From: Planctomycetota bacterium
GTDB lineage: Bacteria; Planctomycetota; UBA11346
Reading direction: 5' to 3'
Assembly: GCA_038213805.1 (NCBI GenBank)
Contig: JBBQSO010000004.1
Location: forward strand, 32,001-96,000
DNA length: 64,000 bases
The notes beneath the pieces were generated by a model. The model worked only from the letters and a program-made list of their open reading frames with translations. It had not been told where the DNA came from and did not search any database. The translations under genes and the position numbers were made by a program. Positions within the stretch are counted from its first letter, which is position 1, and each line of letters begins with the position of its first letter. This document shows positions 1-64,000 of this stretch, one piece after another.

Positions 1-348
1 GCCCTGATCAACAACGCCGTCGAAGGCGTGACCAAGGGCTTCAGCAAGAAGCTCGAGATCGTCGGCGTCGGCTACAAAGCGATCATTAAGGGCAAGGTGG
101 TCTCGATGGACGTCGGCTTCGCCAACACCATCGAAGTGGCGATCATCGAAGGCGTGAGCGTGGTCCTGCCCGACGCCACCCACATCGAGGTCAGCGGTCT
201 GGACAAGCAGGCCGTCGGTCAGATGGCCGCGGACATCCGCGCAGCGCGCAAGCCGGAGCACTACAAGGGCAAGGGCGTGCGCTACATCGACGAGGTCGTG
301 CGGCGCAAGGCCGGCAAGGCCACCGCCAGCGCGGGCGCCAAGAAGTAA
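1..348 (+). CDS. rplF: 50S ribosomal protein L6 (5'-truncated by window edge)
   Basis: GFSKKLEIVGVGYKA and KPEHYKGKGVRY L6 signatures; frame open to position 1; precedes rplR. Confidence 0.97.
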   Translation, partial: ALINNAVEGVTKGFSKKLEIVGVGYKAIIKGKVVSMDVGFANTIEVAIIEGVSVVLPDATHIEVSGLDKQAVGQMAADIRAARKPEHYKGKGVRYIDEVVRRKAGKATASAGAKK

Positions 349-405
349 TCCGCGTAACCGACCGATCAGCAACGCCTAGCAACTCCAAGCAACAAGAGCA
401 CGGCC

Positions 406-774
406 ATGGACAAGAACATCTCCAAGTGGAGCGCGATCGCGACCAAGAAGCAGCGCATCCGCAAGAGCGTCTTCGGCACCGCCGAGCGTCCCCGCCTGTC
501 GGTCTACCGCAGCGAGCAGCACTTCTACGGCCAGGTCATCGACGACCTCAAGGGCCACACCCTGCTCGCGGTCAGCACCATCAGCGAGGATCTGCGCGCC
601 AAGGCAGCCGACCTCAAGCCCATCGAAGCCGCCAAGCTGGTCGGCGAGGCCCTGGCCGAGAAGGCCCTGGCCGCCGGCGTCACCCAGGTGGTGTTCGACC
701 GCAATGGCCGGCGCTATGGCGGTCGCCTCGAGGCGTTCGCTGAGGGTGCGCGCGGCAAGGGTCTGCAATTCTAA
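406..774 (+). CDS. rplR: 50S ribosomal protein L18
   Basis: GTAERPRLSVYRS and VVFDRNGRRYGGR motifs; spc operon position. Confidence 0.97.
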   Translation: MDKNISKWSAIATKKQRIRKSVFGTAERPRLSVYRSEQHFYGQVIDDLKGHTLLAVSTISEDLRAKAADLKPIEAAKLVGEALAEKALAAGVTQVVFDRNGRRYGGRLEAFAEGARGKGLQF

Positions 775-865
775 GGCTTGCAAACGTCGTTTCATACGTA
801 AGTTTCTCCCCCCGTTTACAAAAGCGCGGATCCGGACAAGACCGGCCGCTCGAGAAGGATTCATC

Positions 866-1468
866 ATGCCGAGAAAGATGGGTGGCGCTCCTGGCGGTTC
901 CGGTGGCAAGCCGGGCACTCCCGGCGCCGGCGGTGAAGGTGGAGCTCCCGATCGCGGTCAGCGCCGCGGCGGCCAGGGTCCCGCGCAGCCGCGCGAGCCG
1001 CGCTCCAAGCTCTACAGCGAGGACGTCGTCAAGATCAACCGCTGCGCCAAGGTCGTGAAGGGTGGCAAGCGCTTCAGCTTCGCCGCCTTCGTCGTCCTCG
1101 GTGACGGCAAGGGCAAGGTCGGCTTTGGCAAGGGCAAGGCGAAGGAAGTCGCCAGCTCGATCGACAAGGCCGTGCGCGACGGCGAGAAGGACGTCAAGCC
1201 CTTCCCGATCGTCGGCGGCACCATCCCGCACGAGGTCGAGGGCCGCTACGGCTCGGCCAAGGTCCGCCTCATCCCCGCCGCCGACGGCACGGGCGTGATC
1301 GCCGGCCGCAGCGTGCGCGCCGTCCTGCAGAAGGCCGGGGTCCACAACATCCTGACCAAGAGCTACGGCAACCACAACCCGGTCAATCTCATCCGTGCCA
1401 CGCTCGACGCCCTGTCGCGCCTGCGCACCAAGGATCAGTACCAGGCCTTGAGAGGGGTCCAGCTGTGA
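866..1468 (+). CDS. rpsE: 30S ribosomal protein S5 with Gly/Pro-rich N-terminal extension
   Basis: [34 protein letters not shown] at 866 after AAGGA RBS. Confidence 0.96.
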
Positions 1469-1920
1469 GCCTCGACGACATCACCCGCACCGAGACCGGT
1501 CGCACCGAGCGCCGGCGCGTCGGCCGCGGCATCGGTTCCGGCCTCGGCAAGACCGGCGGCCGCGGCTACAAGGGCGAAGGCTCGCGCACCGGCGGCAAGA
1601 ACCGCGGTCCGCTCTTCGAAGGCGGCCAGTTCCCCTTCTGGATGCGCCTGCCCAAGCGCGGCTTCAGCAACTTCAACCATACCCAGCGCTACCAGGCCAT
1701 TCCCCTCGATCGCGCTCTCGAGCGCATCCCGGGCGATGAGATCACCCTGGCGACGCTCATCCAGGCTGGCCTCATCCACGAGGGCACCCCGGTCAAGCTG
1801 GTCAGCGGCGGCGAGAAGGCCTCGCGCAAGGTCGCCATCAACGTCAACCGCGTCACCGCCTCGGTGCGCACTGCCGTCGAAGCCGCTGGCGGCTCCGTCA
1901 CCGAACTCGACGCGCGCTGA
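1465..1920 (+). CDS. rplO: 50S ribosomal protein L15
   Basis: RVGRGIGSGLGKTGGRG and FEGGQ...RLPKRGF; GTGA overlap with rpsE. Confidence 0.97.
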   Translation: MSLDDITRTETGRTERRRVGRGIGSGLGKTGGRGYKGEGSRTGGKNRGPLFEGGQFPFWMRLPKRGFSNFNHTQRYQAIPLDRALERIPGDEITLATLIQAGLIHEGTPVKLVSGGEKASRKVAINVNRVTASVRTAVEAAGGSVTELDAR

Positions 1921-1938
1921 TACGGACGACCGACCGGC

Positions 1939-3285
1939 ATGCTCGACAAAGATCTCAACGAGAGCCCAGTCCGCGAGCTGGTCCGGCGTTTCCTCATCAC
2001 CTTCCTGCTCGGGGTCGTGATGTACCGCCTCGGCGTGTTCATCACCATCCCTGGTGTGGACGCGGCGGTGCTGCAGGGCAAGGTCAAGGGCGCCGGCGAC
2101 AACAGCGCGCTCTCGCAGATCATCCATTTCGCCGATATGTTCAACGGCGGCGCGATCATGAACTCGTCGATCTTCGGCCTGGGCATCACGCCGTACATCA
2201 GCGCCAGCATCATCCTGCAGCTCCTGACCTTCAGCATCCCGGCGCTCAAGTCCCTCCAGAAGGAGGGCGAGTCCGGCCGTCGCAAGATCAACCAATACAC
2301 GCGCTACGCGACTCTGCTCATCTGCCTCGTCCAGGCGACCATGGCCGCCGGCGCGCTGGTGCACATCAGCGATAACGGCAACCCGCTGGTGACGATGGAG
2401 AACAAGACCCTGTTCATCGCCCAGGCCGCACTGGTCATCACTACGGGCAGCATGCTGCTGCTGTGGATGTCCGAGCAGATCACCAAGTTCGGCATCGGTA
2501 ACGGCGTCTCGGTGGTGATCATGGTCGGCATCCTGTCGTCGCTGCCCGCTGCGTTCAGCTCGTTCGAGCCGGATCTTCCCCACTATCTCGGGGTGTTCAT
2601 CATCAGCATGGTGATCATCGCCGGCATCGTCGTCGTGGTCCAGGCCGTGCGCCGCATCCATCTCGAGCAGCAGCGCCGCATCCAGGGCAACAAGGTCTAC
2701 GGCGGTGCCCAGACCACCCTGCCGCTCAAGCTCAACCAGGCCAACGTCATCCCGGTGATCTTCGCCTCGCCGATCATGGTCGTGCTGGGCTTCCTCATCG
2801 GCCACCTCGCCAAGGACACCGGCTTCGACAGTCTGTTCGCCTACGGACAGCCGCTCTACCGCTACGTGTTCGCGGCCCTGATCATCGGCTTCACCTACTT
2901 CTACATCTCGATCACCTTCGATCTCTTCGACCTCTCGAACCACTTCAAGCAGTCCGGCTTCTTCATCCGCGGCATCAAGCCCGGCAAGAACACCGTCGAC
3001 TACCTGGCATACCATCTCAAGCGCATCACCTTCATCGGCGCGATCTTCCTCGCCATCATCGCCGTCCTGCCGGAGGTCCTTGAGACCAACCTGGGACTGA
3101 GCGGGCGCGGCGGTCGCTTCCTGATGGGCGGTACCGGATTGCTGATCGTCGTCGGCGTGTCGCTGGATGTGATGCAGAAGGTCGGAGCCTTCTTCCTCGC
3201 CCATCAGTATCGCGGCCTGGGTGGCATCGGTGGCGAAGGCGCAACCGCGCCCGCCAAGAAGAGCACCAGCGGAAAGCGGTTCTGA
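1939..3285 (+). CDS. secY: Preprotein translocase subunit SecY
   Basis: [41 protein letters not shown]; about ten hydrophobic segments. Confidence 0.98.
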
Positions 3286-3286
3286 C

Positions 3287-3505
3287 ATGGCCAAGGAAGA
3301 TGCGATCCGACTCGAGGCGAGGGTGCGCGAAAGCCTCCCCAACGCCCGCTTCAAGGTGGTGCTGCCCAACGGCCACGAGGTCCTGGCGCACATCAGCGGC
3401 AAGATCCGCATGAACTACATCCGCATCCTGCCGGGCGATACCGTAACCATCGAAATGTCGCCCTACGATCTCACCCGCGGCCGCATCATCTACCGCGAAG
3501 CCTGA
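3287..3505 (+). CDS. infA: Translation initiation factor IF-1
   Basis: MAKEDAI...LPNARFKV...[15 protein letters not shown]...YDLTRGRI. Confidence 0.97.
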
Positions 3506-3532
3506 ACCAGAAGCCAGAAGAAGGAATTCGTC

Positions 3533-3646
3533 ATGAAGGTATCCGCCTCCGTGCGCCGCCGCTGCGAGAACTGCAAGATCGTCCGCCGCAAGGGCCGCGT
3601 CCGCATCATCTGCTCCGATCCCAACCACAAGCAGCGCCAGGGCTGA
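3533..3646 (+). CDS. rpmJ: 50S ribosomal protein L36 (zinc-ribbon form); not in ORF track
   Basis: Hand translation [45 protein letters not shown] upstream. Confidence 0.97.
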
Positions 3647-3683
3647 GCGGTTCGCCGGACCAGCACTTTTCAAAGGTAAACCC

Positions 3684-4061
3684 ATGCCTCGTATCCTCGG
3701 CGTCGACATCCCCAACAACAAGAAGGTGCCCTACTCGCTGGCGGCCCTGTTCGGCATCGGCCTGGTCCGGGCGAACGTCATCTGCGAGAAGACCGGCGTC
3801 GACGTGCACAAGCGCGCCTACCAGCTCAGCGAAGAGGAGCTCGGCGCCATCACGGGGTTCATCGAGTCGAACTACGTGATCGAGGGCAACCTGCGCCGCG
3901 AGATCCAGGCGAACGTCGCTCGCTTCAAGGAGATCGGCTGCTACCGCGGCTATCGCCACGCGCGCAACCTGCCCTGCCGCGGCCAGCGCACGCGTACCAA
4001 CTCGCGCACCCGCAAGGGCAAGAAGAAGACGGTCGCGAACAAGAAGATCCTGCGCAAGTAA
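3684..4061 (+). CDS. rpsM: 30S ribosomal protein S13
   Basis: MPRILGVDIP and RGQRTRTNSRTRKG. Confidence 0.97.
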   Translation: MPRILGVDIPNNKKVPYSLAALFGIGLVRANVICEKTGVDVHKRAYQLSEEELGAITGFIESNYVIEGNLRREIQANVARFKEIGCYRGYRHARNLPCRGQRTRTNSRTRKGKKKTVANKKILRK

Positions 4062-4112
4062 GCGCCGGACCGCGCCCGCTCCGCCAACCCGCCCCAGCCC
4101 AACGAGAACCCA

Positions 4113-4490
4113 ATGGCCTACAATAAGAAAAAAGTGAAGAAGTCGCTGCGCGCTGGTGTGGTGCACATCAACAGCACCTTCAACAACACCATCGTCACCG
4201 TCACCGACCAGAACGGTGAAGTGGCGGCGTGGGAGTCGGCCGGCTCGATCGGCTACAAGGGCAGCAAGAAGAGCACGCCCTTCGCCGCGCAGCTCGCCAT
4301 GGAGCGCGCCGGCGAGAAGGCCGCCAAGCTCGGCCTCAAGGAGGTCGAGGTGCGCGTGCGTGGTCCCGGCTCCGGCCGCGAGAGCGCCATCCGCGCCCTG
4401 ATCAACTCGGGCATCATCGTCAAGGCGATCACCGACGTGACCCCGCTGCCGCACAACGGCTGCCGTCCCCGGAAGAAGCGCCGCGTTTGA
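4113..4490 (+). CDS. rpsK: 30S ribosomal protein S11
   Basis: [29 protein letters not shown]. Confidence 0.98.
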
Positions 4491-4618
4491 ACCTTCCCGG
4501 AAGCCGCCGCGAATGGGCCTAGAGCGCCCACCCTCCGGATCGGTTTCTGCAGGGTGCGCCTGAACCAGGCGCACCGGCCTCGGTTATCACCACAGACGGT
4601 TTTTCCCCGGAGATCCTC

Positions 4619-5611
4619 ATGCGTATTCGCTGGCGCGGCTTCGAACTCCCCACCCGTGTCGAGAAGAGCGATGGCTCGGGCCTGGCGAACTACGCCAAGT
4701 TCCACGCCGAGCCCTTCGAGCGCGGCTTCGCCACGACCATCGGCAACAGCCTGCGCCGCGTGCTGCTCTCCAGCATCCAGGGCGCCGCTGTGCGCTCGCT
4801 GCGCCTGCAGGGCGCCAACAACGAGTTCACCTCGCTGGACGGCGTGTTCGAGGACGTGACCACCATCATCCTCAACATCAAGCGCCTGCGTCTGCGCCTG
4901 CACAGCGACGAGAACGTCGTGATCCGCCTCGAGAAGAGCACCGCGGGCCCCGTGACCGCGGGCGACATCACGCCCCACCAGGACGTCGAGGTCATCAACC
5001 CCGAGCTGGTGATTGCGACCCTGACCAAGGACGTGCGCTTCGTGCTCGAGCTCGATGTCGGCAGCGGCCGCGGCTTCGTGCCCGCGGAGTCGCAGCGGAT
5101 CGAAGGCTCGCCGGTTGGCACCATCGCCATCGACTCGATCTATTCCCCGGTGCAGCGCGTGGCCTTTGCGGTCGCGTCGACGCGCCTGGGCAAGCGCACC
5201 GACTTCGATGCGCTCGACCTCGAGGTCTGGACCGACGGCTCCATCACCCCGGAGCTGGCCCTGGTCGAGGCGACCAACATCCTGCGCAAGCACCTCAACC
5301 CATTCGTGAAGTACTTCGAGCTCGGTCGCGAGACCGAGGGCGCCGGCGCCAGCGACCTGGTGATCGAAGGCGATGGCGAGCGCACTGCGCTGCTCAGCCG
5401 CCAGATCAACGCCCTGGACCTCTCGGTTCGCACCGAGAACGCCCTGCGCGCGGCCAACATCAAGCTCATCGCCGACCTGGTGGTGATGGACGAGGCGGAG
5501 GTCGCGGCCATCCGCAATCTCGGCAAGATCGCCTCCAAGGAACTGAAGAAGAAGCTCGCCGACCGCGGCCTCTCCTTTGGCATGCGCCTCGGCACCAAAG
5601 CCGAGGTTTGA
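4619..5611 (+). CDS. rpoA: RNA polymerase alpha subunit
   Basis: EPFERGFATTIGNSLRRVLLSS; alpha-CTD LSVRTENAL; between rpsK and rplQ. Confidence 0.98.
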   Translation: MRIRWRGFELPTRVEKSDGSGLANYAKFHAEPFERGFATTIGNSLRRVLLSSIQGAAVRSLRLQGANNEFTSLDGVFEDVTTIILNIKRLRLRLHSDENVVIRLEKSTAGPVTAGDITPHQDVEVINPELVIATLTKDVRFVLELDVGSGRGFVPAESQRIEGSPVGTIAIDSIYSPVQRVAFAVASTRLGKRTDFDALDLEVWTDGSITPELALVEATNILRKHLNPFVKYFELGRETEGAGASDLVIEGDGERTALLSRQINALDLSVRTENALRAANIKLIADLVVMDEAEVAAIRNLGKIASKELKKKLADRGLSFGMRLGTKAEV

Positions 5612-5641
5612 CCGCCTTCTGACCTATACTGGAATGACGTC

Positions 5642-6016
5642 ATGAGACACAAAGTCGACCACCGCAAGCTCGGCCGCACCTCCGAACACCGCCTCGCGCT
5701 GATGCGCAACATGGTGTCGTCGCTCTTCGAGCACGGCCGCATCACCACCACCGTGCCCAAGGCCAAAGAGGCCCGGCGCTTCGCGGAGAAGGTGATCACC
5801 ATCGGGAAGAAAGCCTTGGCTGCCACCGATCCGGCGCAGGCCCTGCATTTCCGCCGCCAGGCGCTGAGCGCGCTGCACAGTCGCGATGCGGTCAAGCGCC
5901 TCATCGAGAAGGTCGCACCGACCTACAAGGAGCGCGCGGGTGGCTATACCCGCGTACTGCGCGCGGGCTTCCGCCTGGGCGACAACGGCGCGATCGCGAT
6001 CTTCGAACTCGTCTGA
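5642..6016 (+). CDS. rplQ: 50S ribosomal protein L17
   Basis: MRH...KLGRTSEHR, ITTTVPKAKE, GGYTRV. Confidence 0.98.
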   Translation: MRHKVDHRKLGRTSEHRLALMRNMVSSLFEHGRITTTVPKAKEARRFAEKVITIGKKALAATDPAQALHFRRQALSALHSRDAVKRLIEKVAPTYKERAGGYTRVLRAGFRLGDNGAIAIFELV

Positions 6017-6037
6017 GTCCGCTGCCTCGGCAGGTCG

Positions 6038-6065
6038 AACCGGGTCCCTCTGGGGCCCGGTTTTT
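6038..6065 (+). terminator. Intrinsic terminator of the ribosomal operon
   Basis: AACCGGGTCCC-TCT-GGGGCCCGGTT hairpin running into a T tract. Confidence 0.8.
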
Positions 6066-6351
6066 CCGTGTCCAGCCACGCGCTACTCCAGTGCCCCGCT
6101 GCCGGAGGGTGCAGCGGCAATGTCGACGCCAATGAGGCAACTCCGGGCTCCATGTCGCTCTCCTGACAGCGCTTCCATACGCATGAGGCATGCGTGGGTG
6201 GACTGTTGGCAGAATAAGCAGGGATAATCCCTGATTTCACTCTAAATTCATGCATTCGCCAAAGGCACGCCGGCCGCCAGGCCCGCCTTGACCGACCGCA
6301 CGCGGGGCGATGATCCCCGTCCCGTTTCACCACCATCCCCTGGATTCCGCC

Positions 6352-7476
6352 ATGCCGCTGATCCCCCTGCGCCCGCTCCTCGACCATGCCGCCGCCAACA
6401 ACTACGGCGTGGTCGCGCTGAACGTCAACAACATGGAGCAGATCCAGTCGATCATGGAAGGCGCTCGCGCCACCAAGTCGCCGGTCATCATCCAGGCCAG
6501 CCGCGGCGCGCGCAAGTACACCAACGATGTGTTCCTGCAGAAGCTCATGCAGGCGGCCGTCGAGCTCTACCCCGAGATCCCGGTGGTGATGCACCAGGAC
6601 CACGGCAACGCCCCCGACACCTGCATCAGCGCCATCCGCATGGGTTTCACCAGCGTGATGATGGACGGCTCGCTCGAGGAGGACGGCAAGACCCCGGCGA
6701 GCTACGAGTACAACGTCGCGGTCACCCGCGAGGTGGTGAACATCGCCCACTCCTTCGGCGTCTCGGTCGAGGGTGAACTCGGCGTGCTGGGTTCGCTCGA
6801 GCACGGCGAAGGCGAAAAGGAGGACGGCCACGGCGCCGAGGGCAAGCTGACCCTCGACCAGCTGCTCACCGATCCCGACCAGGCCGTCGACTTCGTCGCG
6901 CGCACTGGCATCGACGCCCTGGCGGTCGCCATGGGCACCAGCCACGGCGCCTACAAGTTCTCGAAGAAGCCCACCGGCGACGTCCTCGCCATGAAGCGCA
7001 TCGAGGAGATCCACGCCAAGATACCCAACTGCCACCTGGTCATGCACGGCTCCAGCTCGGTGCCCAAGAACCTGATCGATGAGATCAACAAGTACGGCGG
7101 CAAGATCAAGGAGACCTACGGCGTGCCGGTCGAGGAGATCCAGCGCGGCATCAAGGCCGGCGTGCGCAAGATCAACGTCGACACCGACAACCGCCTCGCC
7201 ATCACCGCCTCGATCCGCAAGTCGTTCATGGCCAAGCCCGAGGAATTCGATCCGCGCTACTACCTGACCCCGGCGCGCGCCGCCATGCAGGTCATCGTCG
7301 AGGAGCGCATGCGCCAGTTCGGCCAGGCCGGACACGCCCCGGGTGTGGCCATCATCACCCTCGCCAAGATGGCTGCCGATTACGCGGCCGGCAAGTACGG
7401 CGAGAGCGCCAAGCCCGATGCCCCCCATGTGGCCCACAAGGGCAAGGGCAGCGGCAAGTCGGCGATGGCGCACTGA
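6352..7476 (+). CDS. fba: Fructose-bisphosphate aldolase class II
   Basis: [41 protein letters not shown]. Confidence 0.95.
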
Positions 7477-7500
7477 ACGCGGCCCCATCCCGGTGATCGC

Positions 7501-7540
7501 GCGAACCCGTCCGGTCCTCCGGGCGGGTTTGCTGTTTTCT
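7501..7540 (+). terminator. Intrinsic terminator after fba
   Basis: GCGAACCCGTCCGG-TCCT-CCGGGCGGGTTTGC then TGTTTTCT. Confidence 0.7.
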
Positions 7541-7766
7541 GGGCGCGGGTGTGCCGACTTTAGATGGAACAGCAAGTGCGCGGAGGCGTGGAGTTCCGAT
7601 CCAGTGGGCTGTCTGCGTGCTCGGTCTCATCGCCCCGCTTCGCGCCTTCACGTTCTCGAGTTCCGCCGGCGGGGAACGCTGATTCGATGAGGCCGCGCGC
7701 AATGCGCACCAATGCAGCAATTACCGGCCATTTACAGGGCAAAAGCCCGCGCGCACAGTGCGCGTC

Positions 7767-9092
7767 ATGTCCAATGAGCTGACTGCGGCCGATCTCGTCA
7801 TTTCTGACCTCGGCGTCTGCAAGGTCCCATCACCTGTCGCCACCCTGCTCGGTGAACGCGCCATGCACTTCGTCGGCGAGGCTGACAAGGTATTGCTCGA
7901 CGACCGGTTGTCGTCCCTCGGCACCCACCATGGACTGATCGCGCAGATGCCGGCCTTCGAGCTGGCGGGGCCGCGCAACCGCATCTTCTGGGAGCCGTCC
8001 GCGGTGAAGGCCGGCATCGTCACGTGTGGTGGGCTGTGCCCAGGGCTCAACAACGTGGTGCGCGGCATCGTGCTCGAGCTGTGGCACAGCTACGGAGTGC
8101 GCTCGATCGTCGGTTTCCGTTACGGTTACGAGGGTCTGGTGCCGCGCTTCGGCCACGAGCCGATGGTCCTCGACCCGCGCAGCGTCAGCCGCATCCACCA
8201 CCAGGGCGGCACGGTGCTGGGCTCGTCGCGCGGGAAACAGGAGGCGGTCGAGACCGTCGACTACCTCGAGAAGCTTGGCATCAACCAGCTCTATGTGGTC
8301 GGCGGCGACGGCACCATCCGCGGCGCCATGGCGATCGTCGAGGAGGCCAGGACGCGCAAGCTCAAGCTCGGCGTGATCGGCGTGCCCAAGACCATCGACA
8401 ACGACATCCAGTTCATCGACCGCAGCTTCGGCTTCGAAACCGCGTTCACCGAGGCGGTGACGGTGATCAAGAGCGCCAACGTCGAGGCCAACGGCGCGCG
8501 CGGCGGCGTCGGCCTGGTCAAGCTGATGGGCCGCCATTCCGGCTTCATCGCCTGTCACGCGGCGTTGGCCTCGACCGACGTGAACATCGTGCTCATCCCC
8601 GAGGTGCCGGTGGCGCTCGCGGGCGAGAAGGGCCTGCTCGCCTATCTCGAGAAGCGTATCGAGCGCTGCGGCCACGCGGTGATCGTGGTCGCCGAGGGCG
8701 CCGGCCAGGCGCTGCTCGCCGGCGGCGACGGGGCGCGCGACGCGAGCGGCAACCTCAAGCTCCAGGACGTCGGCACGTGGTTGCGCGATACCATCATCGG
8801 CCACTTCAAGGCGCGCAAGATCGAGCTCAACCTCAAGTACCTCGATCCCAGCTACCACATCCGCAGCGTACCGGCCTCGCCCTCGGACAGCGTGTTCTGC
8901 TGGAATCTGGCGCGAAACTCGGTGCACGCGGCGATGGCCGGCAACACCGCGATGCTCATCGGCCGCTGGCACGGCCGCTTCGTGCACGTGCCGATGGCCG
9001 TGGCGACGCGCCAGCGCAAGGAGGTCGACCCCACCGGCGACCTGTGGATGTCGGTGATCGAGGGGACGGGGCAGCCGAAGGCGTTTGCCTGA
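7767..9092 (+). CDS. pfkA: 6-phosphofructokinase, PfkA family, probably ATP-dependent long (group X-like) type
   Basis: TCGGLCPGLN, GGTVLGSSRG, GGDGT, PKTIDND, MGRHSG. Confidence 0.92.
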   Translation: MSNELTAADLVISDLGVCKVPSPVATLLGERAMHFVGEADKVLLDDRLSSLGTHHGLIAQMPAFELAGPRNRIFWEPSAVKAGIVTCGGLCPGLNNVVRGIVLELWHSYGVRSIVGFRYGYEGLVPRFGHEPMVLDPRSVSRIHHQGGTVLGSSRGKQEAVETVDYLEKLGINQLYVVGGDGTIRGAMAIVEEARTRKLKLGVIGVPKTIDNDIQFIDRSFGFETAFTEAVTVIKSANVEANGARGGVGLVKLMGRHSGFIACHAALASTDVNIVLIPEVPVALAGEKGLLAYLEKRIERCGHAVIVVAEGAGQALLAGGDGARDASGNLKLQDVGTWLRDTIIGHFKARKIELNLKYLDPSYHIRSVPASPSDSVFCWNLARNSVHAAMAGNTAMLIGRWHGRFVHVPMAVATRQRKEVDPTGDLWMSVIEGTGQPKAFA

Positions 9093-9100
9093 GCTGGAGA

Positions 9101-9145
9101 GGCTGATGGCTGATAGCTGATAGCTGATGGCTGATAGCTGATGGC
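9101..9145 (+). repeat. Heptamer tandem array (RGCTGAT)x6, left arm
   Basis: ggctgat ggctgat agctgat agctgat ggctgat agctgat ggc read directly. Confidence 0.95.
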
Positions 9146-9216
9146 GCTGACGCTGACGCCCGTCATGTGCCCCAACCGGTGAAGAGTGTCATTTGACAGT
9201 GGGTCCAAGACGCCTC

Positions 9217-9279
9217 GCCATCAGCCATCAGCCATCAGCCATCAGCCATCAGCCATCAGCCATCAGCCATCAGCCATCA
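9217..9279 (+). repeat. Heptamer tandem array (GCCATCA)x9, right arm; reverse complement of the left array
   Basis: Nine perfect copies counted directly. Confidence 0.95.
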
Positions 9280-9326
9280 GGCTCCTGGCCTTGCGCCCCG
9301 CCCGCCCCCCATAGCGTGTCCCGCCC

Positions 9327-12300
9327 ATGCGCGAACTGCGGGATCTCTATCTGGATGATGCGCGCGTGGTGGCGGTGGCGGCAGCGATCGCCGGGGACCG
9401 CGAGTTGGTCATCGGCGCCTGCCATGGCGGTTTGATCCCGGTGCTGATCGCCGCGCTGGCCGGGCGGCCGGGGGCGGGGCGGCTGCCGCTGATAATCAGC
9501 CACGATCCGGGCGCACTGGTCGACGATCTCGAGGAGCTCGGGGTGGTCGCGGCCCACCTGCCGGAGCTGGAGCGCTTCGAGGAGGACGCCGATGCCCTCG
9601 ACCGCAGCGGGCACAACCGCCGCATGGCGGCGCTCGAGGCCTATGCCGCGGGCGCGCTGCTGGTCGCCAGCCCGGTGGCGGTCGAGCAGCCGGTGCCGGA
9701 CATCGGCGAGATCACGCGCTCGAGCATCGTCCTCCATCCCGGTGAGGAGCACGACCTGCACGCGCTGGTCGACCGCCTAGTCGAGGCCGGCTACCGCGTC
9801 GCCACCACCGTCGAGGGTCGCGGGGAACTGGCGGTGCGCGGCGGCCTGATCGACGTCTACCCGTGGATCGGCCAGCACGCGCTGCGCATCGAGTTCTTCG
9901 GCGACCAGGTCGAGGCCATCCGCCGCTTCGACCCCTTCACCCAGGAGTCGATCGCGCGCGCCGAAGAGGCGATCCTGGCCTCGGCGAGCGGCGGCCTGGC
10001 CACGCGTGGGCTGTGGGAGCAGCTGCCGGCCGGGCCGGTGCTGGTGCTCGGCGACCTGCCGCTGCGTGGGCGACTCAAGCGCGACCACGGTCGTCGTGAG
10101 GTGCGCTTCGCGCGCCAGCTTGAGGAGGGCGCGGTCGACGGCGCCTCGCTGACCGTCGAACGCCTGCGCGGCGACCTGCGCCGCGGTTTGACCGAGCTGC
10201 GCCGCATGCTCGCCGAGTTGCGGCCGGCAGGCGCGCCCGCCGGTCTGGCCGACGTCGTGCTGCTCGCGCGCAACGATGAAGCGCGCAAGGAGCTGCTCGC
10301 GCACTGCGCCGACGCCGGGCTGACCGCCGAGGTGCGCGTCGGCCGTCTTGGCGCCGGCTTCCGCGATCTCGAGCGCGGCGTGGTGGTGGTGCATGATTTC
10401 GAGCTCGCCGAGCGCGAGCCGGTCAAGCGCCGTGGCAACAAGGTCGCCGGCGGCGCGCCGCTGTCGTCGCTGACTGACCTCAAGCGCGGCGATCTCGTTG
10501 TCCACCTGCGTCACGGCATCGGCAGGTTCAAGGGCATGGCCACGCTCGAGAAGCGCGGCTTCCTCGAGGATTTCCTGCTCCTTGAGTTCGCCGAGGGTTC
10601 GAAGCTCTACGTGCCGGTCGAGGCCATCGACCTGGTGCAGAAGTACGTCGGCGCCACGGGCCGCGACCCCGAGCTATCGAAGATCGGTGGTGCGATCTGG
10701 GCGAAGAAGCGCGCGCGCGCCGAGAAGGCCATCCAGGACATGTCCGGCGAGCTGCTGCGCGCCCAGGCAGCGCGCATCGCGGCGGGCGGCCTGGCGATGC
10801 CCGACGACGGTCCGGAAGTGCGCCAGTTCGAGGCCGCCTTCCCCTACGAGGAGACCGAGGACCAGCTCGCCGCGGGGCGCGAGATCAAGGCCGACATGGA
10901 AAAAGGCGTGGCCATGGACCGTCTGCTGTGCGGCGACGTCGGCTTCGGCAAAACCGAGGTGGCGATGCGCGCCGCCTTCAAGGCCTGCACCGGCGGCTAC
11001 CAGGTGGCGGTGCTGGTGCCGACCACGCTGCTCGCCGAGCAGCACGTCGAGACCTTCACCGAGCGCTTCGCGGGCTCGCCGTTCACCATCGCCGGCATGA
11101 ACCGCTTTCACGCTGCCGACGACCGCCGCAAAGTCCTGGAGGGGGTCGCCGCGGGCGAGGTCGACGTGCTCATCGGTACGCACGCGATCCTGACCGACAA
11201 GCTGCGCTTCGCCAACCTCGGCCTGCTCGTCATCGACGAGGAGCACCGCTTCGGGGTCAAGCAGAAGGAGAAGCTGCGCCTGCTCGCGGGCGGACGTGGG
11301 CTGGCCTTCGATCCGCCGCGATCCCGCAAGGCGGCGGCCGCGCCAGATGGTGATCCCGACGCGGAGGAACCGGAGCCTGCGCAGGAGCCGGTGGCGGCGG
11401 CGCCAGTGGTGCCCGCCGCGCCCGCGCCGCGGCCGTCGACCCCACCCGACGTGCTGACCCTCAGCGCCACGCCGATCCCGCGCACCCTGCACTTCTCGCT
11501 GCTCGGGCTGCGCGACATCTCGGTGCTGGCCGAGGCGCCCGCCGAGCGCATGGCGGTCGAGACCCGCGTCGCGCCCTGGGACGAGGCGCTGATCCGCCAC
11601 GCCTGCGAGCGCGAGCTGGAGCGCAAAGGTCAGATCTTCGTGGTGCACAACCGCGTCACCGACCTGGACCACATCGCCTACACGCTGTCGCGCCTGCTGC
11701 CGGGCATGCGCCTGGACACCATCCACGGGCAGATGGAGGAGGGGCGCATCGCGCGCGTCATGGACGCCTTCCACCGCCGCGACCTCGATTGCCTGGTCAC
11801 CACCTCGATCATCGAGTCGGGCATCGACATCCCCAACGCCAACACCCTGTTCGTCAACAACGCGCATTGCTTCGGCCTGGCTGAGCTGCACCAGATCCGC
11901 GGGCGCATCGGGCGCTTCACCCGCCAGGCCTACGCCTACTTCCTGACCCCCCGCAACCGCGAACTGACCGAGGAGGCGCGCGAGCGCCTCAACGCCATCC
12001 AGGAATACGCCGAGCTCGGCGCGGGCTTCAAGCTGGCGATGCGCGACCTCGAGCTGCGCGGTGCCGGCAACCTGCTCGGTGCTGAGCAGTCCGGGCAGAT
12101 CGATGCGATCGGTTACGAACTCTACACGCGCCTGCTCGGCGAGGCGGTCACGCGCGCGCGTGTCGGCGCGCAGAGTGCGGCCAAGACCGGCCAGGGCGGC
12201 GCGCTGCAGGTCGAGGTCCGTGGCGCGGCCACGCGTGCAGAGCCGGCCACGGATTCGCTGGTCGGCATCAAGGTCGACGCCTACATCCCGGACACCTACC

Positions 12301-12695
12301 TCGAGACCCCGGCACTGAAATTCGAGATCCACAAGCAGCTCGACGGCTGCCGGCGCCTCAGCGACCTGGCCGCGATCGCGCGCAGCGTGCGCGATCGCTT
12401 CGGCGCGCTGGTCGACCCGGTGGTGCGGCTCTTCCAGATGCGCGCCATCCGCCTGCGCTGCGCCGAGCTCGGCATCCAGCGCATCGACGTCCAGGACCGC
12501 CAGGTGCGGCTGCACCTCGCCGGAGCCATCCCCGCCGAACTTGCCGCGGTCAAGCTGCCTGAGCTGGTGCACATCCAGCTCGATGGCGCGGTGCTGGTGC
12601 TGTTCGTGCGTGCAGCACTGGCGGGCGATGGGGCGCTGGCGTTCCTGTGCCGGCTGCTCGGCTTGGATCTGGGGTTCCTGGGGCGGGGATTCTGA
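9327..12695 (+). CDS. mfd: Transcription-repair coupling factor
   Basis: UvrB-homology region (VRGGLIDVYP), CarD-like VVHLRHGIG, GDVGFGKT, DEEHRFG, SATPIPRTL, DLELRGAGNLLG, TRCF C-terminus. Confidence 0.96.
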   Translation: MRELRDLYLDDARVVAVAAAIAGDRELVIGACHGGLIPVLIAALAGRPGAGRLPLIISHDPGALVDDLEELGVVAAHLPELERFEEDADALDRSGHNRRMAALEAYAAGALLVASPVAVEQPVPDIGEITRSSIVLHPGEEHDLHALVDRLVEAGYRVATTVEGRGELAVRGGLIDVYPWIGQHALRIEFFGDQVEAIRRFDPFTQESIARAEEAILASASGGLATRGLWEQLPAGPVLVLGDLPLRGRLKRDHGRREVRFARQLEEGAVDGASLTVERLRGDLRRGLTELRRMLAELRPAGAPAGLADVVLLARNDEARKELLAHCADAGLTAEVRVGRLGAGFRDLERGVVVVHDFELAEREPVKRRGNKVAGGAPLSSLTDLKRGDLVVHLRHGIGRFKGMATLEKRGFLEDFLLLEFAEGSKLYVPVEAIDLVQKYVGATGRDPELSKIGGAIWAKKRARAEKAIQDMSGELLRAQAARIAAGGLAMPDDGPEVRQFEAAFPYEETEDQLAAGREIKADMEKGVAMDRLLCGDVGFGKTEVAMRAAFKACTGGYQVAVLVPTTLLAEQHVETFTERFAGSPFTIAGMNRFHAADDRRKVLEGVAAGEVDVLIGTHAILTDKLRFANLGLLVIDEEHRFGVKQKEKLRLLAGGRGLAFDPPRSRKAAAAPDGDPDAEEPEPAQEPVAAAPVVPAAPAPRPSTPPDVLTLSATPIPRTLHFSLLGLRDISVLAEAPAERMAVETRVAPWDEALIRHACERELERKGQIFVVHNRVTDLDHIAYTLSRLLPGMRLDTIHGQMEEGRIARVMDAFHRRDLDCLVTTSIIESGIDIPNANTLFVNNAHCFGLAELHQIRGRIGRFTRQAYAYFLTPRNRELTEEARERLNAIQEYAELGAGFKLAMRDLELRGAGNLLGAEQSGQIDAIGYELYTRLLGEAVTRARVGAQSAAKTGQGGALQVEVRGAATRAEPATDSLVGIKVDAYIPDTYLETPALKFEIHKQLDGCRRLSDLAAIARSVRDRFGALVDPVVRLFQMRAIRLRCAELGIQRIDVQDRQVRLHLAGAIPAELAAVKLPELVHIQLDGAVLVLFVRAALAGDGALAFLCRLLGLDLGFLGRGF

Positions 12696-12964
12696 AGCGT
12701 CAGCCACGAGGCACGAGCCTCACCCGCGGTGGGTGTTCCGCGCGCTGCGTCGCATGCCGCCGTGGGGGTCAGGCGCTGCGTCGCGATTACGTTGGCAGGC
12801 GGATCGGAAAGCGCACATCCCTGCGCGTCAGCGCAGCGCCAAAGGGCCACTAGAGGACGCCTTGCGCGCCGGCTTGCGAGAGGAAAACACCCAGGTTTGA
12901 CGGTTTCAGAGAGTTACACCGGAAGACGCTTGCCAGGGGTCGCGTCCTGGAAGTATCTCACTCC

Positions 12965-14740
12965 ATGGCCCTCCGGCATGTCTTGTTCGCTCTGGCGCTC
13001 GCCGTGCTTCCCGCGGCCATGAGCGCGATGGACGCTCCCACTGGGGTGCTGGCCATCCCCGCGGGCGACCAGGATGAAGTGCCGTGCGGCGGGGCCGCGG
13101 TGGTGGTCGAGATGCCGGGGCTGGGTCGGATGATCCTGACCCTGGAGGAGGCCCTGCCCGGCGCCGGGCGCGGCGAGAAGGGGGCCGCGAGGCTGTCCTC
13201 GCACATCGATCTGGTGCTGCCTGGCGGACGGCGCGGCAGCGCCACCATCGTCCGTCGCGGCGCGGCCACCGGGGCGCTGCTCCTCCACCCCGACGTGATG
13301 CTCGACGACAGCGTGACCAAGCCGCTGGAGCTGGCCGACAGCGCCCAGGTGCATATCGGCGACACGGTGTGGACAGCCGGCAACGCCTTCGGAGCACTTG
13401 AGCAGGATGGCGCGGCGGCGATCAGCAGGGGCGTGATCAGCGGCCTGTACGCCATCCCCTCGGGTAGTCCGCCGGTGCGTGGTCGCGGTGGCCGCATCCT
13501 CAGCAGCTATCGTGGCGCGGTCATCGAGATCGATGCCGCGGTCAACGATGGCAACCACGGCGGCGCCCTGCTCGACGGTGCAGGCCGCCTGATCGGCCTG
13601 GTCAGCCTGGGCACGGCGCGCGAGCGCCGTCTCGGTACCGCGGTGCCCATCCATGTGGTGATGAAGGACCTCGAATGCGCCCCGACGCTGGCCGAGCCGG
13701 CCGCTGAGCGCGACCCGCTGGAGCGTTCCCTGGTGCGTGCGGCGGCCGCGGTCGCGCCCGCCATCGCCCTGGTCTACATCGAACGCCCAGCGGGCCTGGG
13801 CAATCCGGAGGCCATGCCGCGCCCGACGCGCCTGGTGGATGAGGTGCCGGCCTATGATCGCGAGCGGCTGCAGAACTGGTGGTCGGGCTACTACCACCAG
13901 CAGCAGATGTTCTACACCGATCAGCCGATCAGCGCCCTGGTCATCGACGCCCAGTCCGGTCTGCTGCTGACCGCGGCCAGCAACCTCCACGGCGAAGCCG
14001 AGGTCGGGTCGGTGCTGGTGCCCGGCAAGGCGGCCATCCCCTGCAAGGTGCTGGCCCGCCACCTGCCGCTCGACCTCGCCCTGCTCAAGGCCGACCAGCC
14101 CCTACCATTCCCGGCCCTGGCCCTGGCCACGGACCCGCACCTGGCGCTGGGCGAGCCGATCGCGGTCGCGGCGCGCCACATCGTCGACGGCGGGCACACC
14201 ATGACCGTGGGCGTGGTCTCGGCGACCGGGCGGCGCCGCACGCGCAATGACTTCGCCTTCACCCAGACCGACGCGCACGTCAACTACGGCAGCCTCGGCG
14301 GCGCCGTGGTCGACGCCCAGGGCGCGGTGGTGGGCATGGTGGTGATGCTTGGTCCGGACGACGGCAACTGGCCGTGGATGATCAATTCGGGGGTCGGACT
14401 GTTCGCCGACAGCGCCAGCATCGCGCGCGTCCTGCCCGAGATGATCGCCGGCCGGACCACCGGCAGCGCGCCGCCCATCGGGCTCGGCGTGCTGCTCAAG
14501 CGCGGGCTCGCCAAGGACGGGATGGAGGTCGAGTCGGTCACTCCGGGCAGCGGCGCGGATAAGGGCGGGGTCAAGCCCGGCGACATCATCACCGCGCTGG
14601 ATGGCCTGCCCACGCGCGATATCGGCGCCATCGGTCGCGGCGTGATGAAGCACCGCACGGGCGAGCGCGTCGCGCTCAACGTGCGCCGTGGCGGTGAGAC
14701 GGTCGCACTGAGCGTCGTAATCGGGGCCCTCGCCAAATGA
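12965..14740 (+). CDS. Secreted HtrA-like protein with two catalytically degenerate trypsin domains and a PDZ domain
   Basis: Signal-peptide-like start; VNDGNHGGAL and VNYGSLGGAV in place of NPGNSGG; C-terminal PDZ (GVKPGDIITALDG). Confidence 0.8.
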   Translation: MALRHVLFALALAVLPAAMSAMDAPTGVLAIPAGDQDEVPCGGAAVVVEMPGLGRMILTLEEALPGAGRGEKGAARLSSHIDLVLPGGRRGSATIVRRGAATGALLLHPDVMLDDSVTKPLELADSAQVHIGDTVWTAGNAFGALEQDGAAAISRGVISGLYAIPSGSPPVRGRGGRILSSYRGAVIEIDAAVNDGNHGGALLDGAGRLIGLVSLGTARERRLGTAVPIHVVMKDLECAPTLAEPAAERDPLERSLVRAAAAVAPAIALVYIERPAGLGNPEAMPRPTRLVDEVPAYDRERLQNWWSGYYHQQQMFYTDQPISALVIDAQSGLLLTAASNLHGEAEVGSVLVPGKAAIPCKVLARHLPLDLALLKADQPLPFPALALATDPHLALGEPIAVAARHIVDGGHTMTVGVVSATGRRRTRNDFAFTQTDAHVNYGSLGGAVVDAQGAVVGMVVMLGPDDGNWPWMINSGVGLFADSASIARVLPEMIAGRTTGSAPPIGLGVLLKRGLAKDGMEVESVTPGSGADKGGVKPGDIITALDGLPTRDIGAIGRGVMKHRTGERVALNVRRGGETVALSVVIGALAK

Positions 14741-15966
14741 ACCTCCGCCCACTCCCCTGCGGCCGCTTTCTGCTCGCGCTGGCCCTGCTCGCGCCGCTTG
14801 CCAGCGCACCCGCCCTGGCCGCAGCCGACCGCGACCTGCCCGTCGCCGCCAGCCGCTCCACCCTGGATGCCCTGGCCGGCCGCCTGCTGCCCGCCTACGT
14901 CTTCATCGGCGGCGGCAGCGGGGTGGTGATTTCGGCGGACGGTCTGGTCCTGACCAACCATCACGTCATCGATGGAGAGGATGACCTGTCGATCCGTTTC
15001 GCGAACGGCGCGGTGCGCCCCTCGCACCTGCTCGGCACCGATCCGGTCGGCGACATCGCCCTGCTGCGCATCGACGATGCGCACGATCTGCCGCACGTCG
15101 ACCTGGCGCCCGCGAGCGCGCTGCGCGTCGGCGCGGAGGTGGTGGCGATCGGCAATCCCTTCGGCCTCGGCAACCTCGACGACGTGCCCACCCTGACCCA
15201 GGGCGTGCTCAGCACCGGGCGTATGGTGCGCGGTGACTACACCGACGCGGTGCAGGGCGACGCCCCGGTGAATCCCGGAAATTCCGGCGGTCCGCTGTTC
15301 GACATGTATGGCCGCCTGCTCGGCATCAACGGCCAGATCCGCACGGTCTCGGGCTTCCGCATCAACAGCGGCATCGGCCTGGCCATCGCCAGCACCCAGC
15401 TCGCCGCCTTCGTCCCGTTGTTGCAGCAGGCCCAGGGCGGGCTGGTCCACCACACCGCCGCGCCCAAGGATCTCGAACTGGCGGCGCGCATGGAGGGCGT
15501 GGTGGTCGAGAATGCCGGCAGCTCGTCGCTGATGGCCGGCGACCGCCTGCTGCTCATCGCCGGCCGGCCGGCGGTCTCGGTGGCGACCGCGCTCGGCCTG
15601 TTCGCCTCGCTACCCTGGGTGCCCGGCAGCGCCATACCGGTGCGCGTGCTGCGCTCCGGCGAGGAGGTCACCCTCAGCATCTCGCCAGCGCGCCAGGTCA
15701 TCCCGGGCCGCCCCTATCATGGCCTGTCCATCACCGACAGTGACGGCCGCATCGTGATCGAGACCGTCGACGACGACAGCCCTGGCGCGCAGGCCGGCGT
15801 GCGCATCGGCGAGACCGTGGTGAGCGCCAACGGCCGCCCGGTGCTGCGCAAGATCGATTGGTTGAAGGCGGTGGTGAAGCTCGAGGTCGGCGACGCCCTC
15901 GACCTGGAACTGCGCGCCAAGGATGGCGCCATGCGCACCGTGCACATTCCGCTGCGCCGGCAGTAG
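14737..15966 (+). CDS. HtrA/DegP-like serine protease with PDZ domain(s)
   Basis: Intact triad TNHHV, GDIALL, VNPGNSGGPL; signal peptide; ATGA overlap with upstream gene. Confidence 0.9.
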   Translation: MNLRPLPCGRFLLALALLAPLASAPALAAADRDLPVAASRSTLDALAGRLLPAYVFIGGGSGVVISADGLVLTNHHVIDGEDDLSIRFANGAVRPSHLLGTDPVGDIALLRIDDAHDLPHVDLAPASALRVGAEVVAIGNPFGLGNLDDVPTLTQGVLSTGRMVRGDYTDAVQGDAPVNPGNSGGPLFDMYGRLLGINGQIRTVSGFRINSGIGLAIASTQLAAFVPLLQQAQGGLVHHTAAPKDLELAARMEGVVVENAGSSSLMAGDRLLLIAGRPAVSVATALGLFASLPWVPGSAIPVRVLRSGEEVTLSISPARQVIPGRPYHGLSITDSDGRIVIETVDDDSPGAQAGVRIGETVVSANGRPVLRKIDWLKAVVKLEVGDALDLELRAKDGAMRTVHIPLRRQ

Positions 15967-15968
15967 CC

Positions 15969-16586
15969 GTGGGCGGGTCGGTTGCGTCACCCCCAGACGG
16001 TGTCATCGCGATCCTCGCTGGTGGAGGCTCACGGCGCATGGGCCGCGACAAGGCACTGCTCGAGCTGTCCGGTGAGACTCTGCTCCAGCGCACGGCGGCG
16101 CTCGCCCTTGGCACCGGACTGCCGGTGCTGGTGGTGGGCCGCGCGGCGCCGCCGGGCTGGGCCTTGCCGCAGGTCGACTTTGTATCCGATGACCCGCCCG
16201 GGCAGGGACCGCTCGGCGGTCTGGCCGCTGCGCTCACCCGCCATGCGCCGGTGGTCGTCATGGCGTGCGACATGCCCTTGCTCGAGGCGCGCGCGCTGAC
16301 CTGGCTCATCGACGAGGTGCGCAGCCTGCGGGTCGCGGATGCGCTCGGTGCCGGCTTGGCCGTGCGCCATGTCGGTGGGCTCGAGCCGCTCTTCGCGTGC
16401 TATGCGGGCGCCTGTCTGCCCCTCGCCCGTGCGCATCTGGCGGATGGTCGCCGCGCCATGCACGCGCTCATCGAGGAGGCTGGAATCACGGTGCGGGACG
16501 CGCCTGCATGGCTGGTGCCGATGCTGGCCAATGTGAATAGGCCGGAGGAATGGGCGAGGCTGGGTCAGGCAGGGGCGGAGAGTTAG
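15969..16586 (+). CDS. mobA: Molybdenum cofactor guanylyltransferase
   Basis: ILAGGGSRRMGRDKA, GPLGGL, ACDMP, EPL, NVN; GTG start inferred. Confidence 0.88.
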   Translation: MGGSVASPPDGVIAILAGGGSRRMGRDKALLELSGETLLQRTAALALGTGLPVLVVGRAAPPGWALPQVDFVSDDPPGQGPLGGLAAALTRHAPVVVMACDMPLLEARALTWLIDEVRSLRVADALGAGLAVRHVGGLEPLFACYAGACLPLARAHLADGRRAMHALIEEAGITVRDAPAWLVPMLANVNRPEEWARLGQAGAES

Positions 16587-16623
16587 GAGCGCAACACCTC
16601 CGGTGCCTACCGCCTCACTTCTG

Positions 16624-16660
16624 AAAACGACAGCACCGCGAGGCTTTCGCCCCGCGGTGC
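16624..16660 (-). terminator. Terminator hairpin between convergent mobA and groES
   Basis: GCACCGCGAGGC-TTTC-GCCCCGCGGTGC, with a T tract a few nt downstream on the minus strand. Confidence 0.65.
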
Positions 16661-16685
16661 GCTTGGTCGATCGGTTCGTTGAGGC

Positions 16686-16982
16686 TTATTCGATGACGGC
16701 GAGGACTTCGGACTCTTCGATGACGAGCAGGTCGTCACCGTTGATCTTCACCTCGTTGCCCGCGTAGCTGCTGAACAGCACGCGGTCGCCGGCCTTGAGC
16801 TGCATGGTCTGCCGCTTGCCGTCCTCGAGGACCTTGCCGTTGCCGACGGCGATGACCTTGCCCTCCTTGGGCTTGTCCTTGGCCTTCTCGGGCAGGACGA
16901 TGCCGCCCTTGGAGATGTCCGCGGCGCTGGAGCGCTGGACGATGACGTTCGAGCCAATCGGTTTGATGTCGGTCTTGGGCAT
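16686..16982 (-). CDS. groES: Co-chaperonin GroES
   Basis: IKPIGSNVIV, GGIVLPEKAKDKP, AVGNG, GDRVLFSSYAG. Confidence 0.96.
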   Translation of the reverse strand: MPKTDIKPIGSNVIVQRSSAADISKGGIVLPEKAKDKPKEGKVIAVGNGKVLEDGKRQTMQLKAGDRVLFSSYAGNEVKINGDDLLVIEESEVLAVIE

Positions 16983-17085
16983 ATGAGGTACCTCGGTTCT
17001 TTCAGGTTGGGGGCTGCCGGGATGGCGGCCCGTCGGAAAATGGGGGATGTGGCTGAGGCGGGCCAGGAGACGGCGAGCGCAACGA

Positions 17086-17119
17086 CGACGCGGCTGGTCC
17101 TGGTGGACCAGCCGCGTCG
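17086..17119. other. Perfect 15-bp stem-loop between dnaK and groES (mRNA stabiliser or attenuator)
   Basis: CGACGCGGCTGGTCC-TGGT-GGACCAGCCGCGTCG, no clear U tract. Confidence 0.6.
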
Positions 17120-17127
17120 CGCGGCGC

Positions 17128-19056
<1,929 letters not shown>

Positions 19057-19108
19057 GCGATGATCCTTTGCTGAAAGTGCGATATTGGAGGGGTTGTTGA
19101 AAGAGTGG

Positions 19109-19486
19109 TCAGAGTTCGAGGAGGCGATGGACCAGACCGGTGATGCGCGTGATCTCGACCGGCTTCGACAGCAGGTCGATGGCGCCCGCCGCGCGCGCCG
19201 CGCGCCCGAGTTCGGCATCGGCGCGCGCGCTCATCAGGATCACCGGCAGGTGGCTGCCCGCCCGCGGGGTCTGATGGCTGATCCAGGACAGCAGCGCGAA
19301 CCCGGTCATGTCCGGCATATCCACATCCGAAAGCAGGAGGTCGCAGCGCATCTGGCGCAGCACCTCCATCGCATCGCCGCCGTTGCCGGCGGTGCGGGTC
19401 GTGCAGCCGAGGTCGTTGAAGACCTCGCTGAGCGATTCGCGCAGCCGGCGATCGTCGTCGGCGATCAGGATGGTGGGATGGAGCAT
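19109..19486 (-). CDS. Single-domain response regulator (receiver)
   Basis: [25 protein letters not shown]. Confidence 0.9.
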
Positions 19487-19538
19487 GGCGGGTTTTGCGG
19501 AGGCCGGTGCCGGTTGCTACGGCCTCTGGCGGCTCCAT

Positions 19539-19555
19539 AGCGAGCACCATGCCAA
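19539..19555 (-). promoter_or_regulatory. Putative sigma54 (-24/-12) promoter for the receiver-dnaK-groES unit
   Basis: Minus strand TTGGCATGGTGCTCGCT: GG-N10-GC spacing, close to TGGCACG-N4-TTGCW, about 50 nt upstream of the ATG. Confidence 0.55.
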
Positions 19556-19761
19556 TGGCGATTTCCGCTCTTTGACCTAACCTGCGCCCACGCAAGGACA
19601 TGGATGATGGGTTATGGTGCGCCACCAGCCCGTTCGGCGCATGTCATCGTGTCCGTCCGCCGGTGTCCCGGTCAAAATGACCCGGGCGGCATGCGGCGCA
19701 TGCGCGCGGCGGGTAACGCGAGGAGCCCGGGAGGATGCGGGGTCTCCGCGTGGTCTGCTCC

Positions 19762-19802
19762 AAAAAAAAGAGGCTTGGATCCTTGCCGGGATCCAAGCCT
19801 CT
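19762..19802 (-). terminator. Intrinsic terminator after tRNA-Val
   Basis: AGAGGCTTGGATCC...GGATCCAAGCCTCT stem followed by a T tract on the minus strand. Confidence 0.88.
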
Positions 19803-19805
19803 GTC

Positions 19806-19881
19806 TGGTGGGCAGTACAGGATTTGAACCTGTGACCCCTCGCGTGTGAAGCGAATGCTCTAGCCACTGAGCTAACCGCCC
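19806..19881 (-). tRNA. tRNA-Val(CAC)
   Basis: GGGCGGTTAGCTCAGTGGCTAGAGCA-TTCGC-TTCACAC-GCGAG...GGTTCAAATCC...ACTGCCC-ACCA; 76 nt, encoded CCA. Confidence 0.96.
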
Positions 19882-19977
19882 GAACCGGTCGGACGGGGAT
19901 CATGCGCCCTCGCTCCGATCTGCAAGGGCTGCACGGCGGCGCCTGGACTGCAGGCGGCTGGGTGCGGCGGCCTCTGC

Positions 19978-20403
19978 TCAGGCCGCGTGCAAGGGCGGCG
20001 ACGACCAGGTGCGGTGGGCGGCACCGGCGGCGCGGAAGATGTCGACGATGGTCTCGACTTCGTAGCCGTTGGCGGTTTGCACGCTGATCAGCACGCGGTT
20101 GTCGCTGCGGTTGCGACTCAGGCGGGCGCAGGCGAGGAGCGCGCCGAGCAGCCCGCCGCACAGCATGTCGAGCAGCGGGCTGCCGAGGCATGGTACGGCC
20201 AATGGCGACCACGCGGCCAGGCCGGCGAGCGCGGCGCCGACGCCGACGCCGATCACCAGGTCATGACGCAGACGCGCGAGTGGGTTGCTGCCGGGATTCA
20301 CGATGGCGATCTCTTCGGCGGTAAAGCCGGCCTGACGCAGGTCGTGAATAATGGCGGTGGCCTGTGCGGAAGCAGGGGCGACGCAAACGGCGGTGTGGCT
20401 CAT
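19978..20403 (-). CDS. Small membrane protein, possibly general-stress (YflT/17M-like) family
   Basis: N-terminal A..II..L.QAGF..EEIAIV pattern, two Gly-rich hydrophobic helices. Confidence 0.55.
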   Translation of the reverse strand: MSHTAVCVAPASAQATAIIHDLRQAGFTAEEIAIVNPGSNPLARLRHDLVIGVGVGAALAGLAAWSPLAVPCLGSPLLDMLCGGLLGALLACARLSRNRSDNRVLISVQTANGYEVETIVDIFRAAGAAHRTWSSPPLHAA

Positions 20404-20591
20404 GATTCCCTGTAGCCGGTGGGTCGACGAGGCAGCAGCCGTCGCCGGTATCGTGGCCGGGTGCTTAAGGTCTGGACGCGACGCGCTGTTCAGGCGCGCG
20501 CAGCGAGAGGTTCGACGCAGCAGAGGCGGCAGTGTCCTACGCGCGTGCCACGGAAGAGGGCGCCTGGCGCTGTAATAGTATGCAAATGGTT

Positions 20592-20627
20592 AAAAATAAA
20601 CGACCTGCGACGGTATCGCAGGTCGTT
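20592..20627 (-). terminator. Hairpin/terminator downstream of the MerR-family gene
   Basis: AACGACCTGCGA-CGGTA-TCGCAGGTCGTT, followed by TATTTTT on the minus strand. Confidence 0.6.
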
Positions 20628-20703
20628 CAGCGGTTCGGGTCTAGGCCGACCCGCGGTATACTCCGAGCCAGCCCGCACCCAGAGGCGATGCGGGCAGGCG
20701 GAC

Positions 20704-21552
20704 TCAGGCCACCGCGGAATGGACCACGTGGTCCTGCGCGGTGCGCAGGTCGAATGCCGCTGCGAGCAGCTCGGCGAGCGGCAGGGTGCCAGGGCTGCCC
20801 AGAGCCGTGATGCGCAGGGATCCTTCGCGCGCTGGTTCGTCATCGGCCTCGATGCCAACCTCGATCGCCGGGGCGAGGGCGCCGTCGGCCACCGCATCAG
20901 CGCGCCGCACCACCGCCACGCCGCGCGCGGCGAGGAGCAGGGCGGTGAGGTCGGCGAGCGGCTCGGCAGCCTCGCCGAGCGCGACCACCTGGGTCACCGC
21001 GCCGCGCACCGGATGGCGGCGCAACAGCTGCCGGCAGCGTTCGCTGGCGAGCTGGATGAGGCTCTCCTGCTGCGGCAGGGTACGGCCGTGATGGTGCAGT
21101 TCGGCCAAGCCGATCAGCAGCGGCGCGAGCACCGCGCCGATCTCGTCGCTTGGGCGCAGGTCGATGGGCGCGAGCTGGACGATCTCCAGGGCGCGTCCGG
21201 AGTGCTGGTGTTCCATGGCTTCCATCAGCTGGTCGCGCAGGCTTCTGGCGCGGCGGTCGGCGCTGGCCGGCAGGGCGCGCGCGTGATCGAGGCGCAGATG
21301 CACCTCGCGGCCAGGGATGGCGGGCCAGCGCGGCAGGCCGTCGATGATCAGCTTGCTGATCGCCATGCCGCCGCGCACCAGCTCGGCGGCGTGCTTGAGT
21401 TCTTCGAGGTCGTGGGCCGAGAATACGCGGTAGCCGTTGCGCAGGCGCTTTGGGCAGGGCCAGCCGTAGCGGGTCTCCCACACGCGCAGGACGCTGGGGG
21501 CGAGGCCGCTGATGCGCGCGGCGTGGCTGATGCTGTAGGTCGTGTCGGGCAT
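20704..21552 (-). CDS. MerR-family regulator, CarH/LitR-like architecture with degenerate C-terminal domain
   Basis: YSISHAARISGL...LRVWETRYGWPCPKRLRNGYRVFS HTH; helical bundle then Rossmann-like tail. Confidence 0.8.
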   Translation of the reverse strand: MPDTTYSISHAARISGLAPSVLRVWETRYGWPCPKRLRNGYRVFSAHDLEELKHAAELVRGGMAISKLIIDGLPRWPAIPGREVHLRLDHARALPASADRRARSLRDQLMEAMEHQHSGRALEIVQLAPIDLRPSDEIGAVLAPLLIGLAELHHHGRTLPQQESLIQLASERCRQLLRRHPVRGAVTQVVALGEAAEPLADLTALLLAARGVAVVRRADAVADGALAPAIEVGIEADDEPAREGSLRITALGSPGTLPLAELLAAAFDLRTAQDHVVHSAVA

Positions 21553-21856
21553 GGCGGATTCCTCCTGGTGACCGTTATGGACGTTTTATCGAGGTACGTA
21601 AAAGAATCAAACACGGATTTGACCAATTTTTTGCCCTGCGGCTGGCCATGCGTCTGGCAAGCCCACGAACCTGATCGCCGATTCTGGACGATTTGACCGT
21701 ATTACGATTCAACCCCCATGGCTGTTTGAGGGCGGTATCCGGACTGACGGCATGTAACTGGTCGGCTTACCGGCCAGACTCCTAGCCTAGCGCCGCGCGT
21801 GCCGAAACCGCTTGGCGACACCCCTGCTCGCGGAGGGGCGGCGCGACCGCCGTCGT

Positions 21857-22867
21857 TCATGAGCCGCGCGCGATCACCAGGTCGGCCGCCGCCAGTCCCG
21901 ACAGCGCGGCGCCCTCGATGCGCGGGCGCGCGCCGAAGGCGTCGCCAGCCAGGATCACGCGCGCCGCGGCATCCACCGCCAGGCATGGCTCGACCAGGGT
22001 GGTGGTAGCCAGGCTGTACCGCCAACGCTTGAGGTCCGTGGTCGCTGGCGCGTCCCAGGTGCCGGCAGCACCGGCGCGCCGCAGCGCGGCGGTGAGCGCG
22101 GGCACCAGCGCAGTGATCACCGCGGCCGGTTCGTCGTCATAATGCGCGCGGCTCCAGTCGCCGTTGGCGTGCACCACCAGCCCTTCACCGCTGGTGCGCA
22201 GGCCCTTGCCGCGCTGGCTGGCGATCCAGCCGATGGGTCCGTCGGTCAGACGCATGCCGCCTGGCGCCGGCAGCGCCGCGCCCATGGCCTGCGGATAGTC
22301 GAGCAGCAGGCATAGGCACGGCGCATAGGCGACGCCATCCAGGCGGCGGCGCAGCGCGGGCGCGAGCGGTGTGCCGCCTGCATCGAGCAGCGCCAGCGTC
22401 TGCGCCACCGGCGCGGTGGCGATCAACGTGTCGGCGCGCCAGGTGCAGCCCGCGGCGTGGGCGGTCGCGGCGTCGCCGTCGCTGGCGATGGCGGTGATGG
22501 TGGTGTCGAGCTCGACAGTCAGCCCGACGGCGAGGTGCTTGGCGAGGTGCGTCATGCCGCCGGGTGCGCGGTAACGCGGAAAGCCGTCCGCGGCCACGCG
22601 GCCATCGTCAGAAAGGAAGCCGCGGCCCCATTCTGCCACCGCTCCAGCGCGTTCCCATTCCGCCACCAGGGCGGCAAAGCGCGGCTCGCGCACGCTCAGG
22701 AACTGGCCGCCGTGGTCGAACACCTGGCCAGCGATGCGCCGCGTCGCGAGCCGTCCACCGACCCCGCGGCCCTTGTCGAGCACGGTCACCGTCCAGCCGG
22801 CATTGCGCAGGCTGCGCGCGGCGAGCAGGCCGCTGATGCCGGCGCCGAGGACGATGGCAGTGGGCAT
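21857..22867 (-). CDS. Renalase-like FAD/NAD(P)-dependent oxidoreductase
   Basis: GAGISG, DKGRGVGGRLATRR, FDHGGQF, RWRYS, AGD...IEGAALSG. Confidence 0.88.
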   Translation of the reverse strand: MPTAIVLGAGISGLLAARSLRNAGWTVTVLDKGRGVGGRLATRRIAGQVFDHGGQFLSVREPRFAALVAEWERAGAVAEWGRGFLSDDGRVAADGFPRYRAPGGMTHLAKHLAVGLTVELDTTITAIASDGDAATAHAAGCTWRADTLIATAPVAQTLALLDAGGTPLAPALRRRLDGVAYAPCLCLLLDYPQAMGAALPAPGGMRLTDGPIGWIASQRGKGLRTSGEGLVVHANGDWSRAHYDDEPAAVITALVPALTAALRRAGAAGTWDAPATTDLKRWRYSLATTTLVEPCLAVDAAARVILAGDAFGARPRIEGAALSGLAAADLVIARGS

Positions 22868-23042
22868 GGCGCTGCGCTCCGCGGCGCAGCATCGCACGGT
22901 GTTGGCGCGCACGCCAGTGCGCAGCGCCGCATCATCACGACCCGCGCGCAGCGCGGCGCCCTGCGGTTTGCATGGCTGCACCGCGCGCGCGGCCTGCGCA
23001 TCGCACCCCACCTGCGCGCTGCGCCCCGCACCATCAGTGAGG

Positions 23043-23879
23043 TCAGATTTGCAGGTGGATGTCGAGTCCGGCCTCGGCGATCTGCAGAGTCTCCTCCGCA
23101 TGCCCGGTCCAGCCCAGCGCCTGAGACAGCTGCGCCGCGGCTGCGACGACCATGGCGGTGACCGGAGCGAGGCGCTCGTAAGGCAGGCGGGCGGAGGTGG
23201 TGATGATGCCGAGCGCGGCGATCACGCGATCGGCGCGGTCGCGGACCGGCGCGGCGATGCAGCGCACGTCGCTCTGCAGCTCGCCGTCGTCGACGGCGAA
23301 ACCCTGGCGGCGCACGAGCTCGAGTTCGGCCTCAAGGCGGGGGCGCGAAGTCAGGGTGCGCTCGGTGCGGCGCTCGAAGGTCACCGCGGCGAGCAGCAGG
23401 TCCGCAGCCGACCTGACGGAGAAGGCGAGCAGCACCTTGCCAGGCGCCGAGCAGTGCAGCGGCACGGCACTGCCGGCGTCGGCCGAGAGCGTGGCCGGAT
23501 GCGGGCAGTCGCAGGTGTCCAGCAGGAAGATGCTCTGGTCCTGGGCGACGGCGACGTGGGCGGCCTCGCCACTGGCCGCGACCAGCTGCTTCAGCACGCC
23601 TTGGGCATTGGCGTGCAGCTCAAGTTTGGTCAAGGCGGCCAGTCCAACCTGCACCACGCCCATGCCGCAGCGATAGAGGCCCTTGTCCTCAGACGCGAAG
23701 CCGGTGTGGCAAAAACTCCGCAACATCCTGTAAGCGCTCGTTTTAGGGACGCCGGTCAGACGGCTGACCTCACCCAGGCTGGTGCCCTGCGGACGCTTGC
23801 CGAGCAGGGCCAGCACGGCGCAGCTCTTGATCACGTTGGGGATGGTGTGGGCGGGCACGGGCGGGCGGGCGTTTTCCAT
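23043..23879 (-). CDS. IclR-family transcriptional regulator
   Basis: HTH LGEVSRLTGVPKTSAYR; PLHCSAPGKVLLA; RRQGFAVDDGE; CIAAPV. Confidence 0.92.
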   Translation of the reverse strand: MENARPPVPAHTIPNVIKSCAVLALLGKRPQGTSLGEVSRLTGVPKTSAYRMLRSFCHTGFASEDKGLYRCGMGVVQVGLAALTKLELHANAQGVLKQLVAASGEAAHVAVAQDQSIFLLDTCDCPHPATLSADAGSAVPLHCSAPGKVLLAFSVRSAADLLLAAVTFERRTERTLTSRPRLEAELELVRRQGFAVDDGELQSDVRCIAAPVRDRADRVIAALGIITTSARLPYERLAPVTAMVVAAAAQLSQALGWTGHAEETLQIAEAGLDIHLQI

Positions 23880-23888
23880 ACCTGGAAA
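23873..23888. promoter_or_regulatory. Palindrome over the IclR start codon, candidate autoregulatory operator
   Basis: TTTCCA-TACC-TGGAAA. Confidence 0.45.
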
Positions 23889-24041
23889 CAGCGATCGGGG
23901 GGTGAGGTTAACAGGGACTTGTCGCAGTCCTCGGGTCGCGTGCGGATGGGAACGTCCCACCCGTGGCCAGAGCAGCCAGCCCCCGAAGGTCAGCCACGTC
24001 GCGTCTGGTCGACGTGGCGGAGAAAATACCCAGAAGTGCGA

Positions 24042-24929
24042 TCAGGCGCGGCGGCGGGTGGCCTTGAGGCCGAGGAAGCCGCGCGCGAATGCGGAGAGTT
24101 CGCCCATCGAGCCGGCGAGGTGGAGGTTGCCGGCGCTGCACAGTCCCGCCTGCGCGAGCTGGCCGAGGGCCGGACCAGCGACCACCAGCGGCACGTTCTC
24201 GAGTTCGGCGGCGAAGCGGCGGATGTGCTTGACGGTGGCGACGTGGTCCTTGATCACGGTTACCGTGCGCCAAATCAGCTTCGGGCGATGGCGGATCATG
24301 GCGGCGCGCAACACGCTGCAGGTGGTCAGCGGGCCCAGGTTGATGGTGCGCCAGCCGCACTCGGCGAGGGTGACCGCGGCCATCAGCGAGGGCAACGCGC
24401 ACGGATCGTCGCTCCAGGTCGCGCCGATCGCTGCGGGCGCCTGCGGGCCGGGTTCGGGCAGCAGCTGGCGCAGCGACTCGAGCGCCTGCTTGCAGATCGC
24501 CACCGCCACGTGGTGGGCGGCGACGCCCTCCTCGCCCTCCTTGAGCAGGGCGCAGAAGCGGCCCATGGCGCAGCGCAGGGCGCCGTCGCACAGCGTGGCG
24601 ATGTTCTGACCGTCGACGAAGGCGGCCTGGAGCAGGGCGCGCGCCTGGCCCGCATCGCCGTCGAAGAGCGCCCGGTAGAGGCGGTCGTCGGGCTGGTGGC
24701 AGGCGGCCACTGCGCCCACCGCCACGTCCAGGCCGAGGCAGGCGGCATTGCGCACCGCGACCTTGCCCGAGCGGGCGAAGCGGACCGCCTCTTGCAGGGG
24801 GATGCGGCGGTGACCACCGGCGGTGCGGCTGACGGCGATCTCACCGTCATCGATCCAGCGCTTGAGCGAGGACTCGCTCAGGCCGATCGCCTGGGCCAGT
24901 TCGCGGGGTGATAGGAAGGCTTTGGTCAT
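24042..24929 (-). CDS. MerR/excisionase-type HTH protein with B12-binding-like domains
   Basis: LSPRELAQAIGLSESSLKRW...TAGGHRRI; helical cap (VAAHHVA); Rossmann part DDPCALP...GWRTINLGPLT. Confidence 0.75.
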   Translation of the reverse strand: MTKAFLSPRELAQAIGLSESSLKRWIDDGEIAVSRTAGGHRRIPLQEAVRFARSGKVAVRNAACLGLDVAVGAVAACHQPDDRLYRALFDGDAGQARALLQAAFVDGQNIATLCDGALRCAMGRFCALLKEGEEGVAAHHVAVAICKQALESLRQLLPEPGPQAPAAIGATWSDDPCALPSLMAAVTLAECGWRTINLGPLTTCSVLRAAMIRHRPKLIWRTVTVIKDHVATVKHIRRFAAELENVPLVVAGPALGQLAQAGLCSAGNLHLAGSMGELSAFARGFLGLKATRRRA

Positions 24930-25004
24930 GGCGCGATCTGCTCTTTTAGAGCCCGTGCCACGGCGGGCAACGGCGGAACCGGCAGGCTGCCACGGGTCGC
25001 CTCT

Positions 25005-25616
25005 TCACCCGTTCCACAGCGTGCGCTTCATGCCGATCAGGGTGAACAGTTCGAGGCGGCTGGGGGGGTTGTCGAGGAACACCCCGTGCAGCTTGCTGGT
25101 GGTGGTCCACGAGCCGGGCTTCTTCACGCCGCGGTAGCACATGCAGAAGTGCTGGCACTGCATGATCACCGCCACGCCCTGGGGGTGCAGCACGTCCTGG
25201 ATGGTGTCGGCGATCTGGGTGGTGAGCTTTTCCTGGATCTGCAGGCGGCGCGAGAAGGCGTCGACCACGCGCGCGAGCTTGGACAGGCCCACCACCCGGC
25301 CCTTGGGGATGTAGGCGACGTGGGCCTTGCCGACGAACGGCACCATGTGGTGCTCGCAGTGGCTGTGCACGTCGATGTCGCTGACCAGGACGAGTTCCTC
25401 GTAGCCGCCGACGTCCTCGAAGGTGCGCTCAAGGAAGGAGCGCGGATCGACGGCGTAGCCGCCAAAGTGTTCGGCCATGGCCTTGACCACGCGGCGGGGC
25501 GTGTCGACCAGACCTTCGCGGTTGGGGTCCTCGCCCATGTGGCGCAGCAGGCCGCGCACATGGCCCATGGCCTCCTGCACGGCGGGGTCTTCCGGATCGA
25601 TTTCATGGTCGGACAT
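25005..25616 (-). CDS. folE: GTP cyclohydrolase I
   Basis: [43 protein letters not shown]. Confidence 0.96.
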
Positions 25617-25680
25617 GGAAGAGCAGTCTGGGCGCGCCAAGCTGGGTTTCCACCGGCGAAGGTGCCAGGGTGCGGCGTGC

Positions 25681-26115
25681 TCAGCCCGGCTGGTCGATCA
25701 TCTCGATGCGGCGCTGGTGACGGCCGCCTTCGAAGGGCGTCTCGAGCCAGACGTCGACGATGGCCAGGGCGAGCTCGGTACTGACCAGGCGCGCGCCCAG
25801 GGCGATGGCGTTGGCGTCATTGTGGGCGCGGCCCAGCCTGGCGGTCTCGACATTGAAACAGTACGCGCAGCGCACCCCCGCGACGCGGTTGGCGACGATC
25901 GCCTCGCCGTTGCCGGAGCCACCCAGGACGATGGCGCGCGCGCAGCTGCCGGCGGCCACCGCCTCCGCGGCCGGGCGCATGAAGCGCGGGTAATCGCAGG
26001 GGTCGGGGGTGTCGGTGCCGAAATCGACGACCTCGTGGCCGCGCAGGCGCAGGTGGGCGGCGATCGGCCCCTTGAGCGGGAAACCGGCGTGGTCGGTGGC
26101 GAGGGCGATGCGCAT
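25681..26115 (-). CDS. rpiB: Ribose-5-phosphate isomerase B
   Basis: DHAG, DYP, GGSGNGE, HNDAN, FEGGRH. Confidence 0.93.
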
Positions 26116-26177
26116 GGTTGCAGCGTGGCGCCAGGGGCGGCTGGGCAACGGCCGTGCGCCGCGCGCCCGGTCGTGCG

Positions 26178-26660
26178 CTAGGCAGAGGCCATGGCCGCGC
26201 CGCGCGGGCGCAGCATCAGTCTGCGCAGGAAGCGGGCCAGGCGCGCGGCCGCGGCCGCGTCACGCGGGCGCTCCAGGCAAGCGGTGGCGCCCTCCTGGGC
26301 GCAGCGGAAGCGCAGTTCGGGATCGTCTGCGGCGGCCACCATCACCGTCTGCAGATGGCGCATTTCAGGCGTGTGCCTGATCAGGCGCAGCAGGTCGAGC
26401 CCGCGGATGCCCGGCAGGTCGAGATCGATCAGCACCAGGTCGGGCAGCGGGCCGGCGTCGCCACCCGTGGCCAAGCGCAGCTGGACGACGGCGAGGTGGC
26501 CGGTGGTCGCGGTCTCGACGCGCAGGTCGGTGCCGAGCTCGGCGACCAGTGCGGCGTACTCGCCAGGGCGGCGATCGACGATGAGCAGACCCGGCGCCGG
26601 GCTGGGCGCCTCTGCGTGCGGGGCGGGAGGAGCTGTGAAGATGGGGGGGAAGGTAGACAT
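26178..26660 (-). CDS. Atypical single receiver-domain protein
   Basis: LLIVD, PDLVLIDLDLPGIRGLDLL; conserved Lys-Pro appears as RP. Confidence 0.7.
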   Translation of the reverse strand: MSTFPPIFTAPPAPHAEAPSPAPGLLIVDRRPGEYAALVAELGTDLRVETATTGHLAVVQLRLATGGDAGPLPDLVLIDLDLPGIRGLDLLRLIRHTPEMRHLQTVMVAAADDPELRFRCAQEGATACLERPRDAAAAARLARFLRRLMLRPRGAAMASA

Positions 26661-26849
26661 GACTACGGTACCATCGATGGCGGGATGAAGGTGGAATGAA
26701 GGGGGGGTCAGGGAATGGGATGGCGAATTGCGATCCGGTGGACGTCGGATGTGAGCATGCCGGCTCTGGCTTGCGCTGGGTCGGGGTGAACGGGAAGCTG
26801 GGGGCTGAAACGGGTGCAGGCCGCGCGAGCGGAGACGAGGACGGACGAC

Positions 26850-28124
26850 ATGTCGGCAACCTGGATGCGCGGTGCGGGAATGGTCCTGGCATTGCTGGGA
26901 TCCGGGGCGGCCGGTGCCGCGGTGGTGGGCGCGGACGCGGCGGCGCCGGAGGCGGTGGTGTCCGCCGCGGCCAACGCAGCGTCGTTCGCTGCCTTCGACC
27001 GCCGTGCGCGCGCCGGCGAAGCGCTCACCGTGGTGTTCTTCGGTGGCTCGCTGACCTGGGGCGCGAACGCCACCGACCAGCCGCACACCTCCTACCGTGC
27101 GCGCGTCATCGAGCGGCTTGAGGCGGCCTATCCCAGCGCCCGCTTCACCGGCCACGACGCGGCGATCGGCGGCACCAGCTCCATGCTCGGGGTGTTCCGC
27201 CTCGCGCGCGATGTCATGGCGCGCAAGCCCGACCTGGTGTTCCTCGACTTCTCGGCCAATGACGACATCGGCACCGTCGACGAGGAGACCCTGGCCTCGT
27301 ACGAGTCACTGGTGCGGCGCATGGTGGTCGCCGGCGTGCCGGTGGTGCAGGTCATCTTCCCCTTTCAGTGGAACGTCACCGCCGACGCCAAGCCGATGCC
27401 GAGGCGCACCGCGCACCAGGCCATCGCCCAGGCCTATGGCGTGCCCTCGGGCGATGCCATCGGCCTGATCGCGCAGCGTCTGGTCAGCGGCGCCAGCACG
27501 GTCGCCGAGGTGTGGCCCTACGACCCCGTCCATCCCGGCGACCGCGGCTACGAGCTGTTCGCCGAGGCGGCGTGGGGCGCGCTGCGCGCTGGCATCGACG
27601 GCGGCGCGGTGTGCCGCGCCCCGGCGCGCATGCTGCACGCCGACACCTGCATGGCGTGGGCGCGGGTGCGCCTCGCCACGCTCGCGCCGCTGCCGGCCGG
27701 TTGGAAGGCCGCCCATCCCGACCTGGTGTCGGCCTTCTACGACATGCTCATGTCGCGCTGGCAGGACGATCAGGCCGTGGCGGAGTCCACCGCGACGAGC
27801 GCGCCGGCGCCGTTCGTCTGCACCGTCCAGGCCGGCACCGTGCTGATCTTCGGCGAGAGCACGGAGAAGTCCGGCAGCTACCAGGTGCTGATCGACGGCA
27901 CGGCCCAGGTCCCGCCCGGCAGCAAGACCGGTGCGGACATCGATGCCGGCGCCTTTGCGCGCAATGCCCATGGCAACGTCCACCACGTGGTGGTGGTGAC
28001 GACGACGCTCGATCCGGCACAGCCGCATCATGTGACCATCGTCCCGCACCTCGTCGCCGGGCAGGAGCTGCGGCTGGAGAGCATCTGCGTGGCGGGTGGG
28101 GCGGCGCGCGTGGTCGCGCCGTAG
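26850..28124 (+). CDS. Secreted SGNH/GDSL hydrolase family protein
   Basis: FFGGSLTWG, AAIGGTSS, FLDFSAND, DPVHP; signal-peptide-like start. Confidence 0.85.
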   Translation: MSATWMRGAGMVLALLGSGAAGAAVVGADAAAPEAVVSAAANAASFAAFDRRARAGEALTVVFFGGSLTWGANATDQPHTSYRARVIERLEAAYPSARFTGHDAAIGGTSSMLGVFRLARDVMARKPDLVFLDFSANDDIGTVDEETLASYESLVRRMVVAGVPVVQVIFPFQWNVTADAKPMPRRTAHQAIAQAYGVPSGDAIGLIAQRLVSGASTVAEVWPYDPVHPGDRGYELFAEAAWGALRAGIDGGAVCRAPARMLHADTCMAWARVRLATLAPLPAGWKAAHPDLVSAFYDMLMSRWQDDQAVAESTATSAPAPFVCTVQAGTVLIFGESTEKSGSYQVLIDGTAQVPPGSKTGADIDAGAFARNAHGNVHHVVVVTTTLDPAQPHHVTIVPHLVAGQELRLESICVAGGAARVVAP

Positions 28125-28133
28125 GAAGTGTGA

Positions 28134-29516
28134 TCAGCCAGCGGTAGTGGACACGCTTCCGGGATGCGGCGTGCGCGGCTCGGTGCGGCCGGCCGCCAGG
28201 CACAGCCCGAGCGTGGTGCAGAACACGTAACTGGTGGCGGTGTGCCCCGCGAGGTTCTCGAATTGGCCAGCGACCAGGTAGGTGGTGATCAGCGCGGCGG
28301 CCATCGCCCAACGCTGTGGCTGGCTGCGGCGGGTGCGGAATGCGGCGAGAAGCAGCGTTGCGATCCACGCCGCATGCAGCAGCGCCGCCGGGATGCCGTG
28401 CTCTGCGGCGATCGCCAGATGACTGTTGTGGGCGTCCGGAGCCTCTTTCGCGGTGCCGCTGGCATCGTGGAGCGCGAGTTCTGGATAACGCGCGCGATAG
28501 GCGTCTTTGTAGGCCTCGGGACCGCCGGTGCCGAGCAGCGGTGCGTCCGCGATCAGGCTGGCGGTGGTCCGCCAGATCGCCAGGCGGCCGTCATCGCCGC
28601 GCGCCACCTCCAGGATGTGGACCGGGGCCAACAGCCAGGTGTAGGCGGAAAATGCCGCGACCAGGACCAGCGCGGCCGCTGACCCGATCACCAGACCGCG
28701 CCAGCCGCGGCCGGCAACCAGCCCGGCACCGACGCCCGCGGCAGCGGCCAGGAACGCGCTGCGCGCATTGGCGGCCAGCAAGCCGACACAGGCCAGCGTC
28801 AGACCGCACCAGCGGCGTACGCGGCCCGCAGCCGTATCGACCGTCGGCAGGTGCAGGAAGACCAGGGCCACCATCGCCATGGTGAAGGCCAGGGTGAGGT
28901 GCACCGGCGCGAAACCGGTGCTGTGCTGGAAGCGCTCGCCCAGTGGTGGCGCAGCGATGTGAAACGGCGGTCTGCCGCCCAACCCGATGGTGAACTGCAG
29001 CAGCGCCACCACCACCGCCGCCGCGGCGGTCGCCAGCAGCGCGCGGCAGGCCCACATGCGCACCCGCGCGTCGGCGAATCCCACCTGGGCCAGGTAGAGG
29101 GCGATCCAGCTGTCCATCATGCCGAGGCCGCCAAGCGGATGCGGATGGCGGTGCAGGGCCAGGACGGTCAGCACGCTGAACACTTGCCACGCCGCGAAGG
29201 CCGCGGCGCACCAGAAGCCCGGCAGGCGGTGCAGCGGGGGCCTGGCGAGCAGCGCACCCACCGCCGCGAGGCCATAGGCCAGGTGCATCACCGCCAAGCC
29301 CAGGCACAGCGCGGCCAGCGCCGTGGCCACGCCGATCTGCATCAGCAGCAGGCCGATGCGCCGGGGGTGGGAGGCGGGGAGGGAGGCGAGGTGGGTGAAG
29401 AAGGAGGCGAGGGGCTCACTGGCCTGGACGGACAGCGGCAATGGCGGCGCGGATGCGCTCACAGGGCGTTCGGCATGCAACACGGTGAGGGGGAAGGTGG
29501 GGCTGGCAGTGGACAT
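28134..29516 (-). CDS. O-antigen ligase/Wzy_C family membrane protein
   Basis: Many hydrophobic helices, ARSAFLA, GRLAIW...PLLGTG, DAHNSHL..AAEHGIP. Confidence 0.82.
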   Translation of the reverse strand: MSTASPTFPLTVLHAERPVSASAPPLPLSVQASEPLASFFTHLASLPASHPRRIGLLLMQIGVATALAALCLGLAVMHLAYGLAAVGALLARPPLHRLPGFWCAAAFAAWQVFSVLTVLALHRHPHPLGGLGMMDSWIALYLAQVGFADARVRMWACRALLATAAAAVVVALLQFTIGLGGRPPFHIAAPPLGERFQHSTGFAPVHLTLAFTMAMVALVFLHLPTVDTAAGRVRRWCGLTLACVGLLAANARSAFLAAAAGVGAGLVAGRGWRGLVIGSAAALVLVAAFSAYTWLLAPVHILEVARGDDGRLAIWRTTASLIADAPLLGTGGPEAYKDAYRARYPELALHDASGTAKEAPDAHNSHLAIAAEHGIPAALLHAAWIATLLLAAFRTRRSQPQRWAMAAALITTYLVAGQFENLAGHTATSYVFCTTLGLCLAAGRTEPRTPHPGSVSTTAG

Positions 29517-29694
29517 CGCAATGGTGCGCATGGCAGGACGGCATCCCGACGTCTATCCAGATGCCGGGATCTTGGGACGCGGTGCGTCAGATATAGCAGC
29601 CATCACCTCAGCGCTCCAGCGGCGGGCCGCAGGGCCGGGCGCAGACACGCCCCTCCTGCGACGCACGGCGGAGGAGGGGCCTGAATGACTTGCT

Positions 29695-31032
29695 CTAAAG
29701 CTTGAAGCCGGCGCCGGTGGAATCCTTCAGGAACCCCTTCACCGTATCCAGCGACATCTCTCCCAGCCCGCGACCCACGCCGGAGAGCTTCTTGAGCACG
29801 TCATGCGGCACGGTGATGACCCCACACCTGGTCTCTTCCGCCTGGTAGATGTTGAGCAGTTCGCGCGTACTCGCCCACAGCAGCATGGCGCTCGGCACGT
29901 CCTCAAGGATGGCGGCGCAGGCGTGCATGTAGGGGACCGGGTCGCGGCCGGTGTCGGCGATGCGGCCGGCGAAGACCGAGACCACCGAGGGCGCACCACC
30001 GCGCACGGCGTCGGCGGTCTCGACGACCTGCTTGAGGGTGAGCAGGGCGGTGACGTTGAGCTTCACGCCTTCCTTCGCCAGCTTGCGGATCAGCGGGATG
30101 CAGCTCTCGCCCTTGGTATTGGTGATCGGGATCTTGGTGTAGACGTTCTTGCCCCAGGTGGTGATCAGGCGCGCCTGGCGCTCCATGTCGACGAGGTCGT
30201 CCGAGAACACTTCGAAGGAGACCGGCTTGACCGTGATCGAGGTCAGCAGGTCTTTGGCGAAGGCCGGGTAGTCCTTGATGCCGACCTTGGCCATCAGCGA
30301 GGGGTTGGTGGTGAAGCCCTTGATCACGGGATTCTTGTCGAGCTCGAGGATGCCCGCCTTGTCGGCGCCATCGGCCCAGATCTGGACCTTGAGCTGGGTG
30401 GGGTTGATGACGAGATCGCTCATGGGATGTCCTAGGGGATGGGGCTGGTCGATGGCGTGGTGGGAGAGGATATGCCGCACAGCTTCACCAAGGTCGGCCA
30501 GCTGCAAGGTCGGGGCCGCGGTGGCCGCCTCACCATAGCCGGACCCCAGGAGGATGGTCCGGCAGCCGGCCCGGGCCCCGGCGAGGATGTCGGAGTGGCG
30601 GTCGCCAACCATCCAGCTGCGCGCCAGGTCGAGGCCGCGGCGGCGGGCCGCGTCCAGCAACATCCCGGGGTTGGGCTTGCGATCCGGGTGGTCGCCGTCC
30701 GCGTAGCATACCACCACCTCGTCCACCGGCAGACTGGCGGCGAGATGCGCATTGATCGCCTCGACGCGTTCGCGGGTCTGGGTGCCGCGCACCACGTCGG
30801 GCTGGTTGGTCACCACCACCAGTTCGAAGCCCGCGGCCTTGAGCCGACCCAGCTGCAGGGCGGTGCCGGCGGGGATCTCGACCGCGGCGACGTCGCAGGG
30901 CGGGTAGGGTCGGCCGCCGCGCAGGACTGCGCGGTTGAGCACGCCGTCGCGATCGAGGAAGACCGCGTGCCCACGGTGGCCCTGGCCAGCTCCCGCCTGC
31001 GGGCCGCCGGCCACTAGGGAACCGATTCCCAC
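29695..31032 (-). CDS. In-frame GmhB-like HAD sugar-bisphosphate phosphatase plus transaldolase (transaldolase part 29695-30423)
   Basis: FLDRDGVLN, VTNQ, RKPNPGM, VGDR.SD, then ADGAD, GFTTNPSL, SFEV, YTKIP, NVT, SVFAGR; no stop between the two domains. Confidence 0.85.
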   Translation of the reverse strand: MGIGSLVAGGPQAGAGQGHRGHAVFLDRDGVLNRAVLRGGRPYPPCDVAAVEIPAGTALQLGRLKAAGFELVVVTNQPDVVRGTQTRERVEAINAHLAASLPVDEVVVCYADGDHPDRKPNPGMLLDAARRRGLDLARSWMVGDRHSDILAGARAGCRTILLGSGYGEAATAAPTLQLADLGEAVRHILSHHAIDQPHPLGHPMSDLVINPTQLKVQIWADGADKAGILELDKNPVIKGFTTNPSLMAKVGIKDYPAFAKDLLTSITVKPVSFEVFSDDLVDMERQARLITTWGKNVYTKIPITNTKGESCIPLIRKLAKEGVKLNVTALLTLKQVVETADAVRGGAPSVVSVFAGRIADTGRDPVPYMHACAAILEDVPSAMLLWASTRELLNIYQAEETRCGVITVPHDVLKKLSGVGRGLGEMSLDTVKGFLKDSTGAGFKL

Positions 31033-31610
31033 ATGGTGCGGCTGGCCTTGAGCGCCGGGTGCGACACCAACAGGTGCCAGATCACCCCTTGGAAGGCTTC
31101 GGCATGCGGGGTGATGTGCTCGGAGTTGAGGGTGGGGATGATGATCGCGGCGTCGGCGACGGTGGCGGTGAAGCCGCCGTCCCGGCCGACGATGCCAAGG
31201 ATGGTGGCCTTGACCTCCCGGGCATGCTGCACTGCAGCGACCAGATTCGGACTGATGTTTCTCGCCACGTCTCCGCCGCCGACCGAGAGCACCAGGATGC
31301 CGTCCTGGGCGTTCAGCCGGCTGACCTTGAGCCAGCCGACGAACACCGAGGCCCAGCCGTCGTCGTTGGTGCGCGCAGTCAGCTCCGACACGTTGTCGGT
31401 GGGCGCATAGGCCTCGAGCCCGGCGATCTTGCGGAAGTCGTTGACCGCGTGCGAGGCGTTGCCGGCGCTGCCGCCCACGCCCAGGATGAACAGACGACCG
31501 CCGCGGGCACGGATCGCGGCGAGGAGCAACGCGGCGCGCTCGATCACCGCCACGTCGAGCGCGGCGATGATCTGGGTCGCCTCGGCGAGGAAACGCGCGG
31601 CGAAGGTCAT
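31014..31610 (-). CDS. SIS-domain phosphosugar isomerase, GmhA-like
   Basis: GVGGSAGNASH, LTARTNDDG, LSVGGG, SPN, GRDGG. Confidence 0.88.
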   Translation of the reverse strand: MTFAARFLAEATQIIAALDVAVIERAALLLAAIRARGGRLFILGVGGSAGNASHAVNDFRKIAGLEAYAPTDNVSELTARTNDDGWASVFVGWLKVSRLNAQDGILVLSVGGGDVARNISPNLVAAVQHAREVKATILGIVGRDGGFTATVADAAIIIPTLNSEHITPHAEAFQGVIWHLLVSHPALKASRTMWESVP

Positions 31611-32338
31611 GGGTGGCGTCCTGGTGTGCCGGGGGCAGTGGCGAGCATCCGGGTGAGGTCGGCGATGCCAGCGAAGGAGCCGATCTCGTGGAAGCGCTCG
31701 GCGACCTCGAAGCCGGCGAGGTCGTCCGCCGCCAGGCGCTCGCGGTAGAGTGTGGCGAGGTCGGCGGGCTGGCCTTCCGGCAGCGCCGCGAAGGCGCTGC
31801 GCCGGAAGAGCCCGAGTCCGTAATCGATGTGCTGCATCACCGGTGTCTGGACCTGCTTGTCGTAGACGCGGATGCGGCCGGCGGCGAACTCGACATTGCT
31901 GCGGTCGTATTGGCCGTGGTTCCGGTAGACGGTCATCAGTGCGGACTTTTCGCAGGTGCTGAAGGCATCCTGGACCGCGGCGTGGTCGCAGGTCAGGTAG
32001 GAATCGCCGTAGAGCGTGAAGAAGTTTTCGCCGAGCTGCGGCAGCGCGCTCCGGATGGCGCCGGCGGTGCCGAGCAGGGTCGGGCCATCGAAGACGAAGT
32101 CGACGTGGATGCCGAAGGCCGCGCCGTCGCCGACGACGTCGCGGATCTGTTCACCGAGGAAGCCGGCGCAGATCACCACCCGGCGGACGCCCTGGCGGCG
32201 CAGCAACCGCAGCTGATGGGCGATGAAGGGCTCGCCGCCGATGTCGATCAGCGCCTTGGGGATCTTCTCGGTCACCGGCCGCAGCCGGGTGGCGAGGCCC
32301 CCGGCCAGGATGACCACCGGGAATAGCTCGCGGCTCAT
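31607..32338 (-). CDS. Sugar-1-phosphate nucleotidyltransferase, HddC-like
   Basis: ILAGGLATRL, PKAL, LGTAGA, YGDSY, EIGS. Confidence 0.9.
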   Translation of the reverse strand: MSRELFPVVILAGGLATRLRPVTEKIPKALIDIGGEPFIAHQLRLLRRQGVRRVVICAGFLGEQIRDVVGDGAAFGIHVDFVFDGPTLLGTAGAIRSALPQLGENFFTLYGDSYLTCDHAAVQDAFSTCEKSALMTVYRNHGQYDRSNVEFAAGRIRVYDKQVQTPVMQHIDYGLGLFRRSAFAALPEGQPADLATLYRERLAADDLAGFEVAERFHEIGSFAGIADLTRMLATAPGTPGRHP

Positions 32339-33318
32339 GCGTGCACCAGCACCTTGGTGCCCTCGAAATCGAAGCGGAAGCGGACCTCGACCAAGCCGGC
32401 CTCGCGCATCGCCTTGCGCAGCGACGCCTTGTCTTCCGCGTAGAACATCAGGAAGCCGCCGCCGCCCGCGCCGATCAGCTTGCCGCCCAGGGCGCCGTGG
32501 GTGCGGGCGAGCGCGTACCAGTCGTCGATGCGGTCATTCGACATCCTGCCGCTGCGCTGCTTCTTGGTCTCCCAGTGCACGTTCATCAGCTCGGCGAAGC
32601 GGTGCAGGTTGCCCTGCTCCAGCGCGGCTTTGCTGTCCAGGCCGAGTTGCTTCACGTTGTGCAGGTTTGCGGTCATCTCCGTATCGCCGTGCGCGCTCTT
32701 GTCGTCCTGCTCCTTGAGCACCGCCGAAGCGGAGCGCGAATAGCCGGTGAAGAACAGTAGCAGATTGTCCTCGAGCTGGTGCAGAGTGTCGGCGCCGACC
32801 GCCAGCGGTGCCGCCTCGACCGTGCCGTCCGGATGGAAGTGGAAGCAGGTCAGCCCACCGTAGGCAGCGATGTACTGGTCCTGTTTGCCGATCGGTTCCT
32901 TCAGCAGGTCCATCTCGATGTGGCAGGCCTGCTCGGCGAGGTCGCGCGGGTGGATGAAGTCCTTCTTCAGGCTGTGCAGGCCCTTGAGCAGCGCGGTGGT
33001 GAAGCTGCCCGACGATCCCAGCCCAGTGCCGGCGGGGATGTCCGCCATGCTCGAGATCTCAAGGTAGTGGCCGTTGATGCCGGTCAGACGCATCGCCTCG
33101 CGGATGATCGGGTGCTGCAGCTCGGCGGCAGACGCCACGCGCTCCATCTTCGAGTACTTGACGATCAGGTCCGGGACGAAGGTCTGGTGGAAGGTGATGT
33201 AGACGTACTTGTCGATCGCGCCGGCGATCAGGAAGCCGCCGTGATCGCGGTAATACGACGGCAGGTCGGTGCCGCCGCCGCCAAGGGAGATGCGCAGTGG
33301 GCTGCGGGTGATGATCAT
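32335..33318 (-). CDS. GHMP-family sugar-phosphate kinase, HddA-like
   Basis: PLRISLGGGGTD, PAGTGLGSS, GKQDQY, GAGGGGF. Confidence 0.92.
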   Translation of the reverse strand: MIITRSPLRISLGGGGTDLPSYYRDHGGFLIAGAIDKYVYITFHQTFVPDLIVKYSKMERVASAAELQHPIIREAMRLTGINGHYLEISSMADIPAGTGLGSSGSFTTALLKGLHSLKKDFIHPRDLAEQACHIEMDLLKEPIGKQDQYIAAYGGLTCFHFHPDGTVEAAPLAVGADTLHQLEDNLLLFFTGYSRSASAVLKEQDDKSAHGDTEMTANLHNVKQLGLDSKAALEQGNLHRFAELMNVHWETKKQRSGRMSNDRIDDWYALARTHGALGGKLIGAGGGGFLMFYAEDKASLRKAMREAGLVEVRFRFDFEGTKVLVHA

Positions 33319-34310
33319 CGCGAGAGCTCGTAGATGCGTGCGACGATGGTGAGGGCCGCCTGGGCGTCGCGCAGGCCAGGGCGGGGCTCGCGGCCGAGGC
33401 GGATGTCGTCGAGGAAGTCCGCGAACTCGAGCGCCCACGAACGGTCGCCGCGCGGATATTCCCAGGCCTGGGTGTCGGGTGGCCCCATCTCGGGCAGCAT
33501 GCGGTACCAGGTCAGGCGCTCGACGCCGTAGCTGCCGCCCAGGCCTGTGATGTCGAGCTTGCCGGTGCGGCCGTAGAGTTCGAACGAGAACAGGTTCTTC
33601 CACTCGCTGCAGCTGGCGTGCAGGGATGCGGTCTGGCCGCGCGCGGTGCGCAGCAGCAGGAAGGCATTGTCGTCGACGGGCATGTCCCAGTAGCAGGTCT
33701 GGGCGTGGCCCTGCACCGAGGTGAACTCCTCGCCGAGCAGCAGGCGCGCGAGGTCGATGAGATGCACGCCCTGGTCGATGAGTTCGCCGCCGCCGGACAG
33801 CGCGGGATCGGCGCGCCATTCCTTCTCGTAGCCGAGGCGGCCGCCGTGGCCATAGCGGGCGCGGCAGAACATCAGTTCGCCGAGCGCGCCGGCAGCGACG
33901 AGTTCCTGGGCCTTGAGCAGCGCCGGGTGGTAGCGGTGGTTGAAGCCCACGCGTACGCGCGCACCGGTGCGCGCGGCGGCCGCGATCACCGGGTCGAGTT
34001 CGGCGGCGCGGCGCGCGCCCGGTTTCTCGATCAGGACGTGCAGCCCGCGCTCGGCGGCGGCGAGCGCGACCACCGGCAGCTGGTCATGGGTGGTCGAGAC
34101 CAGGGCGATGCCGACCCCGGGCCGCGCGATGGCGGCGCGCCAGTCGGTGTGTGTGGTCGCGCCCGGTGCGGTAGCGGCCAGCGCGATGGCGCGCTCGACA
34201 ACCGTGTCGGCGCAGGCGATCAGCTGGCCCGGCGCCAGCAGCTTCGCGCGCTTGGCGCCGATCATTCCACAGCCGACTATGGCGACGCCCAGGTGGTTCG
34301 GATCAGGCAT
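33315..34310 (-). CDS. Gfo/Idh/MocA oxidoreductase
   Basis: IVGCGMIG, HVLIEKP, GFNHRY, GGGELIDQGVHLID. Confidence 0.9.
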   Translation of the reverse strand: MPDPNHLGVAIVGCGMIGAKRAKLLAPGQLIACADTVVERAIALAATAPGATTHTDWRAAIARPGVGIALVSTTHDQLPVVALAAAERGLHVLIEKPGARRAAELDPVIAAAARTGARVRVGFNHRYHPALLKAQELVAAGALGELMFCRARYGHGGRLGYEKEWRADPALSGGGELIDQGVHLIDLARLLLGEEFTSVQGHAQTCYWDMPVDDNAFLLLRTARGQTASLHASCSEWKNLFSFELYGRTGKLDITGLGGSYGVERLTWYRMLPEMGPPDTQAWEYPRGDRSWALEFADFLDDIRLGREPRPGLRDAQAALTIVARIYELSR

Positions 34311-35178
34311 CCCAGTCCTTCCCACGGTCCTTGGCGACGATGCGCCGCAAGGTGTAGATGTCGCTACCGGCCAATTCGCCGGCGCGCTCCGGCAGGCGCT
34401 GCCAGTGGTCCCACACCGCGCTCAGCAGGCGGCCGGTGATGCCGTCGCTGGCCGCGCTGGCGAGGAACTCGGCGAGCTCCGCGCCCTTCTCGGGCGGCGT
34501 GCCGCCGGCGGCCTGCTGCTTGCGGGCACGCTCGTGGAAGCCAGCGCTGACCTTGGCCGGGCCGGCGGCGAGCACCTCGTCGAGCATGCGGGTGTTGAGT
34601 GCGCCCGGGGCGATGGCGTTGACGTCGACGCGCGCCGCCTTGAGTTCCTCGGCGAGGGTCTCGGTGAGTCGCACCACCGCCGCCTTGGAGGCGGCATAGG
34701 CGCTGATGAAGGGCAGCGGCGCGGTCGCCCCGCCGCCCGAGAGGTTGATGATCTTGCCGTAGCCGGCGGTGCGCAGCAGCGGGATCGCCGCCTGGCACAT
34801 CGACATCACGCCGAAGAGGTTGATGGCGACCGCTTCGCGCCAGGCCGCGCCGTCGACCTCCTCCAGCGCGCCCATCGGGCCGTAGACGCCGGCGTTGTTG
34901 ACCAGCGCGGTGAGCCTGCCGAATTCGCGCTGCGCGCGCGCCACCGCGGCGCGGCACTGCGCATCGACGGCGACGTCGCAGGGCATCGCCACGACGCGCT
35001 GGCCGGGGGCGGTGGCACTCGCCGTGAGCCGCTGCGCGACCTCGTGCAGCAAGGCCTCGCCGCGCGCGACGATGAGCACGCTGGCGCCGGCCGCGACGAA
35101 GCGTTCGGCGATGGCGCGACCGAGGCCCTGGTTGGCGCCGGTGATGAGGGCGGTGCGTCCGCTGAGCGGCAGGTTCAT
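34303..35178 (-). CDS. Short-chain dehydrogenase/reductase
   Basis: TGANQGLG, NNAG, YAASK, VNAIAPG. Confidence 0.92.
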   Translation of the reverse strand: MNLPLSGRTALITGANQGLGRAIAERFVAAGASVLIVARGEALLHEVAQRLTASATAPGQRVVAMPCDVAVDAQCRAAVARAQREFGRLTALVNNAGVYGPMGALEEVDGAAWREAVAINLFGVMSMCQAAIPLLRTAGYGKIINLSGGGATAPLPFISAYAASKAAVVRLTETLAEELKAARVDVNAIAPGALNTRMLDEVLAAGPAKVSAGFHERARKQQAAGGTPPEKGAELAEFLASAASDGITGRLLSAVWDHWQRLPERAGELAGSDIYTLRRIVAKDRGKDWDA

Positions 35179-36533
35179 GGTGCGGTGGCCGAGGCGGGAT
35201 GGGCGGGCGGCTGGCCGGTGGCGGCAGGCCGTCCGGTGGCGACGTAGAGGATGCCCGGCGCGCTGGCCAGGCCGGCGGCGAGGAACCAGTTGGGATCGAT
35301 GACGCGCGCGTGGCGCATGCCCGCGCTGAAGTCGCCGGCGGCGAGGCGCCGGAAGTCCGGCCACTCGGTCGCGACCACCGCGGCGTGCGCCCCGGCGAGC
35401 GCGCCGGCGGCGCTGGCGTGCAGGCGGATGACGCCGACCAGTTCCGCGGGCAGAGCCGGCACCGCGGGATCGTGGGCCTGGACCGTGATACCGCGCGCGT
35501 GCATCCAGCGGCACAGCTCCACCGCCGCCGAGCGGCGCAGGGTGTCGGTGCCGGGCTTGTAGGTCAGGCCGAGGACCGCGACCACCGGGCGCTCCACCCC
35601 GGTGGTGAGCAGTGCGACCTTGTCGCGCAGCCAGGCCTTGTGCAGGTCGTTGCTGGCGAGCACGCCGTCGACCAGCGGGGTGCCCAGTCCATGGTCCCGA
35701 CCAAAGGCCTGCAGGAAGCGCAGGTCGCGCGCCAGGGTGCCGCCGGCGAAGGCGCTGCCGGGCGACAGGTAGGCCTTCTCGCCGATGCGGCCTTCGCTCT
35801 TCAGGCCGCGTTCGACCTCGCGCGCATCCGCGCCAACCGCCTCGCAGATGCGCGCGAGTTCATTGGCGAAGGTCACCGACAGGCCGAGGAAGGCGTTGAT
35901 CGCGTGCTTGGTCATCTCCGCGGATTCGAGCGACATCCACTCGATGCGCGTGCTGAACGGCGTCATCAGGTCCGCCAGGATCGGGCGCGCTGTTTCGTTG
36001 TCGGTGCCCAGCACGATGCGCTCCGGGGCATTGAAGCAGGCGATGGCCTTGCCCAGGCGCAGGTTCTCGGGCGAATAGGCGACCTGGAGGCCCAGTCCCG
36101 CCCAGTCCCGGGCCAGCGCGCGCGTGAAGCCGACGGGTACCTGCGAGGTGATCAGCACCACCGTGCCTGGGCGCAGGTGCGGGCGCAGTGTTTCGAGTCG
36201 GGCGCGCACGAAGGGCACGTCGGCCTCATCGCGCTCGTCGACCGGGGTGTCGCAGGCCACCACCAGCACGGCCGCCTTGGCGAGCGCGGCGGCGGGGTCC
36301 GTGGTGAAGGCGATGCGGCCCGCCGCGAGGCTGTCCGCCAGGCTCTGGTCCAGCCCGGGCTCGGCGATCGGCGCCCGGCCGGCGGCGAGATCCGCCACGG
36401 TCGCGCCCTCGGGATCGAGGCCGACCACCTGGTGGCCGGCGGCGGCGAGGCAGGCGGCGGTGACGCAGCCGAGGTGCCAGAGGCCGAAGACCGTGACCTG
36501 CCGGGGCATGGCGGCGACGGGTGCCGTGCTCAT
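35175..36533 (-). CDS. UDP-glucose/GDP-mannose dehydrogenase-family protein lacking the catalytic Cys
   Basis: GLWHLG, CDTP, SPENLR, AEMTKHAINAFL, LGLTYKPGTD; PGSAFAGGTLARD where the family has PGxGFGGSCLPKD. Confidence 0.85.
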   Translation of the reverse strand: MSTAPVAAMPRQVTVFGLWHLGCVTAACLAAAGHQVVGLDPEGATVADLAAGRAPIAEPGLDQSLADSLAAGRIAFTTDPAAALAKAAVLVVACDTPVDERDEADVPFVRARLETLRPHLRPGTVVLITSQVPVGFTRALARDWAGLGLQVAYSPENLRLGKAIACFNAPERIVLGTDNETARPILADLMTPFSTRIEWMSLESAEMTKHAINAFLGLSVTFANELARICEAVGADAREVERGLKSEGRIGEKAYLSPGSAFAGGTLARDLRFLQAFGRDHGLGTPLVDGVLASNDLHKAWLRDKVALLTTGVERPVVAVLGLTYKPGTDTLRRSAAVELCRWMHARGITVQAHDPAVPALPAELVGVIRLHASAAGALAGAHAAVVATEWPDFRRLAAGDFSAGMRHARVIDPNWFLAAGLASAPGILYVATGRPAATGQPPAHPASATAP

Positions 36534-36901
36534 GGCGCGGTTTCCGGACGGCCGAGCGCCATCAGCACCACGCCCACCGCGATCACCGCCATTCCTGCGA
36601 TCAGCATGGGATTGAGGCGTTCGCCGAGCAGCAGTGTGCCGATCACGGCCGAGATGACGAAGTGCAGCGACATCGCGAAGGGCACCAGGAAGATCAGGCG
36701 TTCGCGCCCGACCAGCACGATGAGCACCAGGAAGGACAGCCCGTACAGACCGACGCCGAGCCAGAAGAACGGCTCTGTAAGCAGTTCCCGGGCGCGGTCG
36801 AGTGACGCCGCCGGCGCGGCGCGCTTGAGGAAGTACATCCCGGTGTTGGCGAGCAGCGCCTGGACCACGACCAGGATGCCGGACAGCGCGAGCCCGCTCA
36901 T
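36530..36901 (-). CDS. Small four-helix SMR/EamA-like membrane protein (ArnE/F-like flippase candidate)
   Basis: 123 aa, four hydrophobic segments, LLGERL...G...I..GV ending. Confidence 0.72.
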   Translation of the reverse strand: MSGLALSGILVVVQALLANTGMYFLKRAAPAASLDRARELLTEPFFWLGVGLYGLSFLVLIVLVGRERLIFLVPFAMSLHFVISAVIGTLLLGERLNPMLIAGMAVIAVGVVLMALGRPETAP

Positions 36902-37854
36902 GCGCGTGCCGCGAGAACCCAGTCCTCGCGCTGGAGGTAGGCGACGGTGCGCTCGACGGCCGCGCGGATGGTCAGCTTTGGCTGCCAGCCGAGCGCGCGG
37001 ATGCGCGTGGTGTCGAGGAAGATGAAGGGGTTGTCGCCGATCCAGCCGCGGTCACCGCCGCAGTAGTCGAGACGGGGTTTCACGCCCAAGGCGTCGCAGA
37101 TCCAACCAATCGAGTCGTTCACCTGGCAGTAGTGGTCGGTGCCGAGGTTGAAGAGGTTGACCTTGCCGTCGGCCTTGGCCATGGCGAAGAGCATCGCGTC
37201 GAGGCAGTCGCCGATGTAGAGGTAGCTTTTGCGCTGGCGGCCGTCACCCAGCACCGGCAGGCGCGTGGGGTCCTGCCCGAGCTTCTTCATGAAGTCGAAG
37301 ATGTGGCCGTGGGTGTAGCGTTCGCCGAGGATCGAGACGAAGCGGAAGATCCAGCTCTGGAAGCCGAAGCCCTCGCAGTAGGCGGCGATCAGGCCCTCGC
37401 CGGCGAGCTTCGAGGCGCCATAGAGCGACGTCTGCACCGGGAACGGTCCGTCCTCGGGCGTGGGGATGACCGTGGCTTCGCCATAGACCGACCCGGTCGA
37501 CGAGAAGGCGATCTTGCGCACCCCGCCCGCCCGCATCGCCTCAAGCACGTTCCAGGTGGCGATGGTGTTCTGCTCGAGGTCGCGGCGCGGGTGGTCGGTG
37601 CCGAAGCGCACGTCGGCGTTGGCCGCGAGGTGCATGACCGCGTCGCAGCCGGCGACCGCGGCGTCAAGGGCCGGGCGGTCAAGCAGATCCCCGCGCACCA
37701 GCCGGAATCGGGGATCGGCGAGCGCACCGGCGAGGAAGCGCTCCTGCCCGGTCGAGAAGTTGTCGTAGCCCACGACCTCGTGCCCGTCCGCCAGCAGGCG
37801 GTCGGTGAGCGAAGAGCCGATGAAGCCGGCCGCGCCGGTGATCAGGTAGCGCAT
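36898..37854 (-). CDS. NAD-dependent nucleotide-sugar epimerase
   Basis: TGAAGFIGS, HLAA, SSTGSVYG, YGASK. Confidence 0.9.
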   Translation of the reverse strand: MRYLITGAAGFIGSSLTDRLLADGHEVVGYDNFSTGQERFLAGALADPRFRLVRGDLLDRPALDAAVAGCDAVMHLAANADVRFGTDHPRRDLEQNTIATWNVLEAMRAGGVRKIAFSSTGSVYGEATVIPTPEDGPFPVQTSLYGASKLAGEGLIAAYCEGFGFQSWIFRFVSILGERYTHGHIFDFMKKLGQDPTRLPVLGDGRQRKSYLYIGDCLDAMLFAMAKADGKVNLFNLGTDHYCQVNDSIGWICDALGVKPRLDYCGGDRGWIGDNPFIFLDTTRIRALGWQPKLTIRAAVERTVAYLQREDWVLAARA

Positions 37855-38840
37855 GCGGCTTCCGGGGTGCGGGCGGCAGGCGCCAGGGGCGGGTGCTGGG
37901 GGAAGCCGAGGGCCTCTTCGACGATGAACAGCGGGCGCTGCTTGGTCTCGTCGTAGATGCGGCCGATGTACGCGCCAAGCACGCCCATGCCGATGAGCTG
38001 CATGCCGCCCATGAACAGCACCAGGATCATCAGGCTGGGCACGCCCGAGGCGAACTGCCAGTTCGTGCCGAGCTTCATGTAGGCGATCACCAGCGCGCTG
38101 ACCATCGCCAGGGCGGCGCAGGCCAAGCCGACCTTGATCATGAAGTTGAGCAGGTAATCGGAAAAACAGATAATGCCGTTGAAACCGATGCGCAGCGAAC
38201 CGGTGATGCGGTTGTACTTGCCCTCGCCGCCGGCGCGCGCCTCGCGGTCGAAGGGCAGCAGCACGGTTTTGAAGCCGACCACCGCGACCAGCCCGCGCAA
38301 GAAGCCGTGGCCTTCCTTGAGCTTCTTCAGCTCGTCGACCACCGCGCGGTCCATCAGGCGGAAATCGCCGGTGTTGCGCGGGATGCGCACGTTGCTGATC
38401 TTGTTGATGAACCAGTAGCCGAGGTACGAGATCAACCGCTTGAGCGGATGCTCGCCATCGCGCGAACGACGCTGCGGCACCACCACCTTCCAGCCGCTGC
38501 GCCACTGGCGCACCATCTCGCCGATCAGCGCCGGTGGATCCTGCAGGTCGCAGTCGATGATCACCACCGCAGCGCCCGCGGCGTGGTGGATGCCGCCCAT
38601 GGTCGCCGCGGGCTGGCCGAAGCGCCTGGAGAACGCCAGCAGCTTGATGCGCGGGTCGGCGGCGTGCGCCTCGCCGATCAGCGCCAGGGTGCGGTCACGG
38701 CAGGGGTCGGCGCAGAAGATGATCTCGTAGTCCTCCGTCACCTCCGCCAGCGCGGCGCGCATCGCGGTCATGAACGTGGGCAGGGTCTGCTCCTCGTTGT
38801 ATACCGGGACCACGATTGAGAGCAGGGGGATGGCGGTCAC
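37842..38840 (-). CDS. GT2 polyprenyl-phosphate glycosyltransferase (GtrB/ArnC-like)
   Basis: VVPVYNEE, FSRRFGQ, DCDLQDPP, GDFRLMDR, two C-terminal TM helices, YIGRIY.E.KQRP. Confidence 0.9.
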   Translation of the reverse strand: MTAIPLLSIVVPVYNEEQTLPTFMTAMRAALAEVTEDYEIIFCADPCRDRTLALIGEAHAADPRIKLLAFSRRFGQPAATMGGIHHAAGAAVVIIDCDLQDPPALIGEMVRQWRSGWKVVVPQRRSRDGEHPLKRLISYLGYWFINKISNVRIPRNTGDFRLMDRAVVDELKKLKEGHGFLRGLVAVVGFKTVLLPFDREARAGGEGKYNRITGSLRIGFNGIICFSDYLLNFMIKVGLACAALAMVSALVIAYMKLGTNWQFASGVPSLMILVLFMGGMQLIGMGVLGAYIGRIYDETKQRPLFIVEEALGFPQHPPLAPAARTPEAACAT

Positions 38841-39565
38841 GGAATCCCCGGCTTCGGCTGCAGGGTGAGCCCGATGACCAGGTTGGCCGTGACCACGGGC
38901 ACCTTCAGGGGGAAGAAGCTGCGGTGGCGGATGATGAAGCGCTGTTCGAGCTCGCCGATGATCTCATGCGGCCGGTTGATGTGCTCCACCGCGACGAACC
39001 AGTCGTAGCTCTGCCCATAGCGTTTCTCGAACATCGGCCGCGCGGAGAAGTTTCGCGCCAGGGTGTAGGCCAGGCCGCCTTCGCACGGGATGACCACCGA
39101 GAAGCGGCCATCGGGCTTGAGCAGGCGGTGGACCTCGGCGATGGCGCGCGGCAGGTCGGGCAGGTGCTCAAGCACGTGGATGGCGAGCACGCGGTCGAAG
39201 AACCCGTCCGCGAAGTCGAGGCGCTGCTGGCAGTCGCCGACCGCGGCCCGCACGCCTGGGTGCTGGTGGACAAGGATTTCGGCCAGCTCGGCGCGCAATT
39301 CGTTGACGTAGTATTCCTGGTCGGCGAGGTTCTCGTGGGCGAGGTGTGCGCCGATGCCGGCACCGATCTCCAGGGTCCGGCCACCGCTGACCCGTGAACG
39401 CAGCGGATAGCCATGATTGAAGCGCTCGATCATCCCGTACTTGGTGGGCAGGGTCCTCAACCATTCGCGCATGAAGTCGTCGCGGATGCGCTGCTGCTCA
39501 GCGGTCAGGCTGGGCAGGCGCTTCGGCCATTTGCCGGCGCCATGGCGTGGGGGCGCATCGATCAT
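38837..39565 (-). CDS. Class I SAM-dependent methyltransferase
   Basis: LEIGAGIG, FDRVLAIHVLEHL, LLKPDG. Confidence 0.88.
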   Translation of the reverse strand: MIDAPPRHGAGKWPKRLPSLTAEQQRIRDDFMREWLRTLPTKYGMIERFNHGYPLRSRVSGGRTLEIGAGIGAHLAHENLADQEYYVNELRAELAEILVHQHPGVRAAVGDCQQRLDFADGFFDRVLAIHVLEHLPDLPRAIAEVHRLLKPDGRFSVVIPCEGGLAYTLARNFSARPMFEKRYGQSYDWFVAVEHINRPHEIIGELEQRFIIRHRSFFPLKVPVVTANLVIGLTLQPKPGIP

Positions 39566-39892
39566 TCCAGCACCGTCCTCACAACTCGCTCCGTTGGTGC
39601 CCCGCGGACGGGGGAACCGAAGGCAGTATGGCCAGGACACGGGTTGCGACCATCATGGCACTGATCTGGTCCGGTTGGCGATAGGGGCGGGCAAATGGTC
39701 ACTCGGCGGGTGTCAGTTAAGCCCGAGTCCGATGAATTCAAAGGCAATATGCCAGTCTGCGTGGCTTGATGGCACAAGGCGAGCGGCCCCTGCATGGTTG
39801 GACTTGGACCGACGGCTCAGAGTGGGAGGAAGGCTTGGCCGGTGTTGGCGCTGGGCAATGCGCCTCCCGCGAGCGCCATTCCGCGCAGCCGT

Positions 39893-40834
39893 TCAGCAGT
39901 TCAACAGCAGGCTGAGCTGGCGCAGCGGACCGTGCTTGGCGATGCGGTGGTGGATGAGGTCCCAGCGGCGTCGCAGCCACCCGTGTCCAGGCAATGCGCA
40001 GAAGGCCTCGAGGCGGCGGCGCTGGGCTTCGCCCAGGCGGTTCCCGAACCGCGCATGCAGGGCCTGCGCCTGCGCCACCGCCGCGGCGAGCGTGGCCCGC
40101 ACCTGTCCACGGTCGATGACCTTGCGCGCGAGCGCCGCAAATCCTGTTTGCGGCACGCCGATGACGTTTGCCGGATGGATCCGGTAGTCCATCAGCGGCT
40201 CCGGGCAGATGAGCACGCGACCGAGCGCGGCCGCGGTGAGCGCGGTCCACCAGTCGTGCATCACCGCCGCCGCGGGGATCGGTGAGACCGCATCGACCAG
40301 GGCGCGGTTCATGAGCATGGCGCAGCCGGGGAAACAGTTCATCACCAGCAGACTGCCGAAGCCGCTGCCGCGCGCGGGGGCATAGCGCTGGTGCTTCCAG
40401 AACGATCCCGCCAGCAGTCGCCCGGCTGCATCGACCAGGCGCAGGTCGCAGCACACCAGCAGAGGTGTGCTGGCGCCCAGTTCGGCCTCCGCCCGGGCGA
40501 GGTGCGTGTGCATGCGCGCGAGCTTTGCGGGGTCCCAGCAATCGTCCTGGTCGCTGAAGGCGACGTACGGCGCGGTGGTGCGTGCGAGCAGCCGCGAAAA
40601 ATTGCCGCGTGGTCCGAGCGGCGCTGCAGATGGCGCGACCAGTTCAGCCGCCAGCCCGAGGGTTTCCAGCTGCACGCGCACCAGCTCGGCTGAGCCATCG
40701 CGGGACCCGTCATCGCCAGCCACCACGCGCAACGGGCGCAGGGTCTGGGCGCCGAGCGAGGCCAGCTGCTCGCCAAGGAATGGACCGCCATTGAAGGTGG
40801 CGAGGACTACCTCGACCCCTTCCGCGACGGTCAT
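39893..40834 (-). CDS. GT2 glycosyltransferase, probably rhamnosyltransferase
   Basis: LATFNG, DDGSRD, FSDQDDCW, GC, MHDWW, YRIH..NVIG; coupled to rmlB. Confidence 0.85.
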   Translation of the reverse strand: MTVAEGVEVVLATFNGGPFLGEQLASLGAQTLRPLRVVAGDDGSRDGSAELVRVQLETLGLAAELVAPSAAPLGPRGNFSRLLARTTAPYVAFSDQDDCWDPAKLARMHTHLARAEAELGASTPLLVCCDLRLVDAAGRLLAGSFWKHQRYAPARGSGFGSLLVMNCFPGCAMLMNRALVDAVSPIPAAAVMHDWWTALTAAALGRVLICPEPLMDYRIHPANVIGVPQTGFAALARKVIDRGQVRATLAAAVAQAQALHARFGNRLGEAQRRRLEAFCALPGHGWLRRRWDLIHHRIAKHGPLRQLSLLLNC

Positions 40835-41922
40835 CAGCCTGTGACTCCCAGACCCAGGCGCTCGCCGCGGTAGCCCCCGCTGCGGATGTCCTCGACCCAG
40901 GCGAGGTTTGCCAGATACCAGGCGATGGTCTTGGCGAGTCCGGTCTCGAAGGTCTCGCGCGGCCGCCAACCCAGCTCGCGTTCGATCTTGCCGGCATCGA
41001 TCGCATAGCGCAGGTCATGGCCCGGGCGGTCAGCGACGAAGGTGATCAACCGGCGGTAGCTGCCGGCCAGATCCGGCTTGGCCTGGTCGAGCAGGTCGCA
41101 AATGCGCTCGACGATCGCCAGGTTGGTCCATTCGTTATGGCCACCAACGTTGTAGGTCTCGCCAGGCCGGCCGCTGCGCACCACCGCGTCGATTGCCCGG
41201 CAGTGGTCCTCGACATAGAGCCAATCGCGGACGTTGGCGCCCTTGCCGTAGACCGGCAGCGGCCGGCCGGCGAGGGCGTTGGTGATGATCAGCGGAATGA
41301 GCTTCTCTGGAAAATGGTAGGGTCCGTAGGTGTTGCTGCAGTTGGTGATGGTCGCCGGCAGCCCGTAGCTGCGCTGCCACGCGCGCACCAGGTGGTCACT
41401 GCCGGCCTTCGACGCGCTATACGGACTCGACGGATCGTAGGAGGTGTCCTCGCGGAACAGCCCCTCGGCGCCGAGCGAGCCGTAGACTTCATCGGTGGAC
41501 ACGTGATGGAAGCGCACGCCCGTGCGACCCTTCCAGGCAAGGCGCGCCGCGTGCAGCAGGGTCGCGGTGCCGACCACGTTGGTGCAGATGAATTCCATCG
41601 GGCCGTCGAGGGAGCGGTCGACGTGGCTTTCGGCCGCGAGGTGGATGACGGTGTCGACGGCGTGGTCGCGCAGCAGCCGCTCGATCAGGGGGGCGTCGCA
41701 GATGTCGCCTTTGACGAAGCGGTGCCGCGCAGCCTGGGCGGTGGGCAGCCCGGTGAGGTTGTTCGGGTTGCCGGCGTAGGTCAGGGCGTCGAGGGTGACC
41801 ACCTGCAGCGCCGCATCGCTGGCGAGCAGGTGGCGGACGAGGTTGCTGCCGATGAAGCCCATGCCACCGGTGATGATCGCGGTGCGGGGGTGGTGCAGAC
41901 TCGACAACGTGGATCTTGGCAT
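40834..41922 (-). CDS. rmlB: dTDP-glucose 4,6-dehydratase
   Basis: [42 protein letters not shown]. Confidence 0.96.
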
Positions 41923-42164
41923 TGCAAATCATCCGAGAGCAGAGGGAAAATTGAGGATGAGCTGGGCTGTTCCGCTTGTCCAGCCTCGATTTCGCTCTCG
42001 CGCGCCTCGATCTCGCCTGTACATGCCGGTGGGCGGCCGATGCTTCGGCGCTCGTCTGTTGGCGGGCGGCCGCGCAACTTGCACTGCCCTTCTCCGGGCG
42101 TAAAAAGGGGAGTCGGAGGCGTCGTGGAAGGCTCCGCATCAGTCCATGGCGCAGGTGAAATCTG

Positions 42165-42782
42165 ATGCGGAATGGCATCGCTAACAGTGCATTTCCTGAT
42201 GGGCGAGGGGCGGTCGTCTGGCTGACCGGATTGAGCGGTTCAGGCAAGACCACCTTGGCGGATTTGCTGTCGCAACGGTTTCAAAGCCAAGGCTACGCCT
42301 CGCAGGTGCTTGATGGGGATGTCCTGAGGAAGGGACTGTGTCGTGATCTGGGTTTCAGCCCGGCTGAGCGCAAGGAGAACATCCGGCGCGCCGGCGAGGT
42401 CGCCGCGATGTTCGCGGGAGCCGGGTTCATCGTCATCGCCGCCTTCATCTCGCCTTATGAGGTCGACCGTCGGGCGAATCGCGCACTGGTGCCGGAGGGT
42501 GCCTTCATCGAAGTCCATCTCAGCACGTCATTGGCGGAATGCGAACGGCGGGACGCGAAGGGGATCTACAAGTTGATGCGCTCGGGGATGCTCCCCAGTT
42601 TCACCGGCGTCGATTCCCCATACGAAGTACCGACCGCCCCCGAGCTGCGCCTCGACACGGCGGCCAACCCTCCGAGCACTTGCGTTGATCTCATCCTTGA
42701 TGTCCTGCGTGAGCATGGCATCGGCAACCTGCGCGTGGACCCGCACCCACACCGTGCGGCGGATGCCCGGCCCAGGCGCTAG
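42165..42782 (+). CDS. cysC: Adenylyl-sulfate (APS) kinase
   Basis: WLTGLSGSGKTT, LDGD..R.GL..DLGFS, ISPY, FTGVDSPYE.P. Confidence 0.93.
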   Translation: MRNGIANSAFPDGRGAVVWLTGLSGSGKTTLADLLSQRFQSQGYASQVLDGDVLRKGLCRDLGFSPAERKENIRRAGEVAAMFAGAGFIVIAAFISPYEVDRRANRALVPEGAFIEVHLSTSLAECERRDAKGIYKLMRSGMLPSFTGVDSPYEVPTAPELRLDTAANPPSTCVDLILDVLREHGIGNLRVDPHPHRAADARPRR

Positions 42783-43681
42783 GCGGGATCAGCCGGCGAA
42801 ATCGCGGAGCGCTCTGGGAACGCGGTGGACTCCGCTTCAGTCAGCAGCCGACGGCCGAATTCGTAGAGCCGCATGTCCAGTGCGTTCGCGGCCTGCAGTC
42901 GTGCCAGGAGCTCGTCTCCGAGGGCATCGTGGACTTCCTCAAGCAGTTCCGTCACCGGGGCAGTCCGGACCGTGGCGAGTCGATTGTGCCACACCGGCTG
43001 GAAATCGAGTCCCGGTGCCAGAGGCCCGTAGCGATGCTGGAAGAGCGCGGCTGAACGGGCGAATTCCTCGACGATGCCGACCATGCCCCACCCGGCGAGG
43101 AGGGTGCAGGCCTCGTCGAGGTCATGCTCCGTCGCTTCGGTCTCGAGGATGGATGGGCAACGGAATGAGGCGGTGGAGAGATGGACCACCTGGTAGTTGC
43201 GGATGACGATGCCGCCGTCGTTGCTGGCGAGCGCCCAGCGCACGTATCCGGAGAAGGAGTCCCTGGCCGCTGCGCCATGGTCGGGCTGGGCCGGATCATG
43301 GCGGACAAATTCGTACACCGAGCGTGCGCGTAGCAGGGGATGGCGCAGGAAGGCGATCGGCAGGCATGCGGCGTGTGGCAGTGGGGGCCTGCCCAGGTGG
43401 GTCGAGAGCGCCCGAACCTCAGGATGGGCGGCTAGAAAGCGGGCGATATCACCTGCTGACTGCACATCGTGAGCGTTCGTTCCCTCGAAGCCCGTCCAGG
43501 CCCCGCCGAACGAGCTGCGCAGCACCGCGTCGACACTGGAGCCGGCATTCTTGAAGATGTGGTAGTGCAGGATCAGGGGCGGACCGCCAGCTGGCCCTTG
43601 TGGGTCCATCCCGTTGGTTGCGGACGCTGCTTGCGCGGGGCGCCCTGCGGCAGGAGGTGGCAGCGGGGCCGGCTCAGCCAT
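42779..43681 (-). CDS. Sulfotransferase-family protein
   Basis: 5'-PSB-like HYHIFKNAGSS, 3'-PB-like LRHPLLRARSVY, C-terminal N.LD..LY. Confidence 0.78.
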   Translation of the reverse strand: MAEPAPLPPPAAGRPAQAASATNGMDPQGPAGGPPLILHYHIFKNAGSSVDAVLRSSFGGAWTGFEGTNAHDVQSAGDIARFLAAHPEVRALSTHLGRPPLPHAACLPIAFLRHPLLRARSVYEFVRHDPAQPDHGAAARDSFSGYVRWALASNDGGIVIRNYQVVHLSTASFRCPSILETEATEHDLDEACTLLAGWGMVGIVEEFARSAALFQHRYGPLAPGLDFQPVWHNRLATVRTAPVTELLEEVHDALGDELLARLQAANALDMRLYEFGRRLLTEAESTAFPERSAISPADPA

Positions 43682-44519
43682 CGGGGTATTCCCGGAGAAA
43701 GCGTTGGAGCGCCTCCTGCCAATCCATCATCGCCGGCCGCTTCAGTAGGCGCAAGCCGAGCTTGTCCAGCCGGGAGTTCGCCGGGCGCGACGCAGGTCGA
43801 GGGAATTCCGCGGTGGAGCAGGACGCGACAGCCCGGCTGAAGCCGCGAGCGGTGAACAGGGCGGAGGCCAGCCCATGCCATGATGTTTCTCCGCTGCAGG
43901 TCAGGTGCAGGGTTCCGACCACCGGCTCGTCGAGCAACGGCAGCAGGGCTTCCGCTACCGCATCCGTGCTGGTTGGGTTTCCCAGCTGGTCGGCGACGAC
44001 CTTGAGCGGCTCACCGACCTGGGCGCCGAGCCTGAGCATGGTATGGACGAAGCTCGGACCACCCGGCCCGTACAGCCAGGCGACGCGCGCGATGAGGTGG
44101 TCCGGGCAATGGCGGCGTATCGCCTCCTCGCCGGCGAGCTTGCTGGCGCCGTACACCGTCCGCGGTCCGGTCTCGTCGAACTCGTCGTAGGGGCGCCCGA
44201 GATCCCCGGAGAAGACGTAGTCCGTGGAGATCGCGACCAGCCGTGCGCCGCAGTGCTGGCTGGCGGTTGCGATGTTGGCGCTGCCGAGCGCATTGACCCG
44301 AAAGGCGGATTCGCGCTCGCCTTCGCAGCGATCGACCGCGGTCATGGCGGCGCAGTGGATGACCACGCGTGGCCGGTGCACCGCCAACACCTGCTGGCAC
44401 AATCGGGGGTCGGTGACATCGAGATCGCGAGAGCCTAGGGCCACGACCTGTCTCGACGCTAAGTGCCGGACCAGGCATCGCCCAAGCATGCCCGTGGCAC
44501 CAGTGATGAGGATGGTCAT
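43674..44519 (-). CDS. rmlD: dTDP-4-dehydrorhamnose reductase
   Basis: GATGMLG, AAMTAVD, STDYVF, YGASKL.GE, DQ.GNPT, RPANS.L. Confidence 0.95.
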   Translation of the reverse strand: MTILITGATGMLGRCLVRHLASRQVVALGSRDLDVTDPRLCQQVLAVHRPRVVIHCAAMTAVDRCEGERESAFRVNALGSANIATASQHCGARLVAISTDYVFSGDLGRPYDEFDETGPRTVYGASKLAGEEAIRRHCPDHLIARVAWLYGPGGPSFVHTMLRLGAQVGEPLKVVADQLGNPTSTDAVAEALLPLLDEPVVGTLHLTCSGETSWHGLASALFTARGFSRAVASCSTAEFPRPASRPANSRLDKLGLRLLKRPAMMDWQEALQRFLREYPDG

Positions 44520-45109
44520 GGCGGGAATCCGCGGGGCTCCCGGGCATCTGGCAGGAAGCACGGCAGATCGCCGTTGGGACGGGTGGCCAGGGTGCCGTAA
44601 GCGCCATCCTTAGGAGAAAGCGTGGGAGCGGCCCCGTCGAGAGGCCAGGGGATGGCCAGGTCGGGATCGTTCCAAATGATCCCGCGCTCTTCGGCCGGCG
44701 CGTAGAAGTCGGAGCATTTGTAGATGAATTCCGCGGTTTCGCTGACAACCGCGAAGCCGTGGGCGAAACCTTTGGGGATGAACAGCATGCGCTTGTTCGC
44801 TGCGGAGAGCGTGGCGGCGATCCAGCGCCCGAAGGTCGGGCTGCCGACGCGGACGTCCACGGCGATGTCGTAGACCTCGCCGGAGATCACCCGCACCAAC
44901 TTGTCCTGGGGCTTGGCGAGCTGGTAATGCAGGCCCCTGACCACGCCACGGAAGGAGCGAGAATGGTTGTCCTGGACGAAGGCGCAGGTAATGCCGAGTC
45001 CGGCGAAGGCGCGTTCGTTGAAGCTTTCAAAGAAGAAGCCGCGGTTATCGCCAAACACCTGCGGTTCGATCACACAGACGCCGGGCAGGGCGGTTTCCAG
45101 GCGCCTCAC
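44516..45109 (-). CDS. rmlC: dTDP-4-dehydrorhamnose 3,5-epimerase
   Basis: DNRGFF.E, QDNHS, RGLHYQ, GFAHGF, YKC; GTG start overlapping rmlA stop. Confidence 0.95.
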   Translation of the reverse strand: MRRLETALPGVCVIEPQVFGDNRGFFFESFNERAFAGLGITCAFVQDNHSRSFRGVVRGLHYQLAKPQDKLVRVISGEVYDIAVDVRVGSPTFGRWIAATLSAANKRMLFIPKGFAHGFAVVSETAEFIYKCSDFYAPAEERGIIWNDPDLAIPWPLDGAAPTLSPKDGAYGTLATRPNGDLPCFLPDAREPRGFPP

Positions 45110-45984
45110 GCGTGGCCTTCCTGGCGCAGCAGATCCCAAAGGTAGCCGGCATAGGCGCTCTTGCCCATGGTCTGCGCCTCGGCCTTGACCTGCTCGGGGC
45201 CGATCCAGCCGTTCTGCCATGCGATCTCCTCCAGGCAGGCGACTTTCAGGCCCTGCCGGTCCTCGATCGCCTGGATAAAGGCTCCGGCTTCCATAAGACT
45301 CTGGTGGGTGCCAGTGTCGAGCCATGCGGTGCCGCGCCCGAGCTTCTCGACTTGGAGCTGGCCGCGCTCGAGGAAGACGCGGTTGAGGTCGGTGATCTCG
45401 TACTCGCCGCGCCGGCTCGGTTTCAGCCGCGCAGCCTCGGTGCACACCTCAGGACCGTAGAAGTAGAGGCCCGGAACAGCGAAATGACTTTTGGGGTTGG
45501 TTGGCTTCTCCTCCAGGCTGATGGCTTTTCCCGCAGGATTGAATTCCACGACCCCGTAGCGGCCGGGATCCCGGACATAGTAGGCGAAGATGAGGCCACC
45601 ACAGGTGATGGCGGAGGCCTTCCTGGTGATCTCGGTCATCCCGTGGCCGTAGAAGATGTTGTCGCCGAGGATCAGGCACGCGGGTCCGCCGTCGAGGAAG
45701 CGCTCGCCGATGGTGAAGGCCTGCGCGAGGCCCTCTGGCTGCGCCTGCTCGGCATAAGTGAGCCGCATGCCCAGGCGGGCGCCATCGCCGAGCAGTTCGC
45801 GGAAACGTGGCAGGTCCTGGGGGGTGGAGATGACCAGCACCTCGCGGATGCCAGCCAGCATCAGGACGGATAGCGGATAGTAAATCATCGGTTTGTCGTA
45901 GACCGGCATGAGCTGCTTGCTGACGACCTTGGTCAGGGGGTGCAGGCGGGTGCCGGCGCCGCCGGCGAGGATGATTGCCTTCAT
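45106..45984 (-). CDS. rmlA: Glucose-1-phosphate thymidylyltransferase
   Basis: ILAGGAGTRL.P, SKQL.PVYDKPMIYY, LGDNIF, EEKP, WLDTGT. Confidence 0.97.
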   Translation of the reverse strand: MKAIILAGGAGTRLHPLTKVVSKQLMPVYDKPMIYYPLSVLMLAGIREVLVISTPQDLPRFRELLGDGARLGMRLTYAEQAQPEGLAQAFTIGERFLDGGPACLILGDNIFYGHGMTEITRKASAITCGGLIFAYYVRDPGRYGVVEFNPAGKAISLEEKPTNPKSHFAVPGLYFYGPEVCTEAARLKPSRRGEYEITDLNRVFLERGQLQVEKLGRGTAWLDTGTHQSLMEAGAFIQAIEDRQGLKVACLEEIAWQNGWIGPEQVKAEAQTMGKSAYAGYLWDLLRQEGHA

Positions 45985-46072
45985 GCTTCGGAGCCCCGTG
46001 GTGTTTGCGGGAGGACGGTCTGCGGGTGGCGGTCGCGCCGCGTTCCATCGCTGGTTGTGCGGATCTCGATCA

Positions 46073-47059
46073 TCAGGTCTTTGCGCGCTCGGGGCGCAGG
46101 CGGAGGAAACTGTTCAGCGGCAGGGAGGGCATGCCCGCCACATCCTGCTGGAAGAAGGCCAGCAGGCTCTGGAAGCCGATGATCAACGGCAACGCCGCGA
46201 GCATGACCGTTCCAGCGGAGGCAGTTGTGAGCATGGACAGGCCTCTGACCCAGTGCCAACTGCCGAAGGTGATCCCGAAGGTGAGGGCGGCCAAGGCAGT
46301 CAGAAGGTGCATACTGCCGATGTTGAAATCCCTCAGAAAATAGCGGTACCCAATGCGTTTCCCAAAATTCCTGAAATGCTTGACCGAGAATTCGAACAAC
46401 ACCTTGCCCACGCGCAGACTGCTCTTCTCGCCAGCATATACCGCCTGCATGGGCAGGTCGACGACGACCGCGCGGGCGATGCCGAGGCGGAAGAGCATGT
46501 CTGATTCGAAGAAGTAGCGGTCGGCGATCTTGGCGAGTGGGAGCTCTTCGAGCGCAGCGCGGTGGATGGCGGTGTAGCCGTTGGTCGGGTCAACGATGCT
46601 GTAGTATCCTGACGACAGCTTAGTGATGAAGGAGAGGGCGGCATTGCCGATCAGCCGAACGAGAGGCATCGAAGATGCATCCTCAAGATTGTGGAAGCGG
46701 TTGCCTTTGACGTAATCAGCCACGCCATTGACGATCGGGGTGCAGAACCTGAGAGCTAGGCGAGGATCCATCTGCCCATCGCCATCGACCTTGACCATGA
46801 TGTGGGCACCAGCGGCGAGCGCCGCCTCGTATCCTGACTTCACCGCCCCTCCCACCCCACGGTTCCGCACATGGCGGACGAGACGGAGTCGCGGGTCTGT
46901 GCAAGAAGCGGCGATGAAATCGCCGCTCTGCTCGGGACAGAGGTCGTCAACGCAGATCACCAGGTCGACTTCGGGCGGTATCGCGGCGAGGACGCCGAGG
47001 ACCTTGTCGCGGACCCTGTAGCAGGGGATGACTGTGGCGATGACGTGGTCGTTGATCAT
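46073..47059 (-). CDS. GT2 polyprenyl-phosphate glycosyltransferase (DPM-synthase-like, C-terminal TM helices)
   Basis: VIPCY, VDD.CP, N.GVGGA, KVDGDGQMDP, KGNRF, DPTNG, FESD. Confidence 0.88.
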   Translation of the reverse strand: MINDHVIATVIPCYRVRDKVLGVLAAIPPEVDLVICVDDLCPEQSGDFIAASCTDPRLRLVRHVRNRGVGGAVKSGYEAALAAGAHIMVKVDGDGQMDPRLALRFCTPIVNGVADYVKGNRFHNLEDASSMPLVRLIGNAALSFITKLSSGYYSIVDPTNGYTAIHRAALEELPLAKIADRYFFESDMLFRLGIARAVVVDLPMQAVYAGEKSSLRVGKVLFEFSVKHFRNFGKRIGYRYFLRDFNIGSMHLLTALAALTFGITFGSWHWVRGLSMLTTASAGTVMLAALPLIIGFQSLLAFFQQDVAGMPSLPLNSFLRLRPERAKT

Positions 47060-47200
47060 GTTTTCTGCTATCTTCGCACGGTGGCTCGATGACGAGGAGA
47101 TCGGAACGTCGGAACCGGAGGCAAATGGTGCGCGGAGGCTCCGCTACGGGGGTCGGGAGGCTACGCCTCGCCATCCCCTCTGCGGGATCGTGCCGCCCGC

Positions 47201-48067
47201 TCACTGGCAGCCAGCCGGCGATTGGGCCTGTTCGGCCAATTCGCGCAATGATGGTGCCGGGATTCCCAGGCGATGCAGGTCCGATGCTCTCGATCGTCCG
47301 GCGTTGAATCGGTACGCCCTCATGCTGTCGCTGTCGATCGGCAGGCGGATTCCCAGGTGAGCGGCGAGCTGCGTCGCGCAGGTGGCCAACCCGATCGGCA
47401 CTGGGACCAGATGCCGCCGCAGGCCTCGGGCGCGGGCGATCTCCTGCAGGATCTCGGCTAGGGTGGGCTGCTCGTCATGGAACAGATTCCAGTCCCCGCG
47501 CGTGCCATCGCCGATGAGGCGCGCGATGGCCTCGCTCAGCCCGCCGATCCCGATCACCGGTACTCGATGCCGACCCCCATCCGGTACTGGCAGGCAGCGG
47601 TGAGCCGCCACCATCGCGGTCATGCGCGCGAAAATGCCGCCTGGTCCCGCGACCAGGCCAGGGCGGACAATGCAGATGTCCGGTCCTGCGAGGCGTGTTT
47701 CCAGCTGTGCCTTCAGCCGGCCGTAGCCGGATGGGGAATCCTCCCAGGCGGAATAGGAGCTGAGAAGAATCTGTCCTGGGATGCCGGCGACGCGGGCGGC
47801 CCTGGCAATCGCGACGGTTCCATCAAGGTTTCGCTCCTCGGCATGCGGGCCCGCGTCAAAGGCGCAGTGCACCACCATGTCGATCCCGGCGAGCATCCCC
47901 GGCAGCAGACCGCGCTGGTCGAGGTCCAAGGCCATCGACGGCGCCCCAGCCCCAGTCGCGCTCCCGGCTTTGCGCGAGGAGCCGGTAATGGTGTGGCCGT
48001 GGGTCGCAAGACAGCGCGCGAGCGACCCGCCGATCAATCCAGTGATTCCGGTGATGAAGATGTTCAT
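47201..48067 (-). CDS. NAD-dependent epimerase/dehydratase (atypical SDR)
   Basis: TGITGLIG, SS.SA, YGRLK, VRPGLV.GPGG. Confidence 0.8.
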   Translation of the reverse strand: MNIFITGITGLIGGSLARCLATHGHTITGSSRKAGSATGAGAPSMALDLDQRGLLPGMLAGIDMVVHCAFDAGPHAEERNLDGTVAIARAARVAGIPGQILLSSYSAWEDSPSGYGRLKAQLETRLAGPDICIVRPGLVAGPGGIFARMTAMVAAHRCLPVPDGGRHRVPVIGIGGLSEAIARLIGDGTRGDWNLFHDEQPTLAEILQEIARARGLRRHLVPVPIGLATCATQLAAHLGIRLPIDSDSMRAYRFNAGRSRASDLHRLGIPAPSLRELAEQAQSPAGCQ

Positions 48068-49653
48068 CACATCGTCAGGGTGGACAGGGCGTGGTCGGCG
48101 ACGCGCATGGCATTAGCCATGATGGTGAGCGTGAGGTTCTTCGATGGCAGTTCGGTGAAGCTCGCGGCATCAGCGGCGATGATGCGTGCATCACCACCCA
48201 GCTCTCCCGCTGGACTGCACTGGAAGCGGCTAGGTTGCTGCGTCATCGGCAGCATGCCCGCATAATGGAAGCTGTTGCCGGCGGCCGGATATTGGCAGAG
48301 TGCGGGGTGGCCGACGAAGCCCGACGGTAAGAACGCCTTGATCAGTTCGCGCTCGATCTGCCCGCGGGTGGTGTGGCCCATAGCTGCACGCAGGCTGCGG
48401 TCAGGGGAGAGCGACATCCATCCAGAAGGCGGCCCGCAATCCGCGTAGAAGAGCTGAACTATGGCCATGGCGGGCATGATGTGCCGGACGGCGGCCATGG
48501 TCCCGCGCGCCGCCAGCGGGAATGAGAATGCGTAATCGTTCCATAACGGGGCGGTCATGCCATAGAAGGAGGCCTGGACGGGCTCTGGGCTGAGCGGTCC
48601 TTCGTACAGGACGACGAGTTGGGCCGGGGTCGAATGGGGTTCGACCGCTTCGCCGATGGCGCGCAGCCGCACCATCGGCACGTAGCTGATCTGGTTGTCC
48701 CGCAGGGGGAGCCTGACGGCATCGTCGCGGTGCGAGGTAAGGACGATGCGGGAGGAGTTGATGGCACCCGCAGCCAGGATGAGGCGACGGCAGCGTTCTG
48801 TGATCGCTCCTGCACCGGTGAGGTCGCGGCCTCGCACGATGACGTCGCCGGTCGGCCCTTCCGTGGTGTAGCTTTCGATCAGGACCTGGTCGCGGTAGGT
48901 GATGGTCCCGACGGCGATCAGTGCACGCATGGTGAACCAGGGATTGTAGATACCTTCATTCTCTGGACGGAAGAACTCGGTCCCATCGCCGCGATATGCC
49001 GCGCGATCGCCATGCTGCCGGGTCAGCAGCGCGAGGCGTTGCCGGCCTATGCGGAAGCCGCGTCGGTTGAACGCGGCTCTCCTGTCCTCGTAAGCGCGCA
49101 ACGCGGCCGTTCCCAGCCGGGAAAGTGCAGGTGGCGGCAGCAGCCCGTCGCTCGCGCCCAGCCAGCCGTCAAAGCCGTCGGCGGCGCCGCTGACGCCGAT
49201 GTGGTCCTCAACCTTGCGGTACCACGGTTCGAGCTCGGCGAGCGTCAGCGGGAAGCGGCGCAGTTCTCCCGCGGTGAAGCGATAGGCGCCCGCGCCCCAG
49301 GCATTGGCGAGGCCGCCGCGGGCATGGCTCACCACCGGTGAGAACCCCTCGCCGACGATTGGCGAGAGTTCCTGCCATCCGGCGCTGACGAAGCGCATCA
49401 GCGGTGCCTTCAGCTTGGGGCTGAGATAATCCTGGTGGATGTTGTGCAGCGCCTCGCCGCGCTTGCCGATCAACAGTGCCGGGTCTGCGCGGCCGGAACG
49501 CTTCAGTTCGTATTGCGACGCATCCAGGGCGTCGCCGCGCTCAAGGGGTCGGTGGCCGACATCGAGGACCAGGACCTTGCAGTGGCCGGCGAGGCGCAGG
49601 GCGGCTGCTGCCCCAGCGGGTCCTGAGCCGATGATGATCGCATCCCAGATCAT
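48067..49653 (-). CDS. GMC-type FAD oxidoreductase
   Basis: IIGSGPAG, GGLANAWG, ILAAGAINS, HYAG, DAA.F..LPSKN.TLTIMANA.R. Confidence 0.82.
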   Translation of the reverse strand: MIWDAIIIGSGPAGAAAALRLAGHCKVLVLDVGHRPLERGDALDASQYELKRSGRADPALLIGKRGEALHNIHQDYLSPKLKAPLMRFVSAGWQELSPIVGEGFSPVVSHARGGLANAWGAGAYRFTAGELRRFPLTLAELEPWYRKVEDHIGVSGAADGFDGWLGASDGLLPPPALSRLGTAALRAYEDRRAAFNRRGFRIGRQRLALLTRQHGDRAAYRGDGTEFFRPENEGIYNPWFTMRALIAVGTITYRDQVLIESYTTEGPTGDVIVRGRDLTGAGAITERCRRLILAAGAINSSRIVLTSHRDDAVRLPLRDNQISYVPMVRLRAIGEAVEPHSTPAQLVVLYEGPLSPEPVQASFYGMTAPLWNDYAFSFPLAARGTMAAVRHIMPAMAIVQLFYADCGPPSGWMSLSPDRSLRAAMGHTTRGQIERELIKAFLPSGFVGHPALCQYPAAGNSFHYAGMLPMTQQPSRFQCSPAGELGGDARIIAADAASFTELPSKNLTLTIMANAMRVADHALSTLTM

Positions 49654-50066
49654 TGATGGAGGAGGCAGTGATGGCGCACGAGGAATGCGCCTTTGACGAA
49701 TTTCCATGCCGAACGCGCGCCGTGCCAGGCCATGCATGACCACGCACGCAGGGGCGCTGGTCGTGCTGCGACCCAGGCATGGTAGTTGGCCTGGTCTAAT
49801 TCTGCGAGGTAGCACATGATCTGGATCTTCTGGCCCAGGCGATTGCGGCCTCTGCAGACCCGAAGCCAGAACTCGATGGCTTCTACATCAAGGCGCTTGG
49901 CGATGATCGCGTGCATGTTGACGGCGAGCGCGCCACCCGGGTCCGCGGCGACGAGTTCATCGAGCGCCAGCCAGCGGTCGCGCAACTCGGGCGGTATCGG
50001 GTAGCCGAGCAGCGCGTGGAAGATGTGCGCGGCCTCGCCCGTCCGGTCGGTTTCTGGGGTTTCCAT
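49650..50066 (-). CDS. Hypothetical protein coupled to the GMC oxidoreductase
   Basis: Fills the gap between flanking genes on the same strand; ATGA overlap with the GMC gene. Confidence 0.6.
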   Translation of the reverse strand: METPETDRTGEAAHIFHALLGYPIPPELRDRWLALDELVAADPGGALAVNMHAIIAKRLDVEAIEFWLRVCRGRNRLGQKIQIMCYLAELDQANYHAWVAARPAPLRAWSCMAWHGARSAWKFVKGAFLVRHHCLLHQ

Positions 50067-50078
50067 GGTCGCTGCCGT

Positions 50079-50435
50079 TCAGTTGGGATTCCGGCTCGCG
50101 AATCCGATCAGGATCACACCGGTGATGATGAGGATCACCCCGATGCCATAGCGCAGGGTCAAAGTCTCGCCGAACAGCCAAGCGCCCATCAGCGGCACCA
50201 GGACGAAGCCGAGGGCGAAGAAGGGATATGCCTTCGAAATCTCAGTGGAGCGCAAGGCCCACACCCAGAGGCCCGTCGAGGTGACGTAGAGTATCCCGGC
50301 GATCCCCAGTACCGAGAGGACTCTCCAGTCGAGCGCGGTTCCCGCCTTGTTGAAGTTGATGGCGGCCTGTTTGAACAGCACTTGGCCAATGGTCATGATC
50401 AGCACGCAGGCGATGATAATCCAATTATGGGGCAT
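50079..50435 (-). CDS. SMR/EamA small membrane protein (ArnE/F-like flippase candidate)
   Basis: GQVLFK, W.WAL...EISKAYP, LFGE.L....IG..LI..GV. Confidence 0.82.
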   Translation of the reverse strand: MPHNWIIIACVLIMTIGQVLFKQAAINFNKAGTALDWRVLSVLGIAGILYVTSTGLWVWALRSTEISKAYPFFALGFVLVPLMGAWLFGETLTLRYGIGVILIITGVILIGFASRNPN

Positions 50436-50451
50436 TTGAGAGGCCGGCCGT

Positions 50452-51141
50452 TCAGCCAGGAGAGACGCGGACATGGCAGACATAGAAAAGGTTGATGTCG
50501 GCGACGGGTACGCGCAGGGGATACCACAGCTGGGATGCAACCTCGAAGTGATATCGTATGAAGGTCGTCAGATTGTAGATCGAATTGACGTGATCGGCGG
50601 CCTGGATGTAGTCGTAGGGTAGGTTGAGCTTGTGGGCGTTCCGGCGTGGACCCAGGTACCTGCCGAACCGCCACAGCATGCCGGGATCGCAAGGCAGGAC
50701 GATGGAGAGCAGTCCGCCCGGCTTGACGACCCTGTTCCATTCCTGCAGCACCGCGACCGGATTCGGGATGTGCTCAAGGACATGGGTGGCGATCAGACGG
50801 TCGAATGAGTGGTCGGGATAGCCCAGTCTGGTCGCATCCTGCTTCTCGATGCGCAGGCGGCCGGTGGCGACCCGGTCCAGGTGGCGTTCGTTGGCTACTC
50901 TCAGCATGGCATCGCTGCCGTCGGTCATAACGTACAGCTTCTCCTTGCCATCGACGTAGCTGTAATGATGCCCTGAGCCGGCGCCGACTTCGAGGATGGT
51001 GTCCGGGGTGAATCCCGCCGGCAGGCTGTTTTCGAGCAGGCGGTGGCTCTTCTGCAGGAAGCCTCCGGCCAGGGTCCTCGTCGTGTTGTTCTTCTCGTAT
51101 CCTTCGACGTAGAGGTTCTGATATTCAGGAACAGCTTTCAT
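50452..51141 (-). CDS. Class I SAM-dependent methyltransferase
   Basis: LEVGAGSG, QDA, FDRLIATHVLEHI, VVKPGG. Confidence 0.88.
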   Translation of the reverse strand: MKAVPEYQNLYVEGYEKNNTTRTLAGGFLQKSHRLLENSLPAGFTPDTILEVGAGSGHHYSYVDGKEKLYVMTDGSDAMLRVANERHLDRVATGRLRIEKQDATRLGYPDHSFDRLIATHVLEHIPNPVAVLQEWNRVVKPGGLLSIVLPCDPGMLWRFGRYLGPRRNAHKLNLPYDYIQAADHVNSIYNLTTFIRYHFEVASQLWYPLRVPVADINLFYVCHVRVSPG

Positions 51142-51348
51142 AGGCCTCCTCGGTCGGGCAAGGTCGGGAGGATAGGCCGAGCCTCTGTGGAATCCAGTGC
51201 GTTTGCCCGAAAAAGTCGGCTTCGATTGAACGATGCCATCAACAGAACCCGGGTGCGGCCGCCACGGCGATGTGAGATGTGATTCCGCGAGACGACACGA
51301 GACGCATTGGGGATTGGGTCGCGGATGTCGTGGTCGACCGGCCGTTCT

Positions 51349-53826
51349 TCAGGGTAGCCGTCGCTGTTTCGTCCCGCGCAAAGAGCAGCGCCTGAATTCG
51401 ACTGCGGATTCCGTATGACCTGACGCATAGACGATGGCGGTAGCCGCATTCGCGGGTGCGATGACCTCCTGGGATTCCTCGCCCCACTCGGGGCCTGACT
51501 CAAAGACCTGGATGGTCGTCGTGATGAATGCGCCTGAGGAATCCAGCCAGTTGATCTGGCTGCGATATTGGGCCCGTCCGGATACACTGCGTACCGAGAC
51601 CTGGTTGAGATAGCGCCCCCCTGGTCGGATCGCGACCGCCTGCGAGGCGGGCCGGCTAACCGAGACCCTTATGGCATGCGCAGCAGGGTCGAAGCATTCG
51701 CCCTCAGGCAGGTTCCATCGGTGCGCCGTGACGAAGTCCGGCTCCTCGAGGAGCTCTGTCGGGTATTGCGCCCCCGGTTTTAGCCTGCGTACCGAATAGG
51801 TGCCGAAGCTTTGGACGTCTTCGGTCAGGTCAGCGACGAGGGCAGTAGGGGCGGGACCGAGGGAGGATTTGCTATGCTCCTCATCGAAGATGAGGAGCCC
51901 GATCTCATTCTCCTGGAAGACATTCAGCATTTCCTCGGCGCTCTTCGCCTGCGCGAGGGCATCGAGGAACCGGTCGTTGTACCAGTTGGCATAGAGGGCT
52001 CGCGCGGCGAGGCCTGCGCCCATGGTTGGGGCGATGAAGGCCACGGGCTGGTGCTGTGTATTGAGCGCGTTGACGAAGGCCACCGCCCTGCGGATCGGGA
52101 TCCTTTTCGCAATGTAGTCATCGCGGTCGGCCTGGCTCAGAAGTGACCGCCACGGCATGATCGGATAAGTCCATGACGCGCCTGCGCTCCAGAACAAGAG
52201 GTTCAGCCCGAGCGTAAGCAGGCTTGTCGCAGTCCATGCCCAGCCCGCCCGGTAAGACGCTGCTTCCGCGATGGCGACGCCAATTCCCGCTATCAGCAGC
52301 GGCCATGCCGGGAAGACATAGCGGAGGTAGGCGGTCTGTGCGAAGACCAGGGCCACGAAGGCGGCGCCCACTGCGATGAGGAGCAGAGCCTTGCGTCCCT
52401 GGGGGAAAGCCAGGACGGCGATCGAAGGCAGGAGCAGGAGGAGCCATTCAAAACCGCCTGCGCCGGGATAGGACTCGAGGTGGAGATGCGATTCGAATGT
52501 CACCTCATAGGGGGTGCGTATGCCCAGGCCGTGGCCGAAAAGGGACGACGATTCAAAATTGGTCGGCTTGAAGAACGGCGATTTGAAGAATCCGTTGCAG
52601 AACGGAAAAACCGGATTTCCGGTGACCAGCCATGCGTACGCGTAAGGGGCGCCGCCGGCGCAAGCACCCGCGATTGCGGCCAAGCCGAGGAAGCTCGCGT
52701 CCCTGGGATCCGGGCGCTTGCGCGCGTTCACGATGAAGGCGATGAGGACGAGCGGTACGAGCAGCGCGCTGATGGTCTTCGTCGCCACTGAGAAGCCGAG
52801 CAGGATGGCTGTCAGGACCAGGCGCCAGCCCGGATGGGCTTCGCCGGGGTGGGCACGCAGCGCCACGAGGACTGCGGCGGTGGTGAATGCGGTCCAGACC
52901 GATTCAATGAACAGCGAGGCCCCTTCGGTGAAGGTGAGCGGGCTGGCGACGAAGAGCAGCATCGCCCAGCGCGCGCCGCCTAGGGTTCCTCCCGCCCAAA
53001 GCACCAGTTCCCGGATCAGCAGCGCCGTGACCAGTAGGGCCCCCATGTTGATGAGCCTCGTCGCGGCTTCGCCGCCCAGCATGTAGCCGATAGCGTACAG
53101 CCAGTCGCCGTCCATGGGCATGACCGCCCAGACATAGGTGGTGAATTCGAAGGACCACTGGTGGCCGCTGGCGAGTTGTGCCGGCACGAACAAGTGCATG
53201 GCCAGGGCATCGGAACCGACCTCGGGCAGCAATGCGATGAGGAATGACAGCGCGGCGATGACGACGAGTGGCGCTTCCAGCCAGCCGCATCCCATGCCAT
53301 CTAGCGGATTATCCCTGGTGGCAAAGATGCCGCGGACGCCAGCAGCCAAGGGCCTCAGCGCGCGGCCCGCGTAGAGGATGGGCAGAGTAAGGAGGACTGC
53401 ATAGACGCCGGGGTAGTTGATGGGCAGGTGGGCGATCAGCCCGATGACGGTCGCGTGGAGGCCGGCGCCCAGGGCCAGTGATACTGCCGGACCCTGGTTG
53501 GTTCCACCGAGGGCCCTCGTCACCGCTCCGCCGAGAGCGAAGCAGGAGAGGGCGAGCCAGGAAACCACCAGCAGGGGCCAGACACTGCCCGTGCCCACCG
53601 CGAGGGCTCCGATGGCGAGGGCCCCGATGGCGAGCGGCGAGCGGCGGGTGATCGCAGCGCCGATGATGAGGGCCGCCGATGCCACCGCGATCAGGATCAG
53701 GTGGTGTGGATCCGCACCCGTCCAAGGTATGCGACAGAGCCCGTAGATAGTTATGGCCATTCCGGTCAGAAGGGCTGACCAGAACGCGACCGGCTTGAGC
53801 ATGCCCATGGCGCGGAGCGGGATCAT
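51349..53826 (-). CDS. Large polytopic membrane protein, GT-C (ArnT/PMT-like) glycosyltransferase candidate with C-terminal beta-sandwich domain
   Basis: Many hydrophobic segments, DALAMHL loop motif, TGNPVFPF.N, LRY..P; soluble C-terminus resembling a carbohydrate-binding module. Confidence 0.65.
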   Translation of the reverse strand: MIPLRAMGMLKPVAFWSALLTGMAITIYGLCRIPWTGADPHHLILIAVASAALIIGAAITRRSPLAIGALAIGALAVGTGSVWPLLVVSWLALSCFALGGAVTRALGGTNQGPAVSLALGAGLHATVIGLIAHLPINYPGVYAVLLTLPILYAGRALRPLAAGVRGIFATRDNPLDGMGCGWLEAPLVVIAALSFLIALLPEVGSDALAMHLFVPAQLASGHQWSFEFTTYVWAVMPMDGDWLYAIGYMLGGEAATRLINMGALLVTALLIRELVLWAGGTLGGARWAMLLFVASPLTFTEGASLFIESVWTAFTTAAVLVALRAHPGEAHPGWRLVLTAILLGFSVATKTISALLVPLVLIAFIVNARKRPDPRDASFLGLAAIAGACAGGAPYAYAWLVTGNPVFPFCNGFFKSPFFKPTNFESSSLFGHGLGIRTPYEVTFESHLHLESYPGAGGFEWLLLLLPSIAVLAFPQGRKALLLIAVGAAFVALVFAQTAYLRYVFPAWPLLIAGIGVAIAEAASYRAGWAWTATSLLTLGLNLLFWSAGASWTYPIMPWRSLLSQADRDDYIAKRIPIRRAVAFVNALNTQHQPVAFIAPTMGAGLAARALYANWYNDRFLDALAQAKSAEEMLNVFQENEIGLLIFDEEHSKSSLGPAPTALVADLTEDVQSFGTYSVRRLKPGAQYPTELLEEPDFVTAHRWNLPEGECFDPAAHAIRVSVSRPASQAVAIRPGGRYLNQVSVRSVSGRAQYRSQINWLDSSGAFITTTIQVFESGPEWGEESQEVIAPANAATAIVYASGHTESAVEFRRCSLRGTKQRRLP

Positions 53827-53872
53827 CGGCAGGCGTGAAGCGCGCTGGCCGAGCTTCGTGCGGTGCCACTCA

Positions 53873-55030
53873 TCATCGGGCGCTCGCCTGCTGGAGAAAT
53901 GAGGGGACGTGGTGGATGCCGGGGATCGAGAAGAACTTTCCGACGGCCTCGATCGTGCGCATCGCAGCGAGGCCGTCGCCATAGGGTGACGCCCCGGTGG
54001 ACATTGCTTTATAGGCGGCACCGTCACGCAGCAGGACATCTGCCTCCTGACGGATGAGGGCCGTCGAATCGCCGACCAGCTTGACCACGCCGGCCGCCAC
54101 GGCCTCGGGGCGTTCCGTCTCCCGTCGTAGCACCAGCACCGGCTTGCCGAGGGCGGGCGCCTCCTCCTGGACCCCGCCGGAGTCGCTGAGGATCAGGTGC
54201 GCCTTCTTCATGGCTGCCACGAATCGGCCGTAGGGCAGTGGTTCCACCAGGCGCACCCGGGGGTGGCCGCCCAGGCGCTCGTGCACCGGCTTCTTCACGT
54301 TCGGATTGGGGTGGACTGGCCATAGGATCTCGACGTCGGGGTGGCTTGCGAGGATGCCTTCGATGGCGGTGATGATGTCGCTGAGTGGCTTGCCGAAGTT
54401 CTCGCGCCGATGGCAGGTGACCAGTACGGTGCGCAGAGCCGGGTCGAGGTCGATGCCGAGGTCGACGCCGCGTTCGATCGCCATGTGCAGGGCGTCGATG
54501 ACGGAATTCCCGGTGACTTCGATCTTCGTTCCGGCGACGCCTTCGCGCAGCAGGTTCTCGCGCGCGGATTCAGTGGGGGCGAGATAGAGGCTGGTGACGC
54601 GGTCGGCGACGACGCGATTGAACTCCTCGGGGAAGGGATTGAGCATGTCGCAGCTGCGCAGCCCGGCCTCGACGTGGGCGAACGGGATGCGCCGGTAGAA
54701 GGCGACCATCGCGCTGGTCATCACCGTGGTGGTGTCGCCCTGGGCGATCACCATGTCCGGGGCCATCTTCACGAACGCCTCGTCGAGACCGGTTACGGCC
54801 CTGGCGGTCAGCCCGGACAGCGACTGGTCCGGGAGCATCAGATCGAGGTCGACGTCGGGGACGATCCCGAAGATCGAGAAGACCTCGTCCGCCATCTCGC
54901 GATGTTGCGCGGTCGCGACGACGCGCACGTCGGCCCAGGTCTGGCGGCGCAGGGCAAGGATGATGGGAGCCATCTTTATGGCCTCGGGCCGGGTGCCGAC
55001 GACGCAGGAAAAGATCCGTTTTCTGTTCAT
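53873..55030 (-). CDS. wecB: UDP-N-acetylglucosamine 2-epimerase (non-hydrolysing)
   Basis: GTRPEAIKMAP, QGDTTT, HVEAGLRS, PEE.NR, HRRENFG, DSGGVQEEA, ERPE. Confidence 0.96.
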   Translation of the reverse strand: MNRKRIFSCVVGTRPEAIKMAPIILALRRQTWADVRVVATAQHREMADEVFSIFGIVPDVDLDLMLPDQSLSGLTARAVTGLDEAFVKMAPDMVIAQGDTTTVMTSAMVAFYRRIPFAHVEAGLRSCDMLNPFPEEFNRVVADRVTSLYLAPTESARENLLREGVAGTKIEVTGNSVIDALHMAIERGVDLGIDLDPALRTVLVTCHRRENFGKPLSDIITAIEGILASHPDVEILWPVHPNPNVKKPVHERLGGHPRVRLVEPLPYGRFVAAMKKAHLILSDSGGVQEEAPALGKPVLVLRRETERPEAVAAGVVKLVGDSTALIRQEADVLLRDGAAYKAMSTGASPYGDGLAAMRTIEAVGKFFSIPGIHHVPSFLQQASAR

Positions 55031-55085
55031 TTGAATCCTGGTGGTAAGCGGTTGAGATGCTTCCGGGGTAGCCTGTTACAGGCCA

Positions 55086-56570
55086 TCATCTCCTTGAGAA
55101 GATTGCGTGCAATTCGGTGGCCTGACCGCCGTTGGCAAAATGCCGATATTCCAAATCGACGGCTTGGTGGATGAGCAAAAGGTCCTCATCCCTGGAAGTA
55201 TCGTAATTTTCGCAATAGGCTTGATCGAGGATCCGCCACAAAAAGCTGTTGCGACGATAGAGTTCCACCGGATCGAAGAAGCGCATCATCAGGTTCTCGA
55301 GTTCGACGGCCCGTATCCCTTCGAAGCATGTGGATGAGCAGTCGTAGTTGGGCAGGTGAGCATCTGTCGGATTGCCAGGCATGAGTCGATTCTTGCGGAA
55401 ATGTTCGGGAAGGCTCGCGAAAAAGCCATCTGCGACGTCATATGCCCTCGGATCGAGCCGGGCGCCGTTTGCGCCAATGTACTCTCCTATTGACCAGATT
55501 TCTCCGTTTTTGTCGAGATTAAGGGAAAGTTGAGCGAACAAGCGTTCTAGCTCGACGACGTGATGCAACCCCGATACACAAACAATGACATCGAATTTCT
55601 CCTGAGGTAAAATAATCGAATTGATGTTTCCGCAAATCACATCCGCGGTGGCGTTGGGCGGGAGCCTTGAGGCGGCTCTTGAAAGCAGCCCGGGATTGAG
55701 GTCCACTAGAGTGATGTGTACCGGTGCCTCACAAGCCGAGATCAGCGAGGTTTCTATGCGTGCCTCTCCAGAGCAGAGTGAAAGCATCCGGACGCGTCCT
55801 TTCTGCTTTCCCAAGGAGTTCAGCCGACCGTGAAAATCAGGTGGTCGCTTCTCCAGTTTCGTTTCCAATAACCGGTGCGCGAAGGAATAGGCGTTCTCGC
55901 TCACCCGCATACTCGAAGTCAGATGCTGCGTAGCTTCCTGAACTGCTGCTGGCTTAGGCGGAGCTGCGGCAACCGGCCCTCGTGTTGGGTGAAGATGCTC
56001 GGCGGAGGTCTCTGACGTGTACATGGAATGGGAGTACGTTTCGGCGAAAACAGAGAGCTCGTTCTTGTTGCGAAGGGCAGCGTAGCTGCGAGCCATTTCC
56101 AGACCGCTGTCGATCCTTGGGCAGGCCGAGAGCTCGTAGAGTGCGAGCCAATCACCGCACGGATCGTGGTCGGTTCCTGCTCCGATACAAATCTCGATGA
56201 AGCCGGTTTCTCCACCAAGGCACGCTAAATCGATGCAAGCGCGGAGAGGCGCTTGAGTCGCCTTCGTGCCCAGGGGAATCGAAATGAGTGGGTGCGCGAC
56301 TTGTTTGCACGCGAACGCGATGTTGACCACCAAGCCGTCGCGGCTGATCGCAGGCAGTCCATGGGCAAATGTAATGTTTAGCACCCAGTCTCTGCCAGGC
56401 GGGACGGTGAACGCTTTGCCGATGCGGGCCGTCTCCCCGGCTAGGATGATCATGCATGCCCGTGCTGGGGGCAAGTGGGCTGGGACGAGCCACCGTGATG
56501 GCAAGAGGTGCGCCAGATCTGGTGAGAAGTGGACGGGTGTCTCGTTGTCGAAGATCAGGGGAACATTCAT
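55086..56570 (-). CDS. Class I SAM methyltransferase with N-terminal accessory domain; lower GC than flanks
   Basis: MLSLCSGEA, VDLN, FDVIVCVSGLHHV, EYIG, FEGIR. Confidence 0.72.
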   Translation of the reverse strand: MNVPLIFDNETPVHFSPDLAHLLPSRWLVPAHLPPARACMIILAGETARIGKAFTVPPGRDWVLNITFAHGLPAISRDGLVVNIAFACKQVAHPLISIPLGTKATQAPLRACIDLACLGGETGFIEICIGAGTDHDPCGDWLALYELSACPRIDSGLEMARSYAALRNKNELSVFAETYSHSMYTSETSAEHLHPTRGPVAAAPPKPAAVQEATQHLTSSMRVSENAYSFAHRLLETKLEKRPPDFHGRLNSLGKQKGRVRMLSLCSGEARIETSLISACEAPVHITLVDLNPGLLSRAASRLPPNATADVICGNINSIILPQEKFDVIVCVSGLHHVVELERLFAQLSLNLDKNGEIWSIGEYIGANGARLDPRAYDVADGFFASLPEHFRKNRLMPGNPTDAHLPNYDCSSTCFEGIRAVELENLMMRFFDPVELYRRNSFLWRILDQAYCENYDTSRDEDLLLIHQAVDLEYRHFANGGQATELHAIFSRR

Positions 56571-56577
56571 GGTTGTG

Positions 56578-58455
56578 TCAAGCTCTCGGTTGCGGATCGC
56601 GATAGGCATGGGGCTGCCATGGCCCCCATTTTTTCTCGTAAATAGCTCGATTGTTCTCGAAGAGCGCCTTCTTCCTCGCGGCGGCGAGCTGGTTGAAACT
56701 CGCGGACAGTTCGTGGTGGATGAAGACATCATCGGCCACGGCGACCTTAAATCCGGCTGCGCGCACGCGGTTGCAGTAGTCGTCGTCCTCGAACATGCCG
56801 ATTCCGAACGCCTCGTCGAGCGATCCGACCTGTTCGAAGACCCGGCGCGAGAACATCACGCAGAAGAATGCCGCGGAGCGCACGGGAATTGCCTGGCCAC
56901 GGCGCGCTTCGACGTAACGCCGGGAGCGGGTCAGCATCTCGTCCATGCCGTGGTAGACGATGTCGAGTTTGGCCTCGTTGCCGATGTTGTTCGTCACCGG
57001 ACCGAGCAGCCCGAGGCCGGGATCGCGGTCGAAATGCCTGAGCAGGTCGATGATCCACGAGGTCGTCACGTGCGTGTCGTTGTTGAGTAGGACCAGGTAG
57101 TCGCCCGTCGCCTTCGCCAAGCCGACGTTGTTGCCCGCGGCGAATCCGACATTGGTGTCGTTCAGGATGATATAGGTGGCGGGGTTGCTCCTCCCCCATT
57201 CGGTGAGCCAAGCCGGTGACCCATCGCTCGAGGCATTGTCGACCACGATCAGCTCGAGGTCGGGATAGTGCGACAGCGCCGTGATGCTGGCCAGGCAGCG
57301 CTTGGTGAGTTCGAGATTGTTGTAGGTCAGGACGATGACGCTGACCCTGGGCATCCTGCTTCGGATCGCCTTGAGGAGATCCAAGGAGCGATTAGCCCAG
57401 GTCTGCTTGCGGGCCCATGCGCACCGGCGCGCCGCGAGAGCGGCATCGCCGATCTCGTCGAGGGCGGCCCCCAGGGCGCGCTCGAAGGAGACTGGGTCGG
57501 CGCCAATGTGGACGAGGCCCGGCTCGGATTGGGCGACTAGGGCGACCTCCGGCATAGCGGTCCCCACGAATGGCTTTCCGGCCGCGAGGTACTCGTACAT
57601 CTTCACCGGATTGGTGTAGAGGATCAGTTCGGTGAGTTGGAACGGTATCATGCACACGTCGAAGCCGTGCACGTACCGGGGCAGCTCCTGGTACGGGACC
57701 TCGCCGGTCATCAGGACATTCGGCAGCCCTTCCACCGCGGCGGTCTCGCAGCCGTGCGTCGAACCGATCAGGACGAAGGTCCAGCCGGGATTTCTCCTCG
57801 CGCAGTGCGCGACCAGGGGCATGTCATACCAGTGCGAGATCGCTCCGAAGTAGCCGATCACCGGGCCCGGGGCGAAACGGACGATCTCTGCGGGCCTGAC
57901 GGCGAAGTGCTCGACGTCGCAGGCGTTGCGTACCAGCTCGCTCGCGCGCAGCTTGGCGACCACCTCGCGCAGCCCCGCCGAGGTCGTGATGACCAGGTCC
58001 GCCTCCCGGATCAGGTGATCCTCCTGGTCGAGCATCGCCTTCTCGTTGTTGAGGAAGCCCGGATGGTAGTCCATGCAGTCGTAAACGGTGAAGTTGCCCT
58101 GCCAGCCGCAGACCGCCTCGCGCCAGAACGGGAGGTCGATGATGGAGACGACCGTCCTGAGTCCGCATTCGCGGCGCAGGCGGTCGAGCGATTCGCGTAG
58201 AGCGAGGATCTGCTCTGGACTGGGAATCTGCTTGTACACGGAGGGATGCGGCAGGGGGCAGCTGAGGGAGATCAGGAACACGTTGGAGCTCGGCGATTCC
58301 CAGAAGAGGTAGGGCCGGCCCTCGGCCGGGTCGACGAACTCGATGGTCAGGTAAAAGACCCGCGAGCCGAGCCGGCCGAGCTCTGCGGCCAGCTGCTGGG
58401 GCCGCTGGAAGCGGAAATGCCAGTTGATGACCGGGAAGACCACTACGTCAAACAT
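56578..58455 (-). CDS. Two-domain glycosyltransferase (GT-B/GT4-like plus GT2)
   Basis: W.FRFQRPQQ, YDCMD, GYFGAI, NPVKMYEYLAAGKP; then VLTYNN, VDNASSD, LLNNDT, FEDDD. Confidence 0.88.
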   Translation of the reverse strand: MFDVVVFPVINWHFRFQRPQQLAAELGRLGSRVFYLTIEFVDPAEGRPYLFWESPSSNVFLISLSCPLPHPSVYKQIPSPEQILALRESLDRLRRECGLRTVVSIIDLPFWREAVCGWQGNFTVYDCMDYHPGFLNNEKAMLDQEDHLIREADLVITTSAGLREVVAKLRASELVRNACDVEHFAVRPAEIVRFAPGPVIGYFGAISHWYDMPLVAHCARRNPGWTFVLIGSTHGCETAAVEGLPNVLMTGEVPYQELPRYVHGFDVCMIPFQLTELILYTNPVKMYEYLAAGKPFVGTAMPEVALVAQSEPGLVHIGADPVSFERALGAALDEIGDAALAARRCAWARKQTWANRSLDLLKAIRSRMPRVSVIVLTYNNLELTKRCLASITALSHYPDLELIVVDNASSDGSPAWLTEWGRSNPATYIILNDTNVGFAAGNNVGLAKATGDYLVLLNNDTHVTTSWIIDLLRHFDRDPGLGLLGPVTNNIGNEAKLDIVYHGMDEMLTRSRRYVEARRGQAIPVRSAAFFCVMFSRRVFEQVGSLDEAFGIGMFEDDDYCNRVRAAGFKVAVADDVFIHHELSASFNQLAAARKKALFENNRAIYEKKWGPWQPHAYRDPQPRA

Positions 58456-61400
58456 GCGCGGGTTCTCCGCTGGCGATGGCCTGGGCGCGGACGCCATCGC
58501 TGATCTCCTCGGAAGGCCAGACCGCGAGGCGGCTGAGCAGGCCGGTAAGCTGCGCTCTGGCCGCGTCCGGGCTCCAGTGGGTACGTGCGAAGGTCAGGCA
58601 GGCGGCCGACATGCGCGTCCAGCGGGCATCATCGCCGAGCAAGGACGCGATCGCCTGCGCGAACTCCTCTGGGCTCGTGGCGGTCACGACTTCCTGGGCA
58701 CTGAGGTCCATGCCTTCAGCCGCCACCGGCGACACCACCACGGGTACGCCATGCGCGATCGAGGTCGCCACCTTCCCCTTGAACCCTGCACCCCAACGCA
58801 GCGGTGCGACCGTGGCGCGGACGCCAGCCAGCAAGGCGGCGAGATCCGGGACATGGCCCAGCACACGGATGCCGCCGCCGGCCAGCGACTCGATGTGGGG
58901 TGGTGGGTCGGCGCCGACGATGGACAACTCGGCGTCCGGCAGACGTGCGCGCACCAGCGGCCAGATGCTACTGGCCAGGTGGATCACCGCATCGATGTTG
59001 GGGCGGTGGGCGAAGCTGCCGATGAAAGCCAGCCCGCGGCGCCGGGTGATGGCCGGCACCGTGGTGGGAACGCGGACGATCCAGGGCAGCAGCGCCACCG
59101 TCGACTTAGGCGAGTGCGTGAGCAACAGGGTGCGTTCGTAGGAGCTGTGGATAACGGTCGCCGCCGCGGTCGAAATGACGCTCAACTCCTCGCCCTGCTC
59201 GCGCTTGGCCCTGGCCGCCGCCGCCGCATCGCCGGTGATCTCGGCTTCGCGGCTGCTGCGCAACCAGTGGAGATCGGCCGGGATGAAGAGACGTTTCGCG
59301 TGCGGGGCGTGGCAGGTCACATCACCGAGCACGCTTAGCGCGACGTGGTGGCGGACCATGGCGATCACCTCGAACCGGTTCCCCTGCGATGTGAGCAGCG
59401 CCCGCACATCGGGAACGTGCGGCGGTTCCATGACCTCGATGCCGGCACGTCGGAGGGCGAGGGCGGCGGGGGAGCCGGGAGTGCCGGCAGCGAGGGCGAC
59501 GAAGCAGACGTGGTAGCCCAGCATGCGGAAGGCGAGCATGAACTCGCTCAGGAACGCGGACCCCGCGTCCCGGTCGGGTGTCGGCAGCTGGTGATCGATG
59601 ACCAGCAGCCGGCGCGCGATTCTGGCGCGGCCCGTGCCGCTTGTGGTAGCCGTTCCGGGGAGCCGGTGCGCCTGCAGCACCGCCGACCAGTGCGCCGCGA
59701 AGATCGTGCGGTTGCGCTCTTGGAGGTCCTTGATGCCGCGCCCGGGCGCATCCCCACACGAGGCTCCGCCGTGGTGGTAGACGGTGGACAGCGGCTGGTA
59801 GACGACAGTGCGACCCGCGGCGCGGATCCTGAAGGCGAGGTCGGTGTCCTCGTAGAAGGCGGGCGCGAAGCGTTCGTCGAACCCACCGAGCGCCCGGAAG
59901 AGCGCTGCGTCGACGAGCAGGCACGCGGCGGAGCAGTAGTCGACCTCGCGGAGGTGAGCGAACTGAGGAGACTCTGGATCGCAGTGCATGCCCCAGTTGG
60001 TGGCGGAACCGTCCCTCCATACCAGGCTGCCAGCTTCCTGCAGCCTGCCGTCGGGGAAGACCAGCCTGGCTCCAACCGCGCCGATGCGCTGGTCGCCCAG
60101 CGCGGTGGCGACCAACTCAGTGAGCCATCCCGGGGTGACCTGGGTGTCATTATTCAGCAGGCAGATCCACCGGCCCCTGGCCCGATGCGCCGCCAGGTTG
60201 CAGTTGCGCAGGAAGCCGAGGTTGGTCTCGGACCTCACCACCGTGAGGTCCGCGATCGCGCCGGCCTCGAAGTGCGTAGCGTCGTTGCTGGCATCGTCGG
60301 CCAGGATGATCTCGAAGGTGATCCCTGTGGTCCATTCGGAGATGCTGCGCAGGCAGGCGGCGGTCAGCGCCCAGTTGTTGTAGACCGGGATGATAATGCT
60401 TACCTCGACTGACGGGGAATGCGACAGCGTCATGTCGGACGCGCTGGGGCCGGGGGACGCGGGTGCGGGTACGGGCGGCGGGCGTACCGGTTGGAATCCC
60501 CCTGGCGCGGGCATTGCGGCGGGCGAACGCGCGATCGCCGGAGCGTGGCGGCGGAGAATTTCGCCGTGCAGCTGCTGGAAGCGCATCCACGCTTCGGCCA
60601 CATCGCCGTGCGCGAGCAAGCGGATGGCGGTGCGCCATTTCGTCAGTGGCTGGGCTGCGAGGATGCGCATGGGACTGCGCAGAGCAGTGCCGGTCATCTC
60701 GAGCATCATCCGCGCGCGGGAACCGCGCGGCGCCACGCGCGCCGCCCAGGTGCGCGGAGCACGCGGGCGTTCGGCAAGCCGTTGCGCGTGCCAGCGCTGA
60801 TCGAGCCCATTCGCGAGCCAGCCCAAGTCACCGCGCAACAGGCACCACCCGCCCCGTAACGGGTGCCGGAGCAGCGTAAAAAGCGCCTTGGCCAGCAAGC
60901 GGCGTCGCGAACCGGTCGGGACCACCCGGTCGCGCAGCCGCCAGTAGCAGGCGATCATGCGGTAGCCGTGCCCGCCCTGAATGCGCTGCAGCTCTCTGGT
61001 CAGCAGGGCGTACTCGCCCTTGGTCTGCCCGGCCTCGCTGGTGAGCCGGTATAGCTCCAGCTCACACTTCCTGACCAGGGCCTTCATGTCGATAAGGCCA
61101 CTGGCCTGCGCATCGTCCTGCGCCATGGCGGTCGCGCCGAGGGGGATCCTGGCTTTTGAGAACGCGGACACGAGCTGCGTGGCGAGGTCGGCGGCGTGGC
61201 GTTCGTGGCGGGCTACTGCTTCCAGGGCATCGAGCAGGCGCTTGTCGGCGGCGAGTATGAGCTCCATTAACCCTTCCGCCTGGGTGGTCATCTGCACCTG
61301 CTTCGTGTCCAGTTCGGTGAGGACCCGGGTGATCTCGAGGTTGCGCTCCCCGAGCCGCTCTTCCAGCTGCTTCCGCTCTGCATCCTGCTCCTGACCCTTG

Positions 61401-63772
61401 CGTAGAAGCGCCTCGCGCTCGTGGACGAGCCGGCCGATCTCCTGCCTGCGCACCTCCGCCTCCTGGCTCTGAAGGTGGCCGAGGTCGATCCTGGCCTGCA
61501 GCTCGGCCTTGAGGCGCGCGATTTCCACGCCCTGCTCGTGCAGGGACTCGGTCAAGATGGCCGAGCGATTGGCGGCTTCCGTGTTGAGGTGGAGCAGCTG
61601 CTTCTGCCGCTCGCCCAAGTTCCGGACCTCTGCATCGCGCTCATTCACCTCGTTCTGGAGGCGCTGGGTGGCAGTGAGATGCTCCTTTAGCAAGGTCTCG
61701 CGCTCGTGGATGCTGGCGGCCAAGCCTGCTTCAAGGCGTCCACTCGCGAGGAGGTGCTCCCTCAGGAGGTTTTCGCGTTCCTGCAGACTGGTGGCGAGGC
61801 TGGCCTGCAAGCCGAGTCGGCAGGCGTGCTCCCCCTCGCCCCAGGCCAGCAGCTCCACGATCCTCGCGGAGTCGCTGCGTATCGTGGCTTCGTTGGCAGT
61901 CAGCCGGGACCTATGGTCGAGGTGCTGGGTATGCTCCTGCTGCGCCCAGACGGAAACCTCCTCAAGCTTTGCCGACAGTTCGTGGATGGTGGAATCCCTT
62001 TCATCGACCGTTTTCTGTAGCTGTTGCCCCCACTCGCCCATCTCGATCATCTTGGCCGCCAACTGGCCCCGGTCGAGGTGCAGCTGGGCATTGGTCCGTT
62101 GCAGGTCCTGTGCCCACGCTGACGCCGACTGGATGGTCTTCTCCTTCGCGATCAGGGTGTCCTGAAGGGCCGCGTAGCTCATCTCCGGATCGTAGAGCAG
62201 GCCATTGATCCTCCCGGGCGGGAGCACGGTGCGACCTTTGCCGCATATGGCGATGAAAAACAGGTCGTCGATGGCGTTCGGCAGGAGCTCGCCCTGGAGT
62301 TGGAACTCTCGCTGACCCGAGTTCCAGATCGTCGAGAAGGCCATGATTCCCTGGCGGCAGAAGTCAAGAATCCTGAAGGGCTCTAGCAGTTCGCGCAATT
62401 CGCCTTCGTCGAGCTCCCTGATGTGGAAGGGATTCACCAAGCCTTTCCGCTCGGAATAGTTCTTCCGGTTTGGCGAGCTTATGACGAAAACCCCGTCCTC
62501 CTTGAGCACGCGGTGGATCTCGCCTATGAAGCGCCGCTGTGCGCCTTCATCGATGTGCTCGATGGTCTCGAATGAGACGGCCACATCGAAGTGGGCGTCC
62601 GGGAAGGGCAGATGCACGGCTTCGCCGTGGTGGAAACGGCAATTCTCGAGCGTGCCATACGTCGTGCTGGCATGCCGGATCGCGGCCGACGAGATGTCCA
62701 CGCCATCAGCGGACAACGCCCGGGCAGCCATGATCGCCGTGCCGAACCCCTCACCACAGGCCACATCGAGCACCTTCTTTCCGGCGACGAGCTCCAGCAT
62801 GGAGCGGTAGCGCAGGACGTGCTCGGCCGCGGTCTCGGGTCCGAAGTTGGCATTCTCGGGGAGGAAGCGCTCGCCGCTGTAAACCAGATCGACGTCCTCC
62901 GTCGACTTGGGATCGCGGGCCGCCAGGAGGGTGGAGGCGTACTCATAGAGCGCCAGATCGAGAGCGTTCGCCTCGCTGAGCGAGTGGTAGGTCACCTTGC
63001 CTACCTCGGCGGCGAAACGTTCGAGACGCTCCTTGAGCGCCCCCGGCGTGCTCGTCTCGTCTTGGGCTGGGGTTCTCCAGTCGATACCGGTCTCCGCGGC
63101 CGCGCACGCAGAGAACGCTTCGAGAGACGCCTCGATCCGATCGGCGATGCCGACTGCGGGCAGCTTGTCCAGGAACGCCTTCGCTGAGGTCAGATCCCCT
63201 ATGTCGGCCATGGCCGGCCGGCCGTTCCCGGGATTATGATGGCGGGCCGCCTCCGACAGGCGCAGACACTGCGCGTTGCGCATTCCGAGTGCCGCGACCG
63301 CATCGCTCAGGACCCAGGCGCAGAAGCCCTGCAGGCCGGCATCGAGGACGCACCCTGCAGAAGGTGCGGCATCTGCCGCCTTGAACGCCGCGAAGATCGT
63401 CAGGAGCCGGTCCAATGGGTTTTGCAGGAGGACGATCGGAAAGCAGCTCCGCCCCGGGGGCAGAACCGGTTCGATGAGCGGCGAGCTGAGCGCGCGGATC
63501 CCGGGATCAGCAGCGAGGATGTCCGCGAGCGCCACCGGCCCGCGGGCTTGCTGCTCGTCAGTGCCGGGGAGAATCCGGTAGGCGCCCTGGTAAGAGGCCC
63601 GGAGGAGATCGGAGATCGGTGCGTCCAGGGTGCCGGGCATCGTAAAATGGATCACGAGCGGTCCCGGGGCACCCATCCCACCCTGCCGCCGGGCGGTGTC
63701 GGGATCTGCTTGGAGCTTCGGCCGGGGCGAGCCAGCAGAGGCCCGTACGGTCCGATTGCGGGGATTCGTCAT
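58448..63772 (-). CDS. 1774-aa multidomain glycan synthase: sulfotransferase-like, SAM methyltransferase, long coiled coil, GT2, GT4
   Basis: YSGERF...H..RY...LDVACGEGFG...FETIEH; long E/L/Q/R-rich helix; IIPVYN...DDAS...LNNDT...YEDTD; PDRDAGS...HRPNIDA...GAGFKGKV. Confidence 0.88.
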   Translation of the reverse strand: MTNPRNRTVRASAGSPRPKLQADPDTARRQGGMGAPGPLVIHFTMPGTLDAPISDLLRASYQGAYRILPGTDEQQARGPVALADILAADPGIRALSSPLIEPVLPPGRSCFPIVLLQNPLDRLLTIFAAFKAADAAPSAGCVLDAGLQGFCAWVLSDAVAALGMRNAQCLRLSEAARHHNPGNGRPAMADIGDLTSAKAFLDKLPAVGIADRIEASLEAFSACAAAETGIDWRTPAQDETSTPGALKERLERFAAEVGKVTYHSLSEANALDLALYEYASTLLAARDPKSTEDVDLVYSGERFLPENANFGPETAAEHVLRYRSMLELVAGKKVLDVACGEGFGTAIMAARALSADGVDISSAAIRHASTTYGTLENCRFHHGEAVHLPFPDAHFDVAVSFETIEHIDEGAQRRFIGEIHRVLKEDGVFVISSPNRKNYSERKGLVNPFHIRELDEGELRELLEPFRILDFCRQGIMAFSTIWNSGQREFQLQGELLPNAIDDLFFIAICGKGRTVLPPGRINGLLYDPEMSYAALQDTLIAKEKTIQSASAWAQDLQRTNAQLHLDRGQLAAKMIEMGEWGQQLQKTVDERDSTIHELSAKLEEVSVWAQQEHTQHLDHRSRLTANEATIRSDSARIVELLAWGEGEHACRLGLQASLATSLQERENLLREHLLASGRLEAGLAASIHERETLLKEHLTATQRLQNEVNERDAEVRNLGERQKQLLHLNTEAANRSAILTESLHEQGVEIARLKAELQARIDLGHLQSQEAEVRRQEIGRLVHEREALLRKGQEQDAERKQLEERLGERNLEITRVLTELDTKQVQMTTQAEGLMELILAADKRLLDALEAVARHERHAADLATQLVSAFSKARIPLGATAMAQDDAQASGLIDMKALVRKCELELYRLTSEAGQTKGEYALLTRELQRIQGGHGYRMIACYWRLRDRVVPTGSRRRLLAKALFTLLRHPLRGGWCLLRGDLGWLANGLDQRWHAQRLAERPRAPRTWAARVAPRGSRARMMLEMTGTALRSPMRILAAQPLTKWRTAIRLLAHGDVAEAWMRFQQLHGEILRRHAPAIARSPAAMPAPGGFQPVRPPPVPAPASPGPSASDMTLSHSPSVEVSIIIPVYNNWALTAACLRSISEWTTGITFEIILADDASNDATHFEAGAIADLTVVRSETNLGFLRNCNLAAHRARGRWICLLNNDTQVTPGWLTELVATALGDQRIGAVGARLVFPDGRLQEAGSLVWRDGSATNWGMHCDPESPQFAHLREVDYCSAACLLVDAALFRALGGFDERFAPAFYEDTDLAFRIRAAGRTVVYQPLSTVYHHGGASCGDAPGRGIKDLQERNRTIFAAHWSAVLQAHRLPGTATTSGTGRARIARRLLVIDHQLPTPDRDAGSAFLSEFMLAFRMLGYHVCFVALAAGTPGSPAALALRRAGIEVMEPPHVPDVRALLTSQGNRFEVIAMVRHHVALSVLGDVTCHAPHAKRLFIPADLHWLRSSREAEITGDAAAAARAKREQGEELSVISTAAATVIHSSYERTLLLTHSPKSTVALLPWIVRVPTTVPAITRRRGLAFIGSFAHRPNIDAVIHLASSIWPLVRARLPDAELSIVGADPPPHIESLAGGGIRVLGHVPDLAALLAGVRATVAPLRWGAGFKGKVATSIAHGVPVVVSPVAAEGMDLSAQEVVTATSPEEFAQAIASLLGDDARWTRMSAACLTFARTHWSPDAARAQLTGLLSRLAVWPSEEISDGVRAQAIASGEPAHV

Positions 63773-63999
63773 CGCGCCATTCCTGACCGCGTGCCGGGTT
63801 TAGTCGCGATGAGCGCGAGTCCGGCGGGATATTCAATCGAGACCAAGCGGCAGTCGGCGAACCCCGCCGCGAGCACCATCGTCCACACATCAGCGCCGAA
63901 TTCGTTGTGCACGCGGAAATCCTCGGCCGCCGAGCCCGGCGCTCCGTGGTATGAGGGCTGCATCCCGGTCCGAGACCGGGTCATGCGACCGACCACGGT
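63769..63999 (-). CDS. C-terminal fragment of a probable methyltransferase-fold protein (runs off window)
   Basis: PSYHG...EFGAD.W..VLAAGF; ATGA overlap with the next gene; frame open to the edge. Confidence 0.55.
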   Translation of the reverse strand, partial: TVVGRMTRSRTGMQPSYHGAPGSAAEDFRVHNEFGADVWTMVLAAGFADCRLVSIEYPAGLALIATKPGTRSGMAR

Positions 64000-64000
64000 G

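Follow-up and report, generated by a model that had tools for sequence, protein, structure and literature searches.

A Planctomycetota operon encoding relatives of lincosamide sugar enzymes and a GtrB/ArnC-type glycosyltransferase

Gene content of the operon and its candidate lipid-carrier proteins

Positions 29695–39565 on the reverse strand of the window (the whole 64,000 nt stretch of Planctomycetota DNA analysed here) carry eleven overlapping genes, A to K, that form one operon. With the starts chosen in this analysis all ten gene junctions (10/10) overlap, seven by 4 nt and three by 13–23 nt. This agrees with the single operon described in the first-pass annotation, and all gene families named there were recovered by Pfam and NCBIfam at the same positions. 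All genes described below lie on this strand.

A (38837–39565, ATG at 39565) encodes a class I SAM methyltransferase of 242 aa (Pfam Methyltransf_11, E 6e-15), presumed to O-methylate the sugar. It is followed by B (37842–38840, 332 aa), a polyisoprenyl-phosphate glycosyltransferase, and by C (36898–37854, 318 aa), a protein of the extended-SDR NDP-sugar epimerase/dehydratase family (Pfam Epimerase, E 7e-50). D (36530–36901, 123 aa) is a small membrane protein with four predicted transmembrane segments and distant likeness to DMT/SMR proteins, E (35175–36533) has the fold of UDP-glucose dehydrogenases (UDPG/MGDP-dehydrogenase family), F (34303–35178, 291 aa) is a classical SDR (Pfam adh_short, E 3e-54), and G (33315–34325, 336 aa) was assigned by Pfam to the Gfo/Idh/MocA oxidoreductases. 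The early-sugar enzymes comprise H (32335–33318, 327 aa), a GHMP sugar-phosphate kinase resembling HddA and LmbP, I (31607–32338, 243 aa), a sugar-1-phosphate nucleotidyltransferase (Pfam NTP_transferase), and J (31014–31610, 198 aa), a SIS-domain ketose-phosphate isomerase. K (29695–31032, 445 aa) combines a GmhB-like HAD-IIIA phosphatase domain (about 30424–31032) with a TIGR02134-type transaldolase domain (29695–30423); because it is one open frame, it represents a fusion and not two genes. As the annotation had stated, Pfam and NCBIfam detect no aminotransferase among the eleven genes, and F is a presumed ketoreductase in the place that the aminotransferase has in lincosamide clusters.

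A gene for a Wzy_C-family membrane protein (O-antigen ligase/polymerase-like; 28134–29531, Pfam Wzy_C, E 4e-16) follows K in the same orientation after 163 nt and is a possible tail of the operon. Such a gene was found near none of 80 cassette loci, and in G799, a genome of the same genus, no Wzy_C match lies between the transaldolase gene and a GDSL gene, which are 69 nt apart. The surroundings in the window are those of a polysaccharide locus (RfbB, RmlD, RmlA, WecB, Wzy_C, several GT2/GT4 and a PMT-like GT-C), and no NRPS, PKS or aglycone genes were found in this neighbourhood.

B was confirmed as a bona fide enzyme of the GtrB/ArnC type. It consists of a GT2 domain and two C-terminal transmembrane helices (hydrophobic segments 234–252 and 270–288), and it aligns with GtrB (PDB 5EKP, 235 bits) over residues 7–314 including the C-terminal transmembrane hairpin, compared to 127 bits for ArnC and 51 bits for DPMS. 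Its NCBIfam scores (PgfS 241 bits, ArnC 147 bits) are both under the cut-offs, which argues for a different donor sugar. In contrast to the known systems, the operon encodes no GT-C transferase, and the neighbourhoods of the cassette in other genomes showed none that recurs.

The proposal that D acts as a flippase was not borne out. D has four hydrophobic segments and is, with about 120 aa and four transmembrane segments, built like ArnE and ArnF; weak paralogues of D adjoin ArnC-like GT2 genes both in relatives and, within this genome, on contig C34. However, its matches are weak (NCBIfam ArnE, E 1e-5, 25.7 bits versus a cut-off of 92; Pfam TMEM234, E 2e-4), and unlike the small-protein flippases GtrA and ArnE/ArnF it has no adjacent partner subunit. 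None of the 80 other cassette loci contains D (0/80), and a search of 5.8 billion proteins returned just two further protein clusters. In G806, of the same genus, it is found at the same place with 98% identity, and in G799 it is broken. D is a genus-restricted insertion, and its role as a candidate flippase subunit is therefore just an analogy.

Kinship to lincosamide-type blocks of actinomycetes

For comparison we used lincosamide-type (celesticetin-like) blocks with the gene order K-L-M-N-Z-P-O-S-R from six of 401 large actinomycete genomes; they were typed by gene order and content alone, none of their proteins being named Lmb or Ccb. The blocks of G742 and G607 add C-, D-, E-, F-, IH/Q-, T- and V-like genes (Lmb/Ccb letters) and salicylate genes, a make-up that matches the table of the celesticetin cluster in PMC4351081. 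The Z proteins of these two blocks carry a weak C-terminal carrier domain. In lincosamide biosynthesis the route through GDP-octose to GDP-lincosamide is assigned to LmbR/CcbR, LmbN, LmbP, LmbK, LmbO, LmbM, LmbL, LmbZ/CcbZ and LmbS (PMC4351081, Table 2; PMC12945683). Eight of these nine protein families are common to the operon, which has the SDR in place of the aminotransferase. Gene order differs, identities to the block proteins are just 26–44%, and the context of an NRPS/mycothiol system contrasts with a polysaccharide locus with a polyprenyl-phosphate glycosyltransferase.

E is a Cys-less dehydrogenase, as had been noted before. It shares the three-domain fold of UDP-glucose 6-dehydrogenase (Ugd/UGDH; 216 bits to PDB 4A7P), but has Thr in the column of the catalytic Cys and Ala-Arg instead of the following Pro-Lys (AGGTLARD versus GGSCFPKD in solved enzymes), and the GxGxxG motif is replaced by G-L-W-H-L-G. 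The Thr is invariant in 24/24 aligned homologues. UDP-glucose dehydrogenases oxidise their substrate by four electrons to a uronic acid through a thioester on the catalytic Cys, and since this Cys is lost, E cannot form such a thioester. E and the L-type proteins have two derived motifs in common, one in the NAD loop (WHL) and one at the site of the missing cysteine (TLxRD), and they share the Cys-to-Thr and Lys-to-Arg exchanges. When an L-type protein was used as query, all of its 119 best matches carried the Thr, 17 of them with exactly FAGGTLARD. In the tree E and the L-type proteins form one Thr-type clade apart from the canonical Cys enzymes (SH-aLRT 99). E is placed in a sister subclade to the L-type proteins and not within them, and its substrate may therefore differ. 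We regard E, judged by its sequence, as the likely counterpart of the L-type "C8 dehydrogenase".

The other tailoring proteins gave a similar picture, in trees that contain few outgroups for the epimerase and Gfo families. C groups with five M-type proteins and one long-branch intruder, and not with its six own paralogues (SH-aLRT 97), which suggests that it is the counterpart of the M-type epimerase. G is sister to five Z-type proteins (SH-aLRT 90), and when the library was searched with a Z-type protein, 98 of the 150 best representatives shared 40% identity or more with a G protein of the cassette. It may thus be the counterpart of the Z-type protein, though this grouping is less firm than those of the isomerase, the UGDH-like protein and the epimerase, which stand on starred branches. 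The expected affinity of the dehydrogenase and the Gfo protein to LmbL and LmbZ was thus recovered with lincosamide-type blocks as reference.

J belongs to the N type and not to the GmhA type. It carries GVGGSAGNASH, a departure from GmhA pointed out by the first-pass annotation, while a second, GmhA-like gene of the genome has literally GNGGSAADAQH. Its score with the gmhA HMM is 51 bits (cut-off 209), similar to that of an N-type protein (54 bits). In the SIS tree 29 cassette and six N-type proteins are split with support 100/97 from a group that contains E. coli GmhA, the GmhA-like gene of the genome itself and two heptose-type proteins; these two are the isomerases found in actinomycete blocks with a heptose-type kinase. 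A transaldolase accompanies the N-type isomerase in 6/6 actinomycete blocks, and in 0/5 blocks with a heptose-type kinase (20 kb fetched). In the operon, too, a transaldolase travels with the gene set.

The trees of the kinase (with P-type and heptose-type kinases) and of the HAD phosphatase gave no resolved placement, so that tree building supported kinship to the lincosamide-type proteins for E, G, C and J, but not for these two. H reaches 149 bits with NCBIfam HddA (cut-off 600) and matches solved heptose kinases (3K85 158 bits, WcbL 150, 4N3O 123). Its identity is 37–39% to actinomycete heptose-type kinases versus 27–32% to P-type proteins. NCBIfam scores of I are 121 bits for MurU, 89 for ManC and 66 for HddC (cut-off 300), all under the cut-offs, and the GmhB HMMs likewise stay under the cut-off with the HAD domain of K. 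The operon thus shares four enzyme families and their logic (isomerase, anomeric kinase, phosphatase, nucleotidyltransferase) with the GDP-D-glycero-alpha-D-manno-heptose pathway (GmhA, HddA, GmhB, HddC), but all four miss the equivalog cut-offs, and a transaldolase and four tailoring oxidoreductases are added. A complete ADP-heptose operon (HldD, GmhB, GmhA, HldE and a heptosyltransferase-like gene) is located on another contig, and the cell can therefore be supplied with ordinary heptose independently of the operon studied here.

The transaldolase domain of K scores 306 bits with TIGR02134, above the cut-off of 282, while the R-type transaldolase is FSA-like and reaches 78 bits. The two belong to different subfamilies and were therefore recruited separately. 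The transaldolase had been called dedicated, but it is not an extra copy: K is the sole TAL_FSA match in the assembly (90% complete), and it may for that reason simply perform the housekeeping reaction. The operon carriers of the genus (G000, G806 and G799, where the operon is decayed) have this transaldolase type only; the other seven genomes each have another type.

Conservation of the cassette

We surveyed the conservation of the neighbourhood, as the annotation had proposed, in a collection with one genome per species. The core, consisting of C and E-F-G-H-I-J-HAD-transaldolase, is a syntenic cassette present in many bacterial phyla and some archaea, with at least 582 stretches confirmed by tblastn and the order C-E-F-G-H-I-J-HAD-Tal maintained across phyla. 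Genes downstream of E were counted in 52 loci with enough flank, and 30 of these contain all seven. E is accompanied most constantly by F (51/52), followed by G (43/52), H (41/52), HAD (38/52), I (37/52) and Tal (32/52). HAD-Tal fusions of the same size occur in two of the 35 loci holding both. Upstream genes were counted in 61 loci with at least 4 kb before E: C is present in 54, a GT2-type gene in 34, a B-like GT2 (at least 40% identity) in 17, and a methyltransferase-type gene in 26, eight of them GT2-fused.

Eleven loci contain C-E-F alone or accompanied by GT2 and methyltransferase genes, with none of the genes from H to Tal within 7.5–10 kb. Of five genomes tested in which the early genes are missing from the E locus, four had a cassette-type H (67–70% identity) elsewhere, in one case on the same contig as the E locus.

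Proposed pathway and alternative readings

The chemical steps that follow are our inference, and so are the number of carbons, the nucleotide and acceptor used, and any part played by D. The transaldolase of K would lengthen an aldose phosphate by a unit of three carbons, and the resulting ketose phosphate would most likely be octulose 8-phosphate made from ribose 5-phosphate. J would convert it to the aldose, H would phosphorylate C1, the HAD domain of K would remove the terminal phosphate, and I would form the NDP-sugar. C and the pair E/G could then bring about side-chain epimerisation and oxidation/dehydration to a keto-deoxy intermediate, comparable to LmbM, LmbL and CcbZ. F would reduce the ketone, which an aminotransferase aminates in the antibiotic pathway, to give an NDP-deoxy-octose for methylation by A. 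B would transfer the methylated sugar to polyprenyl phosphate, the lipid-linked sugar would cross the membrane, possibly with the help of D, and a putative periplasmic transferase would add it to a surface glycan.

It is possible, though we regard it as doubtful, that the cassette instead makes a modified heptose, with the transaldolase producing sedoheptulose 7-phosphate, J, H, K and I converting it to NDP-glycero-manno-heptose, and C, E, F and G tailoring this sugar before it is lipid-linked. Products of the tailoring could be, e.g., keto, deoxy or epimeric heptoses. The preference of H for heptose kinases, both among solved structures and in actinomycetes, agrees with this, as do the best NCBIfam names of every early enzyme, which are heptose-pathway names, the housekeeping-type family of the sole transaldolase, and the 20/52 cassettes without a nearby Tal. 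These names are, however, carried by scores far from the cut-offs, J is split from the GmhA proteins of E. coli and of the genome itself, a full ADP-heptose operon is already present, and the enzymes to which E, G and C are related remodel an octose at its three-carbon side chain. We know of no heptose pathway that uses a Thr-type UGDH-like protein.

The C-E-F loci and the tight E-F pair could also mean that two unrelated modules adjoin, A to F processing a hexose-derived NDP-sugar for the lipid carrier and G to K making ordinary heptose for another glycan. We consider this improbable given the H genes located elsewhere in such genomes, the gene order kept across phyla, the overlap of every junction in the window, and the joint occurrence of the same families in lincosamide-type blocks. 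Least probable of all is that the operon belongs to a secondary-metabolite (antibiotic-like) cluster and not to envelope biogenesis: the closest characterised analogues are antibiotic pathways and the actinomycete blocks are located in lincosamide-like and ansamycin-like clusters, but the polysaccharide surroundings free of NRPS, PKS and aglycone genes, the polyprenyl-phosphate type of the partner GT2, and the spread over many phyla and archaea all speak against it.

The envelope octose or heptose reading of the first-pass annotation was upheld for the kinship of E, G, C and J and for the type of B, but not for a dedicated transaldolase, a flippase or GDP, nor for eight carbons, H scoring higher against solved heptose kinases than against the P type. 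No paper describing the cassette was found in the literature. Its core, which is uncharacterised, occurs in a wide range of uncultured microbes. Judged from sequence comparison, the product of the operon would be an unusual activated sugar of seven or more likely eight carbons, probably passed on to a lipid carrier in the membrane and destined for the cell surface. With a probability of about one half, the operon would represent a variant, used for the cell envelope, of the part of lincosamide biosynthesis that makes the sugar.

Gene content and surroundings of the operon

Eleven genes (A to K) follow one another in the same direction along the minus strand of the window, from position 39565 to 29695; the window has a G+C content of about 68%. 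Based on Pfam and NCBIfam assignments they encode a methyltransferase (A), a GT2 protein (B), an NAD-dependent epimerase (C), a membrane protein of 123 aa (D), a member of the UDP-glucose/GDP-mannose-dehydrogenase family (E), a classical SDR (F), a Gfo/Idh/MocA protein (G), a GHMP kinase (H), a nucleotidyltransferase (I), a SIS isomerase (J) and, in one 445-aa frame, a GmhB-like HAD phosphatase followed by a transaldolase (K). With the starts chosen here the genes overlap at 10/10 junctions, seven times by 4 nt and three times by 13–23 nt, and a promoter and terminator consensus scan gave nothing above shuffles. The operon is located inside a 35-kb polysaccharide locus that also comprises a Wzy_C-family gene, RfbB, RmlD, RmlA, WecB, several glycosyltransferases and a PMT-like GT-C protein.

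A gene for ribose-5-phosphate isomerase B (LacAB_rpiB, E 3e-52; 25681–26148, minus strand) is found 3.5 kb past the operon end. The acceptor of LmbR is ribose 5-phosphate; the adjacency of rpiB to the operon may be due to chance. A further lipid-carrier module, more complete than that of the operon, occupies 46073–54039 (minus strand). It consists of a GT2 gene with weak matches to PpgS, AglJ and dolichyl-P-hexose transferases, an SDR, a 582-aa protein (FAD-binding at its start, GMC-like at its end), a 138-aa ORF, a 153-aa ArnE/ArnF-like EamA protein (41–44 bits), a methyltransferase and an 896-aa PMT-like GT-C protein (51349–54039), the GT-C candidate of the window that is nearest to the operon. 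Its FAD enzyme and SDR presumably resemble the logic of DprE1/DprE2, in which a lipid-linked sugar is oxidised and then reduced. Still further along, a 1774-aa multi-domain protein with methyltransferase, GT2 and GT4 domains is encoded at 58448–63772 (minus strand), followed by a 639-aa GT4-GT2 protein (56578–58497). Both are typical of polymerising O-antigen-type synthases.

Relationship to lincosamide-type sugar genes

The first-pass annotation had compared the operon with the lincosamide sugar pathway, which involves 6-epimerisation, 6,8-dehydration, 4-epimerisation and 6-transamination. Table 2 of PMC4351081 gives the order lmbK (C8 phosphatase), lmbL (dehydrogenase), lmbM (epimerase), lmbN (isomerase) and lmbZ (oxidoreductase), followed by lmbP (kinase), lmbO (guanylyltransferase), lmbS (aminotransferase) and lmbR (transaldolase), and a review (PMC12945683) assigns the conversion of GDP-octose to GDP-lincosamide to LmbM, LmbL, CcbZ and CcbS. 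Comparator proteins, designated K-, L-, M-type and so on after their Lmb/Ccb counterparts, were taken from 401 actinomycete genomes of 7–12 Mb, a genus sample centred on a 9.5-Mb genome. With an E profile of the cassette (the operon core C-E-F-G-H-I-J-HAD-Tal that recurs in other genomes), the twelve best matches in these 401 genomes were all ordinary Cys enzymes. Kinase H matched 14/401 genomes, and L-type proteins were reached through the kinase alone. Six of these genomes harbour a block HAD/UGDH-like/epimerase/SIS/Gfo/GHMP/nucleotidyltransferase/DegT aminotransferase/transaldolase, which is the order from lmbK to lmbR.

Type-1 blocks, all with the same gene order, are present in G399, G778, G583 and G518 (4/401 genomes). 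In G399, the one of the four whose surroundings were examined, the block (L125:12627–20000 and L126:1–19970), with a DegT aminotransferase and a GT1, adjoins a modular PKS and AHBA genes (class II DAHP synthase, DHQ-synthase-like, RifK/L/M/N-like) together with an arylamine N-acetyltransferase-type amide synthase. This looks like an ansamycin-like cluster, not a lincosamide one, and may carry a lincosamine-type sugar; because of its AHBA/PKS surroundings the G399 block was dropped as a lincosamide comparator, and the label "lincosamide-type" therefore rests on G742 and G607. There, the block is surrounded by genes for an adenylation enzyme, a 359–389-aa protein, a PIG-L amidase, a class I/II PLP enzyme, PmbA/TldD, a GT1, a mycothiol-isomerase-family protein, a chorismate-binding enzyme and a second adenylate ligase, and the Gfo protein of G607 has a weak carrier-protein match at its C-terminus. 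G742 and G607 were taken as lincosamide-type comparators since this gene make-up fits the celesticetin cluster as presented in PMC4351081. All comparators were recognised from gene order and content; no protein bore an Lmb or Ccb name, and no such name occurred among the listed hits of an L-type query or among the cluster members of ten of them.

The expectation that the operon holds all families of the Lmb route except the aminotransferase, with an SDR instead, was borne out: eight of the nine families were found, and F stands in the aminotransferase's place. Pfam and NCBIfam revealed no DegT-type aminotransferase in the operon, while one is present in the comparator blocks. Identities to the block proteins amount to 39–44% for C, 36–43% for both the HAD part of K and G, 34–39% for E, 30–36% for J, 27–34% for I, 27–32% for H and 26–30% for the transaldolase.

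E had been described as a Cys-less dehydrogenase, and this is right. Unlike UDP-glucose/GDP-mannose 6-dehydrogenases, E lacks the catalytic cysteine; aligned with solved UDP-glucose dehydrogenases, it has Thr in the column of their catalytic Cys, and this Thr is invariant in 24/24 aligned homologues. The lost-Cys site and the NAD loop read FAGGTLARD and GLWHLG in E, FSGSTLQRD and GLWHLG in the L-type proteins of G742/G607, and YAGATLHRD and GDWHLA in that of G399, versus WGGSCLPKD and GTGYVG in canonical UGDH. As judged from these alignments, the lost-Cys site and the WHL loop are two derived motifs uniting E with the L-type proteins. In a quick tree of UGDH-like proteins all Thr-type proteins (21 from cassettes, six L-type, five further actinomycete and eight environmental ones) were split from six Cys enzymes and two paralogues of the same genome with an SH-aLRT of 99, and within this clade the cassette proteins (95) and the group containing the L-type proteins (100) formed sister subclades. 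Among the matches listed for an L-type query against 5.8 billion proteins, Thr was present at this column in 119/119 and the exact cassette motif in 17/119.

Similar groupings were obtained for other proteins. A careful SIS tree placed 29 cassette and six N-type isomerases on one side of a branch with support 100/97, and E. coli GmhA, the genome's second GmhA-like gene and two actinomycete heptose-type isomerases on the other, in agreement with the view that J departs from GmhA. In a quick tree that also held seven paralogues of the same genome and a RifL-like protein, 17 cassette Gfo proteins joined five Z-type proteins at SH-aLRT 90; this branch carries no star and the outgroups are few. The Gfo grouping is backed by a library search that agrees with it: among the 150 best matches of a Z-type query in 1.84 billion cluster representatives, 98 shared 40% identity or more with a cassette G, and 21 shared 50% or more. 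A quick epimerase tree with few outgroups united 16 cassette and five M-type proteins, together with one long-branch intruder, at SH-aLRT 97. The HAD and GHMP trees gave no resolved placement with K- or P-type proteins. The proposed kinship of the dehydrogenase with LmbL (SH-aLRT 99) and of the Gfo protein with LmbZ (SH-aLRT 90, from a quick tree with few outgroups) is thus supported through comparators identified by gene order and content. We conclude that the operon is real and encodes a lincosamide-type higher-sugar pathway in a new, uncharacterised form, coupled to a lipid-carrier step of the GtrB type. In the mostly open-access literature searched, no paper describing such a cassette in the biosynthesis of surface glycans was found.

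Spread of the cassette and a probable lipid-carrier step

Relatives of E with 61–68% identity are very numerous in Planctomycetota, Chloroflexota and other phyla, and are usually annotated in public databases as "UDPglucose 6-dehydrogenase". A search with two E-family motifs in one genome per species gave at least 599 stretches. By tblastn, at least 582 of them could be confirmed, and the 80 best ones were analysed as loci; one carrier of the cassette is a cultured Gemmata strain (L046). Among these best 80, the order C-E-F-G-H-I-J-HAD-Tal recurs in Chloroflexota, Acidobacteriota, Verrucomicrobiota and Planctomycetota, and also in Actinomycetota, Nitrospirota, Rokubacteria, Pseudomonadota and archaea. 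In the 52 loci that extend 7.5 kb or more beyond E, F was present in 51, G in 43, H in 41, I in 37, J and HAD in 38 each, and Tal in 32; all seven downstream genes were present in 30/52. C was found in 54 of the 61 loci that start 4 kb or more ahead of E. Five genomes with E loci devoid of H-to-Tal were inspected for H: in 4/5 a 67–70% identical H is located elsewhere, and the fifth gave a 24% match only. The cassette halves remain linked even where they are not adjacent. HAD and Tal are normally separate adjacent genes; a single-frame fusion of the same size occurs in 2/35 loci with both (L032, L024), and four further loci were flagged as fusions through over-long frames only.

In the window's own lineage an E-type gene was detected in just 2/41 genomes, namely the window's genome (G000) and, among 40 relatives, G806. 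Because of this patchy distribution lateral acquisition of the cassette is suggested. In G799, a relative of the same genus, the operon (L166:9600–17481) looks decayed: C, D, F, H and J each match in two frames, and the interval from D to F contains no E; G (76%), the transaldolase (73%) and a GDSL gene (81%) are intact. This MAG is 62% complete, and an assembly error is possible.

B shows the GT2 domain and the C-terminal TM hairpin (hydrophobic segments 234–252 and 270–288) of polyisoprenyl-phosphate glycosyltransferases such as GtrB, ArnC and DPMS, with a full-length match. Against solved structures it reached 235 bits with GtrB (residues 7–314 of 332), 127 bits with ArnC and 51 bits with DPMS, but it stays below the equivalog cut-offs of the specific enzymes PgfS (241 vs 500) and ArnC (147 vs 529). 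GT2-type genes are positioned directly upstream of the cassette in 34/61 loci (17 B-like, eight methyltransferase-GT2 fusions and nine short GT2), and methyltransferase-type genes upstream of it in 26/61. Since B fits GtrB and GT2 genes recur upstream of the cassette, we infer on good grounds that the product would be transferred to polyprenyl phosphate. At L067:6553–8142 and in seven other loci, the gene immediately ahead of the cassette epimerase encodes a single protein of about 546 aa in which a Zn-ribbon-like start, a methyltransferase and a GT2 domain are fused. A gene that is more ArnC-like than B (367 bits) is present on contig C34 of the same genome (G000:C34:22300–26000; L155:2375–6014) in an Arn-like operon, next to ArnA-formyltransferase-like and ArnB-like genes.

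For the proposal that D is a flippase the evidence is much weaker. D matches the ArnE/ArnF small flippase subunits in size (123 aa; range 110–130) and in its four hydrophobic segments, but misses the ArnE cut-off (25.7 bits vs 92, E 1e-5), and the operon contains no second small membrane gene that could serve as ArnE/ArnF partner subunit. None of the cassette loci (0/80) has a copy of D. It also matches TMEM234 (E 2e-4), and a search of a large protein database gave only two further protein clusters. In the same-genus genome G806, D (98% identity) is likewise situated between C and E; in G799 it is broken. Weak D paralogues adjoin ArnC-like GT2 genes in relatives and on C34, where the paralogue lies within the N-terminal part of the ArnB-like frame; this setting would be compatible with a carrier-lipid role for D. 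When the neighbourhoods of the cassette loci were searched, neither a GT-C, Wzy or EamA gene nor any other gene of the window recurred there.

The transaldolase and the number of carbons

The transaldolase of K (residues 213–444) belongs to the Staphylococcus-type family TIGR02134, with 306.4 bits compared to an equivalog cut-off of 281.95. The R-type transaldolases are FSA-like (TIGR02134 78 bits, FSA-type 88 bits) and differ from it, with 27–29% pairwise identity and 68–84 bits, which falls short of orthology. The transaldolase of K is the sole TAL_FSA match in its own 90%-complete genome; some transaldolase was found in 33/41 genomes (40 relatives and the own genome). Within the genus (relatives G797–G806), the operon carriers G000, G806 and G799 (decayed in the last) show the cassette TIGR02134-type alone, and each of the other seven has another type. 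The latter is a 411-aa protein in G803 (L162:7640–8875), the one genome read, and three others give a match of about 240 bits. The two types are complementary in distribution, a pattern seen among kin and thus non-independent, with two of the three operon genomes only 62–68% complete. Considering this distribution and the single TAL_FSA in the genome, the cassette transaldolase may also, or solely, perform the housekeeping reaction. Frames of about 420 aa in relatives had been considered as HAD-Tal fusions and were discarded, as that of G803 is the different 411-aa type; neither the HAD nor the transaldolase of the window matched in the four transaldolase loci fetched from relatives.

If homology of the cassette to the lincosamide set is granted, we estimate a probability of roughly 55–60% for an eight-carbon product. 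This is favoured because the related proteins are the isomerase and the three enzymes that remodel the octose side chain in lincosamide biosynthesis. In the actinomycete sample a transaldolase accompanies 6/6 blocks with an N-type isomerase and 0/5 blocks with a heptose-type kinase (20 kb fetched each), and the two of the latter in which an isomerase was found have one that groups with E. coli GmhA in the SIS tree; this pattern was also counted in favour of eight carbons. So was the complete ADP-L-glycero-D-manno-heptose operon elsewhere in the genome (G000:C3:68900–74800; L154:4910–10833), which encodes HldD (377 bits, cut-off 274.6), GmhB, GmhA and HldE (477 bits). Together with a divergent heptosyltransferase-like gene, this operon indicates that the organism has heptose-containing LPS.

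The alternative is a seven-carbon product, as in the GDP-glycero-manno-heptose pathway. H reached 150–158 bits on solved heptose kinases and is 37–39% identical to actinomycete heptose-type kinases versus 27–32% to P-type proteins; its kinase match was counted against eight carbons or as neutral, and so were the TIGR02134 membership of the transaldolase, its status as the sole TAL_FSA match and its distribution in the genus. All tested proteins miss the NCBIfam equivalog cut-offs of the heptose pathway, however: H that of HddA (149 vs 600), J that of gmhA (51 vs 209), I that of HddC (66 vs 300) and the HAD part of K those of alpha-GmhB (40 vs 250) and beta-GmhB (79 vs 178). With the gmhA model an N-type protein scored 54 bits, close to J, and the genome's second GmhA-like gene 158 bits, a comparison that was likewise counted in favour of eight carbons; the GmhA of the heptose pathway stands apart from J across the 100/97 branch.

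On a broader reading of an eight-carbon product, to which we give somewhat less than even odds, the cassette would represent a primary-metabolic pathway occurring widely in cell envelopes, in Planctomycetota, Verrucomicrobiota, Acidobacteriota and Chloroflexota as well as in other phyla and some archaea. It would yield an NDP-deoxy-octose, often methylated and passed on via polyprenyl phosphate. The sugar genes of lincosamides (and of the ansamycin-like cluster) would have branched off from it into secondary metabolism, with an aminotransferase taking over from the ketoreductase.

Even if the product is a heptose, the tailoring chemistry of E, F and G and its link to a GtrB-type lipid-carrier step are uncharacterised. 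Should it prove to be an octose, neutral sugars with eight carbons would cease to be an oddity of one antibiotic family and become a common surface building block in phyla whose glycans are almost unstudied. The cassette would then indicate from where the lincosamide sugar pathway evolved, and would give a function to a large branch of Cys-less UDP-glucose dehydrogenases that are publicly labelled "UDP-glucose 6-dehydrogenase".
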